A DNA stretch of 57,904 bases, from positions 1 through 57,904 of IMG/VR virus record IMGVR_UViG_3300030012_002820; one strand, written 5' to 3'. Below the pieces are notes generated by a model, which did no database searches, was not told where the DNA came from, and saw only the letters and a list, made by a program, of their open reading frames with translations. The stretch is from a virus (lineage: Duplodnaviria; Caudoviricetes). The translations under genes were made by a program, and so were the position numbers. Positions 1 to 57,904 of the stretch are shown here, in pieces. Numbering within the stretch: the first letter of the stretch is position 1; each line of letters begins with the position of its first letter.

Positions 1-99
1 ATTACTACAGTAGCGTTAGGGTCTTTAACTCTTATGTATTGCTCATCAGCTTTTAAATCGCCATGAAATAATTTAAAATCTTTTGCAAATAATTGTCCC
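1..99. repeat. 99-bp terminal direct repeat (copy 1); circular-assembly overlap
   Basis: attactacagtagcg...aataattgtcca at 1-99 is identical to 57806-57904. The giant minus-strand reading frame continues across the join. Confidence 0.95.
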
Positions 100-3000
100 A
101 TAATAATTTTTGCATTTGTAAAAAAGCCTGTAGTTCCATCTAATTTAGCATTTTCAGATATAGCATTATATATATCTTCTTTACTAGAAATGCTAGTTTT
201 AATCTCATTGCCATCATTGTCAAATCTAGGTTTATCTGTTCTGCTTGCAAATATATCAACAGAAACAATTTTATTTACTTTTTTATATTCATCACTATTT
301 TGCCATTTTTTGACAGCACTAGCATATTTATCACTTATAAACTCAAATTGAGCTGTATCGCCATCCCAATCTCCATCTAGTACATTTTTAACATCTTCTT
401 TAGACATAAACATAGTTTCACCATGAAATCCATCATGTATTCTTTGCACTCTTCTAACAACAACACCTGTTACTTTTTGTATTGGATTTCTATGTATTAA
501 AACATTTACTTCATTATTTTCTAAAAACTCATTTAAAAGCTTAATTCTTTTATGTTTTTCTTTAGGTTTAATTCCTAATGATTCATAATGTTTTTTAATA
601 GAACCTGTTATGTTATTAGCTTTTTTATAAGCATTTTCTACTTGTCTTATAGCAACAAAATTGTCACTACTTAACATAACATTGCCTTCTTTTATATCTA
701 AATGAGCAGATGGTTTTAAATATACTTTACTTGCAGATTCATTTGTAGCTCTAGCTTTAAATAATCCATTTCTAACTAATTTACTATTTATAATAGGAAT
801 TATTTGACTTATAATAGCAGGATGAAAGATGCCTTTACCATCATCTTTAATAAGTGATACATATTTTAATATCTCTGTAGGAACTCTACCTGCTTTTACT
901 TCTGTATTAATAAACTTTTTAAAATTGCTAGAATCTTTAAATATTGATTGTATTTCTTGTATATAATGATTACTTACATTATTGTAATGTTCTTTTATAG
1001 CCTTTATTAAATCTTTTGCCTCTTTTGATTGTGACATAGAAGCCATTAACATTTCGCCTAAAGCTATTGGATGAGAAGCATCTTTTTTAGAACCTCTTTG
1101 TACATCATGTACTTTAATAGAATCTTCAGATATGTTAATTATTTTATTATCTTCAGAATATTCTTTACCAAATCTCATTTTTGCTTCATTTGGAGAAGCT
1201 ATCATATCAAATTTATTTCCATTAGCGTCAACAAAAATTCCATTTAATCCTGACCCTTGATATTCAGCAATCATTTCACCTGTTTCAGGATTACTAAATC
1301 TAATATTGTTATGTGGACTAAATTGCATATGCTTAAAAGCTATGTAATTAGCACTACCATCTGCATTAACATCTCTTTGTCTAATAAAAGTTTTAAGTTG
1401 TACAATTCTATCTGTACCTCCTAATATCTTTCTAATCTTTTTAAACCAACTTCCTGCTGTAAGAGTTGCACCATCCATATCACCATAAACACCCGCATCA
1501 ACATATTCCCCATCATACATAACTTCAACTTTAGTATCATCAGCTATAACCATAGCAGTACTATCACCTAATCCTCTTGGCTGAAATCCTTCTGCTAAAT
1601 CTATAGAAAGTCTTGTCATGCTATCTGCCACACTTTTTTCATGTATTAAATAATCAGGAGTTCTTAATTCTTGCCAAGCTATATATCTTCCAATATTAGA
1701 TGATAATTCTGCTTTTAATTTTATTGCTTGTGTAGCGTATTTTTTTATTTCTAAACCAATTTCTGACCTATTAAGGTCTTTATTGTTTTCTATAAATTCA
1801 TCTATAGTATTATTAACTAATGGATTTGCAGACCTTTCGACTTTTTCAAGATTTGACATAAATTGTTTTTTATGTGATTCATTAATATTGCCAAACTTTT
1901 CTTCATTCTCAAAAAATTCTTTATAAGAGTCTAAAGTAAGATTTAATGGTCTGTATTGTTTAGGTATAAATGAAGATATAACTGAAGCATTATCACCTAG
2001 TTTGCTGCCAACAATAACACTCATCCACGCATCTTGTATTTTATTAACTTTTTGGTCAGTTGCACTTGAATCAGATGAACGTGAAAACAAATTTTGTATT
2101 TGATTTATATATTGATTAGTATAATCATTTTCTAACTGAAGTAATTGTCCAACATTAAACTTAGCATTAGCTCTTGTCCAAAATCTTACATTATCTTTTT
2201 TTCTAACATTTGTTCTAGATATTTCTTTTACAGGTAAAAATAATAATCTAGATAATTTATCTTTTTGTTTTTCAAAAAAGTTCTTAACAACATTTTGTGG
2301 ATATTTTTTATTTGTAATTCTACTATTTGAACCTGCAAATTTAATTCCATCTCCTTTTTCATTATCAGTCATACCATCAATTGTCCACATTTGATAGATT
2401 CTAGAATCAACTGTTTGAGAACGACTATCTTCAGTATTAAATCTGCTTAGTTTATCTAAACCTTTTAGCCAATCCATTGCTAACTCATTAAATAAATAAG
2501 GATTTTCTTTTTGCAGTTTATAAACTTCTTGACCTAAAGCATTTGTTGTTTTTTCTGCAACATTTCTTGCTTTTTCAGGCTTACCTTGAATTAATGATGC
2601 TCTATTATCAGCAATATTTTTAGCCCATTGTGATAATTTTATTAAATATTCATCAAAGCTTTTGGTTGTTTTTGCCAATTTAATCATTTCAGGATAATGT
2701 TCATACTTATCTAAATATATCCCTAAAGCATCCTTGTAAAATTGTGTTATATGGTGGTCAGTAGTTACATTGGTTGCATCAGTACTTTTTTCTTCTCCAC
2801 TAGTAGCATCTTCTTGCTCTGATTTTTCAGTCATAAAATCTATAAATTGGTCGCCAACTATAGCTTCAGCACCTAACATTCTTCCTTGATAAAATTCTTC
2901 TGCTATAAATTGCTCAATATTGCTTACATCTTTACCAAAAAATCTTTTTAATCTATTAGCAAATTGTTTTAACCATATTTTAATTCTTTTACCAAGAGAT

Positions 3001-6000
3001 GTGTTTCTAGCTCTGTTTGTATAATACAAGCCAATATATTTAACTAAATTCTCTTCTGTTCCAAACTTTTTAATGCCTTGTTTTACAAGAGGGTCATTTC
3101 TAAATAGTTTAACATAAATATGTGCGTATTCGTGAGGCATTGTATCCATTCTAGCATCAGTACTTGACCAAGCTGCTAATCTTTCCATAGCAAAACCTAT
3201 TCTACGTTTGCCATACAGAGTTAAAACTCCTTGAAATGTTTTTGTATCTACAAATGGAAAATGTTTTTTAAGTCTAGATAATATTTTATTAGCTAATTTT
3301 TTATCTTCTGTTATTAAAATTTCTTGACTACTTTTATCATCTTGAAAGCTAAAATTTAAATCATCATTATTAGTTCTATCTAAAGAACGCTTATCGTCAA
3401 TTTCTTCATCTGTTGGTTTAACAGGATTTAATTCAGCGTCTACCATCCCTTGTACTCTAGCTAATATACCTTCTTCCCAAGCTTTTCTATCAGCATCAAA
3501 TTTTTCTTGTGCTGTTTTAGTAGGATTTTTTTCTAAAGCATCAGCTCGTTCTTGTAATTTTTTAGATTGTCTCTGTTCTTCATCAATTAAAGGATATGTT
3601 TTATTATTTACTTGAGCAACAATACTTTTAGTTGTTTTATTAAAACCTAGTTTTACCTTGTCTGAAACTTGAGGAACTTCTTCAACAGGAGCTTGTTCTT
3701 TAACAGAAGGTTCTTCTTTTTTAATTTCACCATCAATTAATCTTTGTGCTAACTCTGTTTTATTTTTACCTGATACAGATAGCCCTTTAGCTTTTAATTT
3801 TTCTTCTAATTGTTTTCTATTGTTATTTTTAATTAAATCTTTTACTGTTTCTCCTGATGGAGAAATAATTTCTTTAGCTTCAGGTTCATCTCCAAAATCA
3901 AATAAATCATCAACAGTTTTTGGTTTTGTAATGTCTAAAGTAGGTACACCTGCAAGAGTTTTAGGAACTGTAAAAACTCCACCTATTTTATCGCCTTTGT
4001 TATCTTGAGCTTGTAATCTATATTGATTAGCTGTTTCTCCTTCTATATATACTCTTCCACCATCCTTTTCAACATCTCGCTGTGTACGGAATAGTTTTGC
4101 AAAGGTTTTTCTATCTCCTACAGTTGTCTTTTTTGTTTTATCTTTTAAAACATCTATAGCACCTTGAGACATTTTTGCACTAGAACCTTTTTCTACTCCA
4201 TCTGTTAAAGTTGTTGGTTTTTCTGCAGTTTCTTGTTTTAGAGCTACTTCTTGCTTAGCAGGAACCCATTGACCACTTGTACCAACTCTGCTATATCCAT
4301 TATCTTCTAAATATTTAGCTAAATCTACTTCTCCTTTTAAATAACCTCCTTTAGCTTTAAGATGAGCAGCTGTATCCATAACAATAGTAGCACCTGCTTC
4401 CATTGCTTTATCTATATTTTTATAAGCACCTTGAAGAACACCGTTAACAACTGCTTGAAATGCACCACTTCTTCTTCCATTTGAAGCAATAAATATTATA
4501 TCATCAGAAGTATAATCCCCTGTATTTGCAAGACCTTCTTCTGCGTACATTTTTTGATACCTATCAGTAGAAGAGTTTTCTACACCTTGACCTATAAACT
4601 GAGTTGCTATTTTAGTTTTGACTTGTTCTTTTGGTACATATTTTATTGCTGAACCTTTAGCAACCTCTGCAATTCTTTTAGTCATTTTTTCTTGAAGAGA
4701 AGTAGTTTCTTCTTCTTGAATTACTTCTTTTTGAACAGGAGCATCTGGAACTTTTTCACCTGCTCTATCAGTAGGCTTTGCTGAAATAGTCATTCCTCCA
4801 ATTTGAATATCTCCGCCAGCTTCAGGTTCTCCAAACTTAGTATCTGTTGGTTGAGGAGTTTCTGTTTTTTGCTGTACATTAGTTGGGGTTAATTCTACTT
4901 CAGGTTCATATTCTCCATAAACAAATTGAGATGTATCATCTGTATCAAATTCTACATCAGGAGTAATTTCTTTAACGCTTCCTGTTTTAGCAAAATTAGA
5001 TAATCCTGATATGATTTGACTTTCAGTAGAGTTTTTTGGAAGATTTAATTCTTTTTTCTGTTTATTGCTTAACCCTGTATCATTTTTTATTGTATTATTT
5101 ATTTCTTCTCTTACAGCATCTAATAAAATTTCACTATTATTTGAATTTTTTACTTTGCTAATTATATCATTTTTATTTGGGCTAGAAATAACTAGTCCTA
5201 ATATTTTAGCACCTAAACCTTTTTTAGAATTAGCATCTTGTATAGCTTTACTTACATTATCTCCTCTATTAACTGATTCATCTAATACATCTTGCATATT
5301 ATCTGTAGCAGTTAATGCATCTAGATACCTAGCTTCTAAATCTGTATCATCTCTATCAATAGTTTGTACTTCCTCTGTTTCTAGAGGCGTATCTACTGTT
5401 TGTTGTTGTGGAGTTTCTGTAGTTTCTTTTTCTGCGTTTAATATAGCATTTACTAAAGGTTCTTTTCCTTGTGCTTTTGCTAAATTAGTTCTTCCAGGAA
5501 TTTGTAATTCACTTGCTCTTTGTTTTAGTTTTTCTTTACTAAGACTAGTTAGCTCATCTCTTCTTACATCTTCAATGACTGCTCGTTTTTCAGCAGTTAC
5601 ATCTGAAATATCTTCTGTAGTGACATCTGAGCCAATTAAATTCATTCCAACTTTATTTGTTAATCTAAATATAGAAAGCATACCTGTTGTTGCACCTGCA
5701 TAACCTTCTTCTAAAGCTTGTTTATCTAACCAACTTTCTTGAAATGCTTTTTGATAGGCTTCTAAAACTCCTAATTCATCATCAGCAACTTGATTTCTAA
5801 TACCATTTTGTATAACTTGTTGGGTTGTTGCTTGTGCAAATTCAGTCAAACCTTCAGAAACAGTAGTACTTAATCCATCAGCAATAGAAACTACACCTCT
5901 AGCTCCTAATTCTTTTATTCTACTTGCACCTGATTTACTGTTTACTACTGATTTAGCTAGACTTTTTCTTAAACTTGCATTAAAAGCTTCTTCTCCTATA

Positions 6001-6728
6001 CCTCCAACTTTTGCAAAAGCTTTACCGCCTAAATATTCAAAAAGCATTGACGTTGGAGTGTACAAAGCAGCTGCAACATATGCATTATCTTGAGCTTCTT
6101 CAGGAGATAATCCTTCATCATCAACTAAAGTTTTCATCATATCTACATACATACTTGTACCTTCAAGGATACCAATTGGAGCCATACCAAGAATACCTGC
6201 CCCAACAGTAGCTACAGCACCAGTACCTAATGCAGGAGCTAGAAAACTTGCACCTACTGCGCCTACAGCACTAAGAGCTAAAGATGGTATTGCCTCAGAT
6301 AAAGAACGCAAAGAAGCATCAAAGCTTGTCCATCCAGGTTCATTTTCTTTCCAAGCAACTAAAGCTTGTAAATCAGGATTAGCAGAAATTCTATCTCTAT
6401 ATATTCTATCAGCTAATTTTCTTGCGTTTTCACCTATTTGAGCATCTTGAGGATTTACCATGCCTTTAAGACCAGCCGAAGCTGTTCTAAGCATATTTTC
6501 CATTTGGAAAGCACTACGGTCAAGAAATCCAGGAGCTGCGTCATCACCAATACTATCGTATAGCTTTTCTCCAGGACTACGCATCCTAACATTTTGATTA
6601 AGAGAGGGGAAGTTATATAATGTATTTGATACTATTGCTTCATCAGACCAATTTGCATAAAATTCAGGGTCTTGATTCCTAACAATTCTAGCTAGTACAT
6701 CATCAGTTATTTTGTCTTGTTGAGCCAT
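1..6728 (-). CDS. N-terminal ~2,242 aa of a 2,678-aa virion/ejection polyprotein containing a two-barrel (DPBB) RNA polymerase, zincin-like and SAP/HeH domains; continues through the circular join to 56497
   Basis: ATG at 6728 overlaps the TAA of the upstream gene (MAQQDKITDD...). The track lists no minus-strand ORF here, consistent with a frame open to the window edge. Hand translation gives HRNP (483-494), DWDGD (357-371), DMDGA...LKTF...FKH...DMIASPNEAK (~1180-1480) and HEYAH (3120-3134). Confidence 0.88.
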   Translation of the reverse strand, partial: MAQQDKITDDVLARIVRNQDPEFYANWSDEAIVSNTLYNFPSLNQNVRMRSPGEKLYDSIGDDAAPGFLDRSAFQMENMLRTASAGLKGMVNPQDAQIGENARKLADRIYRDRISANPDLQALVAWKENEPGWTSFDASLRSLSEAIPSLALSAVGAVGASFLAPALGTGAVATVGAGILGMAPIGILEGTSMYVDMMKTLVDDEGLSPEEAQDNAYVAAALYTPTSMLFEYLGGKAFAKVGGIGEEAFNASLRKSLAKSVVNSKSGASRIKELGARGVVSIADGLSTTVSEGLTEFAQATTQQVIQNGIRNQVADDELGVLEAYQKAFQESWLDKQALEEGYAGATTGMLSIFRLTNKVGMNLIGSDVTTEDISDVTAEKRAVIEDVRRDELTSLSKEKLKQRASELQIPGRTNLAKAQGKEPLVNAILNAEKETTETPQQQTVDTPLETEEVQTIDRDDTDLEARYLDALTATDNMQDVLDESVNRGDNVSKAIQDANSKKGLGAKILGLVISSPNKNDIISKVKNSNNSEILLDAVREEINNTIKNDTGLSNKQKKELNLPKNSTESQIISGLSNFAKTGSVKEITPDVEFDTDDTSQFVYGEYEPEVELTPTNVQQKTETPQPTDTKFGEPEAGGDIQIGGMTISAKPTDRAGEKVPDAPVQKEVIQEEETTSLQEKMTKRIAEVAKGSAIKYVPKEQVKTKIATQFIGQGVENSSTDRYQKMYAEEGLANTGDYTSDDIIFIASNGRRSGAFQAVVNGVLQGAYKNIDKAMEAGATIVMDTAAHLKAKGGYLKGEVDLAKYLEDNGYSRVGTSGQWVPAKQEVALKQETAEKPTTLTDGVEKGSSAKMSQGAIDVLKDKTKKTTVGDRKTFAKLFRTQRDVEKDGGRVYIEGETANQYRLQAQDNKGDKIGGVFTVPKTLAGVPTLDITKPKTVDDLFDFGDEPEAKEIISPSGETVKDLIKNNNRKQLEEKLKAKGLSVSGKNKTELAQRLIDGEIKKEEPSVKEQAPVEEVPQVSDKVKLGFNKTTKSIVAQVNNKTYPLIDEEQRQSKKLQERADALEKNPTKTAQEKFDADRKAWEEGILARVQGMVDAELNPVKPTDEEIDDKRSLDRTNNDDLNFSFQDDKSSQEILITEDKKLANKILSRLKKHFPFVDTKTFQGVLTLYGKRRIGFAMERLAAWSSTDARMDTMPHEYAHIYVKLFRNDPLVKQGIKKFGTEENLVKYIGLYYTNRARNTSLGKRIKIWLKQFANRLKRFFGKDVSNIEQFIAEEFYQGRMLGAEAIVGDQFIDFMTEKSEQEDATSGEEKSTDATNVTTDHHITQFYKDALGIYLDKYEHYPEMIKLAKTTKSFDEYLIKLSQWAKNIADNRASLIQGKPEKARNVAEKTTNALGQEVYKLQKENPYLFNELAMDWLKGLDKLSRFNTEDSRSQTVDSRIYQMWTIDGMTDNEKGDGIKFAGSNSRITNKKYPQNVVKNFFEKQKDKLSRLLFLPVKEISRTNVRKKDNVRFWTRANAKFNVGQLLQLENDYTNQYINQIQNLFSRSSDSSATDQKVNKIQDAWMSVIVGSKLGDNASVISSFIPKQYRPLNLTLDSYKEFFENEEKFGNINESHKKQFMSNLEKVERSANPLVNNTIDEFIENNKDLNRSEIGLEIKKYATQAIKLKAELSSNIGRYIAWQELRTPDYLIHEKSVADSMTRLSIDLAEGFQPRGLGDSTAMVIADDTKVEVMYDGEYVDAGVYGDMDGATLTAGSWFKKIRKILGGTDRIVQLKTFIRQRDVNADGSANYIAFKHMQFSPHNNIRFSNPETGEMIAEYQGSGLNGIFVDANGNKFDMIASPNEAKMRFGKEYSEDNKIINISEDSIKVHDVQRGSKKDASHPIALGEMLMASMSQSKEAKDLIKAIKEHYNNVSNHYIQEIQSIFKDSSNFKKFINTEVKAGRVPTEILKYVSLIKDDGKGIFHPAIISQIIPIINSKLVRNGLFKARATNESASKVYLKPSAHLDIKEGNVMLSSDNFVAIRQVENAYKKANNITGSIKKHYESLGIKPKEKHKRIKLLNEFLENNEVNVLIHRNPIQKVTGVVVRRVQRIHDGFHGETMFMSKEDVKNVLDGDWDGDTAQFEFISDKYASAVKKWQNSDEYKKVNKIVSVDIFASRTDKPRFDNDGNEIKTSISSKEDIYNAISENAKLDGTTGFFTNAKIIMGQLFAKDFKLFHGDLKADEQYIRVKDPNATVV

Positions 6729-8494
6729 TATTTAGATGCTAATGATTCTTTTTTAAATCTATCTACTATTTCTTGTTGTTTATCTATTTGTCTTTTTAAT
6801 TGTGTGACTTTACTTGGAGATGCTCCTGCAAGTCTAGATTTTAATCTACTTAATTTTCTTTCAGCGTTTAATTGTTTTTGATTCTTTTGAGTTTCTTTCA
6901 TTTGTGAAAAAATACTTTTAACTCCACTAAAATAATCATCTCCTGTCCCAACTGATGCTCTTCCACTTAATGTACCTGTAGGAGTATTTGCAATCATTGT
7001 TGGTGGTTCTGTTGTAGTATTTTGATTTTCTATTTTTTCACCACTACTTATTTGACTTTTTATTTTTTCTACGTTTACATTAGGTGAAATATCTTTTAAT
7101 TCGTCAGGCTGTCTATCTTTAGTTGCAAACATTAAATACATTTTAGCAGCTCTAGAAATACCTTGCCTTGTAGAAAGTTCATTTCCACCGTCTTTAGGTT
7201 TATATTTTATGTTTTTAGCATTATCTCCAATTACAGAAGAGTTTTCTTGCCACCAATTTTCATTGTATTTAAAAGGATTATAAGCGTTTACAACCTTACC
7301 TGAAGAATCCATATACTTAGTACCATCAGCATAAAATAATTGATTACCTTTTTTTGAAACTGCTCCACTACTTACTAAAGCTAAAGACTCTAAATCATTT
7401 GCTGTTCCATATCTTGCTTGTGGAATAAGGTTTTTATATTTTTCAAAACCATTTCCAAATCCAAAGCTTGGTGCAAAATCAGGATAAAAAGCATTTGTAT
7501 TGCCTTGAACTAAATTCATTAATCCTTCAAAAGAAGTTCTAAGACTTGAAAGTCTTGCAGGGTCATCCATAAAATTACCTTTTTCATCAGATATAGATTG
7601 TGCTATAACTTTTAATTGGTCTTTATAGTTTCCACTATTATCAGCATATATCTTTATTTGGTCATTTTGAGTTTTTGCAAATTTTCTTAAATACTCACCT
7701 TGTAAATCATCAACTGTAGGCATACCTGCTCTTGCTGCTTGTACATCTTCAGGTACTTTAGCTAATATATTATATGCTAAATTAATATCTTCTGATTCAG
7801 CTGCTCTTCTTGCTAAATCAACCATTGTTTTTTGATTACCAACAGCAAGAGGATTATCTTGGTATCTTTTTAATTCACTTGCTACAAAATCATATCTCTT
7901 AGCTTCTTCAGTTAAAAGACTAACAGCTCTAGCATAATCTTTATTTTGTTCAGCAAATTTGCTAGTTGCTAAAGCTTGTGCATTGTCTACAATATTTGAA
8001 GTATTTCTTATATTATAACTTCCTATTTGGTCGCCTTTTGAAATAAGCTTTATATCAATCTCTTTTCTAATATTATCAAACTTTTCATTGGCATCTAAAA
8101 AAGTTTCTGTATTTTCAAGTAAATTAGTAACACCAATTATTTGTGTATCTATTGAATTTTTTTCCATAGAACCTTCTTTGTAAAGCATAGAATCACTAGA
8201 AAGCAAATCTAATGATTCTCTAATTCCTTTTAAATCTTCACGACTAACATTAGAAGGGTCAGCAAGAGTAGTAATAAGAGGTTTAAATTGTGATTCTATA
8301 TTTAAAACTTTTTGGGCTGTTTCATAATCTTCAAACTTTTCTCTTTGCCTAGCATCAGATTCTTCTTGTCTTTCTCGTTGTCTTTGTCTTTCTTCTTGCT
8401 TAAAGCCTAATTCCATTAATTCTAGAGCGTTTCTTTCACGCCTAGCGTCTTCATATTCGTTTTGTCTAAAAACTTGTGCCCAATTTGTAGCCAT
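6728..8494 (-). CDS. putative internal virion (ejection) protein, 588 aa
   Basis: Helical and charged; N-terminal R/E/Q-rich coiled coil; lies directly upstream of the giant protein in the podovirus ejection-protein position. Confidence 0.6.
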   Translation of the reverse strand: MATNWAQVFRQNEYEDARRERNALELMELGFKQEERQRQRERQEESDARQREKFEDYETAQKVLNIESQFKPLITTLADPSNVSREDLKGIRESLDLLSSDSMLYKEGSMEKNSIDTQIIGVTNLLENTETFLDANEKFDNIRKEIDIKLISKGDQIGSYNIRNTSNIVDNAQALATSKFAEQNKDYARAVSLLTEEAKRYDFVASELKRYQDNPLAVGNQKTMVDLARRAAESEDINLAYNILAKVPEDVQAARAGMPTVDDLQGEYLRKFAKTQNDQIKIYADNSGNYKDQLKVIAQSISDEKGNFMDDPARLSSLRTSFEGLMNLVQGNTNAFYPDFAPSFGFGNGFEKYKNLIPQARYGTANDLESLALVSSGAVSKKGNQLFYADGTKYMDSSGKVVNAYNPFKYNENWWQENSSVIGDNAKNIKYKPKDGGNELSTRQGISRAAKMYLMFATKDRQPDELKDISPNVNVEKIKSQISSGEKIENQNTTTEPPTMIANTPTGTLSGRASVGTGDDYFSGVKSIFSQMKETQKNQKQLNAERKLSRLKSRLAGASPSKVTQLKRQIDKQQEIVDRFKKESLASK

Positions 8495-8498
8495 AATT

Positions 8499-9068
8499 TT
8501 ACCCTATTTTGTAATTAGATTGCCCTGTAAAGCCTTCCCAAAAAGTATCTGCAACACTACTTGCCTGTGTAATATTATTTTGTAGTCTTTGTTCAATATC
8601 AGCTTTTGATTTTTCGCTACCTAAAGATATTCCTTGTCTGTTTAACTCAGCTTGTTTCATTATAGAATCAACATTTGTTGAGTAATCACTATGTATTGAA
8701 GCTTTAGCTATGTCTATATTCATTTCAGCTTGTTCATTATTCGCAAATCCTGACATACCCAAATTTTGTTCTTGAGCATATACTTCATACATAGAAGCAC
8801 TACCTTTTTTTTGTAAAGTATCTGTTTGTTGTTCTAAATTTAAATTAATTTTTTCCATAGCAAGTTTATTTTCTTGCCCTAATTGTGCTCTTTCTGCTAG
8901 TGATAAGTCTTTAGCTCCTCCTACCATAGCACCTGTATCTACTTGTGATGCTTTGTAGCCTGCATATCCTTTAGCTAATACTCCCGCTCCTGCTCCTATT
9001 GCTGCTGCTGTTGTTGCTGAAGCTCCTGCAATTCCTGCTATTGCTGTTCCTAGTGCTATAAATGACAT
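8499..9068 (-). CDS. putative small ejection protein (T7 gp14-like position)
   Basis: Ala/Gly-rich hydrophobic N-terminus (MSFIALGTAIAGIAGASATTAAAIGAGAG) followed by Q-rich helices. Confidence 0.6.
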   Translation of the reverse strand: MSFIALGTAIAGIAGASATTAAAIGAGAGVLAKGYAGYKASQVDTGAMVGGAKDLSLAERAQLGQENKLAMEKINLNLEQQTDTLQKKGSASMYEVYAQEQNLGMSGFANNEQAEMNIDIAKASIHSDYSTNVDSIMKQAELNRQGISLGSEKSKADIEQRLQNNITQASSVADTFWEGFTGQSNYKIG

Positions 9069-9069
9069 A

Positions 9070-9636
9070 TTAAACCTCTATATCTTTAAAATTTTTAGCT
9101 ATTAATTCTTTTTCTGCATCTTCTACATTTTTTGCATTAGTTGGATGCACAGTTATAAATATACAATCTTCATGTATATATATAATTCTTTTAGTTCCTG
9201 CTTTAGTTACTCCATAGTAAGGTGCTTTAATAGTAGTTTCACCTTCTTCGCTTACAATAGTCATAACACCTTTCATTAAAAAATATGCATTATCTTTTTT
9301 ATGTATTTTAGTAACTAACAATTGTCCTGCAGGATTAAATATTTCTCTTATATACAATCCATTGCAAAATTTATGCTTAATAGGATTAAAATGATTTTTT
9401 TCTAATTCACTAAAAGTTTTTTTATTAGCCTTTAAATGTTTTTCAACTTCAATTATTCCATCTTGAAATCCTTTTTTTGAAATTTCTGATGGTTTAAAAT
9501 GTATTGGTTTGCTTAAATTTCCTTGAGTTTCTACATACTCTGCAAACGACCAAGCTGTGTCAAATGAAAAAGTATGCTCTATACCTAATTCTTCTGTCAT
9601 TTCATCAAATTGTTTTTTTGCAGATTCTTTATCCAC
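9070..9636 (-). CDS. cupin-like beta-barrel protein
   Basis: HKFCNGLYIREIFNPAGQLLVTKIHK...GTKRIIYIHEDCIFITVH pattern; GTG start. Confidence 0.55.
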   Translation of the reverse strand: MDKESAKKQFDEMTEELGIEHTFSFDTAWSFAEYVETQGNLSKPIHFKPSEISKKGFQDGIIEVEKHLKANKKTFSELEKNHFNPIKHKFCNGLYIREIFNPAGQLLVTKIHKKDNAYFLMKGVMTIVSEEGETTIKAPYYGVTKAGTKRIIYIHEDCIFITVHPTNAKNVEDAEKELIAKNFKDIEV

Positions 9637-10436
9637 TATCTGCCTAATTCTTTTTCTTTGCTTTCAATTGGAGCACTTGTTCTTAAATTATTTCTCTTTG
9701 CTATTAATTCATCCCAATAGCTCTGACCTTCTTCTTGACTTATAGAAAGTCCATATTCTTCATTTAATGTTTGAAAATAATTTTCCCTTGCTAAATCAAA
9801 ATTATTTTTATTAGCTTTCATTGCTTTTCGAACTTGTCTTTGAGTTAGTTCATAATCAGATACGTCCTTACTTTTACTAAACATTTTTGAAGGCATTGTT
9901 TTTTCTAATGATTCGTATGAACTTCCTCCTTCACTTACTTCACCCATATAAGGTTCAAGTTCCCTTTTTCCCATGTCTTTATAAGCACCTGAAGCATCTA
10001 GATTTTGAAGTTCTAGATTAGTAAGAGATTCTCTTCCTAAAGAAGAAGCAAGATTACCATCCATCATTTTTTCATACAATGCTCTATTTTTGCTAGAAGC
10101 AAGAGTTCCAACACTTTGAATTTCTTTTGCTGTATATTCTTTATCTCCAACTATTGTTCTATTAGAGTAAACATCTTCAGGTCTTTTAAATAATCTTTGT
10201 TTTAAGGTTGGAGCATCTGCTTTATCTAACCCCATATATTCTCTTCCTGCGCTATAATCTTTCCAAGCTTGTTTTTTTTCAGTTAAATCAAAAACTGAAT
10301 CACCAATTGCCATTCCCATTTGAAGTCCTTGCGATGCAGTTTCTAATAAGCTCTGACCCATCTTAGCTTCGCCTTGAATTTTTAAAGCTTTTCTATTTGC
10401 TTGGGCTAAATTTCTTTGAGCACTTGCTAAACTCAT
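9636..10436 (-). CDS. putative internal virion protein, 266 aa
   Basis: First gene after an internal promoter; helical, Q/A-rich N-terminus. Confidence 0.45.
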   Translation of the reverse strand: MSLASAQRNLAQANRKALKIQGEAKMGQSLLETASQGLQMGMAIGDSVFDLTEKKQAWKDYSAGREYMGLDKADAPTLKQRLFKRPEDVYSNRTIVGDKEYTAKEIQSVGTLASSKNRALYEKMMDGNLASSLGRESLTNLELQNLDASGAYKDMGKRELEPYMGEVSEGGSSYESLEKTMPSKMFSKSKDVSDYELTQRQVRKAMKANKNNFDLARENYFQTLNEEYGLSISQEEGQSYWDELIAKRNNLRTSAPIESKEKELGR

Positions 10437-10463
10437 GTTATTTCACCTTTGATATTTGGTTAT

Positions 10464-10492
10464 AATTTACTAAACTATACATATCTTTTCAA
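10464..10492 (-). promoter_or_regulatory. sigma70-type promoter for the ejection-protein module
   Basis: TTGAAA-17 nt-TAAATT in the intergenic gap, followed by an AAGGTG RBS and ATG 10436. Confidence 0.6.
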
Positions 10493-11008
10493 TTAAATCC
10501 GAATATGCATTACTTTACCATCATTTCCGTCACCTCCATCTGAACCATCCGAACTACCACCATCACTTGTTCCACCATTTCCTCCATCACCACCTGAAAC
10601 ATCTGTAGTTCCTATACTACTAGAAGTAGTTATAACAACAATAGCACCACCATTTCCTCCTGCACCACCTCCTCCACCACCACCTGGACTATTAAAAGTA
10701 CCTGAACCTGCTACTCCACTTCCACCATCTCCTCCTGCAGAAGAAGGAACTGCTAATATAGTATTAGTTTCAGTACCTCCAGGAGTTCCATTTGCTCCAT
10801 TATCACCAATACTATTATTATGGTCGCCACCACCGCCACCTCCACCTCCCGCAGCACTTGAACAAACTTTTAATCTTACAGCATTGTTAGTTCCTTCCAT
10901 AACATCTCTCATCATTAAGATTAAATGAGGGTCTATTACTTCTAATCTAGTTATAGATTTAGTGACACTACCTGCGCCACCTGCACCTCCAGGATTACCT
11001 GCAGCCAT
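10493..11008 (-). CDS. glycine-rich virion protein
   Basis: Poly-Gly tracts and GGxIVVI motif resembling the C-terminus of the upstream 896-aa protein; AGGAG RBS. Confidence 0.65.
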   Translation of the reverse strand: MAAGNPGGAGGAGSVTKSITRLEVIDPHLILMMRDVMEGTNNAVRLKVCSSAAGGGGGGGGDHNNSIGDNGANGTPGGTETNTILAVPSSAGGDGGSGVAGSGTFNSPGGGGGGGAGGNGGAIVVITTSSSIGTTDVSGGDGGNGGTSDGGSSDGSDGGDGNDGKVMHIRI

Positions 11009-11017
11009 AATTAACTC

Positions 11018-13708
11018 CTATGTACTTTCACCATTAGAACCACTACCACCTTTTGCCCTAATAGTTCCACTATTTGATATATATCTTGCTGATATTAAAA
11101 TAATACCACCTGAACCTCCACCACCTCCACCAAATCCACCTGCATTTGCACTACCTTGAGTACCATTCCCTCCGAGTCCTCCATTTTTGCCTGAAGCACC
11201 TGCATGTAAATTAGCTCCTAAACCACCTGCAGCTCCAATTCTAGAGTTTACTGCATTGCTACCACTATTTTCTATAACAGCACCACTTTCTATAGTTAAA
11301 GTTCCATTGCAAAACAATCTATACCCTTGTGTATACAACGTAACTCCATTTTTTACTGTAAAATCTTTAAAATAGCCATCATTTACCATTCTCCAATTGT
11401 TACCATCTCTATACATTATTCTTTGACCATAACCATTAGATGTTTCTGTAGAGTTAGCAGGTGGCATATTTATAGCATAAGTAGACTCACCATAAGCACT
11501 GTCTCTTGTATTTGTATACACAATTGTGCTTACATAAGAAGAACCATTATAAGAATCAGTACCATCTCCAAATAATCTACTTCTTTCTATTAAATATGTA
11601 TTTGATGTTATGTCGCCATTTTGTTCAAAAGTAATATTGCCATTAGCAAAAGAAGCTGAACCATTATTATTAAGACTATAACCATTAGAAACAGCTATAT
11701 TACCACTACTACTCATAACAATATTAGAGCCTGTAATTGCAGAACCACTTATAGACCAACCACCAACACTTCCACCTGTTTTATCAGCACTATTAACTGC
11801 AGAATCAGTAGCAGCATCAGACCTATTTGCAGTAGCATTATTAGCAGGTGCATTAGCAGTACCAGCTACATCAGCCCAATTAGTATTAGTATTTAATGTA
11901 TTACTTGTAGTTAAATCTGTGCCACCAATATTAACAGTTCCTTTAAAAGCAGAAGTTCCATCAGATTCTACATAAAAAGTAGGGGTATGTATTTCTCCTG
12001 TGCTTAAAAATGTAATATGACCATTAGAAGAAAATCCACTTGTAGTTTTATTTCCACTATAAATAGCACTTCCATCAATAGTCCATCCACCTACTGAACC
12101 ACCTGTTTTGTCTGCGTTGTTTACATCACTAGCGTTTTGAGCGTCATTTGCTTTACTTTCTATAGTACTAGCTGCAGTTCCTCCTATTGTTACGCTGTTA
12201 GTAATAGTACCACTAGTAGCGTAAAAATGACCTTTTAAATGAACGCTATCAGAATACAAGCCAAATAAATTACTTTGGCTACCATTTAATCCTGCATTTG
12301 TATCTGTAATGCCATCTAGCTTACCTAATCTTACTTTAGGCGCAGAACTTGTCCAATCAGAATAAGAATCTATATCAGCTTTTATGTCTATAAATGGAGA
12401 GTTGCTATCATCAGATGTTAAATATATAATACCTTGTCTTGCTGAATTACTAGTATTACCAATTCTAACAAAATCATCTCCTGCTGATGGAGAGCTAGTA
12501 TTATTAAATCCACCATTTTCAACAGTAATAGTTTTTCCATTTACACTAGCTACTTTGTATATTAATTTTTTTATAACATTAGTTGCACCACCTGCCGCAT
12601 TACTAGCAACCAAAGCTCCAGGATTTATTCTTTGCATCATTATTAAATCATTAGCTGCAAATGGGCAAATATTATTATTACTTGGGTCTTCAAAAGTTAT
12701 TGTTCCATCATCATCACTAGCACTTAAACCACTTGAGCTTTCTACTTTTGCTGAAGAAGAAACAAATATAGCCCCATTAGTTGCTCTAATTTGTTGTATT
12801 AATAATTCAAATACTGAAAGAGTACCTCTAACAGTAGCACTGCCTACTGACAAATGACCTGTATTGTCTATTTTCCATCCACTACCTGTGAAGCCTGAAG
12901 CAAAAGGGTGTGAAGATATATCATCACCTTTAACTAAAATATCTCCATTAGTAGTTAAATCATTAAAAGTTGGCGATGAACTTGTAGTTAAATGTTGACC
13001 TGTATTGTATTCAAGTTGTGTATCACCAATAGAATCATTTGCAATACTTAAAGCTGCAGTACTACCTTCTCCTTGACTATGACTAACAGATACTTGACTA
13101 TTGCCTGTAACATTAGACATATAATTACCTGTTGTATCTGTGCCTAATGCAACTGAGTCAGGTTGTATAGTTAATGAACCTGTCCCATTTCCTAAATTAG
13201 TTAATGTTAAAGAGCCATGCACATCTCCACTATTAAAGTTTACAACAGGAGATTTATTTATAGTAGTGCCTGATGCAATGTCTCCACCATTAATATCAAT
13301 ATTTGAAAAAGAAGGCTGACCTGTAAAGGAGTGATTTGCACTAATAGTTCTTGCAATTGTATTATGTACATATTGTGAATGGTCATCAGCAGTTAAATTA
13401 GCTAAATCATTATGAGATAATACACTTACAGTAAAACCTCCGCCTGAAGAAGTAGATGTAGCACTTACCCCTGAAGCTATTGACACAGAACTTGCAACTT
13501 TATCTCCTTGATTAGTATTAGCTTGAGATGTACCCATCTCTTTCCAACCTGTTTCATCTCTAACAAGATGTACTAATCCTTTGCCAGGTATTTTTCTAAA
13601 TTGTTGTGTGCCAACCCTACCTTCTAATGTTGATGGATTACCTCTATCTAGTGTAGGATTTTCAGCTTGTTGATGCCTTGCTCTTCTTGTGTCTTTAGAA
13701 GTAGGCAT
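11018..13708 (-). CDS. tail spike/fibre-like structural protein, 896 aa
   Basis: S/T/G/N-rich beta repeats, internal duplication (VNxADKTGGSVGGWxIxGSAI twice), VRLGKLDG motif and Gly-rich C-terminus. Confidence 0.7.
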   Translation of the reverse strand: MPTSKDTRRARHQQAENPTLDRGNPSTLEGRVGTQQFRKIPGKGLVHLVRDETGWKEMGTSQANTNQGDKVASSVSIASGVSATSTSSGGGFTVSVLSHNDLANLTADDHSQYVHNTIARTISANHSFTGQPSFSNIDINGGDIASGTTINKSPVVNFNSGDVHGSLTLTNLGNGTGSLTIQPDSVALGTDTTGNYMSNVTGNSQVSVSHSQGEGSTAALSIANDSIGDTQLEYNTGQHLTTSSSPTFNDLTTNGDILVKGDDISSHPFASGFTGSGWKIDNTGHLSVGSATVRGTLSVFELLIQQIRATNGAIFVSSSAKVESSSGLSASDDDGTITFEDPSNNNICPFAANDLIMMQRINPGALVASNAAGGATNVIKKLIYKVASVNGKTITVENGGFNNTSSPSAGDDFVRIGNTSNSARQGIIYLTSDDSNSPFIDIKADIDSYSDWTSSAPKVRLGKLDGITDTNAGLNGSQSNLFGLYSDSVHLKGHFYATSGTITNSVTIGGTAASTIESKANDAQNASDVNNADKTGGSVGGWTIDGSAIYSGNKTTSGFSSNGHITFLSTGEIHTPTFYVESDGTSAFKGTVNIGGTDLTTSNTLNTNTNWADVAGTANAPANNATANRSDAATDSAVNSADKTGGSVGGWSISGSAITGSNIVMSSSGNIAVSNGYSLNNNGSASFANGNITFEQNGDITSNTYLIERSRLFGDGTDSYNGSSYVSTIVYTNTRDSAYGESTYAINMPPANSTETSNGYGQRIMYRDGNNWRMVNDGYFKDFTVKNGVTLYTQGYRLFCNGTLTIESGAVIENSGSNAVNSRIGAAGGLGANLHAGASGKNGGLGGNGTQGSANAGGFGGGGGGSGGIILISARYISNSGTIRAKGGSGSNGEST

Positions 13709-16575
13709 TATTTCATAGGTTTCTCTCTATAGACAATTGTTATATCATTGATAGAAAAATCAGCAGGCACAGTGCCACTTGATGAAAAAACTAATTGTAC
13801 AGAGCGTATATTGTTTACAGAAGAAGGAGGAATTAATTCTGCTTGTTTCCAATCACCACTAGTGTCTAATAATCCTTGTGTATTATTATATGCAGTAGTT
13901 GATGTGCCTGAAAATACAGAAGAATTTGAAATCTCAGTTCCAGTACTTCCTATTAAATCTTCTCCATTAGTACCAAAATGTACTCTTAATTTAGAATTAC
14001 CAGTACATTTATAAGTCACATAAAATTTAAAACATTTTTTTCTAGACGCAGGATTGCCAAATGTAAAATCTTTTGTTACAAATCTTACAGACGTAGCAGC
14101 TAAAGAGGTATCATCCCATTTTCTTAATTTATAAGAACCTCCTGAATTTGTAAAATATTTTATATTATCATCAACATCTAATATAAAATTAGTTTTATTG
14201 TTAGATAATTTACCTGTTCCTTTTGTCCAAGACTTAGTATAAAAAGAAAATTCAAATGTATCTACACCATTAGTTCCACCACTAACTATTATTTTTTTGT
14301 TTAAAGGTAAATATCCAATATCTGAAGTAGCTGAAACAAATGTTTGCCATTCAGATTCTAATATTTTACCATCTATTAAATTAGAAACTCTCTCTCCATC
14401 ATATAAATAACAACCATTTTCATTAACCCATGCTATTCCTATATCAGTAGAGCAACTAGCAGATGGATGTGCTATTCCTTTACCAACAAAAGTGTCTTCT
14501 AAAAATTCAGCATCTCTTGTAGCATTTATTAAATACATTACATTTTTCTTATATTGCAATATTCTATCAGCATAAGATTCTAATTTTACAATAACATCGC
14601 CATCATTATTAACAACATCAATACTTCTTCCTTCAGAAGGTATTACATCAAAACCACCAACTTTACTTTTAATCATTCTATCGCCAAACTTTTTGCTGTT
14701 TTGATATACGTTAGCAACATAAGTTCTTCTGTTTAAAACTGTAGCTGTTTGATAACTAGCTATAATACTATCTACGCTAGGCTTAAATCCGTTAATTGCT
14801 TCATAAGATTCTAAAAGTGGCAATCCATCAGTTTTAATTGTATTAGATACCTTATCTGTATCGTTTGAAAATCTACCTGTTTTAGGATATTCAGATTCCC
14901 ACGCACCTTTTAAACCTTTTAAATATTTTAATTGTGCTATTCTATAAGGTACACCATCATCTTCTATATATAGATTTGCACCTGTAACACGATTATTTCC
15001 AACAGATGTATTAACCCTAGCTTGTATTCCTATTTGGTATGCATTTGTAGAATCATCAAGGATAATTTCTTGATTTGCTCCACCTCCAAAATCATATAAT
15101 AAACTTTCAGCTTCAGTTTCATCATAAGTATAACTAAATAAAAACTTTTGTTTTCCTCTTGTAGTTACACCTATTAAATCACTATCTCCAACTCTCATAT
15201 CAGACAATTGTATTAATTCCCATCCAGGAAGGTCTTTCCATTTAGAATAAGGCGAAGGGTCATCAGCTGCTGTAACGCCATTACTATAAATATCTCCATC
15301 TCTAACCCAAGTCGTTGACATATCTAATTCAAACATTCCAGGATAAAAAGTACTTGATATTGCTGTTTCATAAGCATCATCATAAGGAAACTCTAAAATA
15401 TGCCATTGACCTGCAGGTGTGCTAACATCTGTAAATTTTGTATGGTCAATACGCCATTTCATATAATTATTAAAATTTTGATTATCTATAATTTTTATAT
15501 AAGCATCTGCTATATTAAAAGACACTGTAGATTGATTTGATAAATTTCTTGTATGTGTTCCTAACCAATATTGTTGATTCTCTTTACCTGTCATTCTAAC
15601 TGCTATATAAATAGATTGACCACTCCCAAAGCTTTTACGACTACTTTGATTAAAAGTAGAACCATAAGTAGTCCATTTTAAGTCAGCACTAGCATCATCG
15701 TCTTCTTTTTTAAAAGCAATACCAAAAGAATGATAGTTACTAGAATTATATCCATCTGTTCCTCTAAAAGATGTTTGCCAATGCTCTCTATTTATATTAT
15801 CATCTCCAGGAGTATTTCCCTCTGCATATGTTAATTGAAAAGTATGGGTATATAAATTGTTATTATCAGGATTACCACTAGAAGTTCCTGCTCCAGGAGA
15901 TTCTGATACATGTGAAAAATTATATAATTGGTCATCAGGTACTAAGTTCCTAACTGTCCAATGTATACCTGTTGATGGTGCGTTAGTAGACGTACTTTGC
16001 GATATAGAGCCCACAGTGGGGGCTAGAAGCTCTTGTTTTTCTCTTTTCCAACCTGTAATCGAAACAGGACTAGAAGCGTCAGGAAAGAGACTTCTATTTA
16101 TTGCACCTATCCATTGAGGTGGATTGTTTGTATTAGCAAAATTTGCATCAGATATTCTTAATGCTCCATCTACATAATAGTAAACAGGTTTAGCTGTTTC
16201 ATCAGTTCCCCAATCAGAAGATAAATCTAATACATTAGCAACTGTAGCCCATGTAGTATTCCCAGGCAACCAATAAAATTTACCTAAATTATCAACCCAT
16301 AATATTATATAATCTGTATCAGTTTGTGTTGTTCCATTAGCTGCATAATCACTACTAAATCTAAATAAAGAATAGCCATCGGTTATAGTACTTGCACTAG
16401 GTGCACTGTTAGTAGTAATGTCAACAGAACCTCCTGACATAGTTATTTGCCCTACAGTATCAACAGATATATTATTAGCTTGAGCTAATTCATCTTGAGC
16501 TATATCCCTAGAATCTGTTTTAGTATTTAACCCATTGTGAAAACTACTTATAGCTAAATGTTGCTTTCCTGCCAT
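13708..16575 (-). CDS. tail nozzle / tubular protein B-like (stabilisation) protein, 955 aa
   Basis: N-terminal F..GLNT..D.RDI..DE....N pattern; beta-propeller-like C-terminal half ending TKDFTFGNPASRKK...INDITIVYR; podovirus gene order. Confidence 0.65.
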   Translation of the reverse strand: MAGKQHLAISSFHNGLNTKTDSRDIAQDELAQANNISVDTVGQITMSGGSVDITTNSAPSASTITDGYSLFRFSSDYAANGTTQTDTDYIILWVDNLGKFYWLPGNTTWATVANVLDLSSDWGTDETAKPVYYYVDGALRISDANFANTNNPPQWIGAINRSLFPDASSPVSITGWKREKQELLAPTVGSISQSTSTNAPSTGIHWTVRNLVPDDQLYNFSHVSESPGAGTSSGNPDNNNLYTHTFQLTYAEGNTPGDDNINREHWQTSFRGTDGYNSSNYHSFGIAFKKEDDDASADLKWTTYGSTFNQSSRKSFGSGQSIYIAVRMTGKENQQYWLGTHTRNLSNQSTVSFNIADAYIKIIDNQNFNNYMKWRIDHTKFTDVSTPAGQWHILEFPYDDAYETAISSTFYPGMFELDMSTTWVRDGDIYSNGVTAADDPSPYSKWKDLPGWELIQLSDMRVGDSDLIGVTTRGKQKFLFSYTYDETEAESLLYDFGGGANQEIILDDSTNAYQIGIQARVNTSVGNNRVTGANLYIEDDGVPYRIAQLKYLKGLKGAWESEYPKTGRFSNDTDKVSNTIKTDGLPLLESYEAINGFKPSVDSIIASYQTATVLNRRTYVANVYQNSKKFGDRMIKSKVGGFDVIPSEGRSIDVVNNDGDVIVKLESYADRILQYKKNVMYLINATRDAEFLEDTFVGKGIAHPSASCSTDIGIAWVNENGCYLYDGERVSNLIDGKILESEWQTFVSATSDIGYLPLNKKIIVSGGTNGVDTFEFSFYTKSWTKGTGKLSNNKTNFILDVDDNIKYFTNSGGSYKLRKWDDTSLAATSVRFVTKDFTFGNPASRKKCFKFYVTYKCTGNSKLRVHFGTNGEDLIGSTGTEISNSSVFSGTSTTAYNNTQGLLDTSGDWKQAELIPPSSVNNIRSVQLVFSSSGTVPADFSINDITIVYREKPMK

Positions 16576-16577
16576 TT

Positions 16578-17060
16578 TTATATATCTTTACGTTTTTCAG
16601 CCTTTTCAAGAAAATGTGCAATAGTACCTGCTCCTCCTTCTGTATTATAATATTTTTTCCAATAATCTGCCATACCTTCTAAATCCATAGGTATTTTTTT
16701 AGGTACACGCCAATATTTAATTCTGCAAAATATTATACCTGCAAACATATTACCCCATAACAAATGTTTTAACCCTTCATCTGTTAAATCTAACAATCTA
16801 TCAGGTTCAATATGCATAATATCACATACTCTATTTAGCTTTTTTTCTCTATAAGAAAGATAATTTTCGATACAATCTTTTGCAGTAGCACTTTCTACTT
16901 GCCAAAAAGAACGAGCAATCCCTGAACCGATTTGATATATATAATCATATCCTGATTCTACCATACCTGTAAGGAATACTAACTCTTCAGATTCAGGGCT
17001 CCACATACCCATTTTTTCAAGAGTATCTTTAATTAAAGCTCTTATTTGTTTATGGTTCAT
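16578..17060 (-). CDS. putative endolysin (lysozyme-like fold)
   Basis: VESG...ARSFWQVE...YWKKYYNT.GGAGT; follows small membrane-protein genes. Confidence 0.6.
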   Translation of the reverse strand: MNHKQIRALIKDTLEKMGMWSPESEELVFLTGMVESGYDYIYQIGSGIARSFWQVESATAKDCIENYLSYREKKLNRVCDIMHIEPDRLLDLTDEGLKHLLWGNMFAGIIFCRIKYWRVPKKIPMDLEGMADYWKKYYNTEGGAGTIAHFLEKAEKRKDI

Positions 17061-17308
17061 TTAAAAATTTGCCATTTTAGATTTATAATCGCCTTTACGA
17101 CATCTAAAACTTCTTTCATGATTTTTTCTTTTTCAGCTTTAGTAATCTTTTTATCTCTGTTAGCATCTTCTAATGTTTTAACTACATCTTGCAGTTCTTT
17201 CATTATACTTCTATAACGAGTACTAACTAGAGTTAGACCACCTGCTAATAAAATCCCAATTAGATAAAAGAAATTTGTCCAACTGAGATAACCCATCAAA
17301 AAGTCCAT
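17057..17308 (-). CDS. holin-like membrane protein
   Basis: One N-terminal TM helix and a basic amphipathic C-terminus; adjacent to the endolysin. Confidence 0.5.
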   Translation of the reverse strand: MDFLMGYLSWTNFFYLIGILLAGGLTLVSTRYRSIMKELQDVVKTLEDANRDKKITKAEKEKIMKEVLDVVKAIINLKWQIFK

Positions 17309-17325
17309 ATCATACTCCTATTTTA

Positions 17326-17586
17326 TTAATTGTTTTTACCACCATTTATTCTGCCTTTTAGATAGTTAAGGTCATCACTAATATCATTTATTTCTTTAAT
17401 AATATCTTCGTGTCTTCTATCTCTTCCTTCATCAGACCTATTCCATCTATCTATAAGCTTTATACAGATATTCTCTATTTCTCCTAATTTGCTCATCAAT
17501 GTTTTTTGTAGAAACATTATTTGACCTGCAAATAGAAAAACTACAACACCTACTATCCCCCATTCTGCTAAATTAAAGTCAGCCAT
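17326..17586 (-). CDS. membrane-anchored coiled-coil protein (holin/i-spanin-like)
   Basis: TM segment WGIVGVVVFLFAG followed by a coiled coil ending LKGRING. Confidence 0.45.
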   Translation of the reverse strand: MADFNLAEWGIVGVVVFLFAGQIMFLQKTLMSKLGEIENICIKLIDRWNRSDEGRDRRHEDIIKEINDISDDLNYLKGRINGGKNN

Positions 17587-17655
17587 AACTACGCTCCCTG
17601 ACTGTATTCGAGGAGGAGGCGATTTGTGAAGAGGTAAGCAAAGAGCGTAGTATGA

Positions 17656-17799
17656 CTAATTAGATAATTCATTTTTTATCTTTATTATTATATATATTAA
17701 TGTTGCTGCGGAAACTAAAGTTTGAAGCACCATAGGCAAATTTACCCACCAAACGCCTACTCCTAAAACTCCATTACCTACAGTTTTTAAACTATCCAA
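17656..17799 (-). CDS. 47-aa membrane peptide (not in ORF track)
   Basis: TTG start after AAGGA; MDSLKTVGNGVLGVGVWWVNLPMVLQTLVSAATLIYIIIKIKNELSN; lies in the lysis cluster. Confidence 0.6.
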   Translation of the reverse strand: MDSLKTVGNGVLGVGVWWVNLPMVLQTLVSAATLIYIIIKIKNELSN

Positions 17800-17871
17800 T
17801 GTTATTTTTCCTTTATTAGTTTTACAACAACATTAAAAGCAGTTCCTACATTATAAGTATAGTACTTATAG

Positions 17872-18063
17872 CTACTTGGCAGGTTCACTTGCAAGTTCTT
17901 TTAATCCTGCTATTGCACCTTCAAGAGCTATTTTTTGTGTAGTTCTTTCTTGCTGCATTTGTGTTATTTGTTGTAATTCATCAGTTACTTTTTTTAAGTT
18001 TTCTTCATGCTGTTTTATTTTAGCATCAATTTCACTTACTTTTACGCCTTTCTTCTCAGACAT
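17872..18063 (-). CDS. small coiled-coil protein
   Basis: AAGGAG RBS; heptad-rich 63 aa. Confidence 0.7.
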   Translation of the reverse strand: MSEKKGVKVSEIDAKIKQHEENLKKVTDELQQITQMQQERTTQKIALEGAIAGLKELASEPAK

Positions 18064-18076
18064 ATTTAACTCCTTC

Positions 18077-18388
18077 TCAGTTATTTTTTATGTTTTCTTC
18101 GTTTTTATTATTCCATTCTATTTCTTTTAGAATAATAATATTCTCATTGTTTATATTAATTGTATCAAGCTGATATTGTATTCTTTTTAAAATACTATCA
18201 ACTTCCCACATACTTTCATATAAATCTTTTTCTATTTCTTCAGAACTTTTTCCAATATAAAAATTGTCACAAGCCCACAGGAATATACAAGCAAACAGCA
18301 TATAAGCCCAAGCACGATAAAAATACTTACTAGGTTTAAAATAATATTTTTTATCCACAACATTCACACATACAACAGTCGCAATCAC
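18077..18388 (-). CDS. putative lipoprotein (o-spanin-like)
   Basis: Hydrophobic stretch ending in a lipobox-like LWA-C, followed by a coiled coil; start codon uncertain. Confidence 0.4.
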   Translation of the reverse strand: MIATVVCVNVVDKKYYFKPSKYFYRAWAYMLFACIFLWACDNFYIGKSSEEIEKDLYESMWEVDSILKRIQYQLDTININNENIIILKEIEWNNKNEENIKNN

Positions 18389-18391
18389 ATT

Positions 18392-18721
18392 TTAATTCCA
18401 TGGTGCTTCCTTAGGTTTTGGTTGTTCAAATATTAAATTTTCTTCAAAAATTGCTTCTATACCTTCTTTTCTATTTTTAATCATATCATCAGTAATATAT
18501 TTTTTAATCCATTCTCTAACTTCTTCTTTAGTTAAAGATGAATATTCTGAAAATGTTTTTTCGTCAGGCTCGTCTAAAAAAACAATTTGGTCGCTAATTT
18601 GAACTCTATCATCGCTATGTGTAGCAGTTAACACCCATTTAACACTTACAATCACATCTTCTAAATTACCTTTTTTAACTACTTGTATATCTTTTAAATC
18701 TTCTTCGTATGATATTGCCAT
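18392..18721 (-). CDS. tail-fibre-associated small protein
   Basis: LEDVIVSVKW...F.EYSSLTKEEV.EW...PW pattern typical of genes that follow fibre genes. Confidence 0.55.
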   Translation of the reverse strand: MAISYEEDLKDIQVVKKGNLEDVIVSVKWVLTATHSDDRVQISDQIVFLDEPDEKTFSEYSSLTKEEVREWIKKYITDDMIKNRKEGIEAIFEENLIFEQPKPKEAPWN

Positions 18722-18729
18722 ATAAACCC

Positions 18730-20394
18730 TTATTCAGCTATTTGATAAACTCTAACAGTAAAACTTAAACTACCGTTTGTTCTTTGTATTCTCAACATTC
18801 CACTACCTGTGTTAAAAGTAAAATGATATGTATTACCACTTGTTCCTGTGCTTGTGATAGTCGCTTGATTAGAAGTCCATGTATTACTATCAGAATCAAA
18901 TAAAGACCAATTGTAAGCAATGCCTGAGCCTCCAATAGGAAAGCCCATTGTAGATAAACCTCCTGCTGAGTCCTCTACCTTAACTATAAATGGTCTTTGA
19001 TGCACTTGCGTTAAATCGTGTAAGTTATTATTACTAAAACTATTACTAGTTAGCCTTTTAAATTCTGCTTGTTGAGTTTTTAATCCTGAATCACCATCTA
19101 CAACGCCACCTTGAGCAGTAAAATTACTTTTTAAAGTAGCTGACCCATCGCCCATTACAGAAAATAAAGCAACAGTTTGGTCATAATTAGAAACATATAA
19201 AGCATAATGTGAACTTGTACTACCACCTCTAATTTTAGTACCATGACCTGTAGAACTTTGATTATACAATTCTGTACCAAATTGACTTGCATAATTAGCA
19301 ACTACATAAAGTTTTTGTTGGCACTCAACGTGCCCTGCTTCAGATAAAAGTAAAGAATATTTTTGACTATCTCCTGAGTTAGTATAAAATTTAAATGAAC
19401 CATGTGCTGAACCACCAGTAGCGTGTAAAGGTACTTCTATTCTAGCACCTGTATTGTTAGAGGTAAATGATGAATTAGCACTACCAAAAGCTATATTAGC
19501 TGTATTCCATCCTGCATTAGGATAAAATAATTGATTTCCATAAGAAGTAGCATTTCCACCAACTGTCATCGCTGTTCCAGATGTTGGTGCAAGAACTAAA
19601 GGAGTCGTATTCCCTGCAGAAAAATTTACAGCATCATCTGTAAATCTTATAAATGTATCTGTATCTCCAGAGTGTACAAGTCTTTCTGTTATGTGCGTGT
19701 ACCCTGAACTGTCTATTTTTAAAGCATCTATTTTACTAGAACCACCTGTGCCACCTACTTTAAATATTAAACCATTGGTTATCTCGTTTGATACAATTTG
19801 TGTGCTAGAGTTACCACTATTGTGAAAATCAATTTTTGCTGTATCTCCTGAATGATGGTCATATACTACTCTAATACCTTGATTTGTGCCTGCAGCTTTT
19901 AATCTCATATTAGCATTACCACTAGCAGTTTCCATATCAAATTCATAACCACTTTGAGGAGATTTACCAATACCTATAGCAGTAGTTTGTATATTTCCTG
20001 CAAAAGTAGTTCCTCCACCATCAAGTAAACTTATTTCTACACCACCACCTTCTTTTAAAATTTCTACATCATTGTTACTACTATTCCATCTCATACCACC
20101 TCTAGCACCTGAACCTGTAAAAGTAAATCCTATGTTACCACTATTATCAGTACCATCTATATCTAATTGAGGGTAAGTGTCAGATGCAATATCAGCTTGA
20201 CCTGAAACATTTAAACTTGTAAGAGTGCCTACTGAAGTAAGTGAACTTGCAGTTACTCCACTTGCTAAAGTATTTCCCGTTAAACCACTAGCAGGAGCTG
20301 CTGAAGCAGTATCAATAGTAATATTGTTAGGTATGTTAGCATCAGATAAATTACCTGATACAAATGAATCTAATTTTATTTTAGTTAACGCCAT
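18730..20394 (-). CDS. tail fibre protein, 554 aa
   Basis: MALTKI start, SSLTSVGTL motif, G/S/T-rich beta repeats. Confidence 0.75.
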   Translation of the reverse strand: MALTKIKLDSFVSGNLSDANIPNNITIDTASAAPASGLTGNTLASGVTASSLTSVGTLTSLNVSGQADIASDTYPQLDIDGTDNSGNIGFTFTGSGARGGMRWNSSNNDVEILKEGGGVEISLLDGGGTTFAGNIQTTAIGIGKSPQSGYEFDMETASGNANMRLKAAGTNQGIRVVYDHHSGDTAKIDFHNSGNSSTQIVSNEITNGLIFKVGGTGGSSKIDALKIDSSGYTHITERLVHSGDTDTFIRFTDDAVNFSAGNTTPLVLAPTSGTAMTVGGNATSYGNQLFYPNAGWNTANIAFGSANSSFTSNNTGARIEVPLHATGGSAHGSFKFYTNSGDSQKYSLLLSEAGHVECQQKLYVVANYASQFGTELYNQSSTGHGTKIRGGSTSSHYALYVSNYDQTVALFSVMGDGSATLKSNFTAQGGVVDGDSGLKTQQAEFKRLTSNSFSNNNLHDLTQVHQRPFIVKVEDSAGGLSTMGFPIGGSGIAYNWSLFDSDSNTWTSNQATITSTGTSGNTYHFTFNTGSGMLRIQRTNGSLSFTVRVYQIAE

Positions 20395-22703
20395 TATTTA
20401 GCCTCTAAAACTTTAATTTTATCAGAAAGTTCTTTTACTGCTTTCATTAAATAAACAACCATACCTGATGGATTAAAATGATATTTTGTTTTTTTATTAT
20501 CTCCTTCTCCATATGCTCCCATTGGATATGCTTCTGGAAATTTATCAACCATTTCTTGAGCAATAAAACCTTTAACTTTTTCTTCACTATCTCCTTGAAT
20601 TTTAAAATGAAATAATTGTGGATTTATTTTGTCAAAACTATCCAATATATTTTCTGTCCAATCAGCAAAATTCTTTTTTAATGTTTTATCTGATTGTGTT
20701 GTATTGTAAGCAACGCTATTTGAAGAAGCAAAATGTACATGACCTGCAGGTGTTCCATCATTCATCCATTGAATATGTCTTCCATCTGATGAATCTGCAT
20801 TAATGGCATTTGAATACATAACCGCATAGCCTCTATCTTGGTTATTTGCAATAGAAAAAGTTTGACCACTATTATTATAACCTGTTTGAAAATAAAGACC
20901 TCCTTCTCCACTTGATAAGTCCCATGGATTAGATACAAAATTATCTCCTGAATACCAATTTCCTTTGTTATCAATCATAAATAAATCTTGTGAGTCAGTT
21001 CTAACTTTAAATATTGGGTCAAAAGAATGGTCATCTGATGCTGATGCGTATAAATCTAATACTGCACCATCTCCTTGATTGTTTTGAATTACTGCAGCAT
21101 ATGCTGATGTATCTGCAGATACTGCTATAGTTCCATCGCCTTTTAAAGTTAATGCTGTATTTTGACTACCTGCCCCACTAGCAACCTTAAATCTCATATA
21201 AGATGAAGCAGCACTAGCTCCATCAAAATTATTATCTATTCTATTTAAAAACCCTGTATCCCAATTAGCTCTAAATTGTATACCTGTATTGTTAGCAGTT
21301 ATGTCTTGCATTTGACCGCCTTTAAAAAAGAAAGCATTACTGCTACTGCTATTAGCTCTTAAATAAACTTTTTCAGAACCACCTGAATAGAGTCTTAACT
21401 CTCCATTTGTAGGGTTAGTATTTTCTTCAAATATTGCTGCTGTAAGGTTTGTATCCGCAGCATTTTCAATACTAAAACCTTTAGCTATTGAACCTGCTGT
21501 ACCTTGTTTAATTTTAAAACCACCATCGTCAGCCATACGTATTCTTGAGGCACCATGATAAAATATTAAATCTCCTGTAGTCCCATGAGCTTCACTAGCA
21601 TTGTCAAATATTTGCCAACCACCACCTAAGAAAAAACCATTATCGCTTCCATCGTTTGATAGTGTAACTCTGCCTGCAAAAGTAGTATGACCATCAGCTC
21701 CAATAGTTACTTTTGTAGCGTTATTTATACCTAATTTTAAAGGACTAGCTGTTCTAGTTGTTATCCATCCTTGTGATGTAGAAAACTCTACTTGACCAGT
21801 TATAGTGTTACCTGTTTGAGTATACATTGTACAAGCATTAGCATTGCTTCGCAACCCAAGTATACAAGAGTTATCTGATTGATATACATCAAGTGAATAA
21901 TATTGTCTAGAAGCTGCGCCTATTCCAAGGTCAGTTGAGATAGTAACATTGCCTCCAAACTCAGCAGAACCATCTCCATATAATAAAGTTTTATTACTGC
22001 CATTTTCTCTTAAAACAATTAATCCTCTATCTAAACCTGCTCCACTAGAACCTGCCGAGCCTATAAGTACGTTAGAATAATCTGCACTTCTAACATCTAA
22101 AGACTTGTTATCTCCTGAAATTGTAGTATTGTCTGATATAGCTAACCCTGCAAGAGTACCAACTGAAGTTAACGAGCTATTAACTACAGTACTTTTTAAA
22201 GTTGTATTAGATAAAGTATTTGCATCTGCAGTAACTGTTATATTACCACTACCATCAAAAGAAACTCCATTTATAGTTCTTGCTGTAGCTAATGTAACTG
22301 CAGTAGAAGCAGTAACTGTGTTTTGATTTATATAGCTAAATGTACCATCGCCATCAGTTTTAATAAGTTGACCATTTGTACCATTGCCTGATATTTTTAA
22401 TTCATCTGCACCTATTGTACCTAAACCAATACTAGCAGATTGACCCATAAGAATACCATAAAAATCAGTACCACTTGGTACAGCTGCAGTAAAAGATATA
22501 GTAGAACCTGAAACTGTGTACGCATCAGGAGCTTGTTGAATAACACCATCTAGTGCTATTAATAAATTTTGTGTATTAGGAGTTACTGATACTCCACCAA
22601 CTTGCAATGTAAAATCAGTTTCAGAGTTATTAAATCCTGACGCAATATCATCAAGAAAAATAAAACTACCTGCATTTGTTGGATTATGTCCTATATATGG
22701 CAT
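20394..22703 (-). CDS. tail fibre with C-terminal intramolecular chaperone (Peptidase S74-like), 769 aa
   Basis: MPYIG start, LATARTINGVSFDGS motif; C-terminal SDKTLKKN...GFIAQE...YLMKAVKELSDKIKVLE. Confidence 0.85.
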   Translation of the reverse strand: MPYIGHNPTNAGSFIFLDDIASGFNNSETDFTLQVGGVSVTPNTQNLLIALDGVIQQAPDAYTVSGSTISFTAAVPSGTDFYGILMGQSASIGLGTIGADELKISGNGTNGQLIKTDGDGTFSYINQNTVTASTAVTLATARTINGVSFDGSGNITVTADANTLSNTTLKSTVVNSSLTSVGTLAGLAISDNTTISGDNKSLDVRSADYSNVLIGSAGSSGAGLDRGLIVLRENGSNKTLLYGDGSAEFGGNVTISTDLGIGAASRQYYSLDVYQSDNSCILGLRSNANACTMYTQTGNTITGQVEFSTSQGWITTRTASPLKLGINNATKVTIGADGHTTFAGRVTLSNDGSDNGFFLGGGWQIFDNASEAHGTTGDLIFYHGASRIRMADDGGFKIKQGTAGSIAKGFSIENAADTNLTAAIFEENTNPTNGELRLYSGGSEKVYLRANSSSSNAFFFKGGQMQDITANNTGIQFRANWDTGFLNRIDNNFDGASAASSYMRFKVASGAGSQNTALTLKGDGTIAVSADTSAYAAVIQNNQGDGAVLDLYASASDDHSFDPIFKVRTDSQDLFMIDNKGNWYSGDNFVSNPWDLSSGEGGLYFQTGYNNSGQTFSIANNQDRGYAVMYSNAINADSSDGRHIQWMNDGTPAGHVHFASSNSVAYNTTQSDKTLKKNFADWTENILDSFDKINPQLFHFKIQGDSEEKVKGFIAQEMVDKFPEAYPMGAYGEGDNKKTKYHFNPSGMVVYLMKAVKELSDKIKVLEAK

Positions 22704-24361
22704 TATGCACCTGCTGTTAAAATTAAAAGTCTAACTCCCAATGATGAAGTACCATTAGCAGGTCTACATTGTATTGTATAAGGCCCACCTCCATCACTTG
22801 TAGTAGAACCATCATCTCTTACAATTTGTACTTCAATACCTCCTGGCGCAGTAACTCCTGGTACATTGTCTATAGAGTTTACTGTCCTCTCATAGTAGTC
22901 TGCATTAAAAGCATATATTTGACATCTAGTATTAGCTGCATTTCCAGTATCTTGTACGTGGAATATTAATATTCCTGATTGATAATCACCCATCAAAGTT
23001 CTGACAGATGTCCAAGAAGAACTAGCACTTAAAGCAGTATTACCAGTAGCTTGTATTTGCCCTCTACCCTTACCTGATGTTGCTGAGTTAGTTGTACCTG
23101 TTAATCTAAGACCACCACTTGCATATAAAAGAGTTCTTTGCGAGCCTCCACCATTCCAAAGACTTACAGTCTCATCTGCATTAGCATTTTGAAAACTTAT
23201 AGAGTTAGCAGAGTTCATTCTTAAATTACCATGTATTCTAAGATTATTATTGTCACTTGATGTACCAAATGTTGATTCTGTATCACTACTGCTATTTACT
23301 CTTTGCATTTTTAATACCTCTTCAGCATCTAAATGAAGTGAAATTGCAGTGTTGTCATAATTATTACTTACATCAGCTTGTATTTCCATACTTCCTGAAG
23401 AACTATTACAATTAATCATTGAGTATGTATTTGTTGAATGATTTAAATCTTTAAAATTCAATGATGGTTCATTGGCTTGAATATGAATACCTTGTGCAAA
23501 AACAGCCGATGCTGCATTTAACGTAAGAACATTATTTCCAGTGACTGCAAATCCTACGCTATCACTTCCTGCATGATACATACCTGATGCTGCATTAAAA
23601 AAACGATAGCCTGGATTACTAGCTCCATTGTCATTAGCATAAAAAACATTAGTAGACCTTACTGTTCCATAAAATGTTGCTGATTGGTCACTACCTGTTA
23701 ATTGAAGCATTTGAGGATTACTTCCTGACAGGTCTGCTCTAAACCTTAGTGATGCTGTATCATCATATATTGTAAAGCCTTGCCCGTTACTTCTGTGTAA
23801 TTGTATATGTGTAGATTCACCACTTGAGTCACCTACAAGTTTAAGGATAGGATGAGTAGCTCCATCTATAGTCACATGATTTGCAAAAGTAGATGCTCCT
23901 GCAACATTAAGAGTTCCTCTAAGTGTTGTGTTTGCACTTGAAAAAACTGCCGATTCAACATTATTAGAACCAATAACTGTATCACTATTTGCATAATTCC
24001 ACAGATATAGCTTACCTGTATTAGCGTTAGTTACTGCACTATCTGTACCATTATGCCATAGCTCTAAGTCATCTGATGCACCAATTCTTAAAGCATCAGT
24101 TGTATCGTGAGGTATTCTAACTGTACCTGTAAATCTGCCATCTCCTGTAACTGTAAGCTTATCTGAACCTGATACTGCTCCACCAACCCCAAGAGTTCCC
24201 ATTTGAAATCCTGTTCCATCTTCATCTATTTTGTTTGCAGTTATAGCATCATTTGCTATATCAGCAGTAATTATACTTGCGTCTTGTATTTCTGTCGCAG
24301 TAATTACACCTGAGCCAACTTTTAATGCTACATCAGCAGGTTGATTACCAAAATATGCCAC
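22703..24361 (-). CDS. tail fibre protein, 552 aa
   Basis: MAYFGNQPA start (GTG), I.D.SI.TADIA repeats, GASDDLEL.H.GT motif. Confidence 0.75.
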   Translation of the reverse strand: MAYFGNQPADVALKVGSGVITATEIQDASIITADIANDAITANKIDEDGTGFQMGTLGVGGAVSGSDKLTVTGDGRFTGTVRIPHDTTDALRIGASDDLELWHNGTDSAVTNANTGKLYLWNYANSDTVIGSNNVESAVFSSANTTLRGTLNVAGASTFANHVTIDGATHPILKLVGDSSGESTHIQLHRSNGQGFTIYDDTASLRFRADLSGSNPQMLQLTGSDQSATFYGTVRSTNVFYANDNGASNPGYRFFNAASGMYHAGSDSVGFAVTGNNVLTLNAASAVFAQGIHIQANEPSLNFKDLNHSTNTYSMINCNSSSGSMEIQADVSNNYDNTAISLHLDAEEVLKMQRVNSSSDTESTFGTSSDNNNLRIHGNLRMNSANSISFQNANADETVSLWNGGGSQRTLLYASGGLRLTGTTNSATSGKGRGQIQATGNTALSASSSWTSVRTLMGDYQSGILIFHVQDTGNAANTRCQIYAFNADYYERTVNSIDNVPGVTAPGGIEVQIVRDDGSTTSDGGGPYTIQCRPANGTSSLGVRLLILTAGA

Positions 24362-24702
24362 TAAGTCATCTCCATAATAGATACTAATATATCAACTGAA
24401 GAGCCTGCACTTGCTTTAGCTTTTATTACATCAGTAGTTTGAAGTACTAATTTATTTCCTTGCATAATTTCTAAAGTACCACCTGAAGGAATAGGTAAGT
24501 TTTTACCTAAATATACATTAGCATTTGTTTCTGTATCAGATGTATCTGAAACAATTTGTATATCAGCAGTAACACTATTAGCTGTAGTATTAGAAAGAGA
24601 TATACTTAAAACTACTACGCTAGTAGAAGAAGGAACTGTGTATACTGTTGCTAAAGATGTTGTTAAGTTTGCTTTAGTTTTTAATTTAAACGTATTCGCC
24701 AT
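24361..24702 (-). CDS. tail-fibre adaptor/hub protein, 113 aa
   Basis: MANTFK...YTVP...KLVL.T.D.I...S..E.T beta-sandwich pattern; lies between fibre genes. Confidence 0.6.
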   Translation of the reverse strand: MANTFKLKTKANLTTSLATVYTVPSSTSVVVLSISLSNTTANSVTADIQIVSDTSDTETNANVYLGKNLPIPSGGTLEIMQGNKLVLQTTDVIKAKASAGSSVDILVSIMEMT

Positions 24703-24706
24703 AATA

Positions 24707-24916
24707 CTATCCTAACGCTATTGCAAGAGCAGTCGCTTGTTCATCAACTCCTTGAGAATCAACTACTTCACGAACAGTATTACCTGAATCTTTAAAGTAG
24801 ATTTTTCTTACACTTGAATGATAATTAATAGCTAATTCTCCATCAGTTAAATCACTTGTGCTTGGAGCAGGACTGCTTGTGCTATTTCGTTTTTTAAGTG
24901 TTATAGTGTTTGCCAT
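24707..24916 (-). CDS. minimal fibre linker, 69 aa
   Basis: N-terminus paralogous to 24929-25858 (TI.LKR...P...L..GE.A); ends ALAIALG; GGAGG RBS. Confidence 0.6.
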   Translation of the reverse strand: MANTITLKKRNSTSSPAPSTSDLTDGELAINYHSSVRKIYFKDSGNTVREVVDSQGVDEQATALAIALG

Positions 24917-24928
24917 TTTTACCTCCTA

Positions 24929-25858
24929 TTAAAATGTTCCACCATCAACTGTACAACCATCTAACGAAGTTCCTGTAATTCCACCAAATGCTACATTACC
25001 TGCAGAACCACTAATTACTTCACTAGAATTACTTGCATCAGCTATGAATGTAAATTTACTTGCTGAGTCATCCCAACCAAAAAATCCCATTTTAGCTGCT
25101 GAGCCATTATGATACCTAAATATCATACCTCTATCTTTATTGTCATCCGAACCAGGAGCAGAATCTCCACCTACAGTGAAAATTGGGTCATCAACTGTTA
25201 TTGATGTGCTATTAACAGTCGTAGTTGTACCATCAACCTGTAAATTTCCTGCGATAATAACATCCCCACCTGATGCATTAAGAGTTAAGTCGCCACTTGA
25301 TGTATGAATTGTATTATCATTAGAAACACCTACAGTTACATTACCTGCTGTTACTCCTGCAAATTGTGGACTATCAGAAGTTGCAATTGCTTGTCCTACT
25401 GATATAGTTGGAGTAGCTCCTTCACCTGAATTATTTGCTAAAGTAACACCTGTTCCTGCAACAAGACTAGTTACATACGAACCTGTAGTTTCAGTTCCTA
25501 AAGCGACTCCATTATCTTTAATGGTTACTACACCGCTTGATACTGCAAAATTATCACTACTAAATGATGCAATACCTTTTGCACTTGTTGATGCAAAGAT
25601 AGTTGAGTCAGTTTTATCAAGAGCTATAGTTCTTGCTCTATCTGATGCACTTGATTGTGCTGAGGCTGTTATTCCACTACCTCCTGTTAAGTCGTCTAAT
25701 GTAGCAAGTTGAAATACTTCTACAGAAGAGTTATTATGTCTTCCAATAAATAATTTCTTACCCGCTTGGTCTAATGCCATTTCTCCAGACGCTAGAGAAC
25801 CTGGCGTAGAGCTTGAACCATTGTTCGCTGCTCTTTTTATTTGTATGGTATTAGCCAT
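24929..25858 (-). CDS. tail fibre protein, 309 aa
   Basis: MANTIQIKR...GEMA N-terminal domain; GNL.V.GTTTTVNST...DP motif; ends DGGTF. Confidence 0.75.
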   Translation of the reverse strand: MANTIQIKRAANNGSSSTPGSLASGEMALDQAGKKLFIGRHNNSSVEVFQLATLDDLTGGSGITASAQSSASDRARTIALDKTDSTIFASTSAKGIASFSSDNFAVSSGVVTIKDNGVALGTETTGSYVTSLVAGTGVTLANNSGEGATPTISVGQAIATSDSPQFAGVTAGNVTVGVSNDNTIHTSSGDLTLNASGGDVIIAGNLQVDGTTTTVNSTSITVDDPIFTVGGDSAPGSDDNKDRGMIFRYHNGSAAKMGFFGWDDSASKFTFIADASNSSEVISGSAGNVAFGGITGTSLDGCTVDGGTF

Positions 25859-25874
25859 AGTATTCTCCTATTGT

Positions 25875-26195
25875 TTAAGTGAATGTACCACCGTCTAGAG
25901 CAGTACGACCTGAAACATGAATTTCGTTCCATGAATCTTCATCTCTGATGTACATTACATCATCATCGGTATCATACCACATATTCCCTTCTACGGGATT
26001 ACTTGGTGCTGATGCCTGTTTTGCTTGTTGTGTTGCCACTTCATCTAATGCATCTGATAAATTTTTAGCAGTTACAGCAGATGAATTATGAGTAATTTTT
26101 TTTGTATCTAAACTAAAAGAATCTGTTGCTTTAGGAGCAGTTTGAGTTCCAATTGATTTAGTTGTTGCTTTTGAAGTTACTTTTACTGTTGCCAT
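25875..26195 (-). CDS. short fibre/connector protein
   Basis: APSNPVEGNMWYDTD motif; ends DGGTFT. Confidence 0.55.
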   Translation of the reverse strand: MATVKVTSKATTKSIGTQTAPKATDSFSLDTKKITHNSSAVTAKNLSDALDEVATQQAKQASAPSNPVEGNMWYDTDDDVMYIRDEDSWNEIHVSGRTALDGGTFT

Positions 26196-26698
26196 TAATC
26201 ATCTCTTATTGATGCACTCGCAAATCTACTTGCAGAGTTGTTAACATAAAATTCGCCTTGTGCTATTCTACTATAAGCAGGGTGGCTAACAGAATTAGGG
26301 GTAGTTGTATCTTTTTCAACCATTTCCCAATATCCGTCAAAATCGTTGTCTAAAGTTTCTGTCCAAGACGCATATAAATTTATTTTTAATATTTTAGCCG
26401 CGGCAGTTATTCTTCCTTGTAAATACTGAGCTGAATATAAAGTGTCATTGCTTCCTGCTGTTCCATCTTCAGCAGATTCATAAAATTCTGCTCTATAAGG
26501 AAGAACAGGTATACTAGTATTAAGAGCATTTATAGCAGCTGAATTGCTGCCTCCAAAATCAGTATTTCCTGTAAAATCTTTTCTTACTATCATTATGTAA
26601 CTTTTATTTGTAGTAACTTCATCAAGTTCAATTTCCATCTCAAAGTCACTTCCTTTTAAGATTTCTATATTGGCATATGTCTTTGCTGTTTCAGGCAT
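26195..26698 (-). CDS. virion structural protein (fibre-attachment-like beta sandwich)
   Basis: ANIEILKGSDF...IVRK...RIAQG pattern; position at the head of the fibre cluster. Confidence 0.45.
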   Translation of the reverse strand: MPETAKTYANIEILKGSDFEMEIELDEVTTNKSYIMIVRKDFTGNTDFGGSNSAAINALNTSIPVLPYRAEFYESAEDGTAGSNDTLYSAQYLQGRITAAAKILKINLYASWTETLDNDFDGYWEMVEKDTTTPNSVSHPAYSRIAQGEFYVNNSASRFASASIRDD

Positions 26699-26706
26699 TT
26701 AATTTC

Positions 26707-26943
26707 CTAATACAACATTATTACGTCAGTTGAACTTGACTTTGTAGCACAAATTGGATATGTATGTCCTTTTAAAAGATGAAACACTATATCTGTATCA
26801 TTTACAGTTAATGTAACATTCGCTGATGTACCTTTCATATGTACTGCTCTTGTAGCGTCTTGGTCATTTCCTGTAGCTACAACCGCTTTTACATAAGGTG
26901 CAACACCTTCTTGTACTGAGTAGTCTTGTAAACCTTTACTCAT
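26707..26943 (-). CDS. small virion structural protein
   Basis: GGAG RBS; beta-rich; in the structural operon. Confidence 0.5.
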   Translation of the reverse strand: MSKGLQDYSVQEGVAPYVKAVVATGNDQDATRAVHMKGTSANVTLTVNDTDIVFHLLKGHTYPICATKSSSTDVIMLY

Positions 26944-26953
26944 AATTTACTCC

Positions 26954-27466
26954 TTATCTTAATTCTGCGTATTCAACAGCAACAGCTTGACCACCTGAAT
27001 CATCAGTTAATACCCAAGTTGCTGCTCCAGGTGTTGGTAAAAATATTGCTTGACCTGACTCTAATTTTGCTATTTGAACATTAACTGAACCACCATTTAA
27101 AGTAACAGCACCATCAGAATCAGTTGGCGAACCTGTGTTAAATTCAGTATGTGTAACAGTTCTTGAAACTATTACTTTTGTAGTTGTTTCAGCTGTAGTG
27201 GTCAATCCACTATCATATTTAAAACCTGTATGTTTAATCCATAAGCCATCTGTACCTGCAACTGTTGATATAGTATTGCTACTACTTCTACTTTGTTTAT
27301 GTCCTGCGTTATTAGAACTCCAATTGACAGTTCCTCCCCAAGTAGAATCTGATTTAGCTCCACTAAAACCTCTGCCAATATCTGATTCTATAGCTTCTAT
27401 AGTGTTGCCTTCAAAAGTTGTACTTTGAATCGCAGATAAACCAATTGAATAATCTATTCTTGCCAT
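26954..27466 (-). CDS. virion structural protein
   Basis: S/T/G-rich; in the structural operon. Confidence 0.5.
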   Translation of the reverse strand: MARIDYSIGLSAIQSTTFEGNTIEAIESDIGRGFSGAKSDSTWGGTVNWSSNNAGHKQSRSSSNTISTVAGTDGLWIKHTGFKYDSGLTTTAETTTKVIVSRTVTHTEFNTGSPTDSDGAVTLNGGSVNVQIAKLESGQAIFLPTPGAATWVLTDDSGGQAVAVEYAELR

Positions 27467-27475
27467 AATATTTCC

Positions 27476-28180
27476 TTACTTAACAGAAAAAGATGTAGAT
27501 TGAACTCTATACCTTTTATTTTTGTTACTTTCATTGTCAGATATTTTTTTATAAAAATTTCTCATGTAATATTCTTTTCTTTCTATGTCGCCATCTCTTT
27601 CTGCAAACATAGCTCTTAAATAGTCAACAATTGCTAAAGACAACATTCTATTTAAATTTATATGACTTGTTTCACTAGGTGAAGTTACTTCAACAGGAAT
27701 TTGCGTAATAGTAATCATTTCACCTTTTGCTTCATTTGTAAAATTATTAGCTTGTTGTAAAGCAGTATTAGATGCATTACCTGTTAAAACATATTCACCA
27801 TCATTACTTTTAGAACCTTGTATTTTTATTTTATCACCTGGGTTAAAAGAACCAAAGCCACCTACATTAGCACCACTATCATCTATTTCTGATATAGTAG
27901 TACCTGAAAAAGATATAAGTTTAGAAGAATATCTTACATTAATATTTTCAAGAGCTTCAGATATAAATGGCTCTGCTAATGCAGTATATTCAATTCTTAT
28001 TCCATTTACTAAATCTTCATCAGGATATTGTATTCCTGTTGTTCCTCCACTACTAGGAACGACCATTTTATATCCATCTAATGTATCAAGAACACCATCA
28101 ATACCTGTTGTTAATCTATATATTTCTATATTTTTACCTTTGTGATAAAATGCAAATGTTTTATCTGTTTGCCAACTCAT
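27476..28180 (-). CDS. head-tail adaptor/ring-like protein
   Basis: C-terminal LSLAIVDYLRA...YY..F helical motif typical of tail ring proteins. Confidence 0.5.
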   Translation of the reverse strand: MSWQTDKTFAFYHKGKNIEIYRLTTGIDGVLDTLDGYKMVVPSSGGTTGIQYPDEDLVNGIRIEYTALAEPFISEALENINVRYSSKLISFSGTTISEIDDSGANVGGFGSFNPGDKIKIQGSKSNDGEYVLTGNASNTALQQANNFTNEAKGEMITITQIPVEVTSPSETSHINLNRMLSLAIVDYLRAMFAERDGDIERKEYYMRNFYKKISDNESNKNKRYRVQSTSFSVK

Positions 28181-28458
28181 TATGGGTTTGTATCCTCAGT
28201 TACGTTTGGTTTATCAACCATTCTTCTAATTTTTTTATATTTATTATCATCGCTTGTATCTAAAATACTTACACTTAATAAAGAAACCATATCAGACGGA
28301 ACACTATATTCATTAACTCCTTTTATTAATGTTTGCTTTTCAACTTTTGTAGAAATGTCGGTTGTAGATTGTATTTTAGTTATAGCATCTTTTATAAAAG
28401 CAATAGCAAGATTAGTATCTCTTACATTAGCTCTCTCCATTAATTCTAATATTGTCAT
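28180..28458 (-). CDS. adaptor/ring-like protein, N-terminal-type domain
   Basis: MTILELMER...IAFIKDA...EYSVPSDM.....V pattern; translationally coupled to its neighbours. Confidence 0.5.
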   Translation of the reverse strand: MTILELMERANVRDTNLAIAFIKDAITKIQSTTDISTKVEKQTLIKGVNEYSVPSDMVSLLSVSILDTSDDNKYKKIRRMVDKPNVTEDTNP

Positions 28459-30056
28459 GAAGTAGCTCCTTGCTCTTTTCTTTGACTAGCTTGTTGCTGT
28501 TCAGGAGCAGTTATTGCACCTGTTATAGCACTTAATTCATTTACTGACCTTTGATAAAAAGCACCGCTAGTTTGCAACGATTGTTGACTTTTTTGTGTAT
28601 AGGCACTAGCTGCTTGCATATTAATATTTTGTTGCTGTATTTCTTTTTCAAGAATTTTACTTTCTTTAGCTAATTCTGCTGAATATATTTGCAACTCAGT
28701 AGAAACACTTTGAACTTCTTTAGCTAAAGCCGCTTGATACCTTGCTAGTCCTGTTTCAATTCTTGTTTTTTCCTTACCTAATTCAGTTTGATATTTAGAT
28801 GTATCAACATTTGATTTAGCACTTTCTTCAGCTACTTCTGCTTGATACTTAGCTAAATTAGATTGAAATGTTTTAATTTTTTTGTCAACTTCAGATTGTA
28901 GTTTAGATAATTGAGAGCTTATCCTAGCTGACTCTTTTTGTACTTTAGATTGATAATTATTTACATCATTTTGATATTTACTAAGACTTTGATTTGCTTT
29001 TGCTATATTTGCTTGTGCTCTATTTATTTCTACATTAGCTACATTTACAAGAGAAGCAACCATTTCAGCATCTTCATCATCTAATAATTCTTGTGCGTTA
29101 TTAGTAGTTACGCTTCCATCAATTAATTCTTGAGCTTTACTTAACCCATCGTTAATAGATGGTAAATCTAAAACTATTTCAGAAATATCATTTGGTGATA
29201 CAAAATCACTAGGTAAAATACTTGATATAGATTCTATACTAGGTAAAGATGTACTCAAGCTAAAAGAAGAAGGCAAAGAAGTAGTAATAGCAAAATCATT
29301 TGGCAATGTTTCAGTAAAACTAAAAGACGGAAGAGAGCTTACTAAGTTAAATGTCAATACTTTAGAAGCTGCTTCATCAATTTGAGCTTTACATAAATCT
29401 CTATAAACTGAAGCTAATCTATAATGGTCTAGAGATGCTGCATAAAATATTATAATATTTTCATATTCTGTAAGAATCCAAGATTCTGTATTCTCATCTA
29501 TTACAGGAGGAGCTGAATAAACTATAACTCCTTTATCACCTGCTTCAGCATCTACACTTGTAGTGCTACTTGCTCCTAACTCTGTATATGATTTAGCAGA
29601 ACTTGTTGCATTATAATCAGGGTCAGGTTTTATATAAATCTTTCCTCCTAATTTGTAATACTTAGGAAACATTTTTGTTGCATTAAGTAAACTATTTTCT
29701 TCATCAAAAATATGAATATTTTTATCAGGAGCTTCAACTGCTATTCTTTTTTTACCATCGTAATATTTTGCTTCATCAGTTTGACCTGCATTAACAGTAG
29801 TTGTTGTTCCTCCATCATATCTATAAACAGCTAAAATTTTATCGTATGCAATAGCAGACCCTTGACCTAAAGATTGACTATTATTAGTATCAGTAGAATC
29901 CCAACCATTAATTTCAGTTTCAGAAGCAATAGTCCATAAAAACTTTTCAGGTAAAGCTGATAGTAAAAACTTTGAACCTGCATTAATATAAGGAACTAAA
30001 TATCTAGACTTGCTATCGTTCCCTGTAATGTTATTTACTTTTTCCCAAATTTTCAT
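28455..30056 (-). CDS. head-tail adaptor-like protein with long repeat/coiled-coil extension
   Basis: PKYY...KIYIKP.P and YAA motifs; LP repeats and six 18-aa helical repeats. Confidence 0.55.
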   Translation of the reverse strand: MKIWEKVNNITGNDSKSRYLVPYINAGSKFLLSALPEKFLWTIASETEINGWDSTDTNNSQSLGQGSAIAYDKILAVYRYDGGTTTTVNAGQTDEAKYYDGKKRIAVEAPDKNIHIFDEENSLLNATKMFPKYYKLGGKIYIKPDPDYNATSSAKSYTELGASSTTSVDAEAGDKGVIVYSAPPVIDENTESWILTEYENIIIFYAASLDHYRLASVYRDLCKAQIDEAASKVLTFNLVSSLPSFSFTETLPNDFAITTSLPSSFSLSTSLPSIESISSILPSDFVSPNDISEIVLDLPSINDGLSKAQELIDGSVTTNNAQELLDDEDAEMVASLVNVANVEINRAQANIAKANQSLSKYQNDVNNYQSKVQKESARISSQLSKLQSEVDKKIKTFQSNLAKYQAEVAEESAKSNVDTSKYQTELGKEKTRIETGLARYQAALAKEVQSVSTELQIYSAELAKESKILEKEIQQQNINMQAASAYTQKSQQSLQTSGAFYQRSVNELSAITGAITAPEQQQASQRKEQGATS

Positions 30057-30071
30057 TTATTTCCTTTAATA

Positions 30072-30101
30072 TTTGAGGGGGGAATAAATCCCCCCATCAA
30101 A
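30072..30101 (-). terminator. strong hairpin after the capsid genes (terminator or mRNA stabiliser)
   Basis: GGGGGGA-5 nt-TCCCCCC core extended by TTTGA/TCAAA; no long U-tract on the minus strand. Confidence 0.55.
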
Positions 30102-30118
30102 AATTATCCGTCAATTAA

Positions 30119-30511
30119 TTAGACAGATGCTAATGCGACACTACCAACATTTTCCATAATCGTACCATTTCCTGCGCTATCGAAAAATACCATAATACAT
30201 TCTTTTGGTGCGTTAAGGGTTACTTTGTTATTAGTACCATCAAAGGTACCAGTAGTTAAAGTAACTGTGTGGGCTGCAGTACCAGAAGCACTAGTGTCTG
30301 TAATTACAACCATTTGTCCTGCGTAATCAGCACCGTGCATCCCAGTAATGTTAATAACAGTAGAAGCGTGATTTAATTCAATCACTCTATATTTACCGCT
30401 ATATTCGCCAACAGCTGCGGTTTCGGTGTATTCTTTTAAAAATACATCTTTATCGCAGGCAATAGCTACTCTATCATCAGCTTTGTTTTGTCCGTACATT
30501 GGATTAGCCAT
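30119..30511 (-). CDS. capsid decoration/minor capsid protein
   Basis: Directly downstream of the MCP, before the hairpin; AAGGAG RBS. Confidence 0.55.
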   Translation of the reverse strand: MANPMYGQNKADDRVAIACDKDVFLKEYTETAAVGEYSGKYRVIELNHASTVINITGMHGADYAGQMVVITDTSASGTAAHTVTLTTGTFDGTNNKVTLNAPKECIMVFFDSAGNGTIMENVGSVALASV

Positions 30512-30525
30512 TATTCATCACTCCT

Positions 30526-32004
30526 TTACACTGTCCAGACAGCATGGGCTTCAGGCATATGAATCTCTAACCCTGCTTCTGTTTGGATTAAGTCGACTCT
30601 ACGGTCAACACCACTGTTCTCAAGAGTTTGTACACCAACGTAGATTGATGTATCACGATTTTGTCCATTACCAACAAGAGGTCTATAAGAACAATATCTC
30701 ATGTTCACACCAAGTAGACCTACGTTAGTTCCGTCAAGGTGAATATTACGAGCAACATTCATATCTCCATAAGGAGTAGAAATTGTAGTAATATCAACAC
30801 CAAATGCTTTTTTCTTGCCAATCATTGACATATCAGCACGAGCTAATGAGTTTCCACCACCAGTTGCATTTTGAGTTGCACCATCAACGTAAGGCTGAAC
30901 TTGACCAAGATTGTTAGCAAAGTAACCACTTAGCTTATGTAACCAGTTGTAAACAGCTGTGCTACAGAAGAATACAGTTGCGTTTGCATTATTATAACGA
31001 GGGTCTAAGAAAGCACTCATGTCATCAAGAAAATCATCTTGAGCTTTAGTTGTAGTATCTAAACTAAACAAGTTACCAAAACCTGTAATGTAGTTTATAA
31101 CACCATCAGTATACCAAGCATCATCTGCAGTTGAAGCAGTACCATTAAATAATAATGATTGCTCAATATCAAATTTATGCTCAATTAACTTTTCTTTCCA
31201 TACTCTTGCCCATTCACTAGAATCATACTTAAGAACTGTTGCTCTTGCAGTATTATCCATAGCACAAGCAGTTTTCCAAATCTGAGTATTTCCAAACCCA
31301 GTTTTGAAAGGTTGGTCTTTCCATGTTTCAGGATAACCACTACCTTGCTCGTGAGCAGTACCAATTACGTATGAGCGTTTAGAAGCTAAAGACTCTTGAG
31401 ATTGATTACCTTTTCCTGAGTCTACGCTATGCTTATAAGTAATATGTAAAGTAGAAGGAGTTCTAATTACTTTACCTGTTAAGGTTACCATATTAGCAAC
31501 AGCTGCATCTGCTACTGCGTCTACTCTAAATACATAATAATCAGTAGCTTGAGCTGCGCCAATTGCACTTGCACCTGTTGGTATTTTAACTAATTGACCA
31601 GGCATAAAAAATGCAGGTTTTGTGTCAGCAGCACCAATAGTGATTGCTGTTTGTCCATATACTGAACCTTCGTTACCTGCAGATTTATAATCACCTGCCA
31701 TTGTTACTTTTGTTGTATCTGCTGTCATTGCACCATTTTGTGCGGGAGCAGTACCATCAGAACTTCCACCATATGTATAAGCATAACGCTTATGGAAGGA
31801 AGGTCTTCTCTCAGTAAATTTGAACTGAGGGTCATCTGTTGGCTTCTTAGAAAGTTTTGAAACTAAACGGAAGAAAGGGTCTTGTGCTATTGCAAGTTCA
31901 GACACCCTACTTCCGAAGTTATATTTCCGTCTAAGGTCACCAGTCGAAAGACTGCTATTATCGTCAGCAACACCTAAGTTGCCAAGTTTAAATAAATCAG
32001 ACAT
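30526..32004 (-). CDS. major capsid protein
   Basis: 492 aa, after portal and scaffold; strong RBS; NTQIWKT...HKFDIEQSLLF and TEAGLE...EAHA patterns. Confidence 0.85.
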   Translation of the reverse strand: MSDLFKLGNLGVADDNSSLSTGDLRRKYNFGSRVSELAIAQDPFFRLVSKLSKKPTDDPQFKFTERRPSFHKRYAYTYGGSSDGTAPAQNGAMTADTTKVTMAGDYKSAGNEGSVYGQTAITIGAADTKPAFFMPGQLVKIPTGASAIGAAQATDYYVFRVDAVADAAVANMVTLTGKVIRTPSTLHITYKHSVDSGKGNQSQESLASKRSYVIGTAHEQGSGYPETWKDQPFKTGFGNTQIWKTACAMDNTARATVLKYDSSEWARVWKEKLIEHKFDIEQSLLFNGTASTADDAWYTDGVINYITGFGNLFSLDTTTKAQDDFLDDMSAFLDPRYNNANATVFFCSTAVYNWLHKLSGYFANNLGQVQPYVDGATQNATGGGNSLARADMSMIGKKKAFGVDITTISTPYGDMNVARNIHLDGTNVGLLGVNMRYCSYRPLVGNGQNRDTSIYVGVQTLENSGVDRRVDLIQTEAGLEIHMPEAHAVWTV

Positions 32005-32067
32005 TTGACTTATCTCCTATTCTATTTAGGGTTGAGCAAATGGCTAATAATTTATTTTATTTAGTTA

Positions 32068-32931
32068 TTAACCAAATGCGTTATCTAGTTGTTTGTCAAT
32101 CCCTAAAATAGCGTCAAAAATTTGTCCTTCTTCAGATTGTTCGACCTTTGCAGAACCTTGAGTAGCTAAAGACTTTGGCTTAGATTGGGTATTCCTAACC
32201 TGATTCAAAGCTTTATTACTAGCAGTTCTAGCTATGTTGTCTTCTCTTTGACCTCTGTTTTTCAAATAGTATATATCATCTAATGATAACTTTTGGTTAT
32301 CAGCAAATTGTCTAAACTCATTCCATTCAGAATCGCTCATATTATGCTTTTGACGAAAATCGCTAATGTTTCTTTCAAGATTAAACTCTTGTTTTTGTTT
32401 AGCAAGTTCATTACTTAGCCTTCTCTGAACAACGCCATCAATAGTAGCGTTTAGCACTTTTGCAGAATCACTATTTGGATTTGCTATTGCATCATCAGGG
32501 TCAAAAATAAAATCTTCTCCAAGTTTCATTTTATCAACCATACTTTCAGGGGCTTGACCACCACCCTCAAAATAGCCTTTCACATGAGAAACTAAATTGG
32601 GGTCTTTACGCATTTCGTCAAGTATTGGCATATAAGGTTCAAGTTCTTGTAAGCGTTGGTTAAGACGTTTACCTTCTGAACTAGAATCTGCATACCTCTT
32701 TTTAAGAGTCTCAACATCCTCTGTCTGAGCTTCATTTGTTTCTATTGGTTCTTCCATGTTATTGGTTTGACCTGAATTAAGTGAAGTTTCATTTGCATTG
32801 GCATCATCAACAATTCCTCCATTGACAGATTGCTCTAAATCAGCAAAAAAATCATTGTTGTCGTCAGAAATAAAACTTTCGGGGGCAGAATTATTATCAA
32901 CTTCTGCGTTGCCTACTTGTGTTTCTTCCAT
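32068..32931 (-). CDS. capsid scaffolding protein
   Basis: Acidic disordered N-terminus, LKKRYADSS.E..RL coiled coil; lies between portal and MCP. Confidence 0.75.
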   Translation of the reverse strand: MEETQVGNAEVDNNSAPESFISDDNNDFFADLEQSVNGGIVDDANANETSLNSGQTNNMEEPIETNEAQTEDVETLKKRYADSSSEGKRLNQRLQELEPYMPILDEMRKDPNLVSHVKGYFEGGGQAPESMVDKMKLGEDFIFDPDDAIANPNSDSAKVLNATIDGVVQRRLSNELAKQKQEFNLERNISDFRQKHNMSDSEWNEFRQFADNQKLSLDDIYYLKNRGQREDNIARTASNKALNQVRNTQSKPKSLATQGSAKVEQSEEGQIFDAILGIDKQLDNAFG

Positions 32932-32958
32932 TATTATTTAGCCTTTTTTTAGTTATGT

Positions 32959-32988
32959 AATTTATTTATCTTGCTTTTTCTCTTGCAA
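32959..32988 (-). promoter_or_regulatory. candidate sigma70-type promoter for scaffold/MCP
   Basis: TTGCAA-18 nt-TAAATT at the portal 3' end; same -10 hexamer as at 10464. Confidence 0.4.
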
Positions 32989-35172
32989 GTTGTTTTTTAT
33001 TTCATCATTTAGGATTTTTCTATAATATTTTTGTTGTGCTTCTGTTTCTAAAACGTCTTTTTTGTTTTCCATAGAGCCAACATCAATATTATGTCGAATA
33101 CCTGCCTGAATCAATTGTCTTGATAGAGTTTCAACCGTTCCTTCTCTATCTTTTAATTGTTCTTCAAGTTGTTGTACTTGAGATTGCAATTGAGAATACA
33201 TAGACTTTCTTTCTATAATATTCTCTTTACCTCTTACATCTGTTTCTGCTAGCATTGCTATATCATCAATTAATCCTGCTTGATACCATCTAAAATACTC
33301 TTCAAGCAAAGCCCATCTATTAACAGGCATTGATGCACCTGCTACGATTCGTATATCAAATCTAGCACTAGCATAATCAGACCACTTGTTTATTTCTTCC
33401 CCATAATCATTATAAATAGGAATATTAATTCTTGTTTCTTTTTCAGAATAGCCACCACCTGCGTTAGGCTCAACAATTCTAAATACTTTATCAATTTGAT
33501 AGTGAGATTGAGCTAAATCTTTAAATACAGTTCCAACGTGCTCTAAACAAGGCTCTAAAACACTATTCATCCAAGCTTTAATTCTTCTTGTACCAAATTC
33601 ATCGTTAGCAAGTAACCCTCTATAAGTATCTGCTTGTTGTTGGGTAAAACCCATCATAGCACTTGGTATACCTGCTATATATTCCATATCAGCTTTACCT
33701 TCTTGGGTAATTGTATAAAAAGCATTGTTAATAGCTGCAGGTAAAATAGGTGTAGGAGGATTAAATCCTTGTCTATATTTTAACAAAGCTCCAGGGGCAG
33801 AAGAATATTGTTCCCATTCATTCTCAGGAACAGAACCTTCTTCATACATCCATCTAAGATTAGAAGATAGGTTTGCATTGTGAACCATGACTTGATGAGC
33901 TTTATTAATTTCTTGTTGCTTACCTATCATTGGAGATACTGCAGACATTGGAAATGGCGTACCTGTATATAAATAAGGAACAGGAACTATTGGATATTGA
34001 GATATAGGTAAAATATATTCATATAAAGTAACATCAGAACCTAGAGTACAAGTTAATTTAATTCTAGTTTCAAAATATTCAGTTGCTTGAACAATAGTTG
34101 ATGCAACGTCTTCATCTTCTATTAGAATATCGTATTCTTCTTTACTGATTACTTTTTCTTCAACCCTATTAAGCTCTTCTTGTAGTGAATAATTTATTTC
34201 AGCAGTTTTTTGATTTATAGATTTTTCTAAATTAGTTTCTGCTTTTTGTATTTCAAGGTTTGCTCTCTCTTCAATAATTTCACCTGCTTCAAAAGCTTTT
34301 TGTATCTGAAGTATTTGTTCTTTAGTAGACACAGCTATTTCTGCTTTAAAATCTTCTAATTTTTGGTCTGATATAGCTTTTACATTGTCAATATCTTCTT
34401 TAGTTGGAAACATCCTCACAACAAGATTAACATAAGGAACTCTTACTTTTTCATAACATTCATGATATGATAGTAAATCATCTTTATCACCATCAGGGTT
34501 TACACTTGTAATAACATCTTCAGGTATAATTGCATCAGAAGTTCCTCTATCTGCTTGTGAGTACGCATCTTCACTTCCTTGCTCTGTAGCTCTATTAACT
34601 TTCCTAGAATATTCAGGAAACATATTTTTAAGTTGCTGTCGTGCTAATACTTTTCTTACAATAATAAAAGAAGCATCTCTCATTAAAAAATCACGACTCA
34701 TTGGGTCAGGATAAACATCATAAGGGTCTATTTTTTTAAATACTACATCTCCTTTACCATTATCTAGGTCTTGGTCGATGTCCATAAAGAAATATCCACA
34801 TCCTTTTGTAAGAGTATCAAGTATAACATTGCCATAAACAGATTTTCCATTAGATAACGACCAACAATATTCAGATATGTCGCTATGAACTTGAGCAATA
34901 TTTGCATCACTACCCTCAACAGCTACAGCTTTCCATTTTGGATTATTAGCTGTTACAAAATACTTCATTGTTTCAATAATAGGTGTAATCCTATTAATTT
35001 GGAATGTTGGCATCCCTGATTCTCTTAATGTATCTTGTTCTTCCTCAGTAAGTTGTTCATTAAGATAAAAATCATATCCTTTTTGACTATCAGATTGCCA
35101 TTTTGTGCGTTCTTCACAATCGGCAGTGTTAAACATCTGATAAATACGTTCAGCTTTATTTACTCTAGCCAC
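32962..35172 (-). CDS. portal protein (P22-like)
   Basis: 736 aa after TerL; P.F.INRI.P, DPYDVYPDP.SRD, YPIVP, Q.EINK motifs. Confidence 0.88.
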   Translation of the reverse strand: MARVNKAERIYQMFNTADCEERTKWQSDSQKGYDFYLNEQLTEEEQDTLRESGMPTFQINRITPIIETMKYFVTANNPKWKAVAVEGSDANIAQVHSDISEYCWSLSNGKSVYGNVILDTLTKGCGYFFMDIDQDLDNGKGDVVFKKIDPYDVYPDPMSRDFLMRDASFIIVRKVLARQQLKNMFPEYSRKVNRATEQGSEDAYSQADRGTSDAIIPEDVITSVNPDGDKDDLLSYHECYEKVRVPYVNLVVRMFPTKEDIDNVKAISDQKLEDFKAEIAVSTKEQILQIQKAFEAGEIIEERANLEIQKAETNLEKSINQKTAEINYSLQEELNRVEEKVISKEEYDILIEDEDVASTIVQATEYFETRIKLTCTLGSDVTLYEYILPISQYPIVPVPYLYTGTPFPMSAVSPMIGKQQEINKAHQVMVHNANLSSNLRWMYEEGSVPENEWEQYSSAPGALLKYRQGFNPPTPILPAAINNAFYTITQEGKADMEYIAGIPSAMMGFTQQQADTYRGLLANDEFGTRRIKAWMNSVLEPCLEHVGTVFKDLAQSHYQIDKVFRIVEPNAGGGYSEKETRINIPIYNDYGEEINKWSDYASARFDIRIVAGASMPVNRWALLEEYFRWYQAGLIDDIAMLAETDVRGKENIIERKSMYSQLQSQVQQLEEQLKDREGTVETLSRQLIQAGIRHNIDVGSMENKKDVLETEAQQKYYRKILNDEIKNNLQEKKQDK

Positions 35173-35334
35173 TTATCGCATCTTCCTTTTTGCTTTATCT
35201 TGTTTTTGTGCATTTTTAGTATTTTGCCAACCACGTTTCATAGCATTATAGGCTTTATCACTAATAGTGCTTTTAGATTTGCTTCTACTTATACCTAATC
35301 TTTTTCTTCGATTAATATTTTCGACTAAACTCAC
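35173..35334 (-). CDS. 53-aa basic peptide (not in ORF track)
   Basis: GTG start overlapping the upstream TGA; SLVENINRRKRLGISRSKSKSTISDKAYNAMKRGW...; its stop abuts the portal start. Confidence 0.6.
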   Translation of the reverse strand: MSLVENINRRKRLGISRSKSKSTISDKAYNAMKRGWQNTKNAQKQDKAKRKMR

Positions 35335-35435
35335 TTTTTACCTTTTTTTCTTTTAGGTCTAGGTTTAGGCATTGATTTTTTCTTTTTTTTAGGTCTACCG
35401 ACTTGACTTCCATAAGTTCCTTTTCCACTTGGCAT
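35331..35435 (-). CDS. 34-aa Lys-rich peptide (not in ORF track)
   Basis: AAGGAG RBS; MPSGKGTYGSQVGRPKKKKKSMPKPRPKKKKGKK. Confidence 0.65.
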   Translation of the reverse strand: MPSGKGTYGSQVGRPKKKKKSMPKPRPKRKKGKK

Positions 35436-35446
35436 TTTAACTCCTT

Positions 35447-37015
35447 TTATGATGTAATCCAGCTTTTAGCTTTCTTTTTAGGTGTATACCACTCTCTTGT
35501 CTTCTTTTCCTGCTTCATATTTGGAGGAAAAGCGTGTAAAAGTGCGTAAAATAATGTCTCTATTGTATCATCATGAGCCATTCTTGCACCGAATGTAACA
35601 ATTTCGTGCTCTAAATCAAACATATTTTCCCGTAAATGTATATTTCCTGTACTAAAACGACCTGAAAGACCCGAATATATCTTATTTCTCTTCTCTCTGC
35701 CCCCAGGTTTTTCAGAAATAACGCTAACATCAAACTTATTTTCTATCCTACGTCTTTCATTTAGCGATTGAAATACTGACCTATTCATAGCTACATCCTC
35801 TACAGTAGAAGATATGCAATGATATTTTTCATGCATTTCCATAATATAGTCAACAACACCTTTTTTCCCTACAATATTGTCTTTAGAATCACGACCTGCT
35901 AAAGTAGGTATTGAACGATGTCTCTCATATTCTAATACATATACTTCATTTTCAGGAGTTATTGCAACAGCCATAATAACTGAAAAATCAGAAGTCTTAG
36001 TATTAATATCAGTTGCAGGGTCGCAACCAATAAAGGTATTAACGGGTATTTTTTCCCCATCAATAACAATAAAGTTAATACCCTCTTCATGTAAATAGTA
36101 CCCTTTCCAATATTTTATATATTGTCTTCCCCATACTGCTTCGTCTTCGTTTTGTACCTCAAGTTCATATTCTTGGTAATAGCCATTCATTCTACCTGCT
36201 TCTTCATACTCTTTTTTCATTAAGTCAAGTCTTTTTCTAGGAAAATAAGAGTTCCAAAGCACCCCACCATCCATTTCAGGTTGTGTAGACTTATAACTTA
36301 TAACATCCCAAGTATAATCACTTTTATTATCAGCCTTTGCATATCCATCTAGTATGTTTTGACACAAACTATCAAAATGTACAGGTGTTCCTGCAAATAT
36401 CAATCTACCTGTATGTAAATCAAGCGCAGGTTTTACACCATTATATACAATGTTTTTAATCTTTTCTCTTGCATCGTGCGTAACTGTATTGCTTTCACTT
36501 TCTGTATCGTCAAGTGCAACTATATCATATCTTTTACCTAGATAATTTTCACCTCTTACACTAGATAAATTAGAACGACTTATTAATTTAGCACCTGTGC
36601 TAGTTACAATATCTGTTTCTGTCCATTTATCTCCTACAACACTACCAAAATAATACTTTATCATTTCATTTGATGTAAAGTGTTGTTTAATGTATTGCAA
36701 GTTAAGAATAGACTTGCGATGGTTGTCAGATACCCAAGCCATAAACATTAAATCATCTTTTGGCTTAAATAATATCTTATGCATTAAAAAAGTTTTAAAT
36801 AATTGTGTCTTACCACTACCTCGTGGCAAAATTAATGCCAATGCTTTAGTAGTGCTTTCTAATAATGCATCACCAATTTCATAGTGAAATAATGGTGATT
36901 CTGATTTACCAAAATCTCCAGGAAGGAAAAGTTTTCCAAATGCAATTAAATCAGTTTGTGCTAATTCTAATACTCTTTCGGCTTCATTAACATCCTGACT
37001 ATTAATATTAGCCAT
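35447..37015 (-). CDS. terL: terminase large subunit
   Basis: Walker A PRGSGKT, Walker B IVALDDTE, GTP coupling motif, nuclease GCDPA...DFS...HDD. Confidence 0.93.
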   Translation of the reverse strand: MANINSQDVNEAERVLELAQTDLIAFGKLFLPGDFGKSESPLFHYEIGDALLESTTKALALILPRGSGKTQLFKTFLMHKILFKPKDDLMFMAWVSDNHRKSILNLQYIKQHFTSNEMIKYYFGSVVGDKWTETDIVTSTGAKLISRSNLSSVRGENYLGKRYDIVALDDTESESNTVTHDAREKIKNIVYNGVKPALDLHTGRLIFAGTPVHFDSLCQNILDGYAKADNKSDYTWDVISYKSTQPEMDGGVLWNSYFPRKRLDLMKKEYEEAGRMNGYYQEYELEVQNEDEAVWGRQYIKYWKGYYLHEEGINFIVIDGEKIPVNTFIGCDPATDINTKTSDFSVIMAVAITPENEVYVLEYERHRSIPTLAGRDSKDNIVGKKGVVDYIMEMHEKYHCISSTVEDVAMNRSVFQSLNERRRIENKFDVSVISEKPGGREKRNKIYSGLSGRFSTGNIHLRENMFDLEHEIVTFGARMAHDDTIETLFYALLHAFPPNMKQEKKTREWYTPKKKAKSWITS

Positions 37016-37176
37016 TACTCATCATTCTCATCATCTTCTTCTTCTATTTCGGCTCGTAATTTATTTCTTTCATTAATAGCTTCTATAGTTTCTTTAGAAA
37101 TCATCTCAGATGATTCTGCTATACGAACATTATCATTTTCATCACCACTATCGTGATATTCTATTACATCTTTCAT
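37015..37176 (-). CDS. 53-aa acidic peptide (not in ORF track)
   Basis: MKDVIEYHDSGDENDNVRIAESSEM...EEEDDENDE; coupled TAATG at both ends. Confidence 0.6.
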   Translation of the reverse strand: MKDVIEYHDSGDENDNVRIAESSEMISKETIEAINERNKLRAEIEEEDDENDE

Positions 37177-38216
37177 TATTTCTTACCACGTTTCCAAGTT
37201 AAATATTCAGCAGCTTCATTAGGCTCAAATATAGTAGTTACTAATCTACAGTCATCATCACCATACGCAGGGTCTATAATAGTAACAGGACATTTAAATA
37301 TATTTTGGTCAGGCAATCCTTTTTCTTCAGCATATCTATCCATCTCTTTATAAGATGCTATTCTTAATGCATGAGAAACTAAACCAGTAGCAGGGTCTTT
37401 TAATACTTGGTATCCACTAACATGAGTATGACCTGCAGTAAGTATATGGTCACGCCAACCCATTTGGACAGCTTTAGAGATTCCATGCGCAGTATTCCAC
37501 ATAGAGTGTCCTGCAAATGTATGTCTAGCATTTATCCTTACTTCTTTACCATTTGGAAAAACTAAATTTATGCGTACACCATTATTATTATATAATCCTG
37601 ATTGATGACTAACTATCCACTCTAATGGGTCACCACTACCACTCCAAGCATCATGGTTTCCACCTACTAAGTACAACCAATTAACTTTTGTTATAAAATG
37701 CTCAGTTAATCTCCATGATTCTTTTGATGATGTAGATTGTTCACCATAAAGTCTAGCTAATCTACCAATCCAATTGTTTTGGTTATCTCCAATATTGCCA
37801 CCAAATAATCCTTTAGTTTTTTGTACAAGTTCGGCATGAGCTAAAAGTTCTGCAATATTAGTACCATCGTCATCTATATGAGGGTCACCAAAATGAGCGA
37901 TACCTACTGGTCCATCTATATTAATCTTAATATTAATTAATCTTTCGCTATTTTTAGCTGCATTTTTAAGAGCAAACTTTTTGATTCTATTTTCTATAAG
38001 CTCTTCTATAGGCTCGTTACCTGTTGGGGTATCTTCTACAGTAAAATCTTCTACAATATTTTCTTTTTGAACTATAGCTCTCCATTTTCTTATAGTTCTT
38101 GGATGCACACCCATTATTTCAGCAGCATATCTATTAGTATAGTCTTTTGCTAATTGCGTTGCTTTTACATAATCTTCAAATTTATAATTTTGTTTACCAC
38201 CTGCTTTATTAGCCAT
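37176..38216 (-). CDS. calcineurin-like metallophosphoesterase with N-terminal HTH
   Basis: GDPH, GD, GNHD, H and GHTH motifs; AAEIMGVHPRTIRKW helix-turn-helix. Confidence 0.8.
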   Translation of the reverse strand: MANKAGGKQNYKFEDYVKATQLAKDYTNRYAAEIMGVHPRTIRKWRAIVQKENIVEDFTVEDTPTGNEPIEELIENRIKKFALKNAAKNSERLINIKINIDGPVGIAHFGDPHIDDDGTNIAELLAHAELVQKTKGLFGGNIGDNQNNWIGRLARLYGEQSTSSKESWRLTEHFITKVNWLYLVGGNHDAWSGSGDPLEWIVSHQSGLYNNNGVRINLVFPNGKEVRINARHTFAGHSMWNTAHGISKAVQMGWRDHILTAGHTHVSGYQVLKDPATGLVSHALRIASYKEMDRYAEEKGLPDQNIFKCPVTIIDPAYGDDDCRLVTTIFEPNEAAEYLTWKRGKK

Positions 38217-38977
38217 TATTTATCTCCTTCAGTTAATTCTTTTCTTTCGGCTTGTTGTAACTGTTTAGGAGAAAACCCTTGAAACATACCAACTATGCCT
38301 ACATCCTTTTTAGTTGCAGGGGTAGATGTGCCAATAATCTTTCCTAGTTCTTTTAATGATTGTAATACTACATTATCATCTTCACCTGTATCCGCTAAAT
38401 GTTTTAGGCTTCTTAATACATACTCATGGTCTATACCTAGACTTTTTGCTATATCAGTAACCCCTTTTTCTACTTCATTCATAATTCTTTCCTGTTTTAA
38501 TAATAACACTGCTTTCTTTTTAGCTTTGCTATAATCATTTTCTTTATAAACATTTTGAACAGCAGTAACTGCATCCTTACCTACTATTACCTCAGTAGTA
38601 AATAGTCTTTCTTTCTTTGTTATATTTTTACGTTTTTTAAAATTTTCGTTAGCTTGTTTTACATTCTTTGAAAAAGTATATCTATTAGGATGTAAATCGA
38701 AGTTAGTATCCATTTTAGATTTATCATTTAATAAAAATGTACCAACTACAGTACGGACATAGCCTCTATTTAATTTAAAATTCTTTCTATCGTTTGGATG
38801 ACTAATACCGCTACGTTTTAATATTTGGACAATACCACCATCATCAGATTTAACCCAATCTCCTTCTTGGGGATTATCTTTCCAATGCTTTGGATTAATA
38901 TCTTTGTGATATTTTTGAAACTCCTCTACAGTATTATAGACGTAATGCTTAACGCCTTTAATCTCTCTATAATCCAT
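38216..38977 (-). CDS. putative terminase small subunit
   Basis: C-terminal half with KERLF...A..A..VY, LLKQERI and L.SLKELGKIIG TerS-like helices; upstream of terL. Confidence 0.6.
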   Translation of the reverse strand: MDYREIKGVKHYVYNTVEEFQKYHKDINPKHWKDNPQEGDWVKSDDGGIVQILKRSGISHPNDRKNFKLNRGYVRTVVGTFLLNDKSKMDTNFDLHPNRYTFSKNVKQANENFKKRKNITKKERLFTTEVIVGKDAVTAVQNVYKENDYSKAKKKAVLLLKQERIMNEVEKGVTDIAKSLGIDHEYVLRSLKHLADTGEDDNVVLQSLKELGKIIGTSTPATKKDVGIVGMFQGFSPKQLQQAERKELTEGDK

Positions 38978-39173
38978 CCTTTTTTCTTTTCAATTTTTCA
39001 TTTTCAACATATAACATATCAATAAGGTAAATAACTTTTGATGGGATTCTATACTCTTTTCCATCTATTTCTATAAACCCTATTTCATTATTCTTGTCCT
39101 CAGAAAGCTCTTTTAATGCCTTTACTTGGTCATCATAAGACTTTGTGAATAGACTTTCTAATAATTCAGACAT
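38967..39173 (-). CDS. hypothetical protein, first gene of the late operon
   Basis: ATG 5 nt after a -10 box; probably leaderless. Confidence 0.6.
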   Translation of the reverse strand: MSELLESLFTKSYDDQVKALKELSEDKNNEIGFIEIDGKEYRIPSKVIYLIDMLYVENEKLKRKKDGL

Positions 39174-39178
39174 AATAG

Positions 39179-39207
39179 AATCTATATACGCCCATGTTAT
39201 ATTTCAA
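39179..39207 (-). promoter_or_regulatory. sigma70-type promoter of the packaging/late operon
   Basis: TTGAAA-17 nt-TAGATT with an upstream T-tract (UP-like). Confidence 0.6.
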
Positions 39208-39227
39208 AATAAAAAAATAAAAAAATT

Positions 39228-39410
39228 TTAGGGATGCCAAGTAGCGATTTTATCTAAACACGCTTGAAGATTTTTAAAAGAAATTTTATTTTGATAAAAC
39301 GCTTCCATAACTTTATCTTTTTTTTCATTCGGAAGCCCATCCATTTCAATTTCCAATAGAACTTTGATAATCTTTTTCTCATTATGAGTCATCTCCTGTT
39401 CTATCGCCAT
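39228..39410 (-). CDS. hypothetical protein
   Basis: 60-aa ORF with AGGGA RBS. Confidence 0.5.
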   Translation of the reverse strand: MAIEQEMTHNEKKIIKVLLEIEMDGLPNEKKDKVMEAFYQNKISFKNLQACLDKIATWHP

Positions 39411-39664
39411 TTATCCCTGTTCTAGCAGTATTAATATATTAGTAGTACTAGCCTTCTATTCATCTTTTCCCACCACCACACCCTCAAAGGTAAAACTAAG
39501 TCAAGGTCAGAACCAAGAAAAAAAGTGCGAAAAAAAATTTTTCTAAAAAAAATGGACGTAAATGCAGTGCATAGTATATTCACACCCCATACCCTAAAAT
39601 GCGAGATTTGATTTATCAATTTTTCGTTATGTTTCGTTTTAAATTTAAACCTATGAGGATTATT

Positions 39665-39880
39665 ATGAACAACATGATTAGATTTCAACTCCATGGCAAG
39701 CAAGCTTTCACTATCTCTAATGAGCATGGTGAGGAGCACACTTCTTGGCAACCTACCACATTTCTATGTGCGTACGACACCAAAGCAAAGAAAGCCTTCT
39801 TTCTACGCAATGGTGGCACAGAGATTGGTAAGGAGATTGAGAATCTTCCTACAGAAACTGTTGAGTTTCTAACCAAGTAG
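39665..39880 (+). CDS. first early gene, 71 aa (start reassigned from 39599)
   Basis: GAGGA RBS before ATG 39665; more C/G-ending codons than the rest of the genome. Confidence 0.7.
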   Translation: MNNMIRFQLHGKQAFTISNEHGEEHTSWQPTTFLCAYDTKAKKAFFLRNGGTEIGKEIENLPTETVEFLTK

Positions 39881-39892
39881 AATGGATGGCAA

Positions 39893-39910
39893 ACCCCCCT
39901 TCGGGGGGGT
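39893..39910 (+). terminator. GC hairpin with cUUCGg tetraloop
   Basis: ACCCCCC-TTCG-GGGGGGT; no U-tract follows. Confidence 0.55.
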
Positions 39911-39967
39911 GCGTCTTAAAAAGAACGACATACATTTTTCACATACATACCATAGGAGATTACCAAT

Positions 39968-40090
39968 ATGAGTCTGCACTTTGACTTTCATAGCAAGATA
40001 TGGGTTGTAATAGTGAGTGGCACTTCACATCTACTATACTACTCAGTCTCACGTGCACAATGTATAGCTTATATGAATAACATGGGCTAA
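39968..40090 (+). CDS. 40-aa early peptide (not in ORF track)
   Basis: AGGAG RBS; MSLHFDFHSKIWVVIVSGTSHLLYYSVSRAQCIAYMNNMG. Confidence 0.6.
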   Translation: MSLHFDFHSKIWVVIVSGTSHLLYYSVSRAQCIAYMNNMG

Positions 40091-40190
40091 TAACATTAGT
40101 ACATATTAACACGTCTAACAAACGGAGTCTTTAGCGTGGCTTGGCAACAGAATGACGCTATTAATTAACCATTTAACAAGGAGAGAACTA

Positions 40191-40325
40191 ATGGCACAGA
40201 TTACCAAAATCATAAACAATATATCATTTTATTTATTATTCGGTTCAATATTTATACTTGGACTTATTTCAGGAATAGGACTAATTATTATATTAATTGA
40301 TGCTATTCAAAAGATTATAACATAA
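40191..40325 (+). CDS. 44-aa single-TM peptide (not in ORF track)
   Basis: AAGGAG RBS; FYLLFGSIFILGLISGIGLIIILI hydrophobic core. Confidence 0.65.
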   Translation: MAQITKIINNISFYLLFGSIFILGLISGIGLIIILIDAIQKIIT

Positions 40326-40362
40326 CTAGGAATCATTACTATTTAACTAAAGGATTAATATC

Positions 40363-40485
40363 ATGAAAGAATTATTTATAAAACTATATCACTGTTTTAT
40401 TTTCGTATCTTTATCAATGATAGCTGTGCTTGGCATAGCATCGTTTATCATACTAGTAACATCCTTAATACATAACAACATTTAA
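40363..40485 (+). CDS. 40-aa single-TM peptide (not in ORF track)
   Basis: AAGGA RBS; CFIFVSLSMIAVLGIASFIILVTSLI hydrophobic core. Confidence 0.6.
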   Translation: MKELFIKLYHCFIFVSLSMIAVLGIASFIILVTSLIHNNI

Positions 40486-40512
40486 CTGTCTTGTATTTGG
40501 TAATCTAGACAA

Positions 40513-40575
40513 TAAGCAGGTGTCTTTTATATCTATAATAATATGCTCTCTCCTTTAAGAGTAGATGCCTGCTTA
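40513..40575 (+). ncRNA. candidate structured RNA 1 (anti-SD loop)
   Basis: 13-bp closing stem UAAGCAGGUGUCU/AGAUGCCUGCUUA with 2 G-U pairs; inner hairpin GCUCU-CUCCUUUA-AGAGU. Confidence 0.6.
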
Positions 40576-40584
40576 AATTTTATA

Positions 40585-40797
40585 TTTGACTTGTGAGTAC
40601 GAACAATTCCTCGACATGGGAATAAGTACCATGCAGTGCAATAGGTTTGCAACCTTTAATAGACAATCAACGAGCAAGTGCTTGAGAGAGTCTTAGCACA
40701 ATTCATGATTAATAAACAAAAAACCAACTACAGTGTCATTGCTTTATTAATATACAGGTGGATAGACGTATCCAAAGTAGAGTCCTGTCAAGTCAAA
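40585..40797 (+). ncRNA. candidate multibranched RNA 2 (~213 nt)
   Basis: Closing UUUGACUUG/CAAGUCAAA; inner stems AUUCC/GGAAU, UGCAA/UUGCA, GUGCU/AGCAC, AUUAAUAAA/UUUAUUAAU, ACAGG/CCUGU and UGGAUA/UAUCCA. Confidence 0.6.
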
Positions 40798-40805
40798 AAT
40801 TTTAT

Positions 40806-40861
40806 ATTAAGTGAGTCACAAAACTACCTTAGTAAGACCGAAACTAAGCAAAGCACTTAAT
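40806..40861 (+). ncRNA. candidate small three-way-junction RNA 3
   Basis: Closing AUUAAGUG/CACUUAAU; inner CUUAGU/ACUAAG. Confidence 0.5.
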
Positions 40862-40863
40862 CA

Positions 40864-41076
40864 AAATGCTAAAGAGTAATTATAGATTACATATAAACTA
40901 GTTATGTTATTCCGCTCGTGTAGTTAGTTGCTACATAAACTACGAGTCACCGTAATATAGGTAGTCAGCAATGCATTGAACGTACTGCTGCTATATGGTA
41001 ATGTGTCGATAGTATTTTTATTGACATGTAATAGTCTAGAGCTGTTTAAAATACAAATATGCTTTCTTTAGCATTT
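40864..41076 (+). ncRNA. candidate multibranched RNA 4 (~213 nt)
   Basis: 12-bp closing AAAUGCUAAAGA/UCUUUAGCAUUU; inner GCUCGUG/UACGAGU, CAGCA/UGCUG and AUGUGUCGAUAG/UUAUUGACAUGU with G-U pairs. Confidence 0.62.
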
Positions 41077-41082
41077 AATTAT

Positions 41083-41173
41083 GTAAGGCTAGGTATTGTC
41101 AGTAAATCTAATAAAAGAGTAGTCTAGACTGAAAGCAAACTCTTGAAGATTTATGCTATGGCTCTAGCCTTGC
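41083..41173 (+). ncRNA. candidate RNA 5 (AGGCUAG/AUGGCUCUAGCCU motif, copy A)
   Basis: GUAAGGCUAGG/UCUAGCCUUGC closing stem; inner GUAAAUCU/AGAUUUAU and AAGAGU/ACUCUU; paralog at 42742. Confidence 0.7.
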
Positions 41174-41184
41174 TATATTTTAAT

Positions 41185-41262
41185 AGGGTGTAGACATAAC
41201 TAAAATAGTATTGATTAATTGGAGTATTAATTTCACAACCCATAATAATCAGTTTGCACCCT
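41185..41262 (+). ncRNA. candidate RNA 6
   Basis: AGGGUGUAGAC/GUUUGCACCCU, 11 bp with 2 G-U pairs. Confidence 0.55.
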
Positions 41263-41300
41263 TAGTATAATTTATTAAATAAAAAAGAGGAGCATATATT

Positions 41301-41489
41301 ATGCCTGATAAGTATGATATGGAGCTAGACGCACAACCAACTCTAGCAGAGATAAAATATCAATGTGAACATAAACATACCGAAAGAGCAGAATACTATT
41401 TTGGTAGAGATTATAGTAAAGACTATTTTTTCTATTGGATTTGTTCTAGCTGTGGTGAGGAAGTAGAGAGTGAACCTGATGAAGCGTAA
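41301..41489 (+). CDS. small Zn-binding-like protein
   Basis: GAGGAG RBS; CEH...CSSC. Confidence 0.65.
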   Translation: MPDKYDMELDAQPTLAEIKYQCEHKHTERAEYYFGRDYSKDYFFYWICSSCGEEVESEPDEA

Positions 41490-41592
41490 AGCATATTTAA
41501 GAAATAGGTCATTTACAAGTCAAGGCAGAGTAGGTGCATCAGAATTATTAATTAAAAAACTTATTAAAAAGTCAAAAAAGGAGATTAGAAAT

Positions 41593-41784
41593 ATGTCAGT
41601 GCAAGTAACAAAAGAGGATTTCTTACAATATAAAAGAGTCCAAGAAAGTGGTGAGTTTAATATGTTTGACCCATCAGCAAGAATGATGACAACTCTATCT
41701 AAAGAACAATGGGTGCATATTATGCAAAGTTATGAATCACTAAACAATGCTTGGGGCAAAGAAAATGATAAACCTGAAGAATGA
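41593..41784 (+). CDS. DUF5049-like small protein (start reassigned from 41470)
   Basis: AAGGAG RBS; VQESGEFNMFD motif. Confidence 0.55.
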   Translation: MSVQVTKEDFLQYKRVQESGEFNMFDPSARMMTTLSKEQWVHIMQSYESLNNAWGKENDKPEE

Positions 41785-41971
41785 AAAAATTGTAACATCT
41801 GTATTATCTAACGTATCTTATAAAGAGATAAAAAATAAATATCCTGATAAGATTGTTAGTGCATATACAGAAGGTCAAAGATTAGTATTAGTTTTAGATA
41901 AGTGCAGAATCAAATATGATGAAAGAATACCTCAAAAAGATGACAATGTATATGGTTCGATTCATAAATAA
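41765..41971 (+). CDS. hypothetical protein
   Basis: ORF-track ORF overlapping the upstream gene; start uncertain. Confidence 0.5.
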   Translation: MINLKNEKIVTSVLSNVSYKEIKNKYPDKIVSAYTEGQRLVLVLDKCRIKYDERIPQKDDNVYGSIHK

Positions 41972-42088
41972 ACTATTATTAATAAGATATGGTTGTCTGT
42001 TTGGTTGGATATTATGGTTGATGTTATGGTATATGCTTCCTGCCTTTGGACAAGAGCTTCCAATAAATTTTTAAGAAAGGGTAGTAAT

Positions 42089-42733
42089 ATGGGAATGGAT
42101 GTATATGGATTGAATCCAAAGAAAAGAGTTGAAAAAAGTCAAGAATTTAAAGACATATTAAGTAAATATGGTGAAAAGGTAGGAATGTTTTTAGATTGGA
42201 ATAAAAAAATACCTAAAGATGTTATGCATAGATATTATGACATAAAAGAACAATATGAGCAAGATAATCCAGGTATTTATTTTCGCAATAATGTATGGTG
42301 GTGGCGACCTCTATGGGATTATGTTTGTGTTGCTTGTTCTGATATTGTAACAGAAGAAGACCATAGACAAGGTCATAGTAATAGTGGTCGTAGAATATCT
42401 AAAACTAAATCTAAAAAAATAGCTGCTAGACTTAGAAAACTTGTTAAAGATGGCACAGTAAAAGATGCTGAGATAGTAAATGCAGAAATGCGTGGTGAAG
42501 CTATCAGACATAATACTAAAGTAGATGCTAGATTAGAACAACTACGTTTAGATATGATTAAAATGACAGGCGATAAAAATATTGCACCTAAAGATTATCC
42601 CAATAAGTATAGAAAGCAATGGGCTGATATTTATGGTGAAAGTAAAGGCATAGCTGATTATCCATTTAGTGAAGAGAATGTAATAAGATTTATTTCTTTT
42701 TGCGATGATAGTGGTGGATTTGAAATCTGTTAA
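42089..42733 (+). CDS. conserved-type phage hypothetical protein (start reassigned from 41993)
   Basis: MGMDVYG...GIYFRNNVWWWRPLW...YPF...F..F...SGGFEIC; RBS AAAGGG. Confidence 0.7.
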   Translation: MGMDVYGLNPKKRVEKSQEFKDILSKYGEKVGMFLDWNKKIPKDVMHRYYDIKEQYEQDNPGIYFRNNVWWWRPLWDYVCVACSDIVTEEDHRQGHSNSGRRISKTKSKKIAARLRKLVKDGTVKDAEIVNAEMRGEAIRHNTKVDARLEQLRLDMIKMTGDKNIAPKDYPNKYRKQWADIYGESKGIADYPFSEENVIRFISFCDDSGGFEIC

Positions 42734-42741
42734 TTAAAATT

Positions 42742-42819
42742 GTGAGGCTAGATATGGTATAGTCAATTACGGCTACAGATACTAGTCTTGGTAGAGTAAT
42801 GTTATGGCTCTAGCCTCAC
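42742..42819 (+). ncRNA. candidate RNA (AGGCUAG/AUGGCUCUAGCCU motif, copy B)
   Basis: Perfect 11-bp GUGAGGCUAGA/UCUAGCCUCAC stem filling the intergenic gap; covaries with 41083-41173. Confidence 0.7.
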
Positions 42820-42836
42820 TTTAACTTGAGGTTATA

Positions 42837-43169
42837 ATGGTTAAATTAATGCAACAAAGAGTAAAGAAATTACTTGCTTCTGAATCACGTTATCGTGTAT
42901 CTGATACTAATCTTATGGCAAGAGTATGGTATGATGATTTAGTAGCAAGAGGTAAAGATACATCAAATATGACTGCTACTGAGTTTTTAATTGAATTGCA
43001 AAAAGGCAATCTAACTAATTGGGAAACAGCTACAAGAGTTAGACGCAAACTGCAATCTAAACATAAAGAACTTCGTGATGATAAAGTATACAAAGGTAGA
43101 AAAGATGAAGAAGAACGTTGGAGAAATAGATTTTCACCTAATGTATATCAAGTTCAGCGATTAAAATAA
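42837..43169 (+). CDS. hypothetical protein
   Basis: GAGG RBS; R.SD..L...VW...E...RVRRKLQ pattern. Confidence 0.7.
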   Translation: MVKLMQQRVKKLLASESRYRVSDTNLMARVWYDDLVARGKDTSNMTATEFLIELQKGNLTNWETATRVRRKLQSKHKELRDDKVYKGRKDEEERWRNRFSPNVYQVQRLK

Positions 43170-43178
43170 AAATATAAC

Positions 43179-43207
43179 TTGACTCTAAATGTAGATATTG
43201 TTATATT
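43179..43207 (+). promoter_or_regulatory. sigma70-type promoter (extended -10) for the recombination genes
   Basis: TTGACT-17 nt-TATATT with TG at -15/-14 and an A-rich upstream region. Confidence 0.7.
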
Positions 43208-43232
43208 TAGAGACTTATTTCGTGGAGGAAAT

Positions 43233-43973
43233 ATGAAAAAAACTAGCTTTGTAGAGTCAGTTTATGGTGATTGGCTTCGATTTTTAAATGATGAAAATAG
43301 AAAAAAGTATAATGAACATAAAGGTATGTTTAGTGCATCATCTGCAGGTACTTGTTTTCGTAAACAGCATTTAAAACGACAAGGATTGGATGAACCACCA
43401 TTAGATAACAGAGTAATGAGACTATTAAGACTAGGAACTGTTGTTCATGAAGATATACAGCAGAGCTTAATAGATTACTTTAAATCTAATCAAGATAAAC
43501 TTAATCAAGTACTTTACATAGAACATAAAATACAAATTAAAGACTTAAATGTTGTTGGTCATTTAGATATTGCTATAGAAGAAGGTGACAATGTTAAAGT
43601 TTACGATATAAAAACTTCAGCCGCTTATAAATGGAAAATGAAGTTTGGTCGTAATCGTGAAAAGAATGGTAGTGTAAACTATAATTTACAAATTGGCACT
43701 TATGCTTATGCAATGGGCGAACAATTACAAACCGATAATGTTGATATGTCTTTGCTATGGTACAATAAAGATAATAGTCAATTAAGAGAAGAACCACTAG
43801 GTAACAATTGGATGAGTCTTGCTATAGAATATTGGGAAGAGTTAAATGAAACTCTTGAAGATGTAAAATCAGTAGATGGTAGCGAATTAATTCCAGGAAG
43901 TTATGGCGTACCAATGATGAATTGGGAATGTCGATATTGTGGTTTTAAAGACATACATTGTCAAGGAGTATAA
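43233..43973 (+). CDS. Cas4-like PD-(D/E)xK exonuclease with Fe-S cysteines (start reassigned from 43179)
   Basis: SASSAGTC.RK, GT.VHE, GHLD...DIKT, Q...Y and C-terminal CxxCx6C; GGAGG RBS. Confidence 0.82.
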   Translation: MKKTSFVESVYGDWLRFLNDENRKKYNEHKGMFSASSAGTCFRKQHLKRQGLDEPPLDNRVMRLLRLGTVVHEDIQQSLIDYFKSNQDKLNQVLYIEHKIQIKDLNVVGHLDIAIEEGDNVKVYDIKTSAAYKWKMKFGRNREKNGSVNYNLQIGTYAYAMGEQLQTDNVDMSLLWYNKDNSQLREEPLGNNWMSLAIEYWEELNETLEDVKSVDGSELIPGSYGVPMMNWECRYCGFKDIHCQGV

Positions 43974-43974
43974 A

Positions 43975-44346
43975 ATGGCAGATATAACTATGGAAGAAGC
44001 ATCTGAGTTTACTTTCCATAATACTAAAGATGTAACTGTAAATAATTTAATTGGCAAGTTTTCAAGTAGAGCAATTAAATCTAATGAAAAACATGGCGAT
44101 ACAATTAATGAAGTAAATAAAACTGTAGGTCAATGGGTACAAGAAGGATTAGAAGAAGCAATGGATATGTGCGTATATCTACAGAGACTAGAAGAGTTAA
44201 TTGAAGAAATTAAAGTACATCTTGTAGATTTAGGTTGGGAGACTCAAAGAATGAGTAGTGATGGTACAGAAACTTTAAAAATACTATGGGAATATTTTGG
44301 TATTCCGTGGGATGAAGCAATAGATAAAGGAGAAAATTATGGATGA
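43975..44346 (+). CDS. all-alpha NTP-pyrophosphohydrolase (MazG-like) domain protein
   Basis: R......K.G.T......W.....EE.MD...YL pattern; AAGGAG RBS before ATG 43975. Confidence 0.45.
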   Translation: MADITMEEASEFTFHNTKDVTVNNLIGKFSSRAIKSNEKHGDTINEVNKTVGQWVQEGLEEAMDMCVYLQRLEELIEEIKVHLVDLGWETQRMSSDGTETLKILWEYFGIPWDEAIDKGENYG

Positions 44347-44941
44347 TAAATTGGCATTAGCTGATATAAATCTAGATGTCATAAACGAGTCTTTGTCAAA
44401 AATTACTGAGCATCAAAAGAAAGTTGGTAAAATACAGACACCAAAAGGCTTAGTAAAGAAAAAGATGGGATTTGATTATGTTGAACTATCTTATATGAAA
44501 AAAATAGCTAATGAACAATATCCAGGATGGTCTTGGACTATAATAAATTCTGAGGCTATGGGTACTGCAGCTTATTTAGTTCATGGCAGACTTAAATGGT
44601 TTGACAATGGTATATGGCGAGAAGGCGATATGGTAGCAGCACATAGGATACAGAAGAAAAGAGATTCTGAGGAGTTTGTAGAAATAGGTAATGATGTTAA
44701 ATCTGCTAACACTGATTGTCTTAAAAAAGCATTTAATGTATATATGAATATTGCTGCAGATGTATATCGTTCTGATGACCCAACTCTTGATGATGAACAA
44801 ATTAATACTTTATTAACACTTGCTGAAAAATGTGGCAAAGAAGAAGTAATTGGTGACCAAATAGCAAATGGTGCTATCAATACTTATAATTATTCAGGAA
44901 GTAAATCAAAATTAGAGAGGATGGTTAAAAACAATGACTAA
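44339..44941 (+). CDS. Rad52/Sak-like single-strand annealing protein
   Basis: G.DYV....M...AN....GWSW.I and K.A.TD.LKKA motifs; next to exonuclease and SSB. Confidence 0.78.
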   Translation: MDDKLALADINLDVINESLSKITEHQKKVGKIQTPKGLVKKKMGFDYVELSYMKKIANEQYPGWSWTIINSEAMGTAAYLVHGRLKWFDNGIWREGDMVAAHRIQKKRDSEEFVEIGNDVKSANTDCLKKAFNVYMNIAADVYRSDDPTLDDEQINTLLTLAEKCGKEEVIGDQIANGAINTYNYSGSKSKLERMVKNND

Positions 44942-45179
44942 TGAAGAACTATTAGAAAAAGGCATATCATATGATATTGGCACAAATGATGGCAAAATAT
45001 TTAGCAGGGTTGTTTACAAAGGAACAAAAAATGTTATGGGTAAACAAATTATGTGCTTTGAGACTCAAAATAGAGAATCTTTAAGTGTAAACCCTAGTTA
45101 CTTTGCCTTTTCATTAGAAGATAACGGAGAATATCCACAACCTAAAGATTTTAATATAGGAGAAAATCAAAATGGCTAA
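44934..45179 (+). CDS. hypothetical protein
   Basis: Coupled ORF in the operon. Confidence 0.65.
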   Translation: MTNEELLEKGISYDIGTNDGKIFSRVVYKGTKNVMGKQIMCFETQNRESLSVNPSYFAFSLEDNGEYPQPKDFNIGENQNG

Positions 45180-45450
45180 ACTCACAGTAGCAGAAGCTCA
45201 ATCCTTGCATGAAGAAGGTGTACTTAGTGCATCTGCATTAAAAGAAATGCAAGATAAAGGGCTTGTTTCAACAAGAACAAGAAACGAAAAACGTGTAATG
45301 AAAACAAAAGAAGGTGGCTTTGTTACACCTCAGTTTTATTTTCAGGGATTAGATGGTCATAACTATAGTAAGAAAATGACCGATTTAAGAACTAAAGTAC
45401 AAACTTTGATAAATGAGTTCACAACAATACAAAAAACAAATAATAAGTAG
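45172..45450 (+). CDS. hypothetical protein
   Basis: AGGAG RBS. Confidence 0.7.
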   Translation: MAKLTVAEAQSLHEEGVLSASALKEMQDKGLVSTRTRNEKRVMKTKEGGFVTPQFYFQGLDGHNYSKKMTDLRTKVQTLINEFTTIQKTNNK

Positions 45451-45462
45451 AGGCAATAACAT

Positions 45463-46041
45463 ATGATTGACATGGAAAATACATACTTTGATGCGTCAAA
45501 TGATGGCGTAATACCAATAATTCCAGGACAATATCCTGCGCATGTTTGTGGTTTTGAAGGTAGAGAAGTGCAAACAAAAATAGGTACACAAAAAGTATTT
45601 AATGTTGAGTTTAAAATAGCAGACGCAGTTAATAAGATGGAAATTATTAAACATCAATACGTTGAAGACAAATTAGTACCTATAATGGAAGATGGTAAAG
45701 CTGTTAAAATATCAGCATCATTTATGAATGGTAAACAGTTTAAAAGTACAGGCATATGGCTCACCGAAAATCCCGCAGAAGGCGAAGGATGGCGAAATAG
45801 AAATTATGTAAATTTCTTTCAGGGCATTGGCGTAGTATTCCCAAAAGTAGAAGATAAAGTAAAATTAGCAGAAGTAGAAGAAACTGATATATTAGGACTT
45901 CCTGTTTTTGTTAAGCTAGACAAGGAATATTACGAAAAAGATGGTGAAGAAAGGTCTACATGGAAAGTATTCTCAGCTACAGCTTGGCTAGATGGCGAGA
46001 AAATATCACAAGATGAAGTAAAAGAAGACGTTCCATTTTAA
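45463..46041 (+). CDS. single-stranded DNA-binding protein (DUF669-like OB fold)
   Basis: IPG.Y.A.V N-terminus; acidic tail ending EDVPF. Confidence 0.72.
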   Translation: MIDMENTYFDASNDGVIPIIPGQYPAHVCGFEGREVQTKIGTQKVFNVEFKIADAVNKMEIIKHQYVEDKLVPIMEDGKAVKISASFMNGKQFKSTGIWLTENPAEGEGWRNRNYVNFFQGIGVVFPKVEDKVKLAEVEETDILGLPVFVKLDKEYYEKDGEERSTWKVFSATAWLDGEKISQDEVKEDVPF

Positions 46042-46045
46042 TAAA

Positions 46046-46119
46046 TAGATGTGTAAATCTAGCAGTGCCAATAATTGAATCGTAAGCACAGATTATTGGT
46101 TATAATACAGTGTCATCTA
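46046..46119 (+). ncRNA. candidate structured RNA
   Basis: UAGAUG/CAUCUA closing stem; inner GCCAAUAAU/AUUAUUGGU. Confidence 0.45.
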
Positions 46120-46189
46120 ATGTAGGGGTTGTGAGAATGAGGAGTTTTTCAAAGCTAACACCCTTTCTCCCTTCTTGCAACCCTTGCAT
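46120..46189 (+). ncRNA. candidate long-stem RNA
   Basis: 18-bp AUGUAGGGGUUGUGAGAA/UUCUUGCAACCCUUGCAU; all 4 non-WC pairs are G-U. Confidence 0.65.
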
Positions 46190-46204
46190 AAACTTGGAGA
46201 CAAT

Positions 46205-46456
46205 ATGAAAATATCAACACTAGTTAAAAGAGCATTAAAAAATGGTTTTAAAGCAAAGCCTGCTCATGGATATAAATGGTTAAAAGACATCCCTGTTGGT
46301 AGTATGTTTGAAACTGCTAGTGGTACTCGTGGAATATTATTAGATTGTGAAGTAAATGCTAGAGTTATCATTACACAAACCAATGTCAAAGATAATCCTG
46401 AAAGTTATATGGGTAAAAGGATTATATCTGACCAAACAGAAGTAAAGGAGTTATAA
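46205..46456 (+). CDS. hypothetical protein (start reassigned from 46175)
   Basis: GGAG RBS before ATG 46205. Confidence 0.65.
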   Translation: MKISTLVKRALKNGFKAKPAHGYKWLKDIPVGSMFETASGTRGILLDCEVNARVIITQTNVKDNPESYMGKRIISDQTEVKEL

Positions 46457-46587
46457 TGGAAGCATTGATAATTTTAACAGGTAGTTTAATTTGGATAGCA
46501 ATATCTGTTGCTGTAATTTTACTTGGAACGATTGGAATAATAACTTTATTAGAAAATAAATATAATGGCTTCAAACAAAAAAGGTAA
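46456..46587 (+). CDS. 43-aa single-TM peptide (not in ORF track)
   Basis: AAGGAG RBS; MEALIILTGSLIWIAISVAVILLGTIGIITLL... Confidence 0.6.
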   Translation: MEALIILTGSLIWIAISVAVILLGTIGIITLLENKYNGFKQKR

Positions 46588-46780
46588 TTGGAAAAATGTT
46601 AAACTTATGTATTATGAGCCGTATCAAGACGTTATTACTCGTGCATATGAAAAACTAGAAGAAATGTATAGTTATAATTATGAAAACAGTTTTAACGAGG
46701 AAACTTGGACACCTCATTTACGAGAAGAATTACCTATACATTTTAGTACAATTTTTCACATGGAGTACAATGATGCCTAA
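46565..46780 (+). CDS. hypothetical protein
   Basis: Overlapping ORF in the operon. Confidence 0.55.
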   Translation: MASNKKGNWKNVKLMYYEPYQDVITRAYEKLEEMYSYNYENSFNEETWTPHLREELPIHFSTIFHMEYNDA

Positions 46781-46991
46781 CTTAAACCATTGTTTAGATT
46801 GCGATAAACCTTATACTAATCGTGGTCTTGTATGTTCAAATTGTGGTATAAAATACAGAAACATACATGAAACAACACAAAGATTAACTTACCAAATAAG
46901 TAAGAAATCTAAAAAAAATAAAGACACATATAATTTAATTAATTGGGCTATTTATAGCTCAAGAAAGAGGTTGGCAGAGGAAAAGTGTTAA
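46770..46991 (+). CDS. Zn-finger protein (start reassigned from 46680)
   Basis: GGAG RBS; CLDC...CSNC. Confidence 0.55.
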   Translation: MMPNLNHCLDCDKPYTNRGLVCSNCGIKYRNIHETTQRLTYQISKKSKKNKDTYNLINWAIYSSRKRLAEEKC

Positions 46992-47081
46992 TTTGGATTG
47001 GCGTTTGAATTAAAGACAATCTGTTGAGCGTAATGAGCGTTTTATACACGAGTTACGCTCTCTCTTTCTATAGGAGGTAAA

Positions 47082-47258
47082 GTGAACAAACCAAGAGATA
47101 AGTTTCCCTATAAAAGCATTACCTGTAAAGAGTATATAAAAGATAGAGATAAAACTTTCGCTGAAAATGGCAATGGTTGGTGGTGGTATCAAGGTACTCA
47201 AGTAGGTAGAAAAATAGACAAAGAAAGAATAGAGAGGAAATATAAATGGGTAAAATGA
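47082..47258 (+). CDS. 58-aa protein (not in ORF track)
   Basis: AGGAGG RBS, GTG start; NGNGWWWYQG. Confidence 0.6.
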   Translation: MNKPRDKFPYKSITCKEYIKDRDKTFAENGNGWWWYQGTQVGRKIDKERIERKYKWVK

Positions 47259-47434
47259 AAAAGATAGCAGAATTAGCTATGAGTGGTAAAGTAGAAGATG
47301 AAAAACAATTATATGATATTCTATCTAGCAAAATGAGTAAAGGTGCAGCTAGAATAGGTGTTAGTGAGTTTATAAAAGCTGCTCAAGAAATGAAAAAAGA
47401 AATGAAAATTGAAAGTGACAGTACTGAATTATAA
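47246..47434 (+). CDS. hypothetical protein
   Basis: GAGG RBS; MGKMK. Confidence 0.65.
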   Translation: MGKMKKIAELAMSGKVEDEKQLYDILSSKMSKGAARIGVSEFIKAAQEMKKEMKIESDSTEL

Positions 47435-47810
47435 ATGTCCCGCTTGTGGATATAGTAAACAGACAAATTACAACCCTTCAAGAGAAATATCTAAACTTCG
47501 TAGATTAAGACAATCAAGTACAAGAAAGCTACTTAGACAAGTTGTCAACAAAATTAAAATAAACATTCCTAGCGAAAATAACATTACTAAAGAGTTTTAT
47601 TTTTACCAAAGCATATCACAAGTTAGTGATGCTGAAGTAAAATATGGTTTAAATATATATATGAGTAGTAACTCGTATTATAAAGGAAAAGGTTTTAAAT
47701 ATTTAACACAGATAATATTAAATCATAATACAAATAAAACTAAAATGAAAGAATTTGAAAGACAGATGATTGGTAAACCACCATCCATCGTAAACTTAGA
47801 GGAGGATTAA
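47409..47810 (+). CDS. protein with CxxC knuckle and possible DnaD-like C-terminal helix
   Basis: YKCPACG; KGFKYLTQIILN resembles the YxxxI motif of initiator C-terminal domains (weak). Confidence 0.4.
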   Translation: MKVTVLNYKCPACGYSKQTNYNPSREISKLRRLRQSSTRKLLRQVVNKIKINIPSENNITKEFYFYQSISQVSDAEVKYGLNIYMSSNSYYKGKGFKYLTQIILNHNTNKTKMKEFERQMIGKPPSIVNLEED

Positions 47811-47811
47811 T

Positions 47812-48594
47812 ATGTCATTAATAGACAGCACATTGTTTCCTGTAGAGGAAGTACCAATATTTAAAGATGTTGTTACACATTATCTTGGAACTCACGATAA
47901 AAATGGAAGAAGTGGATATAAATTTATAGTGAGAAAAGATACACGTCAAATACTTAGTGTTATGACTGATGATTATAAGCTTGTAACAAATAAACAAATC
48001 ATTGATGCAGCTGTTCCAACATTAAAGAAATTTGGTGCTGAAGTAAGAGAAGCAGTATCACTTGCAAATGGTCAAAGAACTGTTTATAAATGGATAATGC
48101 CAAAAGAGTTTATTAAAATAGATAGTAAAGATGTTATGAACCCTGAAATTATCATCAAAAATAGCTATGATGGTAGTTTACAAATTCATATATTAGCAGG
48201 TGCTTTTCGACTAGTTTGTTCTAATGGAATGATTATCGGTAAAACGATTAGCAATCATAATTACAAACACAATGTCGGAAATACTAGATTAGACAATCTA
48301 GAAGAGGTTATCAGCAAAGTCATTGCAAAAACAAAAGCTGAAGGAAGTAAGCTACCAAAGCTTAAAGACACAAAGCTAAATGAATTGCATATAATTGACT
48401 TAATAAAACTATTCCCTTCCACGATGTCCGAGTTTCTTACACAGTACTTAATTGCCAACAAGCCAAAAACATATTGGGATTTGTACAACGTAGCTACTTA
48501 TATATTAACTCATAGAATGAGCAGAAGATATACAACTACACATAAGTTAGAAGCTCAAATATATCCGTCAATTATAAAGTGGGCTAAAGCATAG
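47812..48594 (+). CDS. DUF932-family protein
   Basis: Y.LV.N, NSYDGS and FRLVCSNGM motifs. Confidence 0.82.
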   Translation: MSLIDSTLFPVEEVPIFKDVVTHYLGTHDKNGRSGYKFIVRKDTRQILSVMTDDYKLVTNKQIIDAAVPTLKKFGAEVREAVSLANGQRTVYKWIMPKEFIKIDSKDVMNPEIIIKNSYDGSLQIHILAGAFRLVCSNGMIIGKTISNHNYKHNVGNTRLDNLEEVISKVIAKTKAEGSKLPKLKDTKLNELHIIDLIKLFPSTMSEFLTQYLIANKPKTYWDLYNVATYILTHRMSRRYTTTHKLEAQIYPSIIKWAKA

Positions 48595-49422
48595 ATGACT
48601 TCTTTTAAATGGGCAGATTGTCCTGTTATTATACCTTATATGGGAGGTAAATATCAGTTAAGCAAAGTTTTGATACCTATGATTGCACAACATGATAGGT
48701 ACATAGAGGTATTTGCAGGCGGTCTGTCCATGTATATGCGTAAAGCAAATGCTAAACTAAGCATAGTAAATGATTATGATAGTGATATAGCTAATTTATA
48801 TCATGTAGTATGTGAAGACTATGACAGTTTTATAAAGTATTGCAGGCTTATACCTAAATCTAGACATTTATTTGAAGCATTTAAATTAGAATTAAAAGAA
48901 AAACATAAAACAAAAATACCTGATTACAAACGAGCAGTTAAATATTATTATTGTATTATGAACGCATTTAATAATAATTACAATAATCCTATGAGTAAAG
49001 AAAATGATTGGGATACAGGTGCGTTAGATTTTTTACACTATGGTAGAGAAAAACTATTAAGAACTGTTATAGAAAATTTTGATTTTAGAGAATTGCATAA
49101 AAGATACCCTGCAAAGAAAGGAGATTTTTGGTACTATGACCCTCCTTATGTTAGAGCAGGAGAACGTAAAGATTACTATTTCTTTGATTTTAATGAACAA
49201 GACCATGAAGAATTAGCTGAACTTGTTAAAACTATTGATAAAGCAGGAGCAAAGTTTATGGTTAGTTATGATGACAGAGATATAGTAATGGAGTTATACA
49301 AAGACTTTCTTATAACTAAAATACCTGTAAAGTATGCAGGTCAAGCTATTGGTGAAGATTATAAGAATGAAATTGTAATAACTAATTATGAACCTAATAA
49401 CCAACAAGTGAGTCTATTATGA
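48595..49422 (+). CDS. Dam/D12-family DNA adenine methyltransferase
   Basis: PYMGGK, EVFAGG, VND, DPPY and NEIVITNY motifs. Confidence 0.9.
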   Translation: MTSFKWADCPVIIPYMGGKYQLSKVLIPMIAQHDRYIEVFAGGLSMYMRKANAKLSIVNDYDSDIANLYHVVCEDYDSFIKYCRLIPKSRHLFEAFKLELKEKHKTKIPDYKRAVKYYYCIMNAFNNNYNNPMSKENDWDTGALDFLHYGREKLLRTVIENFDFRELHKRYPAKKGDFWYYDPPYVRAGERKDYYFFDFNEQDHEELAELVKTIDKAGAKFMVSYDDRDIVMELYKDFLITKIPVKYAGQAIGEDYKNEIVITNYEPNNQQVSLL

Positions 49423-50279
49423 GTTTAGTAAAACCCATAACAAGAAAATCATTTAAAATACGACCATCAGGTAGAAGTAGTGATTTTATATCACCTAGCT
49501 TTGGTTATGGTTGTTTACTTGAGTGTGCTTATTGTTATATGAAAAGACACATGCCAAAAGGTTTAAATTACGCAACTAATATAAATTCAATACTTGACGA
49601 GATACATAATCATTCTTTATTTGCATATGTAGACAAACCTAATCAAACAGACCCTAAGTATATAACTTACGATATTGCTTGTAACGAAGATTTTGCATTT
49701 CATAGTAAATTTTATGATTGGCAAAAAATATTTGAGTTTTTTGTTGAACATGAAAAAGCAAAAGCTACTTTTGCAACTAAAGTTATACCTGAAAAATTTC
49801 TAGAATTTAATCCACAAGAAAAAGTTAGAATCAGATTTAGTTTAATGCCACAACGTATTGCATCAATATTAGAACCAAACACACCTGATATTATAGACAG
49901 AATAAAAGCAATTAACACATTTAGAAAAGCAGGCTATGATGTTCACATTAATTATTCACCTGTTGTTTATTATAATGAATGGCTAGAAGATTATACTGAA
50001 TTATTTAATTTAGTAGACAGCATAGTTGATGACAAAGAAAATGTATTAGCAGAAGTAATATTCTTAACACATAACTACAATAAACATAAATACAATTTAG
50101 ATAATCATGAAGAAGCAGAGAAATTATTATGGAAGCCATCTATACAAGAAAATAAAACTTCTAACTATGGTGGTATGAATATTAGGTACAAAAGACAAAT
50201 TAAGTATAATCTTATAAATGATTTTAAAGATAGACATAATGCTATTGTGCCATGGAACAAAATAAGATATATATTTTAA
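49419..50279 (+). CDS. splB: spore photoproduct lyase-like radical SAM protein
   Basis: GCLLECAYCY (CxxxCxxC plus Tyr), DIACNED (SPL H-donor Cys position), ATK, RIRFSL. Confidence 0.75.
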   Translation: MSLVKPITRKSFKIRPSGRSSDFISPSFGYGCLLECAYCYMKRHMPKGLNYATNINSILDEIHNHSLFAYVDKPNQTDPKYITYDIACNEDFAFHSKFYDWQKIFEFFVEHEKAKATFATKVIPEKFLEFNPQEKVRIRFSLMPQRIASILEPNTPDIIDRIKAINTFRKAGYDVHINYSPVVYYNEWLEDYTELFNLVDSIVDDKENVLAEVIFLTHNYNKHKYNLDNHEEAEKLLWKPSIQENKTSNYGGMNIRYKRQIKYNLINDFKDRHNAIVPWNKIRYIF

Positions 50280-50289
50280 AGGAGGATAT

Positions 50290-51678
50290 ATGAGCGTAAA
50301 AGATTTTCCAAAATCTATAGAAGCAGAAGAAGCAGTCATAGGTTCTATTTTGTTAAAAGGCAATGATATATTTTCTAAATGCAATGGTTGGATTAGAAAT
50401 AGCAAAGCTTTTTATTCTTCTAATTTACGGATTATGTGGAAAGCTTGTGCAGTAATGCACAGAAATGGAGAAGCAATTGACACTGTTACACTTACACAAC
50501 ATTTAAGAGATAATAATCATATTACTAAAGATAGCACTTTAGATTTGTATTATATTACAGGATTAGCAGAATCAGTTCCATCAATAGCAAATGTAGAAAA
50601 TTATGCTAGGATTATATGGGAAAAATATATCAAGCGTGAAACTATTAAATCAGCACATAAATTGTATAGCGAAGGTTTAGACAATCAAGAAGATAAAGCA
50701 GAAGAAATGTTGTCAGCACATGCAAAGCTTATTAACGAATTACAAGAAATAGCACCTAGCAAAAAGAGAGATATTAGTGAAATTGTCAACGATACTGTAG
50801 AAACATTAAAGACAGGTAGCAATATAATACCATTTGGCTACAAACCTCTTGACAATATTGCAGGTGGCATGACTCGTAAAGAAATTACTGTCATTGGTGG
50901 TAGACCAGGTCATGGTAAGACCACTTTAACAACGAACTTAACCTTGAGTTTATTAAAGCAGGGTTATAAAGTTATGCTGTTTAATCGTGAGATGAGCAAC
51001 AGCGAGATGATGAAGAAGTTTTTTGTTATGAATAGCGATGGTTTATCTTATCAAGATTTGCGTGTTGGCGATATGGATGAAGGTAGAATACAAAATATTG
51101 AGATTATTGCTGATGATGTTAAAAAAGAATTAGATAATCTTATTATGTACGATGACATAAGAACTTTAGGAGATGCAATAAGAGAAATACAAAGAGAAAA
51201 ACCTGACGTAGTTATTGACGATTATATACAGCTAGTAAAAGTTAAGAATACAAATAATAAAGACAGACGTTTCGAGATAGAAGATATACTTACAGAATAC
51301 AAATGGGTTTGCAAAAAAGAAGATTGTAGTGCAATACTTGTATCACAGCTTAATCGTGAAATTGAGAAACGATTAGAACCTAGACCTAAAATGTCTGACT
51401 TTTCAGAAAGTGGTGCTATAGAGCAAACTGCAGAAACTGCATTATTTGTTTTCTATGGTTATAACTTTGATGACGAAAAATATGACAAACACGAAATAGA
51501 AGTTATTTGTGATAAAGCTCGTTATGGTAAAGTCGGAACTTACGTTATGGGATTTAATGGTAGTAAATGTAAGTTTTACAATAACGGAGAAGACGCTAGA
51601 AACCATGCAAAAGAATTACAATCAAAACATTTATCAACTATAAGCAAAGATAGAGTAATAGAGAAAGGGCTATTTTAA
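50290..51678 (+). CDS. dnaB: replicative DNA helicase
   Basis: P.SIEAEEAVIGSIL, GGRPGHGKT, DYIQL, SQLNR, SGAIEQ, KARYG. Confidence 0.95.
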   Translation: MSVKDFPKSIEAEEAVIGSILLKGNDIFSKCNGWIRNSKAFYSSNLRIMWKACAVMHRNGEAIDTVTLTQHLRDNNHITKDSTLDLYYITGLAESVPSIANVENYARIIWEKYIKRETIKSAHKLYSEGLDNQEDKAEEMLSAHAKLINELQEIAPSKKRDISEIVNDTVETLKTGSNIIPFGYKPLDNIAGGMTRKEITVIGGRPGHGKTTLTTNLTLSLLKQGYKVMLFNREMSNSEMMKKFFVMNSDGLSYQDLRVGDMDEGRIQNIEIIADDVKKELDNLIMYDDIRTLGDAIREIQREKPDVVIDDYIQLVKVKNTNNKDRRFEIEDILTEYKWVCKKEDCSAILVSQLNREIEKRLEPRPKMSDFSESGAIEQTAETALFVFYGYNFDDEKYDKHEIEVICDKARYGKVGTYVMGFNGSKCKFYNNGEDARNHAKELQSKHLSTISKDRVIEKGLF

Positions 51679-51875
51679 TGACACCAATAGAAACATCAAC
51701 TGCAACAATTAAAATGACAAGACAAGAAATAACTACAGTTATTAATACATTAGACTTTATTTGTAGTATAAATTTACCAATAGATAGTGAATTTTTAAAA
51801 CCATACGAAAAGCTAAAAACAGATTTAATGAAAATAGAAAAACAATTAATTGATGGCGAACAGCAAACAAGATGA
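51678..51875 (+). CDS. hypothetical protein
   Basis: Coupled ORF. Confidence 0.6.
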   Translation: MTPIETSTATIKMTRQEITTVINTLDFICSINLPIDSEFLKPYEKLKTDLMKIEKQLIDGEQQTR

Positions 51876-52318
51876 AATCAGTACATATTATAGGAATTGA
51901 CCCTGGCAAAAATGGTGGAATAGCTAGGGTCATTTTCACTAATAAATATATTTGGTCTGCTCATAAATGCCCTGAGGACATCAATTCAATGTCAGATATT
52001 CTTAAAACTTTTAAGAAATTCGCAATTAAACCTATATGTTATCTGGAAAAAGTACACGCATTTCCAACAGATGCAAGGAGTAGTGCGTTTAAATTTGGCA
52101 TGAACTTTGGAATATGGCAGGGCATTTTAGCAGCCTTAAAAATAGAAACCATTTTAGTTACACCTCAAGTTTGGCAAAAAGATTTGGAGTTATCTAAAAT
52201 AAAGCAAGAAAGGAAAAATGAATTGAAAAAAATTGCAACAAATGTAAGTGGTATTAAAGCAACTTTAAAAACTGCTGACGCATTATGTATAGCAAATTGG
52301 GGTTTACAAAATGTATAG
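51872..52318 (+). CDS. ruvC: RuvC-like Holliday junction resolvase
   Basis: IIGIDPG..GGIA, LEKV, AFKFG...G, P..W.K, ADALCIA. Confidence 0.82.
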   Translation: MKSVHIIGIDPGKNGGIARVIFTNKYIWSAHKCPEDINSMSDILKTFKKFAIKPICYLEKVHAFPTDARSSAFKFGMNFGIWQGILAALKIETILVTPQVWQKDLELSKIKQERKNELKKIATNVSGIKATLKTADALCIANWGLQNV

Positions 52319-52565
52319 TGTAGGTCTTCCTCAAATTGAAGAAAAGGTTTGTATTGGAAATGAATTTTATGGAATTAATGTACTAGTAATTACAACAACT
52401 GACTCTTATAATCATACTCGTGTACAAAAAGAATCAAGAATTAAACTATATCCTGTTGAACTAGAATACTCACATTTTTATAAATATAAAATAGAGTTTG
52501 GTATTAGAATTTTTGGAAAACGTATTAATATAGGATTAGAGTATGGAAAATCGGAAAAATATTAA
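52311..52565 (+). CDS. hypothetical protein
   Basis: Coupled ORF. Confidence 0.55.
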   Translation: MYSVGLPQIEEKVCIGNEFYGINVLVITTTDSYNHTRVQKESRIKLYPVELEYSHFYKYKIEFGIRIFGKRINIGLEYGKSEKY

Positions 52566-52668
52566 AGATAGATTAAAACAAATATTAGATGGATTTATAA
52601 TCGTACAAAAAAATATCAATCATCTCATAGATGAAACGAAACAACTGCTAAAAAGGATTGACAATTAA
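52543..52668 (+). CDS. 41-aa coiled-coil peptide, last early-arm gene (not in ORF track)
   Basis: AGGA RBS; MENRKNIKDRLKQILDG...; ends 8 nt from the convergent gene. Confidence 0.5.
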   Translation: MENRKNIKDRLKQILDGFIIVQKNINHLIDETKQLLKRIDN

Positions 52669-52675
52669 ACAGTAG

Positions 52676-55600
52676 CTACTCATCCTCGGTTAGTAACTCA
52701 TAACCTGTTACTCCTAATTGCAGTACATAGCTGAGTAAAACGGGCAGTAGTAGAAATTTAAGGGCGTTGCCTATTTCTCCTAGTGCCCCATCAGCTTCTT
52801 CATCATCATTCATAGCAAGAATAGAAGTCCAAAGACCCATTCTAAAAGCAAATCCTAAAGCAGGACTTTCAGCACTTCTTATCATTCCAAAACCTGTACT
52901 ACCTGTATTTCTTAACATTCTTCCCAAAAAAGGAACAACACTTATTAAACTTCCAACAGCACTTGCCATAACTCTTGTAAATAAAAACCTTGCCATAGCT
53001 ATAGCTTCATGGTCAACATTTTTTGCTTTAGGGTCATATTTTTTATTTTTATCTTGAACAACAGATTGTTTAACTATACTACCAATAGCATTTGCTATTC
53101 TTACCATACCATCAGCAGCACTATTATTTCCATCAGTAAATTTTTTAAATGTTTGCCAATCATAAATACTTTGTAAAGTTGGATATTGCTTATATTGAAA
53201 TATTAATCTACCAAATCCATTAAAACCTTCACCAAGATACATAGGAGTCATACCAAATTGAGTATTATATACAGCATCTCTTCCAATTTTTTTAGCTAAT
53301 TTACTATTTAAATCTTGAAAATCTCCATTTTGCAAATCTTCCATTGTTCCAGGCAATATTCCTCTTTTTTGTGCATCTATTAAAGCCATTAATACAGTCA
53401 TACTTCTTAGTGTTTTTTCACCTTCTGTAAAAGTAAATATTTCTTTTCCTGGTCCACCTATTTCATCAAACCACCAACTTAATTTCCAAGTTACCCATTT
53501 TTTTATTTTAGCTTCAGTCATATTACCCATTAAAGCTCTAACTCTATTTTCAACCATTTCATAACTTTGGTCTTTTGTTAACCCATAAAAATCAAATAAA
53601 GCTCCTCTTTTTTCTGCTAATGCTGCTTTATCAATTTTACCTTTAAGTTTTCTTAGTTCCTGTAATTCTCTTATAGATGCTCTAGTCGCTCCTTGTTGCC
53701 TCATTTCCATTTTTATTAAAAACTCATCAGCCCAATCAGCTCCTTCTTTAACAAATTTTTCTCTACCTGCTTTACCTGCTTTTAATAAATCACGAAATTG
53801 TTTTAATTGAATAGGGTTTGGAGTACTTCCAAAAAATGGTACAAACAAAAAATCATTCCATTTTGCATCACCATCTATATTCATTATATCTGAAAATTGA
53901 TTTAAAACATTTAATACACCTGTATTTTCAACAATTTTATCCATCTGTGTTCTAAATTTTTGTCTTAATTTATAAGCATCTAAAGCAGTACCAAAACCTA
54001 CTTGTATAATTTCGTTAACAATTTGTGTTTGGTTCCCTAATGCAGGTTCAGCACCTAAATATCTTATTGTTGATGGAGTTGTAAACCATTTTGTCATTCT
54101 TTCTGCTGATTGTGCATCATGTGTAACCCCACCTCTCATCCAATTTGGTAAACTATTCATCCATTTAGCTGTTTGTTCATATCCTGTTTTCCCACCATAA
54201 AAAGTCATAGCTCTAGTATCAGAATCACCCATAGCTAATTTAATTCTATTAGATAAATATTCTATTGTACCTCCAGGAGTTTTTACATCTTCTAATACAC
54301 TAATTGCTTTTAAAGTCTCTACTATAACTTGATTTCTATGTATGTTTCTATACATATGATTTAAATAATCTTTATATATACCTGCGTCTTTTCTCCTACC
54401 TACTTGATTTGTCCAACCCGTTATATGTTTTAAATATGGGTTAGCCAACATATCTACCATAGCACTTCCATCTCTATTTTCACCCATTGAAGCAAGTATG
54501 CTAACTAAATTTTGTTTTCCTTCTGTAAGTCTAGCTATTCTATTTTCATCTTTTGTTTCTTCTGTTAGCTTAGTATCAATAGCTTCTATTTGTTTCATCA
54601 ATTGTTCTTGTATAGCAGGATAACTATATAAGTGAGGAACATAATTTTCTTTTTTCATTTTAGCATAAGTAGTAGATGTTCTTAACTCTCCTGTGCTTTC
54701 ATCAAACCAAACTCTACTTTCAACACCACCTATATCTATAATTTTTTTTATTTTAGTAGATATTTCTTCCTCACTTAAACCTGCTCTTCGATATTTTGAT
54801 ATTAATTTATTTTGTAATTTTTGTCTTTCGTTTTCTATTTTTCTTGCTTTATATGAAGCATCATCATAAACAAGTTTTAATTGTTTTCTAATTTCTGATA
54901 CTAAAGACCATACAGATTCCATCAATTCTTTTGGTGGCTGATTTTCTATTTTTTCAAAATTAACATATTGTTTAGTATGTGTTCCATCTATAGGGTCGCC
55001 TTTTTTATATTTTTTACCAGTTTTAGGTGCTATCCTTCTTCCAAAATCATTTATTTCTGTAGACCTATAGTATACTCCATCTTGACCTTCTTCTCTTCCA
55101 AATACTTTATCTACTTCTGCTTGTGTATAATCTTGTGATGTTGATTCTACTTCACCATCTATAAGTTTTATTGTTTTGCCTATATAATTTAGTCTTGTTC
55201 CTTCTACAGGTGTACCCATATCTCCTAATTGAACTTTATCTATTAAGTAAGCTTTATAACTTTCTACTTCTGAAGCTGCTCCTGATTCAGTTCTAATATT
55301 AGCACCTTCACCTTGCTTAATCATTACATATCTATATTTAAATTGTTTTAATCCATCTGTTCTTACTATAGTGTGAATACCTGCTACTCTATTTCCATTT
55401 GAATCTTCATCTTCACTTACTGTAGAATCTTTTGATTTAAACATTTCATATATTTTACGTTTTAAAAAAAGATAATCACTATCTTTCTCTTTTGGTGAAA
55501 TATTAGTTATAGGCTTTACACCTGCTTCATCTTCAATTGTATCTATTTTTTTATTTATAACAGAAGGTACAATTAATCTAGTTTGACCATCTAATATTTC

Positions 55601-56500
55601 ATTAGGAAGTTCATCTCTATATAAACCAATAATAGCTCTTTCTATATCATTATCACTTGCGTTTACTTCTTCTCTTGGTACATTTTTTATAGTTCCATCA
55701 CTGTATTTTACTTTATAATGCTGTACATTGTTAATAATAGTTTCTCCAACCAAAACAACATCTTCATCGCTATCTACTAACCTAAATGGTACATAATTCT
55801 CTTCACTTAAACCCCAAATAGAAACATTATTTAAATTAAATCTTGAACCCATGCTTCTAATTGCTGATGTCCAACCATTAGTAAAATTTTCACGAGCATT
55901 TGATATAGGAGTAGAATATTTACTTGTAATAGAAATATCTCTATCGCTTAATCTTAAAGCTTTGTTAATAAGGGCTTGTATAATACCATATTTATCTGCT
56001 TTTGTAGCAACAAATTCAGGAGGAGAGCCCCAAATATCTATTGCTGGAATCTTACCACTTTTAAGCCATTTTTCTCTTTGCCTTATTCGTCTTACTACAA
56101 GTTTTTGTGTTGCTTTAGCAGTACGCTGACCTTGTCTTATTGTTATAGGATTTATTTCTCCTCGTAAATTTTTAGCAAAACTTAAATTCCAATCTTGTGC
56201 CATTTGAGTTGGTGTTGTTATTTCAGGACTGTAGTTTATTTCTCTTCCTGTTTGCAACATATCTCCAACAAGTGTATCAAACAGCTCACTATGTTCTTTA
56301 TATTGCAATTGTGCCATTTTTAATTTTCTTTTATTGGCTAAAGTCTTACTTTGGTTGTAAGCTTTTTGAGCAGCTTTTACAATACCCAAAGATTTATAAC
56401 CAATTAAATCAGCAACAGCATTATTACATTCAGCTCTCCAACGATTTATATGCATAGCGTCATGAACAGAAGCTGCGGTCATAGCTTTTTTACAACTCAT
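52676..56500 (-). CDS. large internal virion/ejection protein, 1274 aa
   Basis: ATGA-coupled to the giant protein; NYVPH, NTQF...LIFQYKQYP and hydrophobic C-terminal helices. Confidence 0.65.
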   Translation of the reverse strand: MSCKKAMTAASVHDAMHINRWRAECNNAVADLIGYKSLGIVKAAQKAYNQSKTLANKRKLKMAQLQYKEHSELFDTLVGDMLQTGREINYSPEITTPTQMAQDWNLSFAKNLRGEINPITIRQGQRTAKATQKLVVRRIRQREKWLKSGKIPAIDIWGSPPEFVATKADKYGIIQALINKALRLSDRDISITSKYSTPISNARENFTNGWTSAIRSMGSRFNLNNVSIWGLSEENYVPFRLVDSDEDVVLVGETIINNVQHYKVKYSDGTIKNVPREEVNASDNDIERAIIGLYRDELPNEILDGQTRLIVPSVINKKIDTIEDEAGVKPITNISPKEKDSDYLFLKRKIYEMFKSKDSTVSEDEDSNGNRVAGIHTIVRTDGLKQFKYRYVMIKQGEGANIRTESGAASEVESYKAYLIDKVQLGDMGTPVEGTRLNYIGKTIKLIDGEVESTSQDYTQAEVDKVFGREEGQDGVYYRSTEINDFGRRIAPKTGKKYKKGDPIDGTHTKQYVNFEKIENQPPKELMESVWSLVSEIRKQLKLVYDDASYKARKIENERQKLQNKLISKYRRAGLSEEEISTKIKKIIDIGGVESRVWFDESTGELRTSTTYAKMKKENYVPHLYSYPAIQEQLMKQIEAIDTKLTEETKDENRIARLTEGKQNLVSILASMGENRDGSAMVDMLANPYLKHITGWTNQVGRRKDAGIYKDYLNHMYRNIHRNQVIVETLKAISVLEDVKTPGGTIEYLSNRIKLAMGDSDTRAMTFYGGKTGYEQTAKWMNSLPNWMRGGVTHDAQSAERMTKWFTTPSTIRYLGAEPALGNQTQIVNEIIQVGFGTALDAYKLRQKFRTQMDKIVENTGVLNVLNQFSDIMNIDGDAKWNDFLFVPFFGSTPNPIQLKQFRDLLKAGKAGREKFVKEGADWADEFLIKMEMRQQGATRASIRELQELRKLKGKIDKAALAEKRGALFDFYGLTKDQSYEMVENRVRALMGNMTEAKIKKWVTWKLSWWFDEIGGPGKEIFTFTEGEKTLRSMTVLMALIDAQKRGILPGTMEDLQNGDFQDLNSKLAKKIGRDAVYNTQFGMTPMYLGEGFNGFGRLIFQYKQYPTLQSIYDWQTFKKFTDGNNSAADGMVRIANAIGSIVKQSVVQDKNKKYDPKAKNVDHEAIAMARFLFTRVMASAVGSLISVVPFLGRMLRNTGSTGFGMIRSAESPALGFAFRMGLWTSILAMNDDEEADGALGEIGNALKFLLLPVLLSYVLQLGVTGYELLTEDE

Positions 56501-57807
56501 GAGTTCACCAAACAGACATCTATATTTTTAACTTCATCATACTTTTGATATGTTTTTACAATATTCTTAACTATTTTAAAATATTCTTTTTCTTGTCTAC
56601 TTTTTTGTGCAGTTTGCTCAATGCCTTGAAAGCTTTGTTTTCTTAAATTGTTTTCAAACATAGGTAAATATTGTGCTACAACTTTATCATTCATCAATGA
56701 TAATGGTGGTAATTTTAATACATGAACATCATTATCAAAGCCTCTTAACATTCTGAATGTAGCCCATATTTGTGAATTTTCTGATAGTTTATTCCATTGC
56801 TCTTGGAATCTTTCTGTAAAAGCAATTACTTCATCATTTAAATCAGATTGTACATTCTCTGTTTTTCCTTGTTTACCAAGATTCTGTTTTAATGCCATCC
56901 AGCTATCTTTAAAATTACTTGACTCTGTATTAAATTCTTTTTTACCAAATAAAAATTCATGAGCTGCAACATAATCTTTTTTATTTTTACCAACTATAAA
57001 ATCTCCCCAAAATGGAAAATTAGTAGCATTATCTATTAATTCTTCCATAGCTAATGTATGAGCATTTCTTTTTGCTCCAACATTTCTGCTAATTTGATAA
57101 AATTCTATATCTTTCATTTTTTGACCAAGAGACAGCATTAATTCTTCAGCAGGACTTATAATGTTTTTCATTGTCAATCTGTCTCCATAAAACTCACCAT
57201 GTGTTTTTGGATTGTATTTAGGATTTGTTTTATTGCTGTCTTTATAAGACATATCTTCTCTAAACTTATCAGCATAGTCTTGACTTTTAGAAAGCTTACC
57301 ATTTTCATCAAAATGTCTATCATTTAATTGTATACTTTGAGATACATTTCTATCAAAACTCGCAGCTCTTCCTGCTTTATTATCAAGGTCAGTTCCTGCT
57401 CTTCTTTTACTAATATTTTGCCCTGCATAAACAAGACTTAACATAGCAGTCATTTTAGAAGCACTTTTCTTACCTATATTATTAGGGTCATATAGTTTTT
57501 TATTACTAACACTCCCATCTTTGTTTGCTATTTCAAATATTCTTGTTAACATAAAATCAAAAGCAGGTATATTAGATTCATCTAAAATTTTACCAAGAAC
57601 ATCATATTTGCCTGAATCTACAGCCATTTGGAATAGAGTAGATATTTCATGGTTAACTGTTGTTTGTAAATACACAGCACCATCAAAAGATAAATCAACA
57701 ACATTACCTTTTGAATCAACTATATTATCACCATTTTGTAAAATTTCATTGTACAATTCGTTACTATCTTTTTTTAGATTATTTTTATCTAATGGATAAT
57801 AGTCCAT
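56497..57807 (-). CDS. C-terminal 436 aa of the 2,678-aa RNA polymerase polyprotein (not a separate gene)
   Basis: In frame with 1-6728 across the join (...KDPNATVV|MDYYPLDK...). Confidence 0.88.
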   Translation of the reverse strand: MDYYPLDKNNLKKDSNELYNEILQNGDNIVDSKGNVVDLSFDGAVYLQTTVNHEISTLFQMAVDSGKYDVLGKILDESNIPAFDFMLTRIFEIANKDGSVSNKKLYDPNNIGKKSASKMTAMLSLVYAGQNISKRRAGTDLDNKAGRAASFDRNVSQSIQLNDRHFDENGKLSKSQDYADKFREDMSYKDSNKTNPKYNPKTHGEFYGDRLTMKNIISPAEELMLSLGQKMKDIEFYQISRNVGAKRNAHTLAMEELIDNATNFPFWGDFIVGKNKKDYVAAHEFLFGKKEFNTESSNFKDSWMALKQNLGKQGKTENVQSDLNDEVIAFTERFQEQWNKLSENSQIWATFRMLRGFDNDVHVLKLPPLSLMNDKVVAQYLPMFENNLRKQSFQGIEQTAQKSRQEKEYFKIVKNIVKTYQKYDEVKNIDVCLVNS

Positions 57808-57904
57808 TACTACAGTAGCGTTAGGGTCTTTAACTCTTATGTATTGCTCATCAGCTTTTAAATCGCCATGAAATAATTTAAAATCTTTTGCAAATAATTG
57901 TCCA
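57806..57904. repeat. 99-bp terminal direct repeat (copy 2)
   Basis: Identical to 1-99. Confidence 0.95.

Follow-up and report, generated by a model that had tools for sequence, protein, structure and literature searches.

A probable island of structured non-coding RNA genes in the tRNA-Met/GOLLD slot of a marine tailed phage

We describe an array of small structured elements (positions 40486-41300, early (+) strand) in a marine tailed phage of about 58 kb, in a gene-free stretch of about 800 nt. The stretch is made of independently folding units, of which units 1, 2, 4, 5 and 6 are conserved with compensatory + strand changes; it occupies a slot that in related phages holds tRNA-Met, GOLLD and other structured RNAs; close relatives differ by modular exchange of its units; and units 2 and 4 are present in ocean metatranscriptomes as discrete contigs of about unit size. 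We think that the array is probably an island of non-coding RNA genes, with stable and processed products, in the phage GOLLD/tRNA slot. Below, "the window" is the whole stretch of DNA analysed (57,904 nucleotides).

The array lies between a 40-aa ORF that ends at 40485 and a gene that starts at 41301. No credible ORF was found within 40486-41300 under code 11, code 4, TAG read as Q or TAA read as Q, and the initial annotation, which had seen no credible gene in about 790 bp, thus holds for four genetic codes (the longest open frame, 40678-40860, has 60 aa and a GTG start, and crosses units 2 and 3). Its placement of the array at the start of the early arm is correct as to the early + strand and not as to the very start, since four small ORFs (39665-40485) come first. 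The six stem-closed units that it had described were all found at the positions it gave. The features are as follows (z-scores are followed by the number of shuffles that folded as well):

40191-40325: second predicted membrane peptide ORF, upstream of the 40363-40485 ORF
40363-40485, + strand: predicted membrane peptide ORF of 40 aa, bounding the array on its 5' side; no Pfam family
40487-40511, + strand: unit 0, a small hairpin with the conserved loop TGGTAATC, always just 5' of unit 1
40513-40575, + strand: unit 1, a 63-nt hairpin; 13-bp closing helix, -20.0 kcal/mol, z -4.39, 0/200
40575-40586, + strand: AU-rich linker AAATTTTATATT, copy 1, exact match
40585-40797, + strand: unit 2, 213 nt, multi-helix; 9-bp closing helix, -50.5 kcal/mol, z -2.46, 4/200
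40797-40808, + strand: AU-rich linker AAATTTTATATT, copy 2, exact match
40806-40861, + strand: unit 3, 56 nt, weak; 8-bp closing helix, -7.9 kcal/mol, z -1.97, 10/200
40864-41076, + strand: unit 4, 213 nt; 12-bp closing helix, -59.8 kcal/mol, z -4.42, 0/200
41083-41173, + strand: unit 5, 91 nt; -27.6 kcal/mol, z -3.19, 1/200
41185-41262, + strand: unit 6, 78 nt; 11-bp closing helix including two G-U pairs, -20.7 kcal/mol, z -3.95, 0/200
41301-41489, + strand: first protein gene 3' of the array, 62 aa, with a strong RBS AAGAGGAG
42742-42819, + strand: second unit-5 type element, between two early genes; -30.8 kcal/mol, z -4.09

The closing helices of the units measure 8-13 bp, and the linkers between them 9, 8, 2, 6 and 11 nt, which bears out the earlier description of AU-rich linkers of 2-11 nt with one sequence occurring twice: AAATTTTATATT has exactly two sites in 57.9 kb (40575 and 40797), and the 10 matches found when one mismatch is allowed are within chance. 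The units have no sequence in common with one another. Beyond short two-copy matches there is no direct-repeat family in 39300-41400, of the regular kind that a CRISPR or tandem array would show, and neither ARAGORN nor the Rfam tRNA model found a cloverleaf with an anticodon (0 tRNAs in the window); the earlier exclusion of a CRISPR or tRNA cluster is therefore sound. No Rfam family reached its gathering score in the stretch, and none of note appeared at E<=10. A blastn search with 39400-41300 found nothing similar among 50,697 phage records.

Folded against 20 shuffles, the whole array (40487-41300) reached -203.1 kcal/mol and z -4.94 on the + strand, versus -179.9 kcal/mol and z -3.07 on the - strand, so that the stretch beats its shuffles in the comparison that had been suggested for it. 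Of the short units, four were also folded on the - strand, and each did worse there (z -2.90, -0.66, -2.71 and -2.38). Together with the G-U pairs and the wobble-compatible changes, this agrees with the proposal of structure in the early-transcript (+) direction. For background, 46 windows of 200 nt gave a mean + strand z of -0.21 (sd 1.17), and 8 further gaps of the genome that are poor in ORFs all stayed short of z -3 on both strands; strong folding is not a general property of the non-coding DNA of this genome. A coding window (17101-17300, - strand) nevertheless gave z -5.98 against 15 shuffles, and -4.09 once their number was raised to 200, and because a coding window can reach about -4, z-scores alone are not decisive: the case is carried by covariation and by the RNA contigs. 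When the whole stretch was folded without constraints, units 1, 2, 5 and 6 came out as drawn, and the closing helix of unit 4 competed with other pairings.

Covariation, also named at the outset as a check, was found as compensatory changes in units 1, 2, 4, 5 and 6, and not in unit 3, for which there is only an identical copy; these comparisons draw on 2 to 8 homologues per unit, some of them closely related and too few for a statistic of the R-scape type, and the consensus structures were tested on the same alignments from which they came. The most extensive case is unit 2, whose consensus from 4 sequences (four phages) has 11 helices and 71 pairs, with 97.5% of cells paired. Of these pairs, 16/71 are changed on both sides, as against 6.9 (sd 1.8) in shuffles, with 0/500 as high, and 0-3 in slid controls; the covariation lies in internal helices and not in the termini alone, and the consensus energy is -65.6 on the + strand versus -40.8 on the - strand. 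Unit 4 differs from its homologue in the closely related phage L164 (569-781, - strand of that locus) by 14 substitutions, 11 of them in stems, where 9/11 keep the pairing: two compensatory pairs account for 4, a further 5 are single and wobble-compatible, 2 break one pair, and the 3 remaining substitutions are unpaired. The covariance model of unit 2, run against 100 sources, recovered the known copies only, plus one 12-bit chance match; it did not match unit 4, and the two 213-nt RNAs are therefore not homologous. Exact-pattern scans of IMG/VR gave 3 contigs for unit 2 and 1 for unit 5 (all already in our set) and 0 for unit 4, and in a set of 185,579 species, each represented by one genome, there were 0 matches to the unit 2 pattern and only three chance matches of 18-20 nt to that of unit 4.

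Among the small units, the loop of unit 0 is kept while its stems vary (GTCTTG/CTAGAC, GTCTT/AAGAC, TCTC/GAGA, TCAC/GTGA) in the window, L164, L083, L165 and L084; in L101 the loop is present as well, and there the loop alone was read. The family of unit 1 has 8-15-bp closing helices in 8/8 members (window, L164, L083, L165, L167, L084, L091 and L101), with at least 5 different sequences around a conserved motif, and 3/9 stem pairs are compensatory among 4 sequences. Its inner hairpin shows CUCUCCUUUA in the loop. This loop resembles the Shine-Dalgarno-binding end of 16S rRNA. Unit 6 has relatives in L165 (2669-2734), L167 (2064-2129) and L084 (3544-3607), with 10-11-bp closing helices, z from -3.3 to -4.9, and stems that differ compensatingly (TG/CA, TT/AA, C/G, T.G). 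For units 1 and 6 the MAFFT alignments were out of register, which made their consensus folds uninformative, and single-sequence folds were used instead. Unit 5 combines a conserved basal helix and internal loop with a variable top; its base recurs in L161 (2054-2183, 130 nt) and in the window paralogue, where the closing stem GTGAGGCTAGA/CTCTAGCCTCAC, compared with GTAAGGCTAG/CTCTAGCCTTGC in unit 5, shows an A-U to G-C change. Unit 3 is a weak element: its sole copy elsewhere is identical (56/56, in L164), lies directly 5' of unit 4 and travels with it. All units are single-copy in 57.9 kb apart from unit 5, whose two copies are both on the + strand. A MITE family, known by many copies in both orientations, was considered as a class for the units and rejected on this count.

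The relatives tell us what kind of place this is. On the early strand, tRNA-Met was found by ARAGORN at 5/22 relative loci; Rfam models found a tRNA at 9/16 and 3/20, and GOLLD RNA at 3/16 and 2/20 (178-205 bits). The order in L165 is unit 1, linker, unit 6, linker, unit 2, linker, tRNA-Met and a PNKP-phosphatase gene (the gene of L084 is Pfam PF25109, E 3e-44, and that of L165 is so named by its DNA likeness to it). Related linkers, AATTTTTTATAC, AAATTTTTATAT and TAATTTTATAT, stand between the units of L165, the last of them adjoining the 5' end of its tRNA-Met. L164, whose terS is 98% identical, has the order 3-4-X1-X2-ORF-1-X3-6, and there the homologue of the 40-aa ORF sits at a different position relative to the units. 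The units always keep one slot and one orientation, and homologues of the 41301-41489 gene are downstream of the arrays of relatives. The claim of an undescribed system was overstated, the slot being the tRNA-Met/GOLLD RNA island of a phage clade, a known kind of locus. The literature searched held no description of the array itself, and the supplements of a csRNA catalogue (PMC10690425) might list some of its motifs.

Evidence at the RNA level comes from four ocean metatranscriptome runs of two studies, which were picked because they contain words of the stretch, read as Logan contigs, in which RNA ends, strand and level are not readable and holes are no proof of absence. Only 7 contigs (163-272 nt, 0 mismatches) gave pieces longer than 35 nt on 39000-42900, and in 4/4 runs all of them lie on unit 2 (40610-40799, 40620-40787, 40611-40773, 40584-40758) or on unit 4 (40862-41133, 40862-41078, 40860-41082). 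In 6/7 contigs all but 0-7 letters fall on unit 2 or 4 plus at most 6 nt of linker, and the ends, which are those of contigs and not mapped RNA ends, are near unit boundaries. The word shares of the four runs (0.54, 0.47, 0.46 and 0.21) match units 2 and 4 together, or unit 2 alone. DNA runs also contain words of the stretch (share 0.4-0.7). Two of the six units (2 and 4) are thus seen as RNA, and the small ones may be absent or have been lost in library size selection; the four runs held no contig on units 1, 3 and 6 or the flanking genes, such holes being weak evidence. The 213-nt RNAs appear to accumulate in the sea. The idea of a multi-unit cassette giving discrete RNAs fits both the contigs confined to units 2 and 4 and the covariation.

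The further suggestion that a virion RNA polymerase is coupled to the cassette found no support, as the searches brought up no polymerase domain: neither Pfam, PHROG nor PDB sequences match the giant ORF, and PF00940 was not found in the genome by a search whose controls were silent too. By protein-language features the giant ORF is nearest to "polyvalent protein" clusters, which is a lead only.

The preferred reading would work as follows. The units would be co-transcribed with the early genes as one precursor, and host endonucleases may cut in or beside the single-stranded AU-rich linkers. Since such linkers also flank the embedded tRNA in relatives, processing of the RNase E/P/III type, in the style of tRNA and rRNA operons, is a likely model; the closing helices would shield the ends, so that the units may accumulate as stable RNAs. 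Both this cutting at the AU linkers and the timing put forward at the outset, immediately after injection, are proposals on which contigs, with neither RNA ends nor strand readable, do not bear. The searches identified no processing enzyme, promoter or terminator for the array itself.

It could be argued that the array, some 800 nt in all, is a single giant GOLLD-like RNA, of which our units are the domains. We find this improbable. The slot is that of GOLLD in relatives, the length is close to the roughly 800 nt described for GOLLD (10.1101/2024.12.08.627333), some long-range pairs occur in the global fold, and one contig does run from unit 4 over 57 nt beyond it, 51 of them inside unit 5. 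However, the GOLLD model stays without a match up to E<=10, the units are not enclosed by any conserved long-range helix, and in the 4 runs no contig lies on unit 3 or joins units 2 and 4 (weak evidence, as for all such holes); moreover, close relatives have other orders and combinations of units, which a single fold would hardly tolerate. Unlikely too, if less so, is that the units are cis elements of the early mRNA (processing sites, end-hairpins, attenuators or terminators), with units 2 and 4 as by-products. This would suit the unit-5 type copy between two early genes, the position of unit 6, which in both the window and L084 immediately precedes the RBS of the following gene, that of unit 1, always 3' of a small ORF and then followed by an A/U-rich run, and the ability of 41057-41070 to pair, as an alternative, with the RBS at 41284-41297. 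Yet two covarying RNAs of 213 nt and 11 helices exceed known processing or terminator signals by far in complexity, the units move independently of neighbouring genes, and a terminator scan of 39000-41800 found no GC-rich hairpin directly followed by a U run inside 40487-41300, its single site (40423-40439) being outside the array.

That the units are selfish MITE-like elements, piled up in a permissive intergenic spot and with no role for the phage, we hold to be quite improbable. Like MITEs they are small, their closing stems look like terminal inverted repeats, they are gained and lost between near-identical phages, unit 5 has two copies, and the 12-nt AAATTTTATATT on both sides of unit 2 looks like a target duplication. 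But this flanking direct repeat is absent from unit 2 of L091, 5/6 units are single-copy in the genome, slot and orientation are fixed, internal helices covary as well as termini, wobble-compatible changes fit an RNA on one strand, and no transposase is nearby. Still more remote is an element that acts as DNA (an origin of replication, a packaging site or a series of hairpin promoters, for example). Inverted repeats are plentiful here, the cumulative GC skew has its minimum at about 40-41 kb, near the strand-bias switch of the divergent arms, and DNA hairpins are early promoters in N4-type phages. Against it stand the G-U pairs and wobble-compatible substitutions, the markedly better folding of the + strand and the existence of unit-sized RNA contigs; there are moreover no iterons or direct-repeat families, the GC content of the array is not below that of the genome, and promoter-like sites are not enriched (12 found versus 15.2 expected).

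If the array is indeed an island of RNA genes, what these RNAs do can be addressed only tentatively. With low confidence, we consider it possible that the units act in trans in host takeover, on the translation/tRNA side, because the partners in the slot are tRNA-Met and GOLLD, because a gene for an RNA end-healing phosphatase adjoins the array in relatives, and because of the likeness of the unit 1 loop to 16S rRNA. This theme is borrowed from the relatives, as the window itself has no tRNA, GOLLD, PNKP gene or RNA ligase. One may also speculate that the slot is a fast-evolving cassette site, where unrelated, highly expressed structured RNAs are swapped like anti-defence genes and the RNAs of the window are stand-ins for GOLLD; we would not put much weight on this. 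The RNAs swapped might then include GOLLD, tRNA-Met, the two 213-nt RNAs and several small hairpin RNAs, and, just as tentatively, they could be self-assembling RNA particles, or decoys that draw off host attack from tRNAs, ribosomes or the start sites of mRNAs.

To our knowledge, GOLLD and ROOL, which are among the largest RNAs of bacteria and phages, have no known function. In this ocean phage clade, one early slot holds either GOLLD and tRNA-Met or quite different structured RNAs, with differences even between close relatives, and such a natural swap suggests a common purpose, dispensable but selected. If the slot is truly such a cassette site, the GOLLD class gains natural "replacement" partners for testing function. 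The two new 213-nt RNAs are small enough for studies of structure and binding, and their presence or absence can be compared with host range. More generally, abundant unassigned small RNAs of marine metatranscriptomes can derive from non-coding islands of phages.

How does the array compare with known systems? It resembles GOLLD (RF02032) in being phage-encoded, ORF-free over about 800 nt and highly structured. GOLLD lies beside or downstream of tRNA-Met, and it is in relatives that the slot of the array holds a tRNA-Met; the GOLLD whose structure was solved is described as of marine metagenomic origin, encoded 3' of a Met-tRNA (10.1101/2024.12.08.627333). The array differs in its several small, separately closed units, its unit-sized contigs (163-272 nt) and its modular recombination, and the GOLLD model (conserved 3' domain, gathering score 150 bits) found nothing in the window at E<=10, whether over 39200-41400 or genome-wide. 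The RNA of about 800 nt in ICP1, ROOL and the lncRNAs of phage K are reported to lie near tRNAs, to come from about 1 kb without genes and to rank with the most abundant transcripts of phages (PMC7567579, PMC9241854). The array shares with them ORF-less transcripts from a gene-free stretch, whereas each of these is described as a single long RNA; ROOL, which is in Rfam, has no match in the array. In the N4-like phage LUZ7, putative sRNAs of less than 250 nt, some of them probably processed, are reported to cluster in one intergenic region, in that case as late transcripts between orf69 and orf70 (PMC9163698). The blastn search mentioned above found no sequence relation between LUZ7 and the array.

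RNase III sites in the early transcript of phage T7, like the stems that flank rRNAs, are conserved hairpins with an internal loop that separate the segments of a polycistronic RNA. The unit-5 type element resembles such sites in that its base is conserved, its top varies and a second copy stands between genes; units 2 and 4 are by contrast far larger than processing signals. Finally, the tRNA cluster of phage T4, with its small stable RNAs C and D, is transcribed serially and cut from a common precursor. In T4 most of the products are tRNAs, of which the window has none, and processing of the array is presumed; what the two would share is that paired 5' and 3' ends close each product.

The stretch 40487-41300, on the early (+) strand of the window, is a non-coding island of separately folding RNAs under structural selection, and at least two of these RNAs occur in RNA libraries as unit-sized contigs. 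The initial annotation had described at least six stem-closed units without a credible gene, and this description holds: there is no credible ORF between 40485 and the gene start at 41301 (that is, over 40486-41300) under any of four genetic codes, and units 1 to 6 (40513-40575, 40585-40797, 40806-40861, 40864-41076, 41083-41173 and 41185-41262) each fold on the + strand with a closing helix of 8-13 bp and a z-score between -1.97 and -4.42; we call the small hairpin at 40487-40511 unit 0. Linker AAATTTTATATT indeed occurs twice, in exactly two copies, one on each side of unit 2. Upstream, the array is preceded by four small ORFs on the + strand, each with a ribosome-binding site (39665-39880, 39968-40090 and the following two):

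40191-40325, + strand: tiny hydrophobic ORF (44 aa) with its own ribosome-binding site, just 5' of the array
40363-40485, + strand: tiny hydrophobic ORF (40 aa) with its own ribosome-binding site, just 5' of the array

The whole stretch reaches z -4.94 on the + strand versus -3.07 on the - strand; of the single units, just the four short ones were folded on the - strand as well, with a weaker result there. Sampled background windows have a mean z of -0.21, and none of the eight other ORF-poor gaps of the genome reaches -3. One coding window, however, reaches about -4 to -6, so coding sequence of this same genome can fold strongly, and we do not rest the case for RNAs on folding energy. It belongs to a gene for an 83-aa membrane protein at 17057-17308 (- strand), whose mRNA folds unusually well, with z -4.09 (200 shuffles). 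In a span-limited fold, the 3' arm of unit 4 (41057-41070) can pair with the ribosome-binding site (41284-41297) of the gene at 41301 through an 8-bp outer helix; this pairing may be due to chance.

The selection argument comes from comparison with related phage loci (L-numbers), gathered from IMG/VR and metagenomes via small-terminase-like and neighbouring proteins, with small numbers of homologues per unit. Unit 2 was found in L091, L101/L100 and L165/L166; in a four-sequence alignment, 97.5% of the cells of its 71 predicted pairs are paired and 16 pairs have changed on both sides, against 6.9 (sd 1.8) in shuffles, none of 500 being as high, and 0-3 with slid partners. Its consensus folds at -65.6 kcal/mol on the + strand versus -40.8 on the opposite strand of the identical sequence set. 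Unit 4 has a single relative, in L164 (93% identity). Of the 14 substitutions, two compensatory pairs account for four and single exchanges between G-U and A-U or G-C for five; among the rest, three fall on unpaired positions and two disrupt one terminal pair. The unit 1 family (n=8) has closing helices of 8-15 bp with at least five different stem sequences, together with a conserved (C)UCUCCUUUAG in the inner loop of all eight. Stem differences also compensate in the unit 6 relatives of L165, L167 and L084, and the sole counterpart of unit 3 is an identical copy in L164, adjoining unit 4. The base of unit 5 (helix plus internal loop) is conserved in L161 and in a second copy in the window:

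42742-42819, + strand: second unit-5 type hairpin, between two early genes, z -4.09

Between its own corresponding ORFs, L165 has sequence that matches the 3' arm of this element.

L165 has unit 1, a 12-nt linker, unit 6, a 12-nt linker, unit 2, an 11-nt linker and then a tRNA-Met, whose 5' end is abutted by the AU-rich linker consensus. The terminase-like proteins of L164 and the window share 98% identity; in L164, units 3-4 are followed by two other units, the conserved 40-aa ORF (40363-40485 in the window, here mid-array), unit 1, another unit and unit 6. These differing orders indicate that the units are modules quickly gained, lost and rearranged.

Five metatranscriptome runs listed by one search of sequencing runs contain part of the stretch, and four of them, from two studies (three runs and one run), were mapped on 39000-42900. 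These runs were selected because they contain words of the stretch, and all the expression evidence consists of contigs, which reveal no RNA ends, strand or level and whose gaps prove nothing. Beyond 31-35-nt pieces (low-complexity ones at 39518-39552 and one of 33 nt at 42277), the mapping gave nothing but seven contigs of 163-272 nt, with 0 mismatches, each aligned over all but 0-7 letters:

40610-40799, 40620-40787, 40611-40773, 40584-40758: unit 2 RNA contigs (n=4)
40862-41133, 40862-41078, 40860-41082: unit 4 RNA contigs (n=3)

Six of the seven stay on one unit and reach no more than 6 nt into a linker, so the assembled molecules are about unit-sized; the seventh passes unit 4 by 57 nt, 51 of them in unit 5. 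With carried-over DNA, one would expect coverage of the flanking genes as well. RNA libraries usually leave out RNAs shorter than about 100 nt, which may be why the small units are missing from the contigs.

One could imagine instead that the whole array is one giant GOLLD-like RNA, that the units are purely cis-acting signals or MITE-like selfish elements, or that we are looking at a DNA-level origin or promoter array. The principal facts against these four readings, taken jointly, are the modular shuffling, the single copy and fixed orientation of the units, the covariation of internal helices, the strand asymmetry and the RNA contigs. The small elements (units 0, 1, 5 and 6) may serve mRNA in cis, instead of or besides a role in trans.

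The idea of an RNA cassette on the + strand, already put forward in the initial annotation, stands. The units would be co-transcribed with the early genes, and host endonucleases would free them by cutting at the AU linkers or close by, just as the tRNA embedded in relatives has to be cut out; the closing helices would stabilise them once freed. Our leading guess at their function, a tentative one, is action in trans during host takeover, on the side of translation and tRNA, suggested by the tRNA-Met and GOLLD partners and the adjoining RNA end-healing phosphatase in relatives, and by the unit 1 loop. This loop, which resembles the 3' end of 16S rRNA, is complementary to phage ribosome-binding sites, for example CTAAAGGA 5' of 40363.

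In relatives the same interval (the slot) is ORF-poor over 500-1200 nt. ARAGORN places a tRNA-Met on its early strand in 5 of 22 loci, the Rfam tRNA model is positive in 9/16 and 3/20 loci, and Rfam finds GOLLD RNA in 3/16 (L095, L003 and L086; 192-205 bits) and 2/20 (L172 and L009; 178-186 bits). The window has no tRNA by ARAGORN, nothing at gathering score in Rfam, and only chance-level matches at E<=10 in 39200-41400. The GOLLD RNAs (RF02032), all in early regions, are:

L095:1685-2115, - strand
L003:3332-3746, + strand
L086:942-1373, - strand
L172:29-450, - strand
L009:3279-3696, + strand, a more distant phage

In the first four, GOLLD follows a tRNA-Met-like gene (4/4 with a tRNA found); no tRNA was found near that of L009. 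About 370 nt 5' of the tRNA-Met in L084 (early-direction 1940-2310) and L167, a large structured stretch with GNRA-type loops is conserved; L084, L167, L171 and L195 have it in common. Rfam gives no match for it at E<=1 in L084 and L167 or at gathering score in L171 and L195, and it is a candidate for another large RNA in the slot. Immediately after the ncRNA/tRNA array, several relatives have a gene for a stand-alone PNKP-type polynucleotide phosphatase, called in L083, L091, L095, L098 and L101 by DNA likeness to the L084 gene:

L084:3047-3517, - strand: PNKP-type phosphatase (PF25109, E 3e-44)

The window contains neither this gene nor an RNA ligase.

The window is the entire 57,904-base IMG/VR record, rated complete, with a G+C content of about 31%:

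1-39410, - strand: late arm, with portal, large terminase and small-terminase-like gene
from about 39600, + strand: early arm, with small ORFs, Cas4-like nuclease, DnaB-type helicase, methylase and resolvase
6728 to 1 and in frame on to 57903 to 56497, - strand: giant ORF of about 2711 aa, spanning the record ends

The continuity of the giant ORF across the ends means that the record is circularly permuted. The array had been coupled to an injected virion RNA polymerase, a proposal that is left unsupported: no polymerase domain is detectable in the giant ORF, which has no match in Pfam, PHROG or PDB sequences. By language-model features, the Atlas clusters closest to it (score 0.90) have LPD 'polyvalent protein' domains, and this resemblance to phage 'polyvalent' proteins is a lead only. 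The neighbouring ORF (52676-56500, 1274 aa) was assigned no family. The large terminase has about 24% identity with its N4-like phage counterparts, and the array region has no DNA-level match to any cultured relative. Between the arms, 39411-39664 keeps about 77% DNA identity in relatives and has long A and T runs; it is probably the early promoter region, and is without notable structure (z -0.22 on the + strand, +1.01 on the - strand). A GC-rich hairpin, CCCCCCTTCGGGGGG (39891-39908, + strand), lies directly 3' of the 71-aa early ORF 39665-39880 and is terminator-like, with no U run.

The portions of the literature available to us contain no array like this one and no exchange of GOLLD for other RNAs, and the supplements of a 10,006-motif catalogue may list some of the motifs. 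The same portions do describe phage RNAs that lack ORFs and are abundant, and GOLLD close to tRNAs (PMC9163698, PMC10690425, PMC7567579, PMC9241854, 10.1101/2024.12.08.627333, 10.64898/2026.07.01.735769), and a cryo-EM preprint on GOLLD places GOLLD and ROOL near phage tRNA islands and the solved marine GOLLD downstream of a Met-tRNA (10.1101/2024.12.08.627333). The marine GOLLD RNAs may have a natural source in this phage clade. We prefer not to speak of an "undescribed system", for which a candidate was first seen here: the type of locus is already known, and is that of the phage tRNA/GOLLD island.

Follow-up and report, generated by a model that had tools for sequence, protein, structure and literature searches.

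Modular hairpin elements with a constant base and exchangeable tips in uncultured marine tailed phages

Two segments of the window, the 57,904-nucleotide stretch of phage DNA analysed here, begin and end alike and are unrelated in their interiors. What kind of element keeps its ends and exchanges its middle? Read directly from the DNA, copy A opens with GUAAGGCUAGGUAU and closes with AUGCUAUGGCUCUAGCCUUGC, while copy B opens with GUGAGGCUAGAUAU and closes with AUGUUAUGGCUCUAGCCUCAC (Table 1).

An initial annotation, made from the window alone, had described the pair as a duplicated RNA motif. The duplication is real. Both copies carry the same 14 nucleotides, UAUGGCUCUAGCCU, without change, and the three differences in the closing stem that preserve pairing (A-U to G-C, U-G to U-A, G-U to A-U) are as it reported. 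GUCA does follow the 5' arm, and is the 5' strand of a short helix, P2. The feature it took for a GC bulge on the 3' side is instead part of UGGC, which comparative data place opposite GUCA in the same helix.

Two copies and a wider family

Exact matches to either half of the motif occur in the window only at copies A and B. The joint two-half pattern is found twice on the forward strand, never on the reverse strand and never in the control. When up to three mismatches are allowed, the halves are not in excess in the window (3 against 4.4 expected, and 19 against 16.6 expected). Folding of the plus strand, compared with shuffled sequences, gives z values of -3.2 for copy A and -4.0 for copy B. 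The motif is placed beyond chance by its relatives in many other phage contigs, which share the core and the covarying stems.

These relatives were collected with the covariance-model search that had been proposed as a check. In the viral and metagenome loci retrieved, model R1 gives 102 matches (87 in 95 sources, then 15 in 34 further sources), with scores of 47.8-88 bits. This number does not count independent events, because the sequences are related to one another, P1 pairing helped to select them and the alignment built from them was fitted to the model. Pairing is conserved among the matches, and helices P1 and P3 covary. Members are 58-136 nt long. Exact-pattern scans found the core in 7 viral contigs and in 103 metagenome stretches; with P1 left unconstrained, P1 was paired in 16 of 47 rows. 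Chance pattern matches score at most 30 bits with R1. One of these, in a contig of a Chloroflexota metagenome-assembled genome (L051, 15.6 bits), was rejected, as were 11 of the 12 matches of a second genome scan (at most 25 bits, or not listed). L050 is a true match on a 47-kb contig, and its element and immediate flanks are identical to those of L005.

The element has no match in Rfam 15. The whole window gives none at the gathering score, positions 40600-43300 yield nothing relevant at E<=10, and 11 loci with other subtypes yield nothing relevant at E<=1. A literature search with the core strings returned unrelated primer sequences only; a catalogue of candidate viral RNAs (PMC10690425) may list the motif in its supplements.

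By megablast, positions 40000-44000 of the window have no counterpart in cultured phages. The DnaB-like protein has distant relatives only (at most 30% identity), and so does the TerL protein (about 24% identity, N4-like phages). Between contigs, the proteins that flank the element share 8-32% identity or are unrelated, yet the core is unchanged and the base almost invariant. On sequence comparison, a conserved core beside such diverged proteins points to probable selection on the element, which is part of the case for the reading preferred below. Copies A and B belong to this element, which is structured, conserved among uncultured marine tailed phages and missing from Rfam. As a structured RNA family it is well supported, with about a hundred natural examples.

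Table 1. Positions of the two copies and their parts in the window
Feature	Position	Strand	Basis or remark
Conserved non-coding leader preceding copy A	40866..41082	+	near-same in L106; context, not counted as element
Copy A, whole element, 91 nt	41083..41173	+	80.7 bits, model R1
Copy A P1, 5' strand GUAAGGCUAG, partner 41164-41173	41083..41092	+	P1 covariation
Copy A 5' bulge GUAUU	41093..41097	+	invariant in alignment A5; 4-nt bulge in most RNAfold single-sequence folds
Copy A P2, 5' strand GUCA, partner UGGC 41159-41162	41098..41101	+	P2 cells 100% paired
Copy A P3, 5' strand, partner 41147-41154	41102..41109	+	first 4 P3 pairs covary
Copy A apical module	41110..41146	+	tip unrelated in L106 ortholog; many indels in X2 relative
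Copy A 10-nt perfect palindrome AGUCUAGACU, in apical module	41121-41130	+	
Copy A 3' bulge GCUA	41155..41158	+	GYUA in nearly all members
Copy A P2 3' strand UGGC, single U, P1 3' strand CUAGCCUUGC	41159..41173	+	
Copy B, whole element, 78 nt	42742..42819	+	47.8 bits, model R1
Copy B P1	42742-42751/42810-42819	+	
Copy B 5' bulge, enlarged	42752-42761	+	
Copy B P2	42762-42765/42805-42808	+	
Copy B P3	42766-42770/42796-42800	+	
Copy B apical module, recurrent type	42771..42795	+	also in L005, L006, L022, L106
Copy B palindrome ACUAGU, in apical module	42781-42786	+	
Copy B 3' bulge GUUA	42801-42804	+	

A constant base and exchangeable tips

The element consists, in order, of a closing helix P1, a 5' bulge (UAUU), P2 (GCCA with UGGC), a 3' bulge (GYUA), a third helix P3 and an apical module. 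The two bulges lie on opposite strands and give a helix-bulge-helix-bulge-helix base with two-fold pseudo-symmetry. P1 spans 6-13 bp and its sequence is free to covary. The bulges are 4 nt each, or 5 and 1, with the variants CAUU, UAGU, UAU and GAUA. The 5' bulge of copy B has about 5 extra nucleotides. In copy A, G41093 may pair with U41163 as G.U, and the bulge is then UAUU.

Alignment A6, made from the first 87 hits, has 69 distinct rows, and 96.1% of its cells are paired; slid controls reach 30-44%, and the observed values are attained by none of 500 shuffles. Both sides have changed in nine of the ten P1 pairs and in three of the first four pairs of P3, which played no role in match selection. 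A 16-sequence alignment agrees with this picture, and most RNAfold predictions from single sequences arrive at this base independently.

About 20 conserved nucleotides are concentrated in the bulges and P2, and the first P1 pairs beside this core are conserved in sequence too. The four pairs of P2 are paired in all cells and show one-sided changes only, the constancy of P2 and the bulges being largely imposed by the search patterns. Scans with P2 left free gave nine true or near-true matches (eight canonical and one degenerate) and did not find an alternative P2. The first P3 pair is G.U in 58 of 69 rows, and one P1 pair has eight G.U in A6. The strand that folds is the gene-sense strand, because these pairs would be A.C mismatches on the other one.

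The annotation had pictured a constant handle with interchangeable apical parts, and this picture holds across the family: the base is near-invariant across diverged contigs, a tip has been swapped in L106, and tip types recur. At the ortholog of copy A in L106, the flanks are near-identical to those in the window and the apical part is unrelated. The leader upstream is closely conserved between the two save one indel, and 40862-41180 folds with a z value of -4.3. In a relative from a DNA run, X2, the apical module of copy A differs, with many indels. The same apical types are also found on bases at different genome positions.

Whole elements come and go as well. The X2 contig has 9 nt where the window has 42732-42845 (114 nt), so copy B is absent from it. 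Between the window and L007, presence of the element differs at two junctions. In these relatives the flanking genes are kept and the hairpin alone differs.

The apical parts are mostly base-paired, and many are palindromic. A perfect palindrome of at least 8 nt is present in 30 of 71 distinct tips, where 6.4 are expected, and lacking in the other 41. Perfect palindromes of 8-14 nt are carried by about 40% of tips, and at least 12 of them are distinct. In 13 type-I tips, the two adjacent central bases are AU (9), UA (2), GC (1) or GU (1). Adjacent bases cannot pair within one molecule and could do so in trans only. Terminal loops of 4 nt come in 12 distinct forms, of which 4 are palindromes where a fraction of 1/16 would be expected. 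Taken together, palindromes with covarying centres suggest that the RNA may pair with itself. As for pseudoknots between the 5' bulge and the tips, CAAUA is present in 14 of 71 tips (3.6 expected), mostly in type-I tips, which are related to one another; no enrichment is seen for AAUAC, UAGC or UAAC.

Genomic setting and expression

The element lies within a block of replication and recombination genes. It is overlapped by no same-strand ORF at 73 of 77 sites, is co-oriented with its neighbours and often starts 0-30 nt past a stop codon. All 22 matches near an SSB-like gene are co-oriented with that gene, and 19 of the 22 lie at most 240 nt downstream of it. In the window, copies A and B stand away from the SSB-like gene (45463-46041), and the spacer downstream of that gene is without the element. 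A 93-aa beta-barrel protein is encoded at 46175-46456. Position also varies between collinear relatives. Because the element sits in different places in different genomes, its function is not tied to any single neighbouring gene.

Genomes carry one to three copies: two in the window, three in L106 and two in L172. Five relatives' records (76-100% complete) have one strong match each, one of them with an extra weak match of 12.8 bits. Across the wider group the element is dispensable: 58 of 80 loci encoding an SSB-like protein have no match within 6 kb, a figure in which divergent forms may be missed. Relatives that lack the element have other strong folds in the same spacer, one of them common to 28 loci.

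A search for a co-occurring gene, which the annotation had called for, returned no linked partner among the proteins within 6 kb either side in 22 loci with the element and 58 without. The best-separating protein family is present in 7 of 22 loci with the element and 0 of 58 without, which looks like clade structure. Among its own proteins the phage has no TROVE, RNase III, splicing endonuclease or reverse transcriptase.

There is a hint that the copy A region is transcribed. Metatranscriptome contigs of study P7, from runs X18 and X19, cover 40862-41133 and 40862-41078 with 0 differences from the window; such contigs carry no RNA ends, strand or level. In the window, RNA-library contigs also extend over the spacer of the SSB-like gene and the 3' end of the gene itself, and none from the RNA runs covers copy B or most genes of 41.3-45.4 kb.

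What the element may be

The explanation that fits best, and only tentatively, is a modular RNA whose constant base would serve as a platform for recognition or processing. The element would be transcribed on the sense strand of the early or replication gene block. A host or phage protein would recognise the constant base, and might either bind the hairpin or free it as a small RNA from the polycistronic transcript; binding by a protein or processing enzyme had been proposed from the outset. The apical module would carry the variable function, and in about 40% of members a palindromic loop may let two copies of the same RNA pair.

One architectural parallel is the archaeal bulge-helix-bulge motif, which has a 4-bp helix between 3-nt bulges on opposite strands. 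The phage element shares the outer helix, bulge, 4-bp helix, opposite-strand bulge and inner helix, together with the pseudo two-fold symmetry. It differs in that its bulges are 4 nt (or 5 and 1) and conserved in sequence. In addition, the phage has no splicing endonuclease (tRNA_int_endo), and its gene content is bacterial in look (DnaB-like helicase, SD sites).

Alternatively, the hairpin may act purely in cis, as an intercistronic signal for mRNA processing or stability, with no trans-acting RNA. It would guard the 3' end of the upstream message, often that of the SSB-like gene, and/or free the next ribosome-binding site. The RNase III signals of T7-like phages are of this kind: hairpins between cistrons, in the same orientation as the genes, that have a bulge or internal loop and stand near the next ribosome-binding site. 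The intergenic, co-oriented placement shortly after stop codons suits such a role, as does the position just behind the SSB-like gene in 19 of 22 matches. An SD-like motif and start codon follow within 45 nt at 42 of 76 sites. The other strong folds in the same spacer of relatives and the RNA-library contigs over the SSB-like gene's 3' end and spacer are in keeping with it too. However, RNase III is known to need far less core conservation than is seen here, and a generic barrier or RNase III site does not call for a P2 and bulges that hardly vary between phages with only 8-32% protein identity. One to three copies per genome are also few beside the many junctions available. Copy A and the cluster in L106 are found in long stretches of non-coding DNA, not between closely spaced genes, and the conserved tip types and palindromes are left unexplained. 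A purely cis-acting role is a possible, rather unlikely, alternative.

A further possibility, unlikely on present evidence, takes the palindromes as central. A small RNA with a pseudo-symmetric core would pair with itself through its type-specific loop, and the symmetric dimer would be bound or cut by a dimeric factor, or be catalytic. Retroviral dimerisation hairpins, phi29 pRNA and ROOL/GOLLD RNAs likewise have loops that covary while staying complementary between molecules. Unlike these, the element is a small hairpin whose loops are palindromes (homotypic) in about 40% of members. In the phi29 comparison, Rfam gives no pRNA match, and palindromic loops suggest possible homotypic pairing in 30 of 71 tips. 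If the dimer were real, it would be a new class of phage RNA particle, and the exchangeable tips would be a specificity code that keeps paralogs in one genome from cross-pairing.

Could the element act as DNA instead? A folded single-strand priming or recombination site, or a non-autonomous mobile hairpin (MITE-, REP- or attC-like), would account for its differing presence at orthologous junctions (X2 without copy B; the window against L007), for the tip swap between near-identical flanks, for perfect palindromes in the tips and for its location among replication and recombination genes. PeSL cassettes of T4-type phages and attC sites are short conserved intergenic hairpin units, co-oriented with genes and variably present between close relatives, all of which holds for the element. 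Integron attC sites further combine constant paired boxes with extrahelical bases and a variable tip. Unlike either, the element usually has one copy per genome, no promoter consensus attached to it and no integrase; moreover, it is gained and lost alone, not as a gene with its site as in attC cassettes. The virus record contains no Phage_integrase domain (tyrosine recombinase) and no Y1_Tnp domain (Y1/HUH transposase), and the phage has no reverse transcriptase. Comparison with X2 reveals no evident target-site duplication at copy B. The interiors of the copies are unrelated, unlike those expected of a mobile unit that spread recently. RNA accounts better than DNA for the conserved G.U pairs and for palindrome variants that contain G.U, and the folded strand always matches transcription. 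An element acting as DNA is improbable. A DNA hairpin promoter of the N4 style was also rejected: for the giant ORFs no matching PDB chain or family was found, and G.U pairs again fit RNA. N4-style hairpin promoters are far smaller than the element.

By its outline the element could be a candidate small self-cleaving ribozyme of a new class, the bulges and P2 forming an active core that cuts the operon transcript. It has some 20 conserved nucleotides in its bulges and P2, covarying helices of free sequence on either side and a stem at the periphery that varies, much as such a ribozyme would, and known small ribozymes typically occur in just such an intergenic, co-oriented setting in phages. 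Yet no Rfam ribozyme model matches, the X18 contig (40862-41133) extends unbroken from the leader into copy A, past P1, the 5' bulge and P2, and the conserved first P1 pairs point more to protein recognition. Such a ribozyme is decidedly improbable.

An intrinsic terminator or attenuator is very improbable. The hairpin is long and stable and its 3' side U-rich (over the 8 nt that follow P1 the mean U fraction is 0.51, and 30 of 76 sites have five or more U there), but 46 of the 76 sites are without such a tract and a UUUU run occurs at 10. A terminator scan of the window lists nothing at either copy, genes follow at once in the same operon, and the conserved bulges would be unexplained.

Least probable of all, and by now barely credible, is the Y-RNA-type or guide-type scaffold first suggested, with a Ro60-like or nuclease-bound handle and a target-pairing tip. 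The element does resemble Y RNAs and YrlA in its paired 5' and 3' ends, its terminal stem with a conserved bulged helix and its variable remainder, and paralogs can stand side by side, as the three in L106 do. The analogy does not extend to family membership: the core sequence is unrelated, there is no Rfam Y_RNA or YrlA match, the entire virus record, searched in six frames with positive controls, has no TROVE/Ro60 match, and ARAGORN, a weak test for the YrlA tRNA-like module, found no tRNA-like gene in the window. A guide role fares no better, with tips mostly base-paired and antisense targets in the phage not above shuffled controls (14 nt for copy A, reached in 18 of 200 shuffles; 10 nt for copy B).

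Whichever role the base may have, the element is a rare and clean case of modularity: the base stays constant, one tip type can stand on different bases, and tips are exchanged between flanks that are near-identical. It bears on how phages use small structured RNAs, and on a possible bacterial-virus counterpart of the archaeal helix-bulge-helix-bulge platform for RNA processing. It also bears on possible self-association of small phage RNAs, of the kind reported for large phage-associated RNAs, whose RNA-only complexes are described in a preprint (10.1101/2024.12.08.627333). The element is small enough for direct biochemistry without a cultured host.

Two copies of a structured element

The initial annotation described two look-alike stretches with common arms, and direct reading of the sequence bears this out. 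The 5' arm and the 3' arm recur in copies A and B, with 14 bases the same in both (UAUGGCUCUAGCCU). Neither half has an exact match elsewhere in the window, and the joint two-half pattern is found twice in the forward direction, never in reverse and never in the control. Folding of the + strand beats shuffled sequences in both copies (z -3.2 and -4.0); the - strand folds are weaker against shuffles. In the window (57.9 kb, rated complete, G+C ~31%) a tRNA search gave nothing, and Rfam gave no match at gathering scores, nor at E<=10 around the copies. Both lie in a + strand block of early and replication genes, with structural genes on the - strand.

Positions of the elements and other features in the window
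Feature	Position	Strand	Remark
Copy A	41083-41173	+	read directly in sequence
Copy B	42742-42819	+	read directly in sequence
PD-(D/E)XK nuclease	43179-43973	+	early/replication block
DUF932 protein		+	early/replication block
Dam-type methylase		+	early/replication block
Match to spore-photoproduct-lyase family		+	early/replication block
DnaB-like helicase		+	early/replication block
Holliday-junction resolvase		+	early/replication block
SSB-like gene	45463-46041
Spacer after SSB-like gene	46042-46174		133 nt
93-aa conserved protein	46175-46456		directly downstream of element in most relatives
Leader before copy A	40866-41082		non-coding
RNA-covered stretch	40609-40799		~190 nt
Stretch missing in X2 relative	40174-40321		148 nt
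G+C-rich hairpin	39886-39915		just 3' of small + strand ORF
Giant ORF	3-6728 and 56497-57903	-	2242 + 468 aa

Two RNA-library runs of a single study (X18 and X19) gave contigs that match the window without a difference, over 40862-41133 and 40862-41078; the longer (X18) extends into copy A. Because such contigs give no ends, strand or level, they are only a hint of transcription. The leader is closely similar in the related contig L106 save one indel, and this homology begins where the two RNA-library contigs begin (40862). Together, 40862-41180 folds with z -4.3 and has no Rfam match. The RNA-covered stretch further upstream is represented in three runs (two studies) by contigs identical to the window. 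Its sole candidate, a 60-aa GTG ORF (40678-40860), is not convincing as a gene, and the stretch folds no better than shuffles (z -1.2).

Elsewhere in the record, the hairpin (C6-UUCG-G7) in an A+T-rich non-coding region looks terminator-like. The giant ORF, apparently spanning the record ends, is followed by a 1274-aa ORF; neither has a Pfam, PHROG or PDB sequence match. The record is probably circularly permuted.

Distribution and fold of the family

The exact two-half pattern matched seven further viral contigs, and 46 viral loci when the closing helix (P1) was left free. With L050, a contig from a metagenome-assembled genome (MAG) found in a genome scan, these gave 47 rows. P1 is paired in 16, and the same 16 hold additional conserved bases outside the pattern requirements. 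A covariance model, R1, was built from the alignment of these 16 sequences. One metagenome scan yielded 103 stretches, many on ocean-survey (TARA) scaffolds. All R1 matches (87 in 95 sources and a further 15 in 34 sources) lie at 47.8-88 bits; pattern matches due to chance do not exceed 30 bits. Across prokaryotes (one genome per species, 185,579 species) the single true match was in the 47-kb L050, which agrees exactly with viral contig L005 over the element and its immediate flanks. DNA runs containing the window sequence are marine or seawater metagenomes. No element subtype matches Rfam 15. Among the papers searched, none of relevance contains the core strings; the motif may be included in the supplements of PMC10690425 (2023), which catalogues 8,495 candidate viral RNAs.

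The large alignment, which is fitted to R1 and contains related sequences (87 R1 matches, 69 distinct rows), has 96.1% of cells paired. Both sides have changed at 9 of 10 P1 pairs, on which matches were partly selected, and at three of the first four pairs of the P3 helix, which were not used in selection. None of 500 shuffles reached the observed pairing values, and pairing falls to 30-44% when partners are slid. The smaller alignment of 16 sequences agrees. That the gene-sense strand folds is shown by conserved G.U pairs, present at the first P3 pair in 58 of 69 rows and at one P1 pair in 8, and the element is always oriented as its adjacent genes are.

Between P1 and P3 lies a 4-bp helix, P2 (GCCA/UGGC), paired in every row with only one-sided changes (GUCA, GCUA, GCCG), a constancy mostly imposed by the search patterns. 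With this region left free, 8 of 9 matches were canonical and one degenerate. For most single sequences RNAfold predicts the same base as the comparative model. On the 5' side P1 closes with a G.U pair, followed by a 4-nt bulge (UAUU) and P2, which continues directly into P3; the return strand has a 4-nt bulge (GYUA), then P2, then P1. Members found by the model, unforced by the patterns, also have a 5' bulge of CAUU, UAGU or UAU, or a 3' bulge of GAUA. The GUCA reported after the 5' arm is present and pairs with UGGC in P2. The bases described as a conserved GC bulge thus belong to P2, where they pair with this GUCA.

Tips, gain and loss

The 71 distinct tips can be grouped into types that recur from one base to another and from place to place; that of copy B is also present in L005, L006, L022 and L106. 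Perfect palindromes of 8-14 nt occur in 30 of the 71, against 6.4 expected from shuffles, and are of at least 12 different kinds; the other 41 have none. Counted more strictly, palindromes make up 4 of the 12 distinct 4-nt terminal loops, where 1/16 would be expected. Type-I tips (n=13) keep the symmetry of a 10-nt palindrome, with AU (9), UA (2), GC (1) or GU (1) as its two central adjacent bases. Since adjacent bases cannot pair inside one hairpin, this pattern and its G.U intermediate suggest intermolecular pairing. The palindrome signal for pairing between two RNA molecules is suggestive, not proven.

At L236 (~6660-6720) another hairpin scaffold, located after the SSB-like gene, carries a loop closely resembling that of the short type III tips (..AACAUGGUAUUGUGG..), suggesting that tip modules are independent units.

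Copies also come and go. A contig from DNA run X2 has 9 nt in place of 42732-42845 and so is missing copy B; its copy A has many indels in the tip. Its source is 96-98% identical to the window in neighbouring pieces; since the comparison was made at 85% likeness, it counts as a relative rather than the same strain. A further indel, the loss of a 148-nt stretch (40174-40321), sets this relative apart in the non-coding DNA that separates the two gene blocks. L106 holds three copies inside 700 nt, of which the third is the ortholog of copy A; its flanks are near-identical to those in the window (mean column identity 85% over the whole alignment), and its tip is unrelated. Five relatives' records (76-100% complete) have one strong match each, one of them with an additional weak match of 12.8 bits.

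Neighbours and possible roles

Most relatives carry the element just 3' of the homologous SSB-like gene (<=240 nt downstream in 19 of 22 matches). The window instead has an unrelated folded sequence there, with two predicted hairpins, so collinear relatives differ in where the element sits. This spacer is covered by RNA-library contigs. A match lies within 6 kb in 22 of 80 loci encoding the SSB-like protein, making the element optional in the wider group; at 28 element-free loci the same spacer holds a different conserved, strongly folded sequence. The SSB-like family ends in DVPF, and its predicted model (pLDDT 85.8) has PDB matches to SSB-type folds only, all weak (E about 1e-3, TM 0.25-0.46). 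The 93-aa protein is predicted to have an N-terminal helix and a small beta-barrel, weakly matching the ATP-synthase alpha N-barrel and ribosomal uL2. No protein family tracks the element within 6 kb.

At 73 of 77 non-redundant sites no ORF on the same strand overlaps the element, and many sites lie 0-30 nt past a stop codon. A Shine-Dalgarno-like motif and start codon follow within 45 nt at 42 of 76. The main alternative is a purely cis-acting intercistronic hairpin for processing or stability. Weaker is a DNA-level or mobile hairpin; the G.U pairs point to folding of the gene-sense strand, and no phage-encoded reverse transcriptase, tyrosine recombinase or Y1 transposase was found. A new self-cleaving ribozyme and a terminator are likewise weaker candidates; the terminator reading does not hold as a rule, since only 30 of 76 sites have a U-rich tail.

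Membership of the Y RNA family, to which the element had been likened, is rejected: there is no Rfam match and no phage-encoded TROVE/Ro60. Phage-encoded splicing endonuclease and RNase III were not found either. The suggestion of a guide gains no support, as antisense matches of the two copies' tips within the phage do not exceed those of shuffles.

The best-supported reading is a modular RNA with a constant base and exchangeable tips. The pseudo-symmetric base would serve as a recognition or processing platform, and the tips would be functional modules, of which some self-pair.
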